A stretch of 64,000 bases of DNA, from NCBI RefSeq assembly GCF_964213995.1, contig NW_027590122.1, positions 744,001 through 808,000 on the forward strand, given 5' to 3'. A model generated the notes under the pieces. It worked only from the letters and a program-made list of their open reading frames with translations. It searched no databases and was not told where the DNA came from. Shown one piece after another: positions 1-64,000 of this stretch. Source of the stretch: Mustelus asterias (taxonomy: Eukaryota). Positions within the stretch are counted from its first letter, which is position 1. Each line of letters starts with the position of its first letter. A program made the position numbers and the translations under genes.

Positions 1-575
1 CCGCCACGGCAGATGGTGGAATTTAAATTCAGTAAAAACATCTGGCATTAAGAATCTACTTATGACCATGATATCGTTGCCGATTGTGTAAAAACCTTTC
101 TGGTTCACTAATGTCTTTTAGGGAAGGGAATCTGCTGTCCTTACTTGGTCTGGCCTACATGTGATTCCAGAGCCACAACAATGTGGTTGGCTCTCAACTG
201 CCCTCGGATAAGAGGTGGGCCATAAATGCTGATCATTCAGCGGCACCCATGTCCATAGAATCCCTACAGAGCAGAAGGAGGCCATTTGGCCTATCGGGCC
301 CGCACCGACACCATTCTCTCCCAGGCCCTATACCCATCACCCCACGTATATTCCCTGCTAATTCCCTTGACACTATGGGACAATTTATCATCGCCAATCA
401 GCCTAAGCAGCACATCCTTGGATCGTATGAGTAAATAGGCAGACAATTGGAGAATGTGCATGCTCCACAGAGACAGTGACTCCACACAGACCCAAACCGG
501 TAATTGAGCCCGGGTCCCTGGCGCTGTGAGGCAGAAGTGCTAACAACTATGCCACTGTGCCTCCCACGAATGAAT
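1..575 (+). mobile_element. SacSINE1/DeuSINE-like SINE (5' part outside window), interrupted by an HE1 SINE at 254-561
   Basis: Body 'ggcagatggtggaattt...ctggttcactaatgtc...gggaagggaatctgctgtccttac...ccagagccacaac'; the tail 'cacccatgtc' resumes as 'tcccacgaatgaat' after the inserted SINE; the same family occurs at 18654 and 57948. Confidence 0.7.
254..561 (-). mobile_element. HE1-type V-SINE
   Basis: Reverse complement has a tRNA-derived head (ggcacagtggcatagttgttagcact...gggacccggg), a V-domain and a CR1-like tail (...ctgtagggattctatg). Confidence 0.8.
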
Positions 576-630
576 TCAAAAAAGAAAATCCTCATATGAT
601 ACAGTATTACACTTTATATTTCTCCAACAG

Positions 631-913
631 CTCCTTAACCCTGTGACAATTAGCGGTGAACGAAACCTGGTTGGCTTATAATTAATTGAGCTGGCAGAGA
701 AACAAAATTGAAATCGACTTTTGACAGAATTGAATAAATCAGGACGGACACAGCGATCAGGAAAGTTCTCCGTCAGCATCCAAATCATTGTAGCTCATCT
801 TATTGACCACCGGCTGTCTCACATTCACTGGTAGTGGGAGCACAGGACATCAGGACTTTGCAGCATATTGCACAATATCACAAGAGTAAATGCTTTATCT
901 TCCACAGAACCAG
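631..913 (+). pseudogene. Possible degenerate Ig C1-domain exon
   Basis: Polypyrimidine-AG acceptor at 629-630 and GT donor at 914; frames give LSWQRNKIEI...GKFSVSIQIIV...HIHW*WEHRTSG, resembling C1 strands, with multiple stops and frameshifts. Confidence 0.3.
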
Positions 914-3124
914 GTTATGAACTGGACATTTCTTCACAGATTGGCAGCTCTGAGAGGCACTGTTAAATAATCAAAATCAAATTATGCTGCACATTAGAAC
1001 ATGGTACTACTCAGGTACAAGAGACGTTGCCTTTCTAATGAGGGGCAGAAGACTGAGAATATTCCAGGAATCCGCGCTGTTCAAGGCAATTATATGACTT
1101 TATTTTACTTTTAATTATTTTCATTTTTGGGCCATTACACTGATCTCATTGGACTGAGGGATTGGGGACATCAAAATCTCTTTCCTGCACTTCATTGAAG
1201 TTGCTCACAAAGTGGCTTGAATTGTTGGAAGGACATTTATTTGTAAGTCATACAAATGAAATAGCACCCAGCCAATTGACTAGTTTCCGATACTGTTTAA
1301 TCACATAATCAACAGTGCATTCATTAAAAGTATTTGCTTGGAATGAATACCATTTAGAACGTGTCTTTCTTGTGGGAATCAGACATTTATTGCATAACTG
1401 GCTAAGTCCCATTTTATCCTTACATATTAACGTTAATCTGTCCACGCAGTGCTTGGCAGCGGTCCAACCTGCTGCCAAATATCCGAAAATATTTACAGGA
1501 AGCATCTGAGGGTGTTTGTTCAGAAACTCAAAGATCTGTTTCCTCAGTACTGAGCGCTTGGCTGCAAGCCAACTTCAAACTCTCAGCATTGTCAATGGGG
1601 CCTATTTATAAATAAATCTACCCAGCAACAGTACTGGAGGCAAGTTAATTATTTTTAATGTTGTAAACCTGTATGAATGTTTCCCATTGCTTTGGAAAAG
1701 AAAGTTTCCATCTTCTCTGGCTCCTTGTTAGCAACAATGACGATCTCTCCAACACAACAAAACACTGTGATCGATGGATAGAAATAAATACAGGCAGATT
1801 GTGAGAGTTGATTCAGAGAGGTGATATATCTTATACTGCATAAACATATATGCTTGTGTTTTATTTCACTTGATTCTTCCATGGGACGAGGGAGTCTCTG
1901 GAAAGACCAACATTTGTTTCCTGTGCTTAATTTATTTTCAACTGAGGGGTGTGCTCGGGCATTTCGGAAGGCATTGCCCAGTTACACATATTGCTGCCTG
2001 TCTGTAGTCACACCCTGGTGAGACCAAGTAGGGATGGCAGATTTCCTTGATTGGGGAATCAGAGAGGTTTATCTGGTCGCTGTAAGTATGAATCCAGATT
2101 TATTGATTGAAATCAAATTCCACCAGCTGCCATGGTCGGATTTAATCTCGTGTTCCCACATCACTGCACTGGGATTCTGGATTACTGCTCCACTGGCATT
2201 AATATTACGCCACCATCGACACAAGAAATAAATAAATGCCTGTGTTGATGCAGGGATGAACGATAGTTGGATACCTGAATGTTTTCATTGAGGAATCAGT
2301 GAATGGACTGATGGATGCGACGATAGCTGGTCCTGAAATTTGTTGTTCTACATTCGCTTACTTGTGTTTTGCTACTTCAAAAATCGAATCTAGTCCTTTA
2401 TTACAATTGTGTCAGTCTACAACCTTTAATCCTTCCAGATTTTCGGGGTGAATTCCATCCCCGGGATATCGGGAACAAATGAATTGAACCTCACTAAGAT
2501 TAGTCTGATTTTTCCCCATGTTGGTGGTAAATCTTCAAATCCAAAATGGAAAGAGGGAACATGATTAGGTTGATGAGGGAGGGTTGTAATATTTGGAACA
2601 TGTGGCCTTTCCAGTGCAACAAAATCACTCAACAGATCATCACCCAAATTAGTGAAGCCTAATAAATAAATAATGTGGCAACGAAAATATTGTGTAACTC
2701 ACTGGACAGCTTGAAGTTTTGAATTACTTTCCAGAACTGTGTAAAAATGAATCGGGATTTTTAAGCTCCTATAAATTCATATTAGATACAGATACTTTCA
2801 GTTATACAGCCATTATAAAAATGGTCACACATTCCAGTTATTTATCAGGAGTTTCTGTGTGATGATGAGGTGATTACTTGTAATAAAGCGTAGAGGCTGC
2901 TGGGTAGCTGCTACTATTTGGTCTGATTTAAATCAATTTCCCACTGAATTCTGAGGCAGATTTGATTCTTTCGTGACAGAAAGGCGAATGCTGTCTCAAT
3001 ACATTTGAATCTCAATGAATTGTACTAAATAAACTGAAATTATATTCGCATCAAATAAAATACTGACAATAATTGGTGAAATATTAATTAACTTTTGTGA
3101 ATTGAAGATTATTGGTAATATTAG

Positions 3125-4650
3125 CGCCAGGCAATGACCACCTCCAAAAAGGAGAATCTACCCATTGCTCCTTGTCACTCAATGATATTATGATACTGAA
3201 TCACCCACTATAAACATCGTCGGTGTTACCAATGGCTAACAAGAATATAAGAACATAAGAAGTAGGAGCAGGAGTAGGCCATCTAGCCCCACGAGCCTGC
3301 CCCGCCATTCAATAAAACCATGGCTGATCTGATAGTATGTTCCACTTACCCGCCCGCTCCCCATAACCCTTAATTCCCTTATTGATCAGAAATCTATCTA
3401 CCTGTGACTTAAACATATTGAACGAGGTAGCCTCCACTGCTTCAATGGGCAGAGAATTCATTCCAAAGATTCACTACCCTCTGAGAGAAGAAGTTCCTCC
3501 TCAACTCTGTTCTAAACTGACTCCCCCTTATTTTGAGGCTGAGTCCTCTCGTTCTTGTTTCCTTTCTAAGTGGAAAGAATCTCTCTGCCTCTACCCTGTC
3601 TAGTCCGTTCATTATCTTATATGTCTCTATAAGATCTCTCCTCAGCCTTCTAAACTCCAATGAGTACAGGCCCAATCTACTCAATCTCTCCTCATAAGCT
3701 AACCCCCTCATCTCCGGTATCAACCTGGTGAACCTTCTCTGTACTCCCTCCAAGGCCAATATATCCTTCCGCAAATAAGGGGACCAAAATTGCACACAGC
3801 ACTCTAGTTGCGGCCTCACCAGTACATTGTACAATTGTAGCAGGACCTGCCTGCTTTTATACTCCATCCCCTTCGCGATAAAGGCCAACATTCCATTTGC
3901 CTTCTTGATCACCTGCTGCACCTGCAAACTGATTTTTTCCGATTCATGCACAAGGACCCACAGGTCTCTCTGCACAGTAGCATGTTGTAATTTTTCATCA
4001 TATAAATAAGAGTCCATTTTACTATTATTGCTTCCAAAGTGGATAACCTCACACTTGTCAACGTTATATTCCATCCAGCTCCGGCTGGAAAATCAGGTCA
4101 GCCTGCTGTGAGTAACCCACCTCCAGACTCCCCAAACCTGTGCACCAACTACACGACATAAGTCAGGAGAGTAAAAGGGTTCTTTCCAGTTGCTTGAATA
4201 AGTGGAGCTCAAACAACATTCAAGAATCTTCATACCATTCAGGAATAAGCAGCCGGCTTGACTGGCATAGAATTTGAAAATGCTCACTCCCTCCACCACA
4301 GAGAGCAGTATGATGTACCATTTACAAGTTTCACTTCCGAAACTCACCAAGACTCCTTAGGCAGCAACTTCCAACCACACGACAGTTACCATCTGGAAGG
4401 ACAGGAGTAACAGTTACCAGGGAATATCACCTATAAATTCCCCTCCAAATCAGTCATATACCTGACTTGTAAACATATCGTCCTTCCTACACTGTCGCTG
4501 GATTGAAATCCTAGAACAGCACAGTGTGGGTACCTACACCACAGGTTCTGCAGCAATTCAAGCAGTTAGCTCATCACCAGCTTACTAAGGGCAATTAGGT
4601 ATAGGCAATAAATGCTGACTTAGCCAGCAACACCCATGTCCCTTGAATTA
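3125..4650 (+). mobile_element. Old CR1/L2-group LINE 3' fragment (shares its tail with the SacSINE1-like SINE), split by a CR1 at 3241-4074
   Basis: 'gccaggcaatgacc...aatcacccactat' resumes after 4074; ends 'aagggcaattagg...ggcaataaatgctg...cccatgtcccttgaat'. Confidence 0.6.
3241..4074 (-). mobile_element. CR1 LINE, 5'-truncated (C-terminal ORF2 plus 3' UTR)
   Basis: ORF 3442-4074 has CR1 ORF2 C-terminal motifs (CVQFWSPYLRKDI, LYSLEFRRLRRDLI); (ttcttatg)-type tail at 3241-3261. Confidence 0.92.
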
Positions 4651-4784
4651 AAACTTAAATGCATTAATGTTTATGAATGGATGATAACTTGTGAACAAAA
4701 TTGTGTAACTTTGTGAATGGATGGCAATTGGTGAAAATAAATACCAACTTTCTGAACATTTATGACCTTCTCTTTCTCTGCCAG

Positions 4785-5005
4785 AAGATAGGTTCCGTTC
4801 CACAGGAGATTCATGATTCAAAAACATCACACTATCCGAAGACAAGGCCGACAGAGGAGACGGCAACATCTGCAGCTGTATCTCAATCATAGCATCACGG
4901 GAAAGGCCTTTGATAGGATTACAATTTTGTTACTCGTCTGCTTGAAGACCGGGATTAACCTGAAGCACAGTGTTGTGCTTGTGTTGGAAGATATACGTAT
5001 CATAA
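4785..5005 (+). pseudogene. Possible degenerate connecting-peptide/transmembrane exon
   Basis: Strong acceptor tctttctctgccag; allowing two frameshifts it reads ...GNICSC...GKAL/IG.TILLLVCLKTGI.LSTVLCLCWKIYVS* (hydrophobic stretch with a central Lys). Confidence 0.25.
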
Positions 5006-5646
5006 CCATACTTTCGTGAATCGCAAGAAGATATTCGACACTCGCATCAGAGCAGAGACTGCAAGATTTGGGGGAACTAGGCTCTCCACCAAAACGTCCT
5101 CGGTCTCATTCATGACACACAAAACGACAATCTACAACCACACCTGATAGCGTCATGGGCAACACTTGCAGTTGAATCAACCTCTCAAAAGTTGTCCCCC
5201 TCAGTCATCAACAAATTTGACATATGCAAAAGAAACCAAACTGAAATGAATGTGTTTATTGTGTTTCTAAATTCTATTGTAAATGGAAGGATGCCGGTTA
5301 TCATTGTGACGTTGATTTGTAAACAATATGACATTTTTCCGACAACGCACGCAGAGGCACACACATATATTCTCTCTTGTTCTCATTCTGTCCCACAAAT
5401 TGTCTCCCTTTCATACGCACGTACACGTACAGAAATAGAAACACACACACACACTTTCCTTCAACTTAACACTCCATCTTGGCTTCCGAGGAATCACCTA
5501 ATCATCACACAGAAACTCCTGATAAATAACTGGAATGTGTGACCAACTATCTTTCAGATGGAACGATGAACAAATAAACTTTCCCCAACGCCATGTTTGC
5601 TGAGCTGGACGTTAAAGGACCCATGGTCTCCAACAGCGCCCTGGTC

Positions 5647-6836
5647 AACATCCCTCCTTTGGCGGCCCTCGGGCTGCGGTGAGGGAGGGCGATGGCGGCG
5701 GGTGCGGCCTGGTTCTGGGCGCTGCTGCTTGTCGTGCTGCTGAGCGGCGCTGCCGGGGAGGAGGAGCGGCCCAAGGCCGGCAAGAAGAAGAAGGACATCC
5801 GCGACTACAACGATGCCGACATGGCCCGACTGCTGGAGGAGTGGGAGAAAGATGATGATATAGAAGAAGGAGACCTACCAGAGCACAAGAGAACATCTCC
5901 ACCAATAGATTTTTCCCAAATTGATCCCAGCAATCCTGAAAACCTTCTAAAGGCAACCAAGAAAGGCAAGACCTTAATGATATTTGTGACAGTGTCTGGG
6001 AATCCCACTGAGAAGGACACTGAGGAGATCACCAGTCTTTGGCAAGGCAGTCTGTACAATGCAAATTATGATGTCCAGAGATTTGTTGTTGGTTCTGATC
6101 GTGCCATATTCATGCTGCGTGATGGAAGCTACGCCTGGGAGATTAAAGACTTCCTGATAAATCAGGATCGCTGTGCGGATGTCACTGTTGAGGGGCAAAT
6201 GTATCCTGGGAAAGCAGCAGAGAAAAAGAAGAATGAAACCAAGCCCGATAAGAAGAAGAAGAAAGAAGCAACGGTTTCCCAGAAAGACAACCGAGCAAAC
6301 AAAAACGAACTATGACACGGTTGAGTTAGAAAGATGGTGAAATGAACTTTTCTTTTGGTTTTGATTGCCTTTTGATGTTTGAGATTTTGGAGCTATTATT
6401 GAATCCATGATGCTGGATTTTTATAGCTCCAGGTTTTTGGGAGTGAGACTAATGTGAACTCCACCTAACATTCATTCCTAATATGAAGGCACTGCGTCAT
6501 CTTGTGCGTCGCGGTCTTTTAAAGGTACGAAAGGAAGTCTCCAGGTGCAGCTGTAGACTTTATAGATCATATTTGCTGCCTGTACCTTACACCTCAACAC
6601 AATAGGATTTCTCTTCATTTTGTTCTGATTTGCACTTCAATATAAAATGCAAGTTCCCTTTTGTGATTTAAGTACACTTTGACACAAAGACCATTATTTT
6701 CTATTGGTGCCTTTTTATAAGTAGTGACATTAATATGTTTCTAATTTCAAAATGAAATGATTGAAATTGCTGTCGGTATGGTCCACGTGTATTAAATTGA
6801 TTTTTGAGATGTTAAAAAAAAAAACATCCCTCCTTT
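5647..6836 (+). other. MESD: Retroposition unit of MESD mRNA: TSD - 5'UTR - CDS - 3'UTR - poly(A) - TSD
   Basis: aacatccctccttt at 5647-5660 and 6823-6836; ATTAAA at 6791-6796; A11 at 6814-6824. Confidence 0.93.
5692..6315 (+). CDS. MESD: LRP chaperone MESD (mesoderm development candidate 2), intronless processed retrocopy with an intact ORF
   Basis: 207 aa: signal peptide, KKKKDIRDYNDADMARLLEEWEKDDDIEEGDLPEH, KKGKTLMIFVTVSGNPTEKDTEEITSLWQGSL, FMLRDGSYAWEIKDFL, C-terminal KNEL ER-retention-type signal; no introns. Confidence 0.95.
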   Translation: MAAGAAWFWALLLVVLLSGAAGEEERPKAGKKKKDIRDYNDADMARLLEEWEKDDDIEEGDLPEHKRTSPPIDFSQIDPSNPENLLKATKKGKTLMIFVTVSGNPTEKDTEEITSLWQGSLYNANYDVQRFVVGSDRAIFMLRDGSYAWEIKDFLINQDRCADVTVEGQMYPGKAAEKKKNETKPDKKKKKEATVSQKDNRANKNEL

Positions 6837-6904
6837 TAACCAAAATGAACAAAAATGCATTACCATGGATTGAGCTATTTTGATCTGATGCTGATCTGGC
6901 AACA

Positions 6905-7300
6905 TCGGAACATAGCCGCAGGAGTAGGCCATTCAGCTCCTCGAACTCGCCTCGCCATTCAATAAGTTCATGGCTGATCTGTGGCCGAATACATGTACCT
7001 TCCCTCGGCCCATGTTGATACCCCTGTTCAATAAAAGAAAATCGATCTCAGACTTCAATCTAACAATTGAACCAGCACCCACCGGCGTCTGCGGAAGAGA
7101 GTTCCAAACATCCATCTCTCTCTGCGTGTACAAATTCTTTCTATTAACTCTCCTGAACGGCCTGTCCCTATTTTTTTTAAACTATGGCCCTTTATTCTCG
7201 AACTTTCAACGTGTGGAAACATTTTATCTTTATCTACCTTCCCTGTAAATATTTCATAGATTTCTATCAGAGCAGCCCTCAACCTTCTGAATTCGAGAGA
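6905..7300 (-). mobile_element. CR1 LINE 3' fragment (diverged)
   Basis: FSLEFRRLRAALIEIY (ORF 7055-7339) and the CR1 3' UTR 'ggcctactcctgc'. Confidence 0.8.
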
Positions 7301-7319
7301 AAAAGTCTTTTTTGGCTTT

Positions 7320-8125
7320 TTTGGAGGAAATAATAACAAATGGGATTACTATCTCAATGGAAACAAATTAAAACATGCTACCGTGCAAAGGGACCTGGGG
7401 GTCCTTGTGCATGAGACGCAAAAGCCCAGTCTGCAGGTACAACAGGTGATCAAGAAGGCAAATGGGATGTTGGCCTATATTGCGAAGGGGATAGAATATA
7501 AAAGCAGGGATGTCTTGATGCACCTGTACAGGGCATTGGTGAGGCCGCAGCTGGAATACTGTGTGCAGTATTGGTCCCCTTATATGAGGAAGGATATATT
7601 GGCATTGGAGGGAGTGCAGAGAAGGTTCACCAGGTTGATACCGGAGATGAGGGGTTTGGATTATGAGGAGAGGCTGAGGAGATTGGTTTTGTACTCGTTG
7701 GAGTTTAGAAGGATGAGGGGGGATCTTATGGAGACTTATAAGATAATGCGGGGGCTGGATAGGGTGGAGGCGGAGAGATTCTTTCCACTTAGTAAGGAAG
7801 TTAAAACTAGAGGACACAGCCTCAAAATAAAGGGGGGTCGGTTTAAGACAGAGTTGAGGAGGAACTTCTTCTCCCAGAGGGTGGTGAATCTCTGGAATTC
7901 TCTGCCCACTGAGGTGGTGGAGGCTACCTCGCTGAATATGTTTAAAGCGCGGATGGATGGATTCCTGATCGGTAAGGGAATTAAGGGTTATGGGGATCAG
8001 GCGGGTAAGTGGTACTGATCCACGTCAGATCAGCCATGATCTTATTGAATGGCGGGGCAGGCTCGAGGGGCTAGATGGCCTACTCCTGCTCCTATTTCTT
8101 ATGTTCTTATGTTCTTATGTTCTTA
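7320..8125 (+). mobile_element. CR1 LINE, 5'-truncated, young
   Basis: Uninterrupted ORF2 C-terminus 7383-8018; (ttcttatg)n tail 8096-8125. Confidence 0.93.
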
Positions 8126-8959
8126 ATTTGTCTGATCTCTCCTCGCAACTTGCGTTGAACTCCCTCCAGAGCCAACATCTTTCCAAAGATTTGTTGCCCA
8201 TGCCTGCTCACAGTACTCTTTTTGTGGTCTAACAAAGATTTTCACAATTGCAGTACAACATCTGCATCCCTATACTCCAGTCCTTTGGGTATGAAGACCA
8301 GCATTCCGTTGGCCTTAATGTCTATTTTCTGCATCAGTTCGTGGCATTTTGAGAAACTATGCGCCTGAAGCCCCAAATCTCGTTGGGCATCCACTAAATT
8401 TAATTTTGTGCCTTCTAAAAATACCTTGATCTATCATTTGGACATTTGACTTTTTATGCCATTATCTAAGCCATTAATGAATACTGTCAATAATTGAGGC
8501 CCCAAGACAGATTCCTGCGGGACAACACTTAAGCTGCATGATTCAGCAACGTACGTGTACAATTCGTTGCACCTTACAATTTGGCACCTTCCGCAGAAGG
8601 GGATGTGGTATTACATTAATGGATGTGAATTCGTGGTACATTCATATCATAGATCATACCTAACAGCGATATTTTCACAGTAACTGTAATTACAGAGTTT
8701 TGCCAGCAGATGGAAATGAAATCTTGATGGGTTACATTACATGACGCAATGAATGCCGCAATAAATACTACACTGGACCCTGTATCTGTTCATTTTGAAT
8801 TGACCTCCATATGTATCTATTTAGAATGGGCACAGTCTCTGATTATACTACATTATATTATATGGCACCCTGTTTAAACTAATATTGCACCAGTACATGT
8901 CAATGTATACATCACACAATCACTCTGATCCGAATATTTCCAGGAAGGATCAAACTTTG

Positions 8960-10790
8960 CAGTTCTGCCGCATGCAGTCCTGAATGGTGGTGGACATTCA
9001 AACAATTAACCGCAGCAGGAGCCTCAAATAAAACCCACATTCTTAATGATGTGGGACCTCAGCAAAGGGTAAAGAAACAAAACTGAAACAATTGCTACCA
9101 TCTCCAGCCGGAAGTGCCGAGAAGATGTTCCATCTCAGCCTCCTCCTGAGGTCCCCAGCATCACAGATGCCAGTTTCCAAGCAGTTCAATTCATTTCACA
9201 GTATAATATTGGAACAGGAATAGACCATTCAAGCCCTGGAGCCCGCTCCGCCACGCAATATGTTCATGATTGATCTGTGGCCTAACACTGTGCTGAAGGC
9301 TTTGGACACTGCAAAGGTTATTGGTCCTGACAATATTTCAGCAATAATAATGACGATGTGTGCTCTGGAGCTAGCTGCGCCCCAGCCAATCTATTCAAGT
9401 ATATACATCACGGTCACATACCCAACAGTATGGAAAATTGGCAGACATGTCCTGTCACGAAAAGCAGGGAAAATCCAATCCGGCCAATTATCGCCCAATG
9501 CGTCCTCACTCGATCAACGTAATAGAAAGTATCAAGGATCATCCGATCAGCAATAATAATAATAATCCGCTCAATGATGCTCTCTCTGGGTCCCACTAGG
9601 GGCACGCGGTTCCAGAAATCATTTGAACTTAGTCCAAATATAGTAGAAATAGCTGATTTAATAAGGTAAGGTGAGAGTGCCTGCCCTCGACAATAACGCA
9701 GCACTTGACTGATTATGGCATCAATAAGCCCGAGCGAAGCTGCAGTCAATGGGGATCCGGGGGTAAACATTCCACTGGCTTCAGTCAAACCGAACATAGA
9801 GTAAGATGGTTGTGGTTGTTGAAAGCCAATCATCTGAGTCACAGGGCTTTGCTGCAGGAAGTCCTCAGGATAGTGTGCTCGGCCTAATCTTCACCCTTCA
9901 TTGGAAGGTCAGAAGTGGGATGTTCACTAATGATTGCACAGTGTTCAGCACATTTGCGACTCCTCAGATACTGAAGCAGTCCGTGTCCATATGCAGCAAG
10001 ACTTAGAACACATTCAGGCTTTTCTGAGGATTAGAGAATAACATTCACGCCACACAAGTGGCAGGCAATGACCTTCTGCAAGTAAGAGAGATTCCAAACA
10101 TCTCCCTTTGACACTAAATGGCATGACGACGGCTGAAACCCCCACTATCATCATTCTGTGAATTACCGTTGATTAAAAACTGAACTGGGCAACCATGTAA
10201 AAAATATTGCGACAAGGACATGTCAGACGCTGGGAATTTTGTGTTGAGTCACTCACCCCTTGACTTCTCAAACCCTCTCCATCATGTACAGGGCAAAGGT
10301 CAGGAGTCTGATTGAATGTTCTCCACTTGTCTGACGTGTGACCCTGAAGCAACACCCAAATATCTCGAAACCACCCAGCAAAAAGCAGGTTGCTCGATGA
10401 ACGCCCCACACACCACTTGAAGCATTCACTCTCTGCATCACAGATGTACAACTCCAGTAGTGTGAACTATACACAACTTGGAGAGCGGCAACATAATCCT
10501 TCGATAGCACCTTCCAAACACATTCATTCTGATACTTAAAACGACAAGGGCAGCAGATGCACGAGAACACAATTACCTGCAAGTGCCCATAAAACCCACA
10601 CGCCATCTTGACTGTATATTTCAGTGTCAATGGATGAAAACCTTGTAACTCCCTTCCTGTCAGCACTGTGCGTGTATTTACTCTGTGGAATTCAATGGCT
10701 CGAGAAGAGTGCTCACCACTACATTCTCAAAGGGAAAAACGAAGTGGCAACAAATGCTACTTTACCAGTGACACAAAAATCTCATAAAAT
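8960..10790 (+). mobile_element. Degenerate CR1/L2-group LINE (RT region to 3' end)
   Basis: Fragments KALDTAKVIGPDNI, AGSPQDSVLG (PQGSVLG) and GMFTNDCTVF (FADD); same family as 3125-4650. Confidence 0.7.
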
Positions 10791-11002
10791 AACTTTAAAC
10801 ATATCATATCTCTGCTTATATTCAATTAACCCCCATTTCTGTTTGTATTGAAATAGGCCATGTCTCGATCACATTACAACATGTCTTATCTCCGTTATTT
10901 CCCTACTCGGCTCATTATCAGTTGTTCCGACAAGAAGCCAAGGCCCTACTTCGACGATAGTTTCTGAGTTATGACTGTGCTGAACTATGTTTCAGTTAAT
11001 AC

Positions 11003-11307
11003 GGGCGGCACGGTGGCACAATAGTTATCACTGCTGCCTGATAGCACCAGGGACCCGGTTTCAATTCCCAGCTATGGTGACTGTCTGTGTGTCGTCTGCA
11101 TGTTCTCCCTGTGTCTGGGTGGGTTTCATCCGGGTCCTCCGGTTTCCTCCCACAGTCCGAAGGACGTGCTGTTTAGGTGCATTTTGGCCATGCTAAATTC
11201 TCCCCTAAATTCTACCCGAACAGGCGACTAGGGGATTTTCACAGTAACTTAATTGCAGTGTTGATGTAAGCCTACTTGTGACACTAACAAATAAGCTTTA
11301 AAACTTT
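11003..11307 (+). mobile_element. V-SINE with HE1 head and an alternative (non-CR1) 3' tail
   Basis: gggcggcacggtggcac...gggacccggtttcaattcc head and V-domain; tail ggattttcacagtaac...cctacttgtgacactaac. Confidence 0.8.
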
Positions 11308-11449
11308 AATCTGGCTGTGTCTCAATTCCTACTGCATCACAGCATTTATCTGTGTATACTAAACTGAAACAACATTCTTACATTACAAATGTTTCGGTCA
11401 CAGTATTTGCTTGAATAGTTCATTACATCAAATTAACTCGATCTTGTTT

Positions 11450-11910
11450 TAGTTAGAACTTGCCGTATGAGGAACGTTTGAGGACTCTGGGTCTGTACTC
11501 GATGGAGTTAAGAAGAATGGGGGGGTGGATCTTATTGAAACTTGCAGGATACTGCGAGGGCTGGATAGAGTGAACATGGAGAGGATGTTTCCCCTCGTAG
11601 GAAAAGCTAGAACCAGAGGGCACAACCTCACGCTGAAGGGGTGATCCTTTAAAACAGAGATGAGGAAAAATGTCTTCAGCCAGAGAGTGGTGAATCTGTG
11701 GAACTCTTTGCCATAGCAGGCTGTGGAGGCCAAGTCATTGAGTGTCTTTAAGATAGAGTTAGATAGGTTCTTGATTGATAAAGGGATCAGGGGTTATGGG
11801 CAAAAGGCAGGAGAATGAAGATCAGAAAAGTATCAGCCATGATTGAATGGCGGAGCAGTCTCGATGGGCCGAGTGGCCCATTTCTGCTACTATGTCTTAT
11901 GGTATGGTCT
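11450..11910 (+). mobile_element. CR1 LINE 3' fragment
   Basis: YEERLRTLGLYS-type coding remnant, CR1 3' UTR and 'tatgtcttatggt' tail. Confidence 0.85.
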
Positions 11911-12478
11911 TAATGCTGCATCAGTCCATGTATGTGTTTATTTCATCCTGACTCTGCCTACATTTAATGCGACCAGGTCACTGTTATTAATGCACTAGAT
12001 TATGCCTCTGTTCGAATTATGGTCGCATTACTCTACGGTTCTGTGAGGAGGAGAGATAATACAATACATAAATATGCTGTGCTAAAAACATCTGTATTCA
12101 GCAGGATCCTGAAACAGAAACTATTGGATCGACAGTGCATCCAGCGCAGGGTTTGATATCTACTTGCAATACAGTCAGCAGAATTGCATTTCAGATATCA
12201 CTTCTTCCAGTGCCCAAGACCAGTCTCCATCCCAGAGAGTTGTGTCTGTCGGAGGATGCAGAGAAATGTGTTCCCCCAGCCACTTTTCACATTATTGCAC
12301 CTTGTCTAGCGCAGTAATAACTGAGTCCGTGCCCAATATAAAATGAACGTGGACATAGTCAAGTGCAGAACTAAGACCGCATCCAGTTTAGTACAGAGAC
12401 AGGTCTACATTAATAGAAGCAGAGTCACTGTCGAGCTTAATGTAAACAGAGATATGGTGACGTTTTTTCTTGCTGGTA

Positions 12479-13408
12479 ATGGCTTCAGGGATGGCAGTTC
12501 AGGCAGTATGCTGCATCTCCTGTGGGATGTATGTGGTGAGGAAATCCAGTAGTGTTTCAGGAGATTTTAGTTGTAAGAAGTGCATTAGATTGCAGCTTCT
12601 GGAGGAGCGTGTAAAGGAGCTGGAGGGGGAGGTAGAGGAACTCCGCATAATTCGGGAGGCGGAGGTGGAAGTTGATAGGAGTTATAGAGAAATAGTAACT
12701 CCTAGAAATGAGGCTTGGGTCAATGCCAGGAGGAGGGGTAAGAAGCAATCGGGAAGACAATCCCCTGGGGCGGTTCCCCTCCATAATAGGTTTTCGGTGC
12801 TGGAGGCTACAGTTGAGGAGGAATCAACTGAGCATAGAGAGCAGATCTCTGGGGGTGAGCCGAGTGAGAAAGCTCAGGTGGTTAGGGGCTGTAAAAGACT
12901 GGGCCTTGTGATTGGGGACTCCACAATTAAGGGGACAGATAGGAGGGTCGGAACTAAAGGTAGGGACTCAGGGTTGGTGTGTTGCCTACCAGGGGCTGGG
13001 GTCCGGGATGTGTCTGACAGGGTATTCAGGACTCTTAGGGGGGAGGGAGATAAACCACAAGTTATTGTACATGTGGGGACACACGACATAGGGAGGATAG
13101 GGGAAGGGGATATTAGGCAGGGATTTATGGAGTTGGGGTGGAAACTAAAGGCCAAGACTGACAGAGTGGTTATCTCTGGACTCTTGCCTGTACCACGGGA
13201 TAGTTTAGAGAGGAATAGGGAGAGGGAAGGTTTGAATTCATGGCTGAGGGGATGGTGCAGGAGGGAGGGGTTCAGGTACTTAAGCAATTGGGGCTCGTAC
13301 TGGGGAAGGTGTGACCTCTATGAGAAGGATGGTCTACACCTTAATCAGAAGGGGACCAATATCCTGGGGGGTATATTTGCTAAGGCCATGCAGGGAGGTT
13401 TAAACTGA
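12479..13408 (+). CDS. CR1 ORF1p (CxxC..CxxC zinc finger, coiled coil, SGNH esterase-like domain)
   Basis: CISC...CKKC, LQLLEERVKELEGEVEEL, VIGDS, CLPGA, VHVGTHD, DGLHLN motifs; first ATG at 12479. Confidence 0.92.
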   Translation: MASGMAVQAVCCISCGMYVVRKSSSVSGDFSCKKCIRLQLLEERVKELEGEVEELRIIREAEVEVDRSYREIVTPRNEAWVNARRRGKKQSGRQSPGAVPLHNRFSVLEATVEEESTEHREQISGGEPSEKAQVVRGCKRLGLVIGDSTIKGTDRRVGTKGRDSGLVCCLPGAGVRDVSDRVFRTLRGEGDKPQVIVHVGTHDIGRIGEGDIRQGFMELGWKLKAKTDRVVISGLLPVPRDSLERNREREGLNSWLRGWCRREGFRYLSNWGSYWGRCDLYEKDGLHLNQKGTNILGGIFAKAMQGGLN

Positions 13409-13460
13409 TTCGGGGGGGGGGGGAGGGATCCTGAGTAGTGGGGCTGAAAGTGAGGGATGC

Positions 13461-16280
13461 ATGGATGGGGACTGCAATGCACGGCATTGCAGAGGTGGGG
13501 TGGAGCAGGGTTTGAAATGTGTATACTTCAATGCCAGGAGTATTCGCAATAAAGTGGGTGAACTTGCAGCGTGGATCAGTACCTGGGACTTCGATGTTGT
13601 GGCTATTTCAGAGACATGGATAGAGCAGGGGCAGGAATGGATGCTGCAGGTCCCGGGGTTCAAATGTTTTAGTCGAAGTAGGGAAGGAGGTAGAAGAGGG
13701 GGAGGGGTAGCATTATTGGTCAGAGATTGTATCACAGTGTCAGAGAGGAGGTTTGATGAGGACTTATCTGTTGAGGTAGTATGGGCGGAGATTAGAAATA
13801 GGAGAGGAGAGGTCACCCTGTTGGGAGTCTTTTATAGACCTCCTAAAAGTTCTAGAGAGGTTGAGGAAAGGATTGCGGAGTCAATCCTGCTTAGGAGTGA
13901 AAGTAATAGGGCAATTGTTATGGGGGATTTTAACTTGACTAATATTGACTGGAATTGTTATAGCTCTAGCTCGTTAGAGGGGTCAGTTTTTGTTCAAAGC
14001 GTGCAGGAAGGTTTTTTGACTCAGTATGTAGACAGGCCAACTAGAGGTGAGGCTATATTGGATCTGGTGCTGGGAAATGAGCCAGACCAGGTGCTAGACT
14101 TGGACGTTGGTGTGCATTTTGGTGATAGTGACCACAATTCGGTTACGTTCACCTTAGTGATGGAAAGGGATAGGCATGAACCTCGGGCCAGTGGTTTTAG
14201 CTGGGGGAAGGGTAATTATGAGGCTATTAGGAGAGAATTAGGAAACATAGGTTGGACTAGGAGATTACAGGGACTGGGAACGTCCGACATGTGGAGTTTT
14301 TTCAAGGAGCAGCTACTGCGAGTCTGTGATAGGTATGTCCCTGTCAGGCAAGGAGGAATTGGTAGGGCTAGGGAACCGTGGTGCACCAAAAAAGTTTCTT
14401 TGTTGGTTAAAAAGAAAAAGGAGGCTTATGTTCGGATGAGACGTGAGCACTCGGGTAGTGCACTAGAAAGCTTTAGATTGGCTAAGAGGGAGTTGAAGAG
14501 CGAGCTTAGAAGGGCTAAAAGGGGACATGAGAAGACTTTGGCGGATAGGGTTAAAGAGAATCCTAAGGCGTTCTATAGGTATGTCAAGAACAGAAGGTTG
14601 GTTAGGGCAAGTTTAGGGCCAGTTATAGATGGCAGAGGGAAGTTATGTGTGGAACCGGAGGAGATTGGTGAAGCATTGAACCAATATTTCTCTTCGGTGT
14701 TCACGCAAGGGGACATGAATATAGCTGAGGAGGACACTGGGTTGCAAGGGAGTAGAATAGACAGTATTACAGTTGATAAGGAGGATGTGCAGGATATTCT
14801 GGAGGGTCTGAAAATAGATAAATCCCCTGGTCCGGATGGGATTTATCCAAGGATTCTCTGGGAGGCAAGAGAAGTGATTGCAGAGCCTCTGGCTCTGATC
14901 TTCAGGTCGTCGTTGGCCTCTGGTATAGTACCAGAAGATTGGAGGTTAGCGAATGTTGTCCCATTGTTTAAGAAGGGGAACAGAGACTTCCCCGGGAATT
15001 ATAGACCGGTGAGTCTCACTTCTGTTGTCGGCAAGATGTTGGAAAAAATTATAAGGGATAGGATTTATAGTTATTTGGAGAGTAATGAATTGATAGGTGA
15101 TAGTCAGCATGGTTTTGTGGCAGGTAGGTCGTGCCTTACTAACCTTACTGAGTTTTTTGAGAAAGTGACCAAGGAGGTGGATGGGGGCAAGGCAGTGGAC
15201 GTGGTATATATGGATTTTAGTAAGGCGTTTGATAAGGTTCACCATGGTAGGCTTCTGCAGAAAATGCAGATGTATGGGATTGGGGGTGATCTAGGAAATT
15301 GGATCAGGAATTGGCTAGCGGATAGGAAACAGAGGGTGGTGGTTGATAGTAAATATTCATCATGGAGTGCGGTTACAAGTGGTGTACCTCAGGGATCTGT
15401 TTTGGGGCCACTGCTGTTTGTAATATTTATTAATGATCTGGATGAGGGTATAGTTGGGTGGATTAGCAAATTTGCTGATGACACCAAAGTCGGTGGTGTG
15501 GTAGACAGTGAGGAAGGGTGTCGTAGTTTGCAGGAAGACTTAGACAGGTTGCAAAGTTGGGCCGAGAGGTGGCGGATGGAGTTTAATGCGGAGAAGTGTG
15601 AGGTAATTCACTTTGGTAGGAATAACAGATGTGTTGAGTATAGGGCTAACGGGAGGACTTTGAATAGTGTGGAGGAGCAGAGGGATCTAGGTGTATGTGT
15701 GCATAGATCCCTGAAAGTTGGGAATCAAGTAGATAAGGTTGTTAAGAAGGCATATGGTGTCTTGGCGTTTATTGGTAGGGGGATTGAATTTAGGAGTCGT
15801 AGCGTTATGTTGCAACTGTACACAACTCTGGTGCGGCCGCACTTGGAGTACTGTGTGCAGTTCTGGTCCCCACATTACAGGAAGGATGTGGAGGCTTTGG
15901 AGAGGGTGCAGAGGAGGTTTACCAGGATGTTGCCTGGTATGGAGGGGAGATCCTATGAGGAGAGGCTGAGGGATTTGGGATTGTTTTCGCTGGAAAGGCG
16001 GCGGCTAAGAGGGGATCTTATTGAAACATATAAGATGATTAGAGGTTTAGATAGGGTGGATAGTGATAGCCTTTTTCCTCTGATGGAGAAATCCAGCACG
16101 AGGGGGCATGGCTTTAAATTGAGGGGGGGTAGTTATAGAACCGATGTCAGGGGTAGGTTCTTTACCCAGAGGGTGGTGAGGGATTGGAATGCCCTGCCAG
16201 CATCAGTAGTAAATGCGCCTAGTTTGGGGGCGTTTAAGAGATCCGTAGATAGGTTCATGGACGAAAAGAAATTGGTTTAG
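13461..16280 (+). CDS. CR1 ORF2p (APE endonuclease plus reverse transcriptase), 939 aa, uninterrupted
   Basis: YFNARSI, ISETW, MGDFN, SDH (endonuclease); NYRPVSLTS, QHGF, DFSKAFD, PQGSVLGPLLF, FADD (RT). Confidence 0.96.
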   Translation: MDGDCNARHCRGGVEQGLKCVYFNARSIRNKVGELAAWISTWDFDVVAISETWIEQGQEWMLQVPGFKCFSRSREGGRRGGGVALLVRDCITVSERRFDEDLSVEVVWAEIRNRRGEVTLLGVFYRPPKSSREVEERIAESILLRSESNRAIVMGDFNLTNIDWNCYSSSSLEGSVFVQSVQEGFLTQYVDRPTRGEAILDLVLGNEPDQVLDLDVGVHFGDSDHNSVTFTLVMERDRHEPRASGFSWGKGNYEAIRRELGNIGWTRRLQGLGTSDMWSFFKEQLLRVCDRYVPVRQGGIGRAREPWCTKKVSLLVKKKKEAYVRMRREHSGSALESFRLAKRELKSELRRAKRGHEKTLADRVKENPKAFYRYVKNRRLVRASLGPVIDGRGKLCVEPEEIGEALNQYFSSVFTQGDMNIAEEDTGLQGSRIDSITVDKEDVQDILEGLKIDKSPGPDGIYPRILWEAREVIAEPLALIFRSSLASGIVPEDWRLANVVPLFKKGNRDFPGNYRPVSLTSVVGKMLEKIIRDRIYSYLESNELIGDSQHGFVAGRSCLTNLTEFFEKVTKEVDGGKAVDVVYMDFSKAFDKVHHGRLLQKMQMYGIGGDLGNWIRNWLADRKQRVVVDSKYSSWSAVTSGVPQGSVLGPLLFVIFINDLDEGIVGWISKFADDTKVGGVVDSEEGCRSLQEDLDRLQSWAERWRMEFNAEKCEVIHFGRNNRCVEYRANGRTLNSVEEQRDLGVCVHRSLKVGNQVDKVVKKAYGVLAFIGRGIEFRSRSVMLQLYTTLVRPHLEYCVQFWSPHYRKDVEALERVQRRFTRMLPGMEGRSYEERLRDLGLFSLERRRLRGDLIETYKMIRGLDRVDSDSLFPLMEKSSTRGHGFKLRGGSYRTDVRGRFFTQRVVRDWNALPASVVNAPSLGAFKRSVDRFMDEKKLV

Positions 16281-16377
16281 GTTGGAGGGTCACAGTTTTT
16301 TTTTTAACTGGTCGGTGCAACATCGTGGGCCGAAGGGCCTGTTCTGCGCTGTAATGTTCTATGTTCTATGTTCTATG

Positions 16378-16540
16378 TGTAATATAAACAGAGACAGCAT
16401 CTAGTTTAGTATAAACAGAGAGCACATCTCGTGTAATATGAACAGAGACACAACGTTCTTTAATATAAACTGACGCAGAGATTAGTTAATTTAGCATCAG
16501 CAGACCAGGATCACAGACGAGTGCATTATAGAGACAGGGC
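16378..16540 (+). repeat. Degenerate ~30-bp tandem repeat (consensus like ctagtgtaatataaacagagacag); continues on the other side of the CR1 at ~12310-12460
   Basis: Recurring 'taatataaacagagac', 'tagtataaacagagag', 'taatatgaacagagac'. Confidence 0.65.
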
Positions 16541-16840
16541 CTAGTGTCCCATCAAACATTCCAAGGACAGGTGTAGCATGTGTTTAGGTAGCGAATGTTA
16601 AGCTCCCTCCACATTGCAACATTAAACATTCCCAAGGCAGGTGTAGCACGGGATAGATACGAAGTGAATCTCCATCTCCACTGTCCGAATCATACATTCC
16701 CAGAAAATGTAGGCTGTTTAGAAACAGTAAAACTCTCTCTACACTGTCCATTGAAACAATTGGGTGGCCGGGACAGGACGAGTTAGATCCAGGGAATGAC
16801 CAATATACATTTTGGAGAAAAGCTCTCTCGATATTGTCCA
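16541..16840 (+). repeat. Degenerate ~68-bp tandem repeat (~4 units)
   Basis: Recurring 'aaacattcc.aagg.caggtgtagca.g...tag....aa.ctc.ctc.acactgtcc'. Confidence 0.6.
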
Positions 16841-17678
16841 ATTAATTGAATTAGACCCATTTAGTTAGAAGCCTATTGATATGGCTGAGAGAATACATTA
16901 GCTGGAGTTTGACTTGATGTTGTTGACAATGACCTGTCGTGGAGAGACAAAACAAGAGACAGAATCAGACAGGAGAAAAACACAGAGAGATAAAGCACAG
17001 GAAATCTCCACAAATATATTTGCCGTGGCATTATATTTCGAGATTAGAGGGAATCTTTCCTACTTTTGAACACAGAGATGATCATGGCCTTTTTTGCGCA
17101 TATAACCGATGAAGAAAAATGTCCAAAAAACATTAACGACTGGAATCCCTTGATTTATATGCATGTTTGTCTATTTCTGTGCTGTGTTGATGGGGAAATT
17201 TTTGTTTTGTTTATCTCAATCAATAAATTTATTCTGGGATTGCTATTTCTCTGTTTACTTACACAAACACCTCACTGGTTAGAATGAAGTATCACGGCAG
17301 CAAAACCAGATAATCAGTCACTTATTGATTCGTTTCAACTCAAAGTAACTGTTTAATTTAAGTATATTGACAATTGGTTCAAAATGAATAGAAGCTTTGT
17401 GAATACCCATTAGAACAGATGCTATTTAATTCAAATAAAGAGATACATTCTAATCAAAAATTTGTTCAGAGTATTCTGATGTCACAATAAATGAAATATA
17501 GTTGAACAGGCTGGTATTCCACTGAATATCAATTTGATTGATGATTTAATCTACTTAAACTGGACAAGCTAAGACAACATGCAGCGGAATGAATACAATC
17601 ACATTAATCTCAGAGCTCTCAACATATCAAATCTTGCATTTTCTAATGTTAACATTTGGAAAGAACTTGCATTTAGTT

Positions 17679-18044
17679 CATGGAAACATAGAAAACCTAC
17701 AGTGCAGAAGGAGGCCATTCAGCCCGTCGAGTCTGCACCGACAAAAATCCCACGTAGGCCCTATCCTCGCAACCCAACATATTTACCTTGTTAATTTCGT
17801 TAACCTGCATATCATGGGGTACTAAGGGGCAATTTAGCATGGCCAATCAACCTAACCCGTACATCTTTGCACTGTGGAAAGAAACCGGAGCACCCGGAGG
17901 AAACCCTCGCAGGCATGTGGAAGAATGTGCGAGCTCCACACAGACAGTGGCCCAAGCCGGGAATCGAACCACGGCTCTAGAGATGTAAGGCAGCAGTGCT
18001 ACCACTGTGCCACAGTGCCGCCTCACTATGACACCGTGCCGCCC
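17679..18044 (-). mobile_element. HE1-type V-SINE
   Basis: Head, V-domain and CR1-like tail; short duplication of the 5' end at 18023-18044. Confidence 0.85.
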
Positions 18045-18653
18045 ACGTTTTTATAACGGTTTCCCTGACCTCAGATCGCCCCAAAGCATTTAAAACTCAC
18101 TGATGTATTTTCGCTGAATTTATTCACTACTGTAATATTGGGAATACAGCAAATATCTGGAGCACAGCAGCCTCCCACAAACCGAGATGTGATAAAGGAA
18201 CAGCAATTTTGTGATTTTAGTTGAAGAATGAATGGCCCAGGATACTGGGGAGAACAGCCCTGTTCTAGGGAATTATTTCATCGAGATTTTGCATCCTGCC
18301 ATTGGCCTGCAATGAGAATCCGTTTCACTCTCTGCTGATGCCCACTGATCAACCGTTTTTGTTGTTTTTCTGTTAGATTGTCAGGATCCGCACTGTTTCC
18401 ACTGTTTTATTCATTCTCTGGATATGGGCATCACTGGCAAAGTCAGCATTCATTGCCCATCCTGAGAAGGCTGATCTGAGCCACCTTTTTGAAATAATTG
18501 CCCTCTGGTCGGTTTTATTTGTGTTTGAATTTCTGCAGCAGCTTTGAAACACCTGAATGGCTATTTCGGAAATCTCAGCGGCATTTAAGTGTCAGCTTCA
18601 TCACTGTGGAACTGGAGTCACATGTAGGACAGACAGGGTAAACACAGTCTTTT

Positions 18654-18965
18654 TTATTCATTCGTGGGACTTGGGCGTCACTGGCTGACGAGCATGCTTT
18701 GCCCATCCTTAGTTGCCCTTGGAGGGCAGTTGGGAGTCAACCACATTGCTGTGCCTCTGGAGTCAAATGTCGGTCAGACAAGTTAAGGACGGTAGATTTC
18801 TTTCCCGAAAGGGACATTAGCGAATCAGATGGGTTTTTACAAAAATTAACAATGGTCTCAGTCATCAATAGATTCTTAGTTCCAGATATTTTTAATTGAA
18901 TTCAAATTCCACGATCTGCCGCGGTGGGATTTAAACCCAGGTCCTCAGAACATTAGCTGAACATT
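18654..18965 (-). mobile_element. SacSINE1/DeuSINE-like SINE (an older copy is adjacent at ~18408-18640)
   Basis: Reverse complement matches the family at 1-253 and 57948-58240. Confidence 0.75.
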
Positions 18966-19344
18966 AGGTACACAGAAACTAGGAATCGAAGTAGGCCATT
19001 CGAACCTGATCCGTCATTCATTATGATCATGGATAGTTTTCTATCTCCAGGCCACATTGTTGCATTCTGTCCACACCCCTTGATAGCATTAAAATTTAAT
19101 CACAAATCTATTTATTTCTTGAATATATGCAGCGACATGGCATCCACAGTCATCTGTGCGAGATCACTCCGCAGGTTCACTCGCCTCTGAAGTGAAGAGA
19201 GCTTTCCCCATTTCTATCCTAAATTGGCTACCCTGTGTCTTGAAACTGCATCCCTGGTTTGAGACTCCCTAACCAGCGAAAACATCTTTCCTTCATCTAG
19301 CCTGTCCAGCCCTGTTATACTTTATTTATTTATTCATAATGTAT

Positions 19345-19635
19345 ATTTATTATTTGTGTCACAGGTAGGCATACATTCACACTCCAATGAAGTTACTGTG
19401 AAAATGCCCTACCGTCACACTCCAGTGCCTGTTCAGGTGCGCTGAGCGAAAATTTAGCATGGTCAATGCACCGAACCAACACGTCTTTCAGATTATTGGA
19501 GGAAACTGGAGCACCCGAAGGAAACCCACGCAGACACGGGGAGAATGCAGACTCTGCACAGACAGTGGCCCAAGCTGGGAATCATATCCGAGTCCCTGGC
19601 GCTATGAGGCTAGCCACTGTGCCACCGTGCCGCCC
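19345..19635 (-). mobile_element. V-SINE, alternative-tail variant
   Basis: Same head and tail as 11003-11307 on the opposite strand. Confidence 0.8.
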
Positions 19636-19721
19636 TCGTTTTATATGTTTTATATGTTTCAGTCACAATTTTATATGTTTCGATCAGATGTCCTCTCATC
19701 CTTCTAAATTCAAGTGAATAC

Positions 19722-19848
19722 ATGAGGTGGAAATACCAGCGTTGGAATGGGGTTGGCACAGTAAGTCGTCTCACAACACCAGGTTAAAGTCCAACAGGTT
19801 TATTTGGAATCACGAGCTTTCAGAGCACCGCTCCTTCATCAGGTGAGT
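19722..19848 (-). mobile_element. Penelope-like element 3' fragment
   Basis: Reverse complement cacctgatgaaggagcggtgctctgaaagctcgtgattccaaataaacctgttggactttaacctggtgttgtgag; related copy at 63395-63561. Confidence 0.7.
19811..19845 (-). ncRNA. Minimal type I hammerhead ribozyme motif
   Basis: CAC-CUGAUGA-A-GGAGC(GGU)GCUCU-GAAA-GCUC^GUG: intact core boxes, stem II, stem I CAC/GUG and palindromic AGCU stem III. Confidence 0.65.
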
Positions 19849-19849
19849 C

Positions 19850-21600
19850 AAGTGAATACAGGCCCAGTCGAATCAACCTCACCTCCTAGGACAGTCCCAC
19901 CAATTCCGGTATCAGTTGTAGTCCTCACAGACCCATTCTTATTTACCGAGATCAGAACTACACGCACTACACCGGGCATGGTCCTAGGAAGGCCCGGCAT
20001 AACTGCAGTAAGGCTTCCGTAATTCTGAACTCAAATCTTCGTGCAGAGAAGGCCTTCCTAATTGTTTGCTGTGCATGCCTCTCCAATTTTATTGACTGGT
20101 GTACAAGGACACGCAGATCCATTTCTACATCGCACTTCCAAATATATGTTGCTTTCTACTTTACACACCAGTATATAACTGCACATTTGTCACCCTGTAC
20201 TGCATCTGCCACGTGTTCACCCATTCACTCAACTTGTCCAGATCACAGTGAAGCCCCCCTTCATCCTCCACACAGCTCACAATTACGCCCAGTTATGTAT
20301 CGCCAACCCTTTTGAAAATGTTACATTTGATTCCCTCATCCAGATCCCACAGTTGTACAGTGCGAGGGACCTGGGTTCGATTCCCAGCTTGGGTCACTGT
20401 CTGTACGGAGCCTGCACATTCTCCCCGTGTCTAAATGGATTTGTTCCGGGTGCTCCGGTTTCCTCCCACAGTCTGAAAGACTTTCTGGCTAGGTGCATTA
20501 GCTACGCCATGCTAAATTCTCCCTCAGTGCACCCGAACAGGCGCTGGAATATGGCGACTCGGGGATTTCACAGTAACTTCATTGCAGTGTTAACGTAAGC
20601 CTACTTGTGACTAATGAATAAATTTAAAAAGTTGGGATCTGGGGTACCCCACGAGTCGCTGACTGCCACTCGGAAAATGACCCATTTATTTCCACTCTCG
20701 AGTTTCTTACCTGTCAACGAATTCCATACCTATGCCAATACATTAACCCCATTTGCGCTTTAATTTGGCCTCCTGATATTTTATGAAGAACCATCTCAAA
20801 TGTCTTCTTGAAGTGCAAATACACCACGTACACCGGTCCCACATTGCCTATCCCATTATTTGCATCCTCAAAGAACGCAAGTAGGTTTGTTAAGAATGAC
20901 GTATTTATTAAGCCCGTGCTGGGTTCATCAAATTCCGTTAATGCTTTCCACATGTTTTGCTATCATGTCTTTTATAAGTTTCTAAAATCTTCGATGAGAC
21001 TAAAGTCAGGCTGTAATTCATCATTTTTACTCTCCCTTCCTTTGTATACATTGAGGTTACATTTGTCACTCTCCAATCTGTAGGAACTGTTCCAGAGTTC
21101 ATAGAAGATTGGAAGATGACCACCAATGTATCCAATATTTTCAGGGCCATTTCCTTTCATACTCTGGGATGTAGATTATCAAGCCCTAGTGATTGATCAG
21201 CATTTAACCGGATTAATTTCCCCAGTACGATTTTCGTACTAATACTGGTTTACAGCAATGCCGCCTTCCAACTAGCCCCTTGGTTCCCTAACATTTCTGG
21301 GAGGATATGTGTGTCCTCTTTTGAGAAGGTGGTGTCAAACTTTGTGTTCTATTCACCCAACATTTCTTTGTTCCCCATTATAATTTCCCTGGATTCTGAC
21401 TGTAAGGTACTACATTTGTCTTTACTAATCTTTGTCTCTTCAGATATTCATAGAAGCTTTTACAATCAGTTTCTATGTTCACTGCTATTTTACTCTCATA
21501 CTCTATTTCCCCCCGCGATCATTTGGTCTTCTTTTGTTGAATTCTAAAACGGTCCTAAACCTCAGGTTTGTTGCTTCTTCTGTAATTTTATATATCTTAG
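19850..21600 (-). mobile_element. Old fragmented CR1 ORF2 remnants, interrupted by an alternative-tail V-SINE at ~20355-20625 (+)
   Basis: ORFs 20714-20953 (SFLTNLLAFFE...VVYLHFKKTF) and 20938-21150 (VPTDWRVTNV). Confidence 0.8.
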
Positions 21601-21912
21601 AACTAAGAAGTAAAATTTCCTTTCCTGAACGACATTCGAGAAGAAGATGAGCTTTGACGACATAAGATTTTCACAGTAACTTCATTACATTTTGAATGTA
21701 AGCGTACTTGTGACGAATAAATACACTTTAAACCTTTAAACTTTAAATATACATGATGTTTGTTTCAGCATAATCAAATAAGTGACTTGAAATTCCTCAG
21801 CTGCCAGGTTGGAATTGGAACTCCTGTCCCCAGACCATTACTTCAAGCTTTTGGAATGCTCGCTTAATAACGATATTGCTGTACTACCCCTTAGACTGAA
21901 ATATCATCACAT

Positions 21913-23014
21913 CTAGATGGGCTAGATGGGTGGAGAACTGGCTTGGTCACAGAAGACAGAGGATGGTAGTGGAAGGGTCTTTTTCTGGCTGGAGGCCTGT
22001 GACTAGTGGTGTTCCGCAGGGCTCTGTATTGGGACCTCTGCTGTTTGTGATTTATATAAACGATCTGGAAGAAGGTGTAACTGGGGTGATCAGTAAGTTT
22101 GCGGACGACACAAAATTGGCAGGACTTGCAGATAGTGAGGAGCATTGTCAGAAGCTACAGCAGGATATAGATAGGCTGGAAATTTGGGCAAAGAAATGGC
22201 AGATGGAGTTCAATCCTGATGAATGCGAAGTGATGCATTTTGGTAGAAATAATGTAGGGAGGAGCTATACGATAAATGGCAGAACCATAAAGGGTGTAGA
22301 TACGCAGAGTGACATGGGTGTGCAAGTCCACAGATCCTTGAAGGTGACGTCACAGGTGGAAAGGGTGGTGAAGATGGCATATGGCATGCTTGCCTTTATA
22401 GGACGGGGCATAGAGTATAGAAGTTGGGGTCTGATGTTGCAGATGTATAGAACGTTGGTTCGGCCGCATCTGGAATACTGCGTCCAGTTCTGGTCGCCAC
22501 ACTACCAGAAGGACGTGGAGGCTTTGGAGAGAGTACAGAGGAGGCTTACCAGGATGTTGCCTGGTATGGAGGGGCTTAGTTATGAGGAGAGATTGGGTAA
22601 ACTGGGGTTGTTCTCCCTGGAAAGACGGAGGATGAGGGGAGACTTAATAGAGGTGTATTAAATTATGAAAGGCATAGATAGGGTGAACGCTGGGAAGCTT
22701 TTCCCCAGGTCGGTGGTGACGTTCACGAGGGGTCATAGGTTCAAGGTGAAGGGGGGGGGGTGGAGGGAGGTTTAACACAGATATCAGAAGGACATATTTT
22801 ACACAGAGGGTGGTGGGGGCCTGGAATGCGCTGCCAGGCAAGGTGGTGGAGGCGAACACACTGGGAACGTTTAAGACTTATCTAGACAGCCATATGAACG
22901 GAGTGGGAATGGAGGGATACAAAAGAATTGTCTAGTTTGGACCAGGGAGCGGCACGGGCTTGGAGGGCCGAAGGGCCTGTTCCTGTGCTGTATTGTTCGT
23001 TGTTCTTTGTTCTA
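21913..23014 (+). mobile_element. CR1 LINE, 5'-truncated
   Basis: ORF 21930-22661 with PQGSVLGPLLF and FADD; premature stop; (ttgttct) tail. Confidence 0.93.
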
Positions 23015-23488
23015 TCTAATAATGGAAAACTGAATATTCAGCACTGGGTCACAGATTGGATCACGAGCTCAGGTTTCTGTTGTGGGAATTGAACACATTA
23101 CCGTTTGACTCAAAACTTATGCGGATTCCACTGAGATTAGTGTCATAATTTGTGTTATGACATGATGGCATTTAGCTCAGTGTGCACACAGTCTGAAATC
23201 TGTGTCCAATAGTACACTATACAAAGTTTATTTCTTAGTCACAAGTAAGGCTTACATTAACACTGCAATTACGTTACTGTGAAATTTCTCTCGTCACCAC
23301 AGTCCAGCGGCTGTTCGGGTCAATGCACCTAAACAGCGCGTATTTCCGAATGTGGGAGGAAAATGGAGTAACCGGAGGAAACCCACGCAGACACATAGGT
23401 TACATTTATAGAATAAATTCATTTGTAATGAATTTGTGGTTTGGAATTTGAAATTTCCAAATTTGGAATTTGGAATTTGTAATGGCCT

Positions 23489-23568
23489 AGTGTAGCATAA
23501 CGAGAGAAATGACCGAATGTAGTATGAATTTATGCTGCATTCGGTCATTTCTCTCGTTATACTACACT
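23489..23568. repeat. 80-bp near-perfect palindrome (40-bp arms, no spacer)
   Basis: agtgtagcataacgagagaaatgaccgaatgtagtatgaa|tttatgctgcattcggtcatttctctcgttatactacact, 4 mismatches. Confidence 0.9.
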
Positions 23569-23976
23569 CGTTATGAGGCCATCCCTCTATTTATGCTGCA
23601 TTAGGTCCTCTCAATTAGTACGAGAGTAGACCACGGATCTGTTTCTACTACATCTGATCCCATCTCTTTTTATATTACACAGAATTTTTCTCTTTACATT
23701 ACATCAGAGACTGTCTCTGTTAATTCAACATACGACTATGTATATGTTGTTGGCATTTAATTGTCAGAAGCAAGTCTTCTCCCAGCCTGGAATCTTATGC
23801 TGTCATAATGACAATGATTAATGGGAATCCATCCAAAAGTTCCATCAATTCCTAAAATGACACCAGGAAGCACGCGAGGTAGAAAGTCTCATCGATCTTG
23901 ACGTTAATCATGCATGAGCTGCACTATCAGAACAGCTGAAAGCTGAGTTTGGTTCCCTTAGAGCTGAGCAGTTTAC

Positions 23977-24408
23977 AAAGAACAAATAAAGAACAAAGAA
24001 CAATACAGCATAGGAACAGGCCCTTCGGCCCTCCAAGTCTGCACCGATCATGTGTTCCTAACTAGACCATCCGTTTGTATCCCTCTATTCCCCGTCTGTT
24101 CATGTGGCTATCTAGATAAGTCTGAAATGATCCTAGCGTGTCTGTCTCAACCACTTTGCTTGGTAGTGCATCCCAGGCCCCCCCACCCTCTGTGTAAAAA
24201 ACGTCCCCTGCATATCTGTATTGAACCTTGTCCCCTTACCTTGAACTTGTGACCCCTTGTGTTTGTCATTTCTGACCTGGGAAAAAGCTTCCAACTGTTC
24301 ACCCTATCTATGCCCTTCATAATTTTATAAACTTCTATTAGGTCGCCCTTCAACCTCCGTCTTTCCAGGGAGAACAAGCCTAGTTTACTCAACCTCACCT
24401 CATAGCTA
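23977..24408 (-). mobile_element. CR1 (outer element) 3' part; continues at 27581-28218
   Basis: (aaagaac) tail at 23977; coding SYEVRLSKLGLFSLERRRL joins MLPGMEGI at 27581. Confidence 0.88.
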
Positions 24409-27400
24409 CATAAGAACATAAGAACATAAGAAATAGGAGTAGGAGTAGGCCATCTAGCCCCTCAAGCCTGCTCCGCCATTCAATAAGATCATGGCTGATC
24501 TGATAGTGGGTTCAGTTCCACTTACCCGCCCGCTCCCCATAACCCTTAATTCCCTTAATGGTTAAAAATCTATCTATCTGTGACTTAAACACATTTAACG
24601 AGGTAGCCTCTACTGCTTCATTGGGCAGAGAATTCCAAAGATTCACTACCCTCTGGGAGAAGAAGTTCCTCCTCAACTCTGTTCTAAATTGACTCCCCCG
24701 TATTTTGAGGCTATGCCCCCTAGTTCTTGTTTCCTTAATAAGTGGAAATAACCTCGCTGCTTCTACCCTGTCTCGCCCCTTCATTATCTTATATGTCTCT
24801 ATAAGATCTCCCCTCAACCTTCTAAACTCCAATGAGTACAGGCCCAGTCTACTCAATCTCTCTTCATAAGCTAACCCCCTCATCTCCAGAATCAACCTGG
24901 TGAACCTTCTCTGTACCCCCGCCAAAGCTATTATATCATTTCTTAACTAAGGGGACGAAAGTTGTACACAGTATTCTAGGTGCGGCCTCACCAGTACCCG
25001 CTACAGCTGCAGCACGACCTCCCTGCTTTTATACTCCATCCCTCTCGCGATAAAGGCCAACATTCCATTTGCCTTTTTGATTACCTGCTGCACCTGTAAA
25101 CTGAGTTTTTGTGATTCATGCACAAGAACCCCAGGTCCCTCTGCACAGTACCATGTTGTAATTTTTCACCGTTTAAATAATAGTCAATTTTACTATTATT
25201 CCTTCCAAAGTGGATAACCTCACACTTACCAACGTTATACTCCATCTGCCAGATCCTTGCCCACTCACTTAACCTATCCAAATCTCTCTGCAGACTCTCT
25301 GTGTCCTCCACGCAATTTGCTTTCCCACTCATCTTTGTGTCATCCACAAACTTTGTTACCCTACACTCGGTCCCCTCCTCCAGATCGTCTATGTATATGG
25401 TAAATAGTTGAGGCCCCAGCACCAATCCGTGCGGCACGCCACTAGTCACTGATTGCCAACCGGAAAAGCACCAATTTATTCTGACTCTCTGCTTTCTGTT
25501 AGATAGCCAATCCTCAATCCACACTAATACTTTACCCCCAACTCCGTGTACCTTTATATTACGCAGCAACCTTTTGTGAGGCACCTTATCGAATGCCTTC
25601 TGGAAATCTAAATACACCACATCCACCGGTTCCCCTCTGTCAACCGCACTCATTATATCCTCAACAAATTCCAGTAAAGTAGTCAAACATGACTTTCCCT
25701 TCATGAATCCATGCTGCGTCTGCTTGATTAAACCATTTTTTTCCAGTTGTCCTGCTATTTCTTCCTTAATGATAGATTCCAGCATTTTCCCAACTCCGGA
25801 TGTTAAGCTAACCAGCCTGTAGTTACCTGTCTTTTGTCTACCTCCTTTTTTAAACAGTGGCGTTGCATTAGCTGTTTTCCAATCAGCTGGCACCTCCCCA
25901 GAGTCCAGTGAATTTTGATAACTTACAACTAACGCATTTGCTATTTCTTCTGCCGTTTCTTTTAGTACCCTGGGATGCATTCCATCTGGACCAGGGGACT
26001 TGTGTACCTTTAGTCCCATGAGCCGACCCAGCACTACCTCTTTAGTAATAGTGATCGTTTTAAGGTCCTTACACCCTACAGTCCCATGACCGTCAATTAT
26101 TGGTAAGCTATTTGTGTCCTCCACTGTGAAGACCGACACAAAAACCTTGTTTAAGGCCTCGGCCATTTCCTCGTTTCCTATTATTAAATCCCCCTTCTCA
26201 TCTTCTAAGGGACCAACACTTTCGCCATTCTTTTCCGTTTTATATGTTTGTAAAAACTTTTACTATCAGTTTTTATATTTTGTGCTAGTTTACTTTCATA
26301 ATCTATCTTTCCTTTCTTTATTGCTTTCTTCGTAGCTTTTTGCTGTTTTTTAAAGCTTTCCCAATTTTCTAGTTCGCCACTAATTTTGGCCTCTCTGTAT
26401 GCATTTGTTTTTAATTTGATACTCTCCTTTATTTCCTTGGTTATCCATGGCTGGTTATCCCTTTTCTTACATTCCTTCTTTTTCACTGGAATATATTTTT
26501 GCTGAGTCCTGAGAAAAATCTCCGTAAACATCCTCCACTGTTCCTCAACTGTCCCTCCAATTAGTCTGTGTTCCCAGGCTACATTAGCCAACTCCGCCCT
26601 CATCCTTTTGTAATCCCCCTTGTTCAAGCAGAGGACACTGGTTTGGGACGCTACTTTCTCACCCTCCATCTGTATTAGAAATTCAACCATATTGTGATCA
26701 CTCATTCCAAGAGGATCCCTCACAAGGAGATCATTAATTTTACCTGTCTCATTACACAGGACCAGATCCAAGATAGCTTGCCCTCTTTTTAGGTCAAACC
26801 AAATAAACAAACTTAGATTAAGTCAGGACAAAGTAAAAGGGGCAGCTCCCCAAAAGGGGGGGGGGGGCGAGGAACAGCCAGAACAGAAATCAAAGTACAA
26901 AGGAAACTTAAAAACATCAAATTAAAATGTGATTATTAGGGTCGATAACGCACCCCAACCCCTGCGGTGTCCAGCGGGCGCGGAAGGCGTCAACCATGCC
27001 CGTGGACACCCGGGGACACCGCATGCTCCCTCTCCAGGGATACCCGGCCGCGAACGTAGCCACGGTAGAGGGGAAGACAGTCAGGATGGACGGCCCCCTC
27101 GATCGCCCGCTGCCTGGACCGATAAATGGCGGGTTCCGCCAGGCCCAGGAGCAGGTTCACGAGGAGGTCGCCATCCCGACCCTCCCCTCTCCGCACCGGG
27201 TGTCCGTAGATCAGGAGTGTGGGACTGAAGTGCAAACAGAACATCAATAAAAGGTTCTTTAGGAAAACATAAAGGGAGTGCAGCCGAAGACACACAACAT
27301 AGACATGGTCCACGGACTCCACAAGGCCACAGAAAGGGCAGCCTTCGGATCCCGTGAACCAGTGAATCCTACGGTTGTGCGGCACTGCTGCATGCATCAC

Positions 27401-27580
27401 CCTCCACCCCAGGTCCAAGATAGCTTGCTCCCTCATAGGTTCTGTAACATACTGTTCGAGGAAACTATCGCGACAGCATTCTAAGAACCGCGTCCGACTT
27501 GAGTTAACCAATCAATATGGAGGTTAAAATCCCCCATGATTATTGCTGTTCCATTTTTACATGCATCTGTTATTTGTTTA
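24409..27580 (-). mobile_element. CR1 (inner element), endonuclease-to-3' end, frameshifted, interrupted by a Tx1 fragment
   Basis: (ttcttatg)n tail at 24409-24432; ORFs 24512-24925, 25081-26166 and 26205-26810; MGDFN at ~27530. Confidence 0.92.
26782..27408 (-). mobile_element. Tx1/L1-clade LINE 3' fragment (C-terminal CCHC zinc knuckle of ORF2) with a ~20-bp TSD
   Basis: WRVMHAAVPHN...CPFCGLVESVDHVYVVC...LLVNLLLGLAEPAIYRSR; flanked by ccagatccaagatagcttgc (26762-26781) and ccaggtccaagatagcttgc (27409-27428). Confidence 0.85.
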
Positions 27581-28218
27581 ATACCCTCCATACCAGGCAA
27601 CATCTTGTCCTTCTGATAGTGTGGCGCCCAGAACTGGACGCAGAATTCCAAATGTGGCCCAACCAACGTTCTATTTAACTGCAGCATCATATGCCAACTT
27701 CTGTACTCTATGCCCCGTCCAATAAAGACAAGCATGCCATATGCCTTCTTCGCCACCTTTTCCACCTGTGCTGCCACCTTTAAGGATCTGTGGACTTGCA
27801 CACCCAGATCCCTTTGTGTGTCTATACTCCTGATGGTTCTGCCATTTATTGTATAGCTCCCCCCAGCATTCGATCTACCGAAATGAATCACTTCACATTT
27901 ATCTGGATTAAATTCCATCTGCCATTTCTCCGCCCAATTTTCCAGCCTATCTATATCCTGCTATATTCTCTGACAATGTTCATCACTGTCCGCAACTCCA
28001 GCAATCTTTGTGTCGTCCGCAAACTTACTAATCAGACCAGCTACATCTTCTTCCAAGTCATTTATATATATCACAAACAGCAGAGGTCCCAGTACAGAGC
28101 CCTGCGGAACACCACTAGTCACAGACCTCCAATCAGAAAAAGACCCCTTCACTGCTACCCTCTGTCTTCTATGGCCAAGCCATTTCTGTACCCATCTAGC
28201 TAGTTCACCTTTGATCCC
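27581..28218 (-). mobile_element. CR1 (outer element) RT part
   Basis: PQGSVLGPLLF and FADD in ORF 27961-28317; continuous with 23977-24408. Confidence 0.9.
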
Positions 28219-29628
28219 GTGTTCACCTTTGATCCCAATCTTTATTGGAGATTTAGTACAGAAGTTCAAAGTTATGAATGGGAATGTTTTACTCATTAGG
28301 AAGAAACTGTTACCCACTGGAAAGAGGCCAATACACAGAAGGCACTGCTTTATACAAGACCATACTGCTATTTGTGCTGTACTGGACCCAGTCTTTAATT
28401 GAATGACAGTAGACCCTGTCTCTCTTCACGTTACATTCGGTCATTTCTCTCGTTTTGCTACACTCGGCCATCTCTCTATTTATGCTAGATTTGGTCCTGT
28501 CAATTATTACTAGAATAGACCACGGATCTGATTATATTACATCAGATGCCATCTCTTTTTATATTAAACAGGATTTGTCTCTTTACATTACATCAGAACC
28601 TGTCTCTGTTAATCCAACATACGACCATGAATATGTTGCCTGTCGAGATATGATCAATCACGATATAATATGGGTTTGCCTGTCCGGTACCAATCATTCT
28701 TGTTTCGAAGAGTCAGTTTATTTTTTTGCTGATATATATAAATAGCTGTGAGAAACGTCTAATTGCTCTGCTATCATGTGGGTAATATTTAGCGTGAACG
28801 TCATAACAATTTCTCAGTGATTAACCGGCATTGGGGACAAGTCAATTTCTGAACAATCGTTCGGTGCTCGTTGCAATAACTTCAAGCAACCTCTGTTGTG
28901 ATACATTTTATTAGTTGAATATTGTGTTGCACTGAGTCAATATGCCACAGAGTTTGGCGATAAAAATTGTTCGCCTATCTTATTTTATTTATACCATTCA
29001 ACTGATATACTGACAGTGAGAGACAGAATTGTGTCCTCACAATATCGCCAGATGGGCTCCCACAGGCTAAATATCTGTCCATTCATTATTTGCTCATCTG
29101 TTTCAGAGAGAAACAAACCGAAATGGCCACAGAACAAGTGTTGACTGGTACGTTATGTTTGAATAGAATTAAAAACATATATTTTCTGCAATTCGTATTG
29201 TTATCTTCAAAATTATTTTTCAGTTTGGGATGTGTTCATCTGTCGAGGCCCTAAGCTCTGTTATTCCCTCCCTAAATCTCGTTACCTCATATTCCTCGTC
29301 TAAATCAATCCATAAAACTATCACTTTTATTGGCCATCCTGTCAGTAACCTGATTAAATATCTCGTTGCTCATCAGGAAGATATTGCCGATGCATGGGTC
29401 TGAAAAAAAAATGCTGAAACACTGAGCAGATCATTCATCATAAATGGAGTGGTATTAATGTGCATCTCTCTCTCTCTCTCCTTGTGTGTCTCTCTCTCTC
29501 CTTGTGTGTCTCTCTCTCCTTCCCTCTCTGTCACCCACATTTGGCGCAGTCATGTACAGTAATGCACTAGGCCATGCCTATTTATATGCTGCATGTGAGC
29601 ATTTGCAATAGATCTTGGTGTCTGTTTA

Positions 29629-29961
29629 CATTAGAATCATAGAAACCCTACAGTGCAGAAAGAGGCCATTTGGCCCAGCGAGGCTGCACCGACCACAATC
29701 CCACCCAGGCCTTACCCCCATAATTACCCGCTAATCCCTCTAACCTCCGCATCTCAGGACATTAAGGGGCAATTTTAGCATGGCCAATCAATCTAACCCG
29801 CACATCTTTGGACTGTGGGAGGAAACCGGAGCACCCGGAGGAAACCCATGCAGACACGAGGAGAATGTGCAAACTCCACACAGACAGTAACCCAAGCCGG
29901 CAATCGAACCCAGATCCCTGGAGCTGTGAAGCAGCAGTGCTAACCACTGTGCTACCGTGCC
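29629..29961 (-). mobile_element. HE1-type V-SINE
   Basis: Complete head, V-domain and tail. Confidence 0.88.
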
Positions 29962-30062
29962 GCACTAAAATGACATCCGATCTATTCTCTCCACTGATCA
30001 AAGCTCTCTGCTTCGTCTCCCAGTCTCTTCCGTGCAGCTTCTATGAGCTAGATTTTGTTTTC

Positions 30063-30135
30063 AGATTCCAGTGAGAATTGAACTCGCGACCCCTGGTTTA
30101 CAAAGCCAGTGCTTAAACCACTGAGCCATGGAGCC
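30063..30135 (-). tRNA. tRNA-Thr(TGT), probably a pseudogene
   Basis: GGCTCCATGGCTCAGTGGTTTAAGCACTGGCTTTGTAAACCAGGGGTCGCGAGTTCAATTCTCACTGGAATCT; 73 nt, with one mismatch each in the acceptor, D and anticodon stems. Confidence 0.8.
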
Positions 30136-32408
30136 AAATGCTGCTATTACTTTACTTTACATAATATGCCGCTTCATTTATTATTACATCACGACAATGC
30201 TACAAGTCATTATTTCTGAGTTTTTGTTCAGTCAAGAGGCCATTTCTGTTACACTCGGCTCCATCTCAGATATTATTGCGCTAGGCTCTATGTCGTGCAC
30301 TACTGAACCATCCGTGCCTCACTTTGTCTTATATATAAAGCAGACACTGTCTCAGCAATTGGTTTTCTATAAAATGCGTCTGACAGATGGAAAGAAAGAA
30401 GGGGCGAGCGAGAAAAGATGGATATTAGCTTAAAAAACGTAATATATTTCGGTCGATGAAAGGGGTTCGAAGAATGCGTTTCGTCTTGTTAATAACTATT
30501 AGGTGTTGCGTGTAATATTTAATTGCTCTCGTATTGTCTGCAATATTTTGTTGAAAGTTTGGGATGCAACTTGTAACATCCTCTTGTTCAGAAGAGATTA
30601 ATAAACGCACGCCACGTTGCAGAGCAAATGGACACTAAAGGGCTATTCAGCATGGCCACTTCAACTAACCTGTACATCTTTAGACTGTAGGAGGAAAGCA
30701 GTTAACCTGGAGGAAACCCACGCACACACGGGGTGAATGTGCAAACACCACACATTTACACAAGGCCGAAATGGAACCTTTGCCCGTAACAGTGTGAGGT
30801 ACCAGTGCTAACCACTGGCTAAATAATTGCTATTACCTTTAAACATGATACGGTAATTTATTCAGTATTCACTTACACATTCTATGCCTCAGTCAATACC
30901 TAAAGTTAATGAATTGCCCTGGACGCTCTTGAATGTGATGCACAGCTGGCCATTTCGCTGCCAACGCAATGCATCTTTCAAATGACTCACTGAATTTCTC
31001 TCCTCTCTTTCTCAGCCTCAGGCTGCACCTAAATCAGATAACCTACCTTCTCTCTCTCAGTCTCCATTAACTCGCTTACACAGGTATCCAGGAGACGGAT
31101 CTGGCTACGAGTTAAAAAAAATATTTTTTTTGTTGTTTAAGGCACCTTGTATCTGAAAAGATAAAGTACAAAAATCTCATCAGCGGAAAATTCAGTGTCG
31201 GAAACAAACCAGTTCACTCACTTAACCTTTCTCCTCGATTTCTCTCACACAACACCTAACACACTTAAACTTTCTTATATGGAATACCTCTGCGGGGAAA
31301 AAAATGCTGCTTTAATTTTCCCTCTTTTCCCTCAGTGATAGCCTTCGGTCCATCTTCACTTCAATTAATCTATTTAAACCCCAAATATGATCATTTTCTT
31401 GATTCATTAAACTGGGAATAGAAGTGAATGTAATACTGAGACTGGCAGCAATCTGTGTGGTTGTTCTTGATGCTGTCAGAGTGAGTTCACTCTCACAGTC
31501 AGGAAGAATGTTTACGGTGATAACATCAAACTGGCCTCGGTTGTTTCATTCTCAGGTAACACAACTTCCTGTTTCTTGCTGCCGGTTCCAAACCGCACAT
31601 CTCACTTCTGAGCAGAAAATAAATCCATGGACCACAATCTGGTGAGAACATCTGTCAGTGCGGCCTATATCTGTCCACAGAGTCAGGGCAGAGTCACACA
31701 GATCACATTGCGGTGACATTTACAAATGAGCCTGGTGTGATCTGCTTAGAGTTTCCATTCCCGGACATAACTCGATGGTCAGTGGATTAGCCACTGAGCT
31801 CCCCCGGGTTCCGTGAAGGAAGGGAATGATAGCTGTTATCTTGCAGTGTTTGATCATTTTCTCTCCATCTGCTTTTTATTTTTTGTTCCTTATCTGTCAG
31901 CACCCCGTTTTTCTTTCTGCTAACTCTCCCGGTATCTCTGTCTGTCTCCTATCTTTTGAACACTTTTATTAGTGTTCATAATCATGAAGTTGTGAGTGGG
32001 GTAATTAAAGAGAGAATGTTTCAACTGGGAGGACGGTCAGCAACCAATGGGCACAAATTTATTTTATTGAGCAGGGAGACAGAAATATAATCGTTTATTT
32101 TTACACAGACGTTGTTATGAACTGGAATAAAGAGCTTGAAAGGGTGATCGAATCAGATTTCACAGTAACTTTAGAAAATAAATAAGATATATCCTTCATG
32201 GGGTTAAAATTTGAAGGGTTTTCAAGAATGGGAGCAGTTTGATGGTTCATCTATATAATTGTCCTCGCATCCTTTTTGTGTCTCTCCCTGCCCTTCATTG
32301 AGACTCAATAGAACGCAATATTTATACAGCTGTCGTCTTGTGTTAAGATAAGAGTATCACTTTGAACAAATTAGCATTGGATCGATTGTTTAGGAAAAGC
32401 ACAATTAC

Positions 32409-35400
32409 CCTTAATATTTATTGCACTGTTCTTTTTTCCTCCGATGAAGTTTTCATATTTAGACTTTTCAGTCATCATATGTCCTAATTCTGTCTGTAAA
32501 TGTGGAACTGTTTGTAGGAAAGAGAAGAAACAGATTATTTTCTGTTCCTCTGACAGATTCACCATTGTTACCTCAGATAACAGAAATTTATGGAGCCCGC
32601 CACGATTGTCCCCCTTGGGAATAACAGCTCTTAGTCAGGTAAAGTCAGTCACTCCTGCGGTCGTCATCGGGTTTTCAATCCGTGTTTGCCACACAAATCC
32701 CTACGAGACTCGTCATGACAAAGAAACCTGCGCTAAGGCCCTAGAACTGATTGCTTACTTATATCAGTTCCCAGTCCGACTCCGGGCCCAGCTGTCTCTG
32801 TTAGTGATACACTGGAGCCGGTCATTCAAATTATAATATTCTAATTCTCCATGATTATTTCTGGAAACCGTTAGCCAATCAGTTGTGAATTACAACCTAT
32901 ATCTGATTTTGTTTCATTTGACACCTGCCGGTTATCATTGGACAAATTACTTTTTTCGAGAATGATCACACGCACAAAAATGTTTATTTAAATGTCATAT
33001 CATGTTCTGTCTCTCCTATTCTATATATCCCATACATTGGTTTACATGATTCTCCCCCGGTCAGTTTATGTCATCATTGCGCTAGCATATCTGTCTATAT
33101 TAGATTAGATTCTGTCTCTGTTGTTCCTGAATAAGTTTTAATCATTTATGGGATTTGGGCATCACTGGAATCTGTTGCCCTTCCCTAATTGCCCCTGACA
33201 AAGTGGTGATGAGCTGCCATCTTGAACCACTGCGATCCATGTTCAGCAGCCCGTATCACTGTTTATACCACACAAGCTCTGAACACCCTTACGATACACC
33301 TGATCCTGATTAATCATATTACCGAAATTGTACAACCTATACTATAATAGTAAAAGTTTTTACAAGTATATAAAAAGGAATAGAGTGGCTAGAGTGAATG
33401 TTGGACCCTTGGAAGATGAGAGGGGGGATTGAATAGTGGAAAACGAGGAAATGGCTGAGACGTTAACTAAGTGCTTTGTGTCGGTCTTCACGGTGGAAGA
33501 CACAAATAGTTTGCCGAATATTAGAGATCGAGAGTTGGTGGGAGGGGAGGTCCTTAATACAATTACTGTTACTAAGGAGGTGGTGCTTGGTAGACTAATA
33601 GGACTGAAGGTAGACAAGTCCCCGGGCCCGGATGGAATGCAGGGTACTGAAAGAAATGGCTGAGGTAATAGCAGATGCGTTAGTAGTAATTTATCAAAAT
33701 TCGCTGGACTCTGGGGTAGTGCCGGCTGACTGGAAAACAGCGACTGTTACGCCGCTGTTTAAAAAAGGAAGTAGACAAAAGGCGGGTAAGTACAGGCCGG
33801 TTAGCTTAACGTCCGTAGTTGGGAAGATGCTAGAGTCCATTATTAAAGAGGAAATAACAGAACACCTGAATAAGAATGGTTCGATCAAGCAGACGCAGCA
33901 TGGATTCATGAAGGGAAAGTCGTGTTTGACGAATCTACTGGACTTTTATGAAGATGTCACTAGTGCGGTTGACAGAGGGGAACCGGTGGATGTGGTGTTT
34001 TTAGATTTCCAGAAGGCATTCGATAAGGTGCCTCACAAAAGGTTGCTGCAGAAGATTGGGGGACACGGAGTTAGGGGTAAGGTGTTGGCGTGGATTGGGG
34101 ATTGGCTATCTAACAGGAAGCAGAGAGTTGGGATAAATGGGTGCTTTTCTGGTTGGCAGTTGGTGACCAGTGGCGTGCTGCAGGGATCGGTGCTGGGGCC
34201 TCAATTGTTTACCATTTACATAGATGATCTGGAGGAGGGGACTGAATGTAGGGTATTCAAGTTTGCTGATGACACGAAGGTGAGTGGGAAAGCGAATTGC
34301 GAGGAGGATGCGGAAAGTCTGCAGAGAGATTTGGATAAGCTGAGCGAGTGGGTGAGGGTCTGGCAGATGGAATATAACGTTAGCAAATGTGAGGTTATCC
34401 ACTTTGGAAGAAATAATAGTAAATTGGAATATTATTTAAATGGAGAAAAATTACATCGTGCGACTGTGCAGAGGGACCTGGGGGTCCTTGTGCACGAATC
34501 GCAAAAACTCAGTCTGCAGGTGCAGCAGGTGATCAAGAAGGCGAATGGAATGTTGGCCTTTATCGCGAGGGGGATAGAATATAAAAGCAGGGAGGTCTTG
34601 CTGCAACTATACAAGGCACTGGTGAGGCCGCAACTGGAGTACTGTGTGCAGTTTTGGTCCCCTTATTTGCGAAAGGATATATTGGCCTTGGAGGGAGTGC
34701 AGAGAAGGTTCACCAGGTTGATACCGGAGATGAGGGGTGTAGCTTATGAGGAGAGATTAAACAGATTGGGTCTGTACTCGTTGGAGTTTAGAAGGATGAG
34801 GGGTGATCTTATAGAGACATATAAGATAATGAAGGGGCTGGATAGGGTAGAGGTGGAGAGATTCTTTTCACTTAGAAGGGAAACCAGAACTAGAGTGCAC
34901 AGCCTCAAAATAAGGGGGGGCCGGTTCAGAACAGAGTTGAGGGGGAACTTCTTCTCTCAGAGGGTAGTGAATCTCTGGAATTCTCTGCCCATTGAAGTGG
35001 TGGAGGCTTCCTCGTTGAATATGTTTAAATCACGGGTAGATAGTTTTCTGATCGATAAGGGAATTAGGGGATATGGGGAGCAGGCAGGTAAGTGGAACTG
35101 ATTCGCTTCAGATCAGCCATGATCTTGTTGAATGGCGGGGCAGGCTCGAAGGGCCAGATGGCCTACTCCTGCTCCTGTTTCTTATGTTTCTTACGTTCTT
35201 ATGTATACACAATAGAAAATATTTAGGTTGGTTACCATGGAATTGGTGAAGGTAACGGTTACACAGAAATATTGCTCCTTCTCTGGAGAGCAGCAGATGT
35301 TTCCATCCTTTGCATCAATAGGAATAAGAGGACTGAGAATTAAAGTTATAATTATCTCCTGTCGGCTATATATCCAGGTTCATTTTCGGCATCATTTTCA

Positions 35401-35554
35401 CAAATCGGAACATATTCGAGTCTTATTTCAGGAAATTCAGTGAGAAACTGAGAAGGTCATTTTCTTAAAATCTCCTCGCCATTTGACATGTGAGTTATTC
35501 ATTTTCCAACTGATCTCTGAAGACAAATAAGTCAACGCTGGGAAAATAGTCAGT
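32409..35554 (-). pseudogene. Relic of an Ig C1 - transmembrane - cytoplasmic receptor gene (exons ~35236-35554, 32653-32797, 32409-32507)
   Basis: AG/GT-bounded blocks with phase-1 donors: FPSVDLFVFRDQLENE*LTCQ...SYSY*CKGWKHLLL; LSAGFFVMTSLVGICVA; PHLQTELGHMMTEKSKYENF. Confidence 0.4.
33355..35203 (+). mobile_element. CR1 LINE, 5'-truncated, RT domain open (489 aa)
   Basis: ORF 33632-35101 with QHGF, QGSVLGP and FADD; (ttcttatg) tail. Confidence 0.95.
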
Positions 35555-36079
35555 CTGAAATCATTTTGTAAACAAGAGCACAGAACAGAATGGTTGACAA
35601 TAAATAATTACAGTATTACCTATTCTTCAATTTAATACATGAATTGTTTCGGGTTTTCATACACTCACGGAAGGCAGAAATGGATTGAAGGTTATCACTG
35701 GAAAATTGAAGGGAATTTGCTAAATGAAAGTTTATTTCTCCAAGTGGGGTTAATAGAAACTAGATTAATTTAAATAAATAAGCAGACAAATATTTAAGGA
35801 GGGAAATTATGTGATATTTCTTAGACATAGAGCCATATGATCCTTATTGTGGAGAAAAAGGTCATTTGGCCCATCGAGTCTGCATCCCATCCAGGTCATT
35901 CGGCCCAAATTTCCTTCTACCCTATGCCATTCTACCCTTCCTTCTACCCTATTCCCGATGGCCCTGCACATTTACGATGGCTCATCCACGTTACCTACAC
36001 ATCTTTGGACACGAAGGGGCAATTTCGCATGGCCAATCCATCTAACATGGTATGATTAAATAAAAATTGGGGGTAGGCG

Positions 36080-37400
36080 TTTGTTCAGTAATGCAGAGAC
36101 AGGGCCGAGTGCAACAATTATTTATACAGTACCTGCACTAGTATGAATGGAGGTTGGGTTCAGTTCAATAATTCTTGAATGTCTTGTGTATTAGTAACTA
36201 GCGTGGTACTTTCTAATATAAACAGAGACATGCAGCTGTAACAAAGACAAGATTTATTCTAATATCAGCGGAGACAATGTGCACAATAATTTCAACTGAG
36301 ACAGGTTCTAGTGTAATGTAAACTCATATAAGTGCTATCAAAATATAGGGACATGATCTAGCGTGATATAAACAGAGATGTAGCCCAGTGGAATAAAAAG
36401 TGAGGCAATGCAGAGTAAAGCAATAATTGAGAGAGGATGATGTGCAAAATGAACAGCGGTATGGTTTAGCGCATAATAAAGGAGAGAACATCAAACGGAA
36501 TAAAACTGACAGCGGGCCGAGAATAATTTTGTCTGATTCTGGGCATTGTATAATATAAAATGAGACAAAGCCTGACACAGTAATTTCAGACCAAGGCCTT
36601 AGATTGATATAAACTTTGACGCGGCAAGTGCATCAATAAGTGAAACGTGTAATTAAACAATAATTACAGAGACAGGATGCTGTTCGCTATAAACATGGAG
36701 GTAGACTGGTGCAGGAGTGATTGAGATATTGTCGATGTTTGTTATATACGTGGCAGGTTCCAGCAATCATAGAAATCCTACAGTACAGAAAGAGGACACT
36801 TGGCCCATCGAGTCTGCACCGACCACAATCCCACCCAGGCCCTACCCCCATATCACTCCATATTTTATCCGCTAACCTACACATCCCAGGACACTAAGGG
36901 GCAATTTTAGCATGGCCAATCAACCTCACATCTTTGGACTGCGGGAGCAAACCGGAGCACCCGGTGAAAACCCACGCAGACACGAGGAGAATGTGCAAAC
37001 TCCACACAGACAGTGACCCAAGCCGGGAATCGAACCACGTCCCTGGAGCTGTGAAGCAGCAGTGCTAACCACTGTGCTACCGTGCAATAACTGACACTGA
37101 GCCTCGTGTAATAAAAACAGTAACGTGTTCTGGTGCAGTATCAGAAGACAGAGTGTCAAGTGACGTAACAACAGATACATGGAGAATCATGACATTAGCC
37201 GAGAATTAATTCCGTGCTGCCGTAACTGCCAGAATGCACGGTGCAATATCAACTCAGGCTTTGATCAGTATAATAACAACCGGGATTTTGATGAGTACGG
37301 AATCAACTCAGAATTATTGTCATGTTATCAGAAATAGGATTTCTTGTCATATAAACTGGCTCTAGTTTAGGATGGGCAAAGCCTGAGTCCATGGCAGCAA
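36080..37400 (+). repeat. Degenerate ~30-bp tandem repeat tract, interrupted by an HE1 SINE at 36766-37085 (-)
   Basis: Recurring 'ctagtgtaatgtaaac', 'ctaatataaacagagac', 'ctagcgtgatataaacagaga'. Confidence 0.6.
36766..37085 (-). mobile_element. HE1-type V-SINE
   Basis: Complete head, V-domain and tail. Confidence 0.88.
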
Positions 37401-37859
37401 TAATTGAGACAATCTCAGTTTTGTGTCATGCCAAAAATCACGGTTTCACTGCCATCTCCTGGACAACCTTTGCTATTGCAGATGTTGGGAAATGCTGATT
37501 TTAGTTGCTGTTTCTTATTTTTTCATTATCTGTAAACCCAGCTGGAGAGGCCAGCAATTGTAGGTAATCGCTCATACTCTGAATTTATTGGTTTTCTAAA
37601 ACATGACAGCAGGCAGTTAGCGCCAACCACTTGGAGGCCTGGAGTTACGTATGGGCCAAGCTGGGGAAGGATGGAAGGTTTCCTTTTCCAGAGGGCATTA
37701 GCGAATCTGACGTGTTTTTTGTAATAGCCACAATTAAGGAAACGAACTTTAAATTCAAAATTTTAATTGCATTCTAAATCTCACGTACTGTTGTAGTTGT
37801 CTTTGAATATATACCTTGAGAAAATTGCCTCCCCTCCTAATTACTAGCCCAGTGATATT

Positions 37860-39770
37860 GGAAAAGGCCATTTGACTCATCGTGTATGTGTTTGCCCTCT
37901 AAAGGAGCAATTCATCCAATAACACTCTCTACCCCACAGTCCAGCATTTTGTTCATTTTCAGACAATAATTCAATCCCATTTTGAAACCATCAATTGGCG
38001 CTGCCTGCACCAGACTCTCAAACAGCACATTCCAAATCTGAGTCAGTCACTGTCTGAAAATGTTTTCCGTTATGTCTCCATGCTTCTTTTGCCAATTAAC
38101 TTCGACCCGCACCCTCTGGTACAAGATCCTTCTCCGAGTTAACGGTTCCTCTCTATCGACTCTCTCCAGACCACTTTGCATTTTGAATGCCTCAATAAGA
38201 ACATAATAAGAACATAAGAACTAGGAGCAGGAGTAGGTCATCTGTCCCCTCGAGCCTGCTCCGCCATTCAATAAGATCTTTTCGTGGACTCAGCTCCACT
38301 TAACTGCGCCGCTCACCATAACCCTACATTCCTTTACTGTTGAAAAATGTAGCTATCCTTGCCTTAAAAACATTCAATGAGGTAGCCGCAACTGCTTCAC
38401 TGGGCAGGGAATTCCTTGTATTCCATCTGCCAGACCCTCGCCCACTCACTTAGACTATCTATATCCCTTTGTCGACTTCCAGCATCCTCTGCACACTTTG
38501 CTCTGCCACTCATCTTCGTGTCGTCTGCGAATTTTGACACAGTGCACTTGGTCCCCAATTCCAAATCATCTATTTAAATCGTAAACAATTGCTGTCCCAA
38601 CACTGATCCCTGCGGCACACCACTAGTCACTGATCGCCAACCAGAAAAACACCCATTTACCCCTTCTCTTAACTTTCTGTTAGTTAGCCAATCCTCTATC
38701 CATGCTAATACATTACCCGTAACACCGTGCACCTTTATCTTATGCAGCAGTCTTTGGCGCGGCACCTTGTCAAATGCTTTCTGGAAATCCAGATACACCA
38801 CATCCACAGGTTCCCATTGTCCAATGCACATGTAACGTTCTCAAAGAATTCCACCAAATTAGTGAAACATGACCTTCCCTTCACGAACCCATGCTAAGAT
38901 CACATCAGTAACTCCCTGTCAAGGAAAACAGTCCTAACCTCTCCAATATATTCTTGTAATTGAAGTTTCTGAACTCTGGAACTATTCTCGTGTTTTTCCT
39001 CTGCAGCCATCCTGTTGGCTTTACATTCCTCCTTAAGTTTGGTGCCCCGAATTGGACGCAATATTTCTGTTGACTATTTTCCATTGCTTTCGACAGATAT
39101 GGCCTAATTTCCTTGCTTCTGTATTCTTTTCCCCAATAGACAAAGATTGTTAACTATTTTATTTACTGCAGTCTCAACTGTCTTCCACCATGAATGATTT
39201 ATTCACATATTCTCTCAGTTCCCTCGGCGTCGACACCCACTTTCATAGCGTTTTCATCATTTCCATTTGTCTCTTCACATTTTGCACAACAAAGCTAAGC
39301 ATGTAACTTTACTCTGCAATAAACTAAACCTCCTAATTGCACGCCAATTGCACCAATTAGGATCTTTTTCGTTCTAAAGTTCTGCATGATCTACTGATGG
39401 TTGGCAATGTTTCCAAGTTCTGTATCATTCACAGGTCTTGAAAGTCTGACTTCCATACCAAGCTCTCGGTCATTACTATGCCAGGAAGGTCAACTATTCC
39501 TGGCAACTTCACTACAAGCTTTGCTCAAGTCCGAAAAATAGCGACGAGTTGTTTCCTGGCACTCAGCCAATTTCCTATCCATGTTACTCCTGTCCATTTT
39601 ATTCTGTGAGCTCCATATTTACTCACAAGCTGTGGTGCAGCACCGTATCACATGACTTTTGGACGCCCAATAAGAGAAATACCCTCACAAACCATCTCTG
39701 TTACTCAGCATAAAACTCAAGCAAGTTAATTATACACGATTTGACCTGAACAAATGCATTCTGGCTGAAT
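37860..39770 (-). mobile_element. Old CR1 remnant containing a younger, internally deleted CR1 at ~38197-38895
   Basis: ORF 38574-38831 (DVVYLDFQKAFDKVP...PQGSVLG); tail aagaacataataagaacataagaa. Confidence 0.8.
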
Positions 39771-40206
39771 TTGTCACGAAACATATAAGTGGGATGATTG
39801 CTGCAGTGATTAAGAGAGTGAAGATATAAATGCTAAATCTGCTGACGACACAAAGATAGATCGGAAAATTGAGCATTGGCGAGGGCATTGGGCATGTCTC
39901 GAATATTGTGTGCTTATCTTAAGAAAGATGTTAATGCGTTAGAAAAAGTTCAGAGGAGTTTCACTAAACTATTACCAGCTATGAGCGGGTCAGTTTATGA
40001 GGAAAGAATGGTACCGTCAGGTTTGTACCCACGGGAGTTTAGAAGAGTAAGAGGCATATTGGCTGAAACCTTCAAAACTCTAAGGGGTGCGAACAGTGTG
40101 GATGTTGAGCGGATGTTTCCTCTTGTCCAATGTTGTAGCTGTCCTGGATATTCTCTGAGTGCCGATATCTCAGATCTTGGTTCTGCGTCTGTTACCACTG
40201 CTGTAC

Positions 40207-40226
40207 TGTCCACGGGAGGGCGCTCT
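40207..40226 (+). promoter_or_regulatory. CTCF-like motif in an orphan copy of the V upstream region
   Basis: tgtccacgggagggcgctct, identical to 50188-50207; resembles CCASYAGRKGGCRS. Confidence 0.45.
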
Positions 40227-41056
40227 TTGATCACTTTCCGAACATCAGAGTCTCCTTTTGCAGAAAGTGACAATTTGTTGATACGAAAATGGGCGGAGAA
40301 CATAAATCCCATCCAATCACATTGCATCTTCCCGGTTCTTTTGATTCAACCTTTAACTTCAATACATTTATTTAACTCAAATGTCCTCGTTCTGAATAGA
40401 ATATCTCTGAAATAGAGAACATTGAATTGCAAGCATGACTGACCAACAAAAGAAAGCGAGTCACTGGGGAATACACATCCCATGGTACCTTTTTGAAATT
40501 GACCGCAGTCAGCTTTCAAACAAAAGCAAATATCTTTCAAGGGAAGAGATTTAAGAATGATCTGTTAGTTATAGTTGATCCTTCTTTATTCTGTGTGTGA
40601 AACATTCTGGCGCTTAAATATCTTTCATCTACAGGAGGCCCAGCAAGTCCGCACTGATTCTCCATTTCCTCATCTACCTGAATGGTATTTCCTACATCTT
40701 TATTAGGAAGAACAATTTTAAAAATAAGCTTCGAAGCAATGTGTGCCATTTCCTCTAGTTCAGTTACAGTTTCACTTGTGTCTGTCCTTATGAGCATGCA
40801 TTGCTGTTCGACATGTTTCAGATGGTGATTAAAGCTCTTAGTCTTCACCTGTAAACGCATTAAATTTTATTGTGGACTGAACGGGTTGCGAATATAACAA
40901 GACAAACATTTATTTCCTGACATTGCATCCTAAAACACAGAAATTCTGATTTTCCGAAAGGCAATTGAGTTACTGTAAGATCCGATTTTCCGAAAAGCAT
41001 TTGAGTTGATGTAACATCGAGATTCACATAATGTTGAGCAATGATGGTTACACGGT

Positions 41057-41361
41057 GGGGTTCGGCACAGTGGCACATTGGTTAGCACTGCGGTCTCACA
41101 GAGACGACCTGGGTTCGATTCCTGGCTTGGGTCACTGTCTGTGTTGAGTTTCCACGTTCCCCCCGTGTTCCCCGGGTCCTGGTTTCCTCCCACAGTCCAA
41201 AGATGTGCAGGTGAGGTGGATAGGCCATGCTAAATTGCCCCTTAGTGCCGGGGGGCGAGGTAGGTAAATACATGGGGTTATGGGGATGGGGCCTGGGTGG
41301 GATTGTGTTCGGTGCAATCTCGATGAGCCGAATGGCCTCCCTCTTCACTGCATGATTCTAG
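41057..41361 (+). mobile_element. HE1-type V-SINE
   Basis: Head, V-domain and tail. Confidence 0.85.
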
Positions 41362-41412
41362 GAAGTTAAACCATGCAGGCTTCGCACTCCCTTAATAAGA
41401 ATGGTCCAAAAG

Positions 41413-41485
41413 TGCTTCTGCCGGGTTTTGATACGGGAAACTTTCACGTGTGAGGCGAACGTGATAACCATGACATTACATGAAC
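41413..41485 (-). pseudogene. tRNA-Val(CAC) pseudogene
   Basis: GTTCATGTAATGTCATGGTTATCACGTTCGCCTCACACGTGAAAGTTTCCCGTATCAAAACCCGGCAGAAGCA; T-loop broken. Confidence 0.8.
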
Positions 41486-42554
41486 AGCTGACCGCATATT
41501 TTAGCTAATCGGCCTGCCTGCAATGTCCAACTGCGCTGCGCTGCTGCAGATTCCAATGGTTAGACTGAGAGCCCATGTCACTGAATTCAAGAAGAAAACC
41601 GGTATTTTCAACCTGATTTCTCAACTTATCTTGAACATCAAAATTTAAAAGCTTTCGTTTGGCAAATATCGAAGTGAGCACTGATTCTGCCCATTCATTA
41701 ATGCATCATTTTCATCTTCCTTCGAATAATCTCAACAAATTGTAATCAAAAAGTAAATTACTGCGGATGCTGGAATCGGAAACCAAAAGAGAAAATGCTG
41801 GAAAATCTCACAATGTCTGACAGCTCCTGTTAGGAGAGAAAAGGGCTGACCTTTCGAGTCCAGATGACATTTTGTGAAAGCTCATTGAGCACTTGGACTC
41901 AGTATTTGTTTTATGATTCAATATTTAGTATCAATACATTATTTAACACATATGCCTTCATTATGAATTGAATATCTCTGGAATTGAATATCACTGAAAT
42001 TGCAAACATAACTGACCAACAGAACGAATCGAATCACCGGGTAATACAGATCGCAATTTTGAGGTTGATCATAACCAGCTTTTAAACAAAGTCAACTACG
42101 TTTTAAATGGAAGTGATTCAAGAATTAACTGTTCGTGGCCTTTTTTTATTATGGGCGTGAGATATTCAGGCGCATAAATTCCGGCCATTTATAGGAAGGT
42201 CCAGAAGATCTGCACTGAGTCCCGATTCTCTCATCTGTTTGAGTGTTTTTTTTTCTATTTCTTTGTTGTGAAGAACGATTTTTTAAAAGAATCGTCTGGG
42301 AAATGAACGCCATTTCTGATAGATCACTTACAATATCACTTGTGTCAGTCTTCTGGAGTAGACACTACGATTAGAAACGTTTCATTCTTGTCAGTGCATC
42401 AAAAAAAAGTCAGCATTTCTTATTTTACAGAAAACATTGGAGGCTGATGTCAGAGCAACAATAATATGCCTGTAATATTGAGGTTCAGATAATGTTGAGA
42501 AACGAACTGAAATCATGCAATTTTCCTTCACGCGACATGAGAAAGCTGAATGAA

Positions 42555-42627
42555 TGTTTCTGCTCCGTTTCGAACCAGGATCTTTCCGCGTGTCAGACGA
42601 ACATAATAACCACTACACTGGAGAAAC
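42555..42627 (-). pseudogene. tRNA-Val pseudogene (anticodon now GAC)
   Basis: GTTTCTCCAGTGTAGTGGTTATTATGTTCGTCTGACACGCGGAAAGATCCTGGTTCGAAACGGAGCAGAAACA. Confidence 0.8.
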
Positions 42628-42847
42628 ACCTGGACGCAAACTGCAGCAAATCGGACTGTCCGCAATATTCAACAGCTGCAGGTTCCAATGGTCAGACTGA
42701 GAGCCCATGCTTCTTAATTCAGGAAGATAACCGTTGCTTTCAATCTGATTGCTCAACTTATCTTGAACATCAAAATTTAAAAGCGTTCTTCTGGCAAATA
42801 TCGAAGGGAACAATGATTTCTAGCCTTTCATTAATGCATCATTCTAT

Positions 42848-43581
42848 AGCTATACGATAAATGGCAGAACCATAAAGGGTATAGATACGCAGAGGGACCT
42901 GGGTGCGCAAGTCCACAGATCCTTGAAGGTGACGTCACAGGTGGAGAAGGTAGTGAATAAGGCATATGGCATGCTTGCCTTTATAGGACGGGGCATAGAG
43001 TATAAGGTTGGGGTCTGATGTTGCAGATGTATAGAACGTTGGTTCGGCCGCATTTGGAATACTGCGTCCAGTTCTGGTCGCCACACTACTAGAAGGGCGT
43101 GGAGGCTTTGGAGAGAGTACGGAGGAGGTTGACCTGGATGTTGTCTGGTATGGAGGGGCTTAGTTATGAAGAGAGATTGGGTAAACTGGGGTTGTTCTCC
43201 CTGGAAGGACGGAGGATGAGGGGAGACTTAATAGAGGTGTATAAAATTATGAAAGGCATAGATAGGATGAACGGTGGGAAGCTTTTCCCCAGGTCGGTGG
43301 TGACGTTCACGAGGGGTCATGGGTTCAAGGTGAACGGGGGGAGGTTTAACACAGATATCAGAAGGACATATTTTACACAGAGGGCGGTGGGGGCCTGGAA
43401 TGCGCTGCCAGGCAAGGTGGTGGAGGCGGACACACTGGGAACGTTTAAGACTTATCTAGATAGCCACATGAACGGAGTGGGAATGGAGGGATACAAAAGA
43501 GTGGTCTAGTTTCGACCAGGGAGCGGCACGGGCTTGGAGGGCCGAAGGGCCTGTTCCTGTGCTGTATTGTTCTTTGTTCTT
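42848..43581 (+). mobile_element. CR1 3' fragment (same subfamily as 21913-23014)
   Basis: ORF 43099-43509; tail ttgttctttgttcttt. Confidence 0.9.
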
Positions 43582-43624
43582 TATTCTCATCTTCCTTCGA
43601 ATAATCTCAACCAATTGTACTCAG

Positions 43625-43769
43625 CAATAAAAGCAAATTACTGCGGATACTGGAATCGGAAACCAAACGAAAAAATGCTGGAAAATCTCACAACGTCTGA
43701 CAGCACCTGTAAGAAGAGAAAGGAGCTAACGTTTCGAGTCCAGATGACACTTTAACAACGTTCATTGTA
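43625..43769 (-). mobile_element. Short Penelope-derived repeat with a 13-bp flanking direct repeat (same insertion at ~41745 and ~45627)
   Basis: aaagcaaattactgcggat...gtttcgagtccagatgac; caattgtactcag at 43612-43624 and 43770-43782. Confidence 0.65.
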
Positions 43770-44489
43770 CAATTGTACTCAGTATTTGTTTCAATATTTA
43801 GTCTCAATGCATTATTTAACACATATGTCTTCATTATGAATTGAATATCTCTGAAATTGTATATCATAGAATTGCAAATATAACTGACCAACAGGAATCG
43901 AGTCACCGGGTAATACAGATCACAATTATGAGATTGACCATAGCGAACTACATTTAAACAAGGTGAACTACATTTAAATAGACGAGATTGAAGAATTATC
44001 TGTTATTGACACTTGAGTTTTTTTCCTTTTTGGGTGTGAAATATTCAGGCGCATAAATTCCGGCCATTTAAATGAAAGTTCAGTAGATCCGCACTGAGTC
44101 TCGATTTCCTCATTTGTCTGAGTGTTTTTTTTTTCCTATTTCTTTGTTTTGAAGAACGATTTAAAAAAAGATTCTTCTGGGAAATGTGCGCCATTTCCTA
44201 TACTTCACTTACCGTATCACTTGTGTCAGTCCCCTAGAGCACATACTACCATTCGAAAAGTTCCAGATGGTGATTAGCTACGTTAATCTGCACCTATAAA
44301 CTCTTTAAATTCTGTTGTAGACTGAACGTGATGCGAATATGCGCACAGTGTCAAAATCGAAAGGTTTCTTTCCTGTCAGTTCGCCAAAAAGCTATCTTAT
44401 TTTTATTTTACAGAAATCATTTGAGTCCGAGGTCAGAGCAAAGATCATATGGCTGCAACATCAAGATGCGGATAATGTTCAGCAACGAA

Positions 44490-45240
44490 GATCTAATACA
44501 GATAGGAAATATACAGTAAATGGCAGAACCCTTAAGAGTATTGATAGGCAAAGGGATCTGGGTGTACAGGTACACAGGTCACTGAAAGTGGCAATGCAGG
44601 TGGAGAAGGTAGTCAAGAAGGCATACGGCATGCTTGCCTTTATCGGCCGGGGCATTGAGTTTAAAAATTGGCAAGTCATGTTGCAACTTTATAGAACCTT
44701 AGTTAGGCCGCACTTGGAATATAATATTTAAATTTGGTCGCCACACTACCAGAAGGATGTGGAGGCTTTGGAGAGGGTAAAGAAAAGATTTACCAGGATG
44801 TTGCCTGGTATGGAGAGTATTTGCTACGAGGAGAGATTGGACAAACTTGGTTTGTTCTCACTGGAGCGACGGAGGTTGAGGGGAGACCTGATCGAAGTCT
44901 ACAAGATTGTGAAAGGCATGGACAGAGTGGATAGTCACAAGCTTTTTCCCAGGACGGAAGAGTCAATTACTCGGGGATATCTGTTTAAGGTGCGTAGGAC
45001 AAGGTTTGAAGGAGATGTACGAGGCAGATTGTTTACGTAGAGAGTAGTGGGTGCCTGGAGAGGTAGTGGAAGCGGATGCGCGAGTGACTTTTAAGGGGCG
45101 TCCTGACAAGTACATGAATAGAATGGGAAAAGAGGGGTACGACCCCCGGCAGGGTAGGGTGCTTTAATTAAGTCTGGCAGCATGGTCGGTGCAGGCGTGG
45201 AGGGCTGGTTCGTATGCTGTAATTTTTTTTGTCCTTTATT
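44490..45240 (+). mobile_element. CR1 3' fragment
   Basis: ORFs 44339-44731 (QRDLGVQVHRSLKVA) and 44759-45040; splits the unit motif caacgaa|ctgaaatcat. Confidence 0.9.
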
Positions 45241-45287
45241 CTGAAATCATACAGATTTCCTCACCCTAAATTAGAAAGCTTAATGGA

Positions 45288-45360
45288 CGTTTCTGCCCGG
45301 TTTTGAACTGGGAACCTTTCACGTGTGAGGTGAATGTGATAACCACTACACTACAGAAGC
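45288..45360 (-). tRNA. tRNA-Val(CAC), best-preserved copy, probably a pseudogene
   Basis: GCTTCTGTAGTGTAGTGGTTATCACATTCACCTCACACGTGAAAGGTTCCCAGTTCAAAACCGGGCAGAAACG; mostly CpG-type transitions. Confidence 0.75.
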
Positions 45361-46542
45361 AGGTGACAGCAATGATAGCAAATCCGCCTCTCTGCAATGT
45401 TCAACTGCGCTGTGTTGCTGCAGTTTCAAATGGTTCGACTGAGAGGCCATGTCCCTTGTTTCAGGAAGATAACCGTTACTGTCAATATGATTGCTCAACT
45501 TATCTTGAACTTCAAAATTTTAAAGCGATCGCCTGTCAAATATCTAAGGAAACAATGAATTCCACTCATTCATTAGTGCATTATTTTCATCTTCCTTCGA
45601 ATAATCTCAACCAATTGTGCTCATTAATAAAAGCAAATTCCTGCGGCTGATGGAACCTGAAACCAAGGGAGAAAATGCTGGAAAGTCTCATAAGGTCTGG
45701 CAGCATCTGTAAGGAGAGAAAAGAGCTGACGTTTCGAATCCAGATGATATTTTGTCAAAGCTCATTTTACAATTGTACTCAGTATTTGTTTCAATATTTA
45801 ATATCAATACATTGTTGAACACATATGTCTTCATTATGAATTGAATATCTCTGAAATTGAATATCACTGAATTGCAAACATAACTGGCCAACGAAAAGAG
45901 TCGAGTCACTGGGTAATACAGATCCCGTGGTGTTTCTTTGAGATTGGCCATCATCAGCTTTTAAACAAAGTCAACTATAATTAAATGGAAGAGATTGAAG
46001 AATTATCTGTTCGGTATACTTGAGCCTTTTTTATTATAAGTGTGAAATATTCAGGCGCATAAATTCCGGCCATCTAAAGGAAAGTCTAGTTGATCCGCAC
46101 TGAGTCTCCATTTCCTCATCTGTCTGAGCGTTTTTTTTCCGATTTCCATGTTATGAAGCATGATTTTAAAAACAGATTCTTCTGGGAAATGTGCGCCATT
46201 TCCTCTCGTTCACTTAGAGTATCACTTGTGTCTGTTTTTTCGAGCACACCCTCCTATTAGACATTTTTCAGATGATGATTCGCTATTTTAGTTTGCACCT
46301 ATAAACCCATTGAATTCTGTTGTACACTGAACAAGATGATACGATGTGCATGTTGTCAAAATAGAGACGTTTCTTTCCTGTCAGTGCGTCAAAATAATCA
46401 GCATTTATTATTCACAGAAATCATTTGAGATTGAGGTCAGAGCAAAGTTAATATTGCTGTAATATCGAGATTCGGATAATGTTCAGCAACGAACTGAAAT
46501 CATACAGGATTCCCCTCATCTTACATGAGAAAGCTTAACGAA

Positions 46543-46614
46543 TGCTCTTCCCTGTTTCGGACCGGGGACTTTTCGTGTTTTAGGCGAACGGGATAACCCC
46601 TCCACTGCAGAAAC
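46543..46614 (-). pseudogene. tRNA-Val pseudogene (anticodon now AAA)
   Basis: GTTTCTGCAGTGGAGGGGTTATCCCGTTCGCCTAAAACACGAAAAGTCCCCGGTCCGAAACAGGGAAGAGCA. Confidence 0.78.
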
Positions 46615-48136
46615 ACGTGATAGCATTGGGGCCTCAATGGGCCTGACTACAATGTTTAACTCCACTATGTTGCTGCAGGTTTGAATGGTATGACTGAGGG
46701 CCCATGTCACTTAATACAAGAACACATCCCTTACTTTCAACCTGATATCGCAACTTATCTTGTTCTTCAAACTTAAAAAGAATTCGTCCGGCAAATGTCT
46801 AAGGAAGCATTGATTTGTGCTCAATCATTAATGCTTCATTCTTATCTTCCTGCGAATAATTTCAATCAATTATACTCAGTATTTGTTTCAGAATCATAGA
46901 ATCAGTGCCGAAAAGGCCAATCGGCCCAACGAATTAGCAGCGACGCCAGAGTATCGTAACCAGGCCATTTCCACCGTTTCCCCCACAACGCTACTCCTTT
47001 CCCATGGCTAATCTATCTAACCAAGGGGCAATTTAGCATGCCCCATCCACCTTGGATCTTCATTCAATTTTTAATATCAAAACACTTATTTAATATTTAT
47101 GTCCAAATTCTGAATGTAATATCTCTGGAATATGCAGTCGGTCTGACTGCATTGTTCAACCCCGCTCTATTGCTGCAGGTTCGAATGGTTGGACAGAGAG
47201 TCCATGCACCCCAGTGCAAGAAGACAACTGTTACTTTCAGCGTGATGTCTCAACTTGTCTCGAATTTCAAAATTTAAAAGCGTCCATCGTACAAATGTCT
47301 AAGGGAGCAATCATTTCTGCTCAATTATTGGTGCATCATTCTCATATCCTATCGATTGACTTCAACCAGTTATATCCAGTATTAGTTCGGAAATCAACAT
47401 TTACTATCAATCCATTTATTTAACACAGATGTCCTCATTGCGAATTGAATATGGCTGAAATTTACAACATTGAATTGCAAACATTACTGACCAACAAAAT
47501 AAATCGAGTCACGCGTAATACACATCCAATAGTGTTTTTTTGAGATTGATCATGATCAGCTTTTAAACCAAATCAAATATCTTTAAAGGGAAGAGATTCA
47601 AGAATGACCTGTTAGTTATACTTGATCCCTCTTTATTCTGTGTGAGAAACATTCTGGCGCCTAAATCTCGTTCATCTATAGGAGATCCAGACGGTGCGCT
47701 TTGATTCTCGATTTCCTCTTCTGTCTGAGAGGTTTTCCCTATTTCGTTATTATGAAGAACAACTTTAAAATGATGCTTCGGGGAAATGTGCTCCATTTTC
47801 TCTAGTTCAGTTACAGTATCACTTGTATCTGTATTTTTGAGCACACAATGCTATTAGACATGTTTCAGTTGGTGATGAAGTATGTTAGTCTGCATCCATA
47901 AACCTATTAAATTCTGGCGTGGACTGAAAATATTGCTAATATGTGCACGGTTTTAAAATAGGAACATTTCCTCTCATTGCGTCATGAAAATACAAGATTT
48001 CTGATTTTGCTGAAAGCTTTTGAGGCAGAGGTGAGCGCAAATATAACATGGCTGTAACATCGAGTTTCGGATAATGTTCGGCTACAATCTGAAATTATAC
48101 AGACTTCCCTCAACCTTAATGAAAAAATGTCATTAA

Positions 48137-48209
48137 TGCTTCTGCTCGATTTCGAACGTGGGCCCTTGCGTGCGTGAGGCAAATGCAATTAGCACTACAC
48201 CACAGAAAC
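48137..48209 (-). pseudogene. tRNA-Val(CAC) pseudogene
   Basis: GTTTCTGTGGTGTAGTGCTAATTGCATTTGCCTCACGCACGCAAGGGCCCACGTTCGAAATCGAGCAGAAGCA. Confidence 0.72.
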
Positions 48210-49419
48210 TGTTGGCTGCTCCGTAGCCCAATGGGACTGTCTTGAAATGTTGCAACATTCATTGGGAATGCTGTAGACACATTAATCTAAGAATGATTGA
48301 AAATGGTTAACAATGTCACAGAACGATGAGAGGCCCATCAATCCATCAGATCTTTGCGAATTATTTTATGAGGAGCTAAACAATGAATATGTCGTTGCGG
48401 GATTGGTGGGTCGATGGGCCTGCTCCTGTGCTGAACTGTTCTTTGTTCCAATTTCAATTTCCTCCTCTCGTTCCATGAAGTTGATGTTTCTCCCTTTTAA
48501 GTCATTGAAAAAACCCCATTTGAAGAAGGAGTTTCTGCGGAATCCATGTACAATTTGCTTTAACAACCTTTCCCTTACCCAATGGCAGGAAGTATTGGAT
48601 TTAGCTTCCCGATATAGTTTTCAATGTAAACATATATTTATTTATGCAATTGATTTCATATCGATTTTAGAAAACGAATTTAAATCTGATGAAGCATCTC
48701 CTCATTATTTCTGAATTATATCTAATATAACTACATTTACTCCACAGCCTTCCACAGGGTGTGGAATATAACCGACGAGAATAAATCACCTACACCTGAA
48801 GTAGTCTTCTTGTGTTGTCCTCCTGTGTCCTGAACATCCAATCCGAGAACCTCGAGAATCGATGGAGAATCTGTCTTATTCACACGGACTTCACATAGGG
48901 CAACACAGTGGCACGGTGGTTAGCACTGCTGTTTCACAACGCTAGGGACCCGGGTTCAATTGAAATTCCTCCTTAGTATACACGAACAGGCGGCGGAATG
49001 TGGCGACGAGAGGATTTTCACAGTAACTTGAATTATTAATTGCAGTATTAATGTAAGCCTGGTTGTGACACCAGTAAATATGTTTTGGACACGGACACAT
49101 CCAGAATATGTTTGGCGGTAAAAATAAATACATCCATTATTGCTTATTCTGCAAAAGGGTCCACGTCGATTTGTCAATCAATGATCAGCATTGATGAGAA
49201 ATAGATTTCTGGCTGCTCCTGTTGTTAAAATGTCGTGTTCCATCGCAATGAATATCTAACACGATATTGCCGCACTTACACCACACCAGGGAATTCCAGT
49301 TCAGGAAGTTTACTCTGGAGCTCGCACGCTTTTTACGTTGCCAATGAGTTCATTTCTCTTTTGTGTGTCAATGGCTGTGCTAATCTGCTTGGTTATCTTT
49401 CTTAGTGATTGTCCGTGTG

Positions 49420-61111: not shown

Positions 61112-61965
61112 ATAGAATCAAAGAGTCACAGAGAGTCGTAGAGGTTTACAGCATGAAAACAGGCACTTCGGCCCAACTTGTCCATGGCACCCCTTTTTTT
61201 AACTCCTAAGCTAGTCCCAATTGCCCACGTTTGGCCCATATCCCCCAATACCCATCTTACCCATGTAACTGTCTGAATGCTTTTTGAAAGACAAAATTGT
61301 TCTCTCCTCTTCTACTACCTCGGCCAGCTTGTTCCAGACACTCACCACCCTCTGTGTGAAAGAAATACCCCTCTCGACCCTTTTGTATTTATCCCCTCTC
61401 ACTTTAAACCTATGCCGTCTAGTTTTGGACTCCCCTACCTTTGGGGAAATGATCTATGCCCCTCAGTATTTTGTAGACTGCTATAAGGTCACCCCTAAGC
61501 CTCCTACGTTCCAGAGAAAAAAATCCCAGTCTATCCAGCCTCTCCTTATAACTCAAACCATCAAGTTCCGGTTGCATCCTAGTAAATCTTATCAGCACTA
61601 TTTCTAGTTTAATAATATCCGTTCTATAATAGGGTAACCAGAACTGTGCACAGTATTCCAAGTGTGGCCTTACCAATGTCTTGTACAAATTCAACAAGAC
61701 GTCCAAACTCCTGCATTCAACGTTCTGACCAAAGAAACCAAGCATGCCAAATGCCTTCTTCACCACTCTGTCCACCTCTGACTCCACTTTCATGGAGCTA
61801 TGAACATGTACCCCTTGATCTCTTTGTTCTATAACTCTCCCCAACGCCCTACCATTAACTGAGTAAGTCGTGCCCTGGTTCGATCAACTAAAATGCATCA
61901 GCTGGCAAATATCTGAATTAAACTTCATCTGCCATTCATCAGCCCATTGGCCCAATTGATCAAGA
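61112..61965 (-). mobile_element. CR1 3' fragment
   Basis: ORFs 61419-61844 (LVRPHLEYCAQFW) and 61211-61402. Confidence 0.9.
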
Positions 61966-63394
61966 TCAAGCTGAAACATGATCAAGATCATCTGAAACAT
62001 GTCTAATTGTATTGCGTCCTCACAAAGACAGTCACAAGTGAAACTGTAACTGAACTAGAGGAATGGCACAAACTTCCCAGAAGCATCTTTTAAAATTGTT
62101 CTTCATAATAAAGAAATGGGAAAAAACACTCAGACAGATGAGGAAATCGAGAATCAGTGCGGACCTACTGGACTTCCTACAGATGAACGATCCAGAATGC
62201 TTCACACACAAATAAAGAGCGATCGAGTATAACTAACAGATCATTCTGAAATCTCTTCCCTTTTAAGATATTTGATTTCATTTAAAAACTGACTTTGGTC
62301 AATCTCAAATAAACATCATGGGAGGTGTATTACTCAGTGACTCGAATTCATTTGTCAGTCAGTCATGTTTGCATTTCGATGTTGTATATTTCAGAGATAT
62401 TCAATTCAGAATGAGGACATAGCGTTAATTAAATGTATAGAAAGTAAATGTTGAATAAAGAACAAATACTGGAAAGAGCTGTTTGAAATTATTCAACGGA
62501 AGAGGAGAATGATGTATTAATGATTGTGCATATTCTATGATTCTATGATTCTATGATTTACAGCAGAAATCATTGCTCCCTCAGACGTTTTCTAGATGAA
62601 CGCTTTTATATTTTGAAATTCTAGATAAGTTGAGGCAGCACATTGAAAGTAACGGTTGTCTTCTTGTATTGAGGTACATGGACTCTGAAAGACACATGAA
62701 TTGCATAATCACAACCGCGGTCAGTAACTGGATGTTTCTTTTTATTCAACAACGCGATGTGGGTGTAGCTGGTTGTGACAGCAATATTACGCATCACTAA
62801 TTGGTTCTTGAGAAGGTGGTGGTGAGCTGCCTTCTTGAACTGCTGCAGTCGATTGGTTTCGGCACATCCAAAGAGCTGTAGGAGGTGGGGGTTGGGGGGG
62901 GGGGGGGACGGGTTCGGGGGGGGGAAGGGGTTCGTTATTCCAGGACCTTGTCCCAGTGACAGTGAAGGAACAGCGATATATTTCCAAGTCAGTGTGGTGG
63001 TTAGCTTGGAGGGGAACTTCCAGATGGTAGCGGTCCTGGGTTTGAAAGCTGCTCTCTAAGATGCATTTGGTGAGTTCATGCATTATCCAGACAAATGGAG
63101 AATATTTCATCGCACTCTTGACTTGTGCCTTGTAAATGGTGGACAGGTTTTAGAGACTCAGGAGGTGAATTCCTCACCGCAGGATTCCCAGCCTCTGACC
63201 TGCTCTTGTAGCCACTGCACGAACTGATAAAATGTGTGCTGAGCCACAATATGAGCATTTCTTTTTGTGCTCAGTGTGTAGTGGATTTTCAGCACTTCTA
63301 TTCTTTTTTTTTTCTGAATGCATCTTGAGGCATATGTAACAGCCAATGTCATACGCTTGTAAAATATTCTTTTCAAGTAATATTCAGTAAGAGG

Positions 63395-63561
63395 TCTCAC
63401 AACACCAGCTTAATGTCCAACAGATTTAGTTGGAATCACTCACCTGATGAAGGTACAGCGCTCCGAAAGCTCGAAATTCCAAATAAACGTGATGGACTTT
63501 AACCTGATGTGAGACTTCTTACTTTGCCCACCCCAGTCCAATGCGAGGCATCTCCACCTCA
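63395..63561 (+). mobile_element. Penelope-like fragment with an inverted 5' duplication and a hammerhead motif (63441-63473)
   Basis: cac-ctgatga-a-ggtacagcgctcc-gaaa-gctc; upstream ctcacaacacc...ttggaatc is the inverted counterpart of downstream ttccaaataaac...gtgag. Confidence 0.65.
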
Positions 63562-63809
63562 AGTGATATTCGACAATTGGTCCAGTGAGGGGAGTGGTGA
63601 GTGGTTGGGCAGTGTTATTTTCTTTAATTGCAACACGGCAGATTAACTCAGCAACTCAATTCAAGGGCAATTAGGAATGACTGTAAATGAACAAAGAAAA
63701 TCACAATGGTGGAGCCGATCGTCACAAGTAAACAAATAATTTTGACAAAGCTTCTGCCCTATTCTGAAGCGTCGACCCAATATGGAACATCTGCCGCAAG
63801 TTTGCACAT

Positions 63810-63882
63810 GGGCTAGTGGCGCATTGGATAATGCGTCTGACTATGGGTCAAATGGTTCCAGGTTCGACTTCTGGCTTGCTCG
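63810..63882 (+). pseudogene. tRNA-Arg(ACG)-derived pseudogene (anticodon now ATG)
   Basis: GGGCTAGTGGCGCATTGGATAATGCGTCTGACTATGGGTCAAATGGTTCCAGGTTCGACTTCTGGCTTGCTCG. Confidence 0.8.
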
Positions 63883-64000
63883 ATGCAACTTTAAAAAAAG
63901 TTTACAAGTTCCATGTTACTTTCGATGACTGCCTTTAATAACATTAGTTTCACTCAGGTAAATGCTGACGAACTTCAGTTTGCTTCTCTCGAGAGATTTA

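Follow-up and report, generated by a model that had tools for sequence, protein, structure and literature searches.

In our opinion, positions 5647 to 6836 of the window, by which we mean the whole 64-kb stretch of DNA analysed here, are very probably a processed copy of a spliced MESD mRNA that was moved in trans by a non-LTR enzyme binding poly(A). The product has the anatomy of mRNA retroposition; the enzyme is what we infer. Within this explanation we favour, with some reservation, an enzyme of the L1 clade, which in a shark would most likely mean a Tx1-type family. The copy itself is probably a neutral processed pseudogene whose open reading frame has not yet been hit.

The insertion would have proceeded as follows. 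A spliced and polyadenylated MESD mRNA would have been captured in trans by the ORF2 protein of a non-LTR retrotransposon through its poly(A). The bottom strand would have been nicked at 5'-TGTT/GA and the poly(A) used for priming (target-primed reverse transcription), reverse transcription would have run to a point 31 nt upstream of the ATG, and a second nick 14 bp away would have given the 14-bp duplication.

Anatomy of the MESD copy

All parts of the copy lie on the forward strand. It begins with the left target-site duplication of 14 bp (5647-5660), an exact match of the right one (6823-6836). Next to it is a remnant of the 5' UTR of 31 nt (5661-5691; GC 84%, 4 CpG), from which the MESD mRNA appears to have been copied in full length or nearly so. 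The coding sequence starts with codons 1-52 (5692-5847), a hydrophobic leader and putative signal peptide that runs to LLEEWE, and continues with codons 53-207 and the stop codon (5848-6315), ending in KNEL. An AT-rich 3' UTR of 498 nt follows (6316-6813), with the polyadenylation signal ATTAAA at 6791-6796, 17 nt upstream of an A11 run (6814-6824) that we regard as the poly(A) remnant and whose final two A's also belong to the right duplication. This signal is the sole AATAAA or ATTAAA from the stop codon to 6836.

The ORF at 5692-6315 is continuous and intronless, encodes 207 amino acids, and matches the Pfam family Mesd with E=5e-77; its best PDB match is 2kgl. Its N-terminus is hydrophobic (Kyte-Doolittle maximum of 2.75 for 11-mers, starting at residues 7-8), and its KNEL C-terminus is common to 11 of 13 elasmobranch MESD orthologues. 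The protein thus resembles the MESD/Boca chaperones of LRP receptors (PF10185; PDB 2kgl, 2kmi, 3ofh) in the full Mesd domain, the hydrophobic leader and the KDEL-like end, whereas the copy differs from the genes of that family in being intronless. An earlier note on this DNA had listed the intronless 207-aa ORF with a signal peptide, KNEL and ATTAAA; the ORF, KNEL and ATTAAA are confirmed, and the N-terminus is hydrophobic, as that of a signal peptide would be. The A11 run and the perfect 14-bp repeat of that note are likewise both present, but two of the 11 A's lie also within the right repeat, so that the free tail measures 9-11 nt.

The copy bears these marks of a processed retrocopy: an ORF continuous across WE|KDDD, poly(A) after a poly(A) signal, and target-site duplications at both ends. 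In the 3' UTR we found no tail of CR1 or of another repeat, and blastn at E<=1 gave it no match elsewhere in the window.

One detail of the 3' junction may be mentioned separately. The sequence GATGTT at 6808-6813, just before the A-run, is the exact reverse complement of the start of the duplication (6823-6828), so that the body of the mRNA and the priming strand had identical last six bases. This six-base complementarity is probably due to chance, and a rearrangement at the junction could account for it as well.

Loss of introns and base composition

In mouse, the Mesd gene is divided into three exons, and exon 1 encodes the signal peptide and the N-terminal helix (PMC3790828). The whale-shark MESD model P0030 has 37 unrelated residues at its start and then enters the MESD frame exactly at KDDD, which points to a splice point there in a shark orthologue. 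The earlier note likewise gives vertebrate MESD as a multi-exon gene. The first 37 residues of P0030 partly resemble the CR1 ORF of the window and the true first exon is absent, so the start of this model is likely a mis-annotation.

The composition of the copy changes at the same place. The CpG observed/expected ratio reaches 0.89 at 5692-5846, whereas the remainder of the coding sequence has 0.41 and the window 0.54. The best change point in GC falls at 5845, with 5847 as the runner-up. The maximum-likelihood change point in GC3 is codon 53, the lysine of WE|KDDD, with codons 46-54 lying within two log units, and GC3 is 42/47 before codon 53 against 64/150 after it (Fisher p=9e-9). Hence the CpG-rich 5' part with an abrupt change near WE|KDDD, to which the earlier note had drawn attention, is real. 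Since the change coincides with the splice point of the whale-shark gene, the CpG-rich part is best read as the CpG-island first exon of the parent, carried over into the copy. Codons 53-207 would represent former exons 2 and 3, fused. The junction between these two presumably lay near 6080/6081 (VQR|F), a position that we take from the mammalian gene. In a search with short MESD pieces, 89 of 237 candidates matched; most of these were unnamed proteins, identity did not exceed 92%, and we draw no evidence from them. The four named proteins among the matches carried no information on shark exons.

The target-site duplication and the insertion site

The 14-mer of the duplication occurs only twice in the window, both strands considered. 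Under an order-2 Markov model its chance is 9e-9 per site, which for 100 candidate positions upstream of the ATG amounts to about 1e-6. Exact direct pairs of at least 14 nt spaced 0.5-3 kb apart are not rare in the window (n=53), and in the MESD pair only is the repeat preceded by an A-run. Conversely, among the 12 A-runs of at least 8 nt in the window, the one at the MESD copy has the longest upstream duplicate (14 nt); the next best, of 12 nt, belongs to a duplicated array at 41-48 kb. The proposal of an mRNA retroposition with intact coding sequence and low divergence is supported.

When the empty site was rebuilt, its only matches were a CR1-type 3' end at 6901-6981 and an inverted repeat of 57 bp. 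The target was therefore unique DNA, with a repeat tail some 65 bp away. The two arms of the inverted repeat (2822-2878 and 5489-5545) are 96% identical and 2.6 kb apart, with no Pfam match inside, and the second arm ends 100 bp upstream of the retrocopy. They could represent the termini of a DNA transposon or the product of a local inversion.

Which enzyme made the copy

The earlier note saw in the copy the signature of an L1-clade enzyme rather than of CR1, and our results agree with it: the copy has no CR1 tail, and the window contains a Tx1-like element with a duplication of its own. This element is a 5'-truncated L1-clade fragment on the reverse strand (26767-27428), lying within the endonuclease region of a CR1-type element. 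Its duplication has an exact core of 15 bp, about 20 bp if one gap is allowed, and it ends in A5. When translated, the fragment does not resemble the CR1 ORF2 (best E=3.3). At E<=0.001 we found 149 relatives of it; several of these are long proteins in which the match lies at the C-terminus, as at 1131-1256 of 1291 amino acids. The fragment itself matches zf-RVT with E=0.055. Among the long relatives found, P0210 is the closest, at 73% identity; it has RVT_1 and zf-RVT matches, both below the curated Pfam cut-offs. All five PDB matches of P0210 are of the LINE-1 ORF2p type at E about 1e-6, four being so named and one called 'RNA-directed DNA polymerase'; the corresponding C-terminal part of the window's CR1 ORF2, used as a control, had no PDB match. 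Judging from the fragment and P0210, the host genome appears to possess an L1-clade enzyme. The subgroup name Tx1 is our assumption, made from sequence motifs and in view of the report of Tx1 in whale shark.

An L1-clade element is the likeliest kind of donor, while the fragment in the window is not itself tied to the MESD insertion; this one Tx1-like copy of the window sits in a target sequence other than that of the MESD copy. According to PMC4494074, Tx1 families can have their own targets, and the Tx1 of crocodilians is inferred there to trans-mobilise the poly(A)-tailed SINEU. In whale shark, PMC8455134 reports Tx1 and no full LINE1; for Chondrichthyes, PMC5203782 reports L1 fragments only.

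A rather doubtful competitor, which nevertheless survives better than the others, is that a CR1/L2-group or RTE enzyme took up a host mRNA, as it may do occasionally. Such elements are far more abundant than Tx1 in sharks, CR1-group elements covering 22-34% of elasmobranch genomes according to PMC13343379. The window itself contains an open endonuclease-RT ORF of 958 amino acids at 13404-16280. Further, RTE elements make long duplications (16-19 bp for those of hagfish in PMC7245038), and the nick site TGTT/GA is a poor match to the L1 consensus TTTT/AA, agreeing at 4/6 positions and offering two T's only in the primer. On the other hand, what the CR1-type copies of the window have at their ends is a 7-8-nt microsatellite, (TTCTTATG)n or (ATGTTCT)n, rather than poly(A), and the MESD copy has neither a CR1-type tail nor a microsatellite end. 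CR1, moreover, usually leaves short target-site duplications or none. The combination of LINE tail and microsatellite at the 3' end is the mark of the stringent CR1/L2 type, and its absence from the copy argues against the stringent types CR1, L2 and RTE. Both the CR1 and the RTE clade are listed as stringent, and L1 as relaxed with recognition of poly(A), in PMC4176376 (see also PMC3747384).

We rejected an LTR-mediated retrocopy. As described in PMC5131818, such copies have discontinuous LTR-element sequence on their flanks and lack poly(A) and target-site duplications; here both of these are present, and the flanking ORFs have no retroviral domain.

Comparison with other retrocopies

The mammalian L1-type processed pseudogenes, as presented in PMC5131818, are like the MESD copy in the loss of introns, the poly(A) remnant after a signal, the target-site duplication and the lack of linkage to an LTR. 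They are unlike it in their host, since the MESD copy resides in a cartilaginous fish, a group with only L1 fragments on record in the two reports cited above (PMC5203782, PMC8455134). The copy also departs from them in its nick, with 4/6 positions of TTTT/AA, and in showing no 5' truncation into the coding sequence. The crocodilian SINEU and Tx1-Mar (PMC4494074) offer the parallel of a poly(A)-tailed RNA with no LINE-derived tail that is attributed to a Tx1 enzyme. In contrast to the MESD copy, which is a single copy of an mRNA and has no target in common with the Tx1-like element of the window, SINEU are described there as multicopy families that derive from snRNA and prefer the same target as their Tx1.

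Retrocopies abound in cartilaginous fishes. A VGP survey of 244 genomes (bioRxiv 10.64898/2026.06.26.734816) counts 14,081 of them in this group; 95.7% are species-specific, and an ORF is present in 15.7%. It names CR1 or Tx1 as responsible, on the strength of a correlation only. With such numbers the MESD copy is little surprise; it belongs to the same class, distinguished by a complete ORF and both insertion scars, and a single processed MESD copy is ordinary. The main text of that survey has no mention of MESD, of TSD or of 'target site', although its per-species supplements may still list the MESD copy. Our literature search returned no report of a shark MESD retrocopy or of shark retrocopy junctions, which is weak evidence as such supplements fall outside its coverage. 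General background is given also by the VGP Phase I preprint (10.64898/2026.06.24.732306) and by PMC5381603.

What makes clean young retrocopies of this kind useful is the question of which LINE makes the retrocopies of sharks, where CR1 is dominant and intact L1 is reported to be absent; PMC5131818 calls the elements responsible outside mammals unidentified. A bolder reading, which we hold to be less likely than not, is that a shark Tx1-type enzyme with relaxed, mammalian-style recognition of poly(A) still makes full-length mRNA retrocopies, and that the MESD copy is very recent and possibly segregating. If this is true, the 14-bp duplication and the TGTT/GA nick are a nucleotide-level fingerprint by which the responsible family can be named.

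Relatives, parent and age

The 12 best protein matches after the protein itself are from sharks and rays, at 84-92% local identity (85-92% to shark and 84-90% to ray MESD). In a protein tree of 16 rows, for which the whale-shark row was trimmed to its MESD part, the window protein goes with Cetorhinus at 82/78, and 0 of the 13 inner branches are strongly supported; on this evidence the host is probably a shark. For the test of invariant columns, the whale-shark row and three bony-vertebrate rows were left aside. None of the 126 columns invariant in 13 chondrichthyans is changed in the window protein, and only one of the 141 invariant in 12 elasmobranchs (K76Q). When ordinary elasmobranch orthologues are left out one at a time, they show 0-4 changes at otherwise invariant columns. 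Residues private to the window protein among the 13 chondrichthyans are F8, E25, Q76, M170, K191 and E192, which may be changes of the species or of the copy.

In simulated neutral decay, the ORF, the invariant columns and the duplication all stay intact with a probability of 0.15 at 0.5% divergence, 0.055 at 0.75% and 0.018 at 1%. Given that 0/126 invariant columns are changed, the neutral divergence since the insertion is below about 1%. We had considered the perfect duplication as proof of a very recent age and dropped it, because a perfect 14-bp duplication alone survives with a probability of 0.57 at 2% and still of 0.24 at 5% divergence. 'Recent' as used in the earlier note holds only in terms of substitutions, which in sharks can stretch over millions of generations. 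With the mutation rate of 7e-10 per base per generation given for the epaulette shark in PMC10587355, 1% corresponds to about 14 million generations, and a low divergence does not show that the copy is polymorphic.

For the exact 207-aa protein the listing gives 2 contigs, the longest of 63 Mb. For the other elasmobranch rows (P0002-P0013 and P0030) the listing is on 1 contig in 11 of the 12 that give a count; one row gives none. The double listing is suggestive only: it fits a parent encoding an identical protein, and two assemblies, haplotypes or species would also produce it. Most likely, the genome has an intron-containing MESD parent at another locus. Should its protein be identical to that of the copy, the two loci could be taken for each other in annotation and read mapping.

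Is the copy a functional gene?

At the divergence found here an intact ORF is expected even with no selection, which makes a neutral copy the default. It is unlikely, in our opinion, that the copy is instead an expressed retrogene that adds to MESD dosage under purifying selection and is possibly older than it appears. Such a gene would have as its putative promoter either the CpG-rich 5' part of 187 bp (5661-5847; GC 0.71, CpG o/e 0.88) or a borrowed one, and the intact ORF, the good start context and the lack of any change at the invariant columns of the chondrichthyans would all suit it. But the perfect duplication, the clean A-run and the retained CpGs are all in keeping with a copy that is simply young, and youth accounts for the intact ORF with no need of selection. 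Nor did a Pfam scan of the 91 non-repeat ORFs in 1-13000 reveal a neighbouring gene there; two had a match, both weak and below the cut-off (E 0.03-0.04). Moreover, a transcript coming from upstream meets a pair of in-frame ATGs (5593 and 5623) in an ORF that stops at 5680-5682. A bacterial promoter scan, a method not suited to shark DNA, found nothing.

It is very unlikely that the species has lost the parent and is left with the retrocopy as its only MESD gene. The protein does look like an ordinary orthologue, its single change at the otherwise invariant columns of the 12 elasmobranchs falling within their own range of 0-4. Yet the unmutated duplication and A-run imply a recent source mRNA, and the same protein is listed on two contigs. 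MESD is, further, essential in mouse (PMC3790828), which makes us think that a promoterless copy would hardly replace it quickly. An assembly artefact, or a contaminating cDNA joined into the contig, is hardly credible, as a misjoin would not duplicate 14 bp of unique flank exactly at the start of the 5' UTR and after the poly(A).

Surroundings of the copy

The earlier note suggested that the copy, possibly an expressed retrogene, stands at the edge of an immune locus. The window does hold three TCR alpha/delta-type V-like segments on the forward strand (50552-59474), but the nearest is 43.7 kb away and no link to the retrocopy was found. The first (about 50552-50870) is frameshifted, with a 23-spacer RSS-like site at 50871. 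The second (about 57500-57770) is broken. The third (about 59150-59435) is open, with a 23-spacer RSS-like site at 59436; it has a V-set domain, and all nine non-scFv PDB matches in its top ten are TCR alpha chains. Two further RSS-like sites, at 54744 and 56762, have 12-spacers, but we identified no segment beside them, and a motif scan of the window for J segments found none.

Repeats detected by self-BLAST cover 42% of the window. Much of the self-matching DNA belongs to a LINE with a GDSL-esterase ORF1, an endonuclease-RT ORF2 and microsatellite 3' ends, which on the grounds of this architecture we take to be of CR1 type. A near full-length element of this type on the forward strand (12461-16380) has both its 315-aa GDSL esterase and its 958-aa endonuclease-RT ORFs open and an (ATGTTCT)n tail, and is possibly a young copy. 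A unit of about 2 kb is duplicated several times at 70-83% identity (40335-48200 and 60840-62690), with inverted copies near 61-62.7 kb. There is also a G-rich tract of 234 bp (55298-55531), located inside a repeat that recurs at 63017-63389, which by its sequence could form G-quadruplexes. Finally, two tRNA-like Rfam matches on the reverse strand (30063-30135 and 45288-45360), both far from the retrocopy, are possibly the heads of SINEs.
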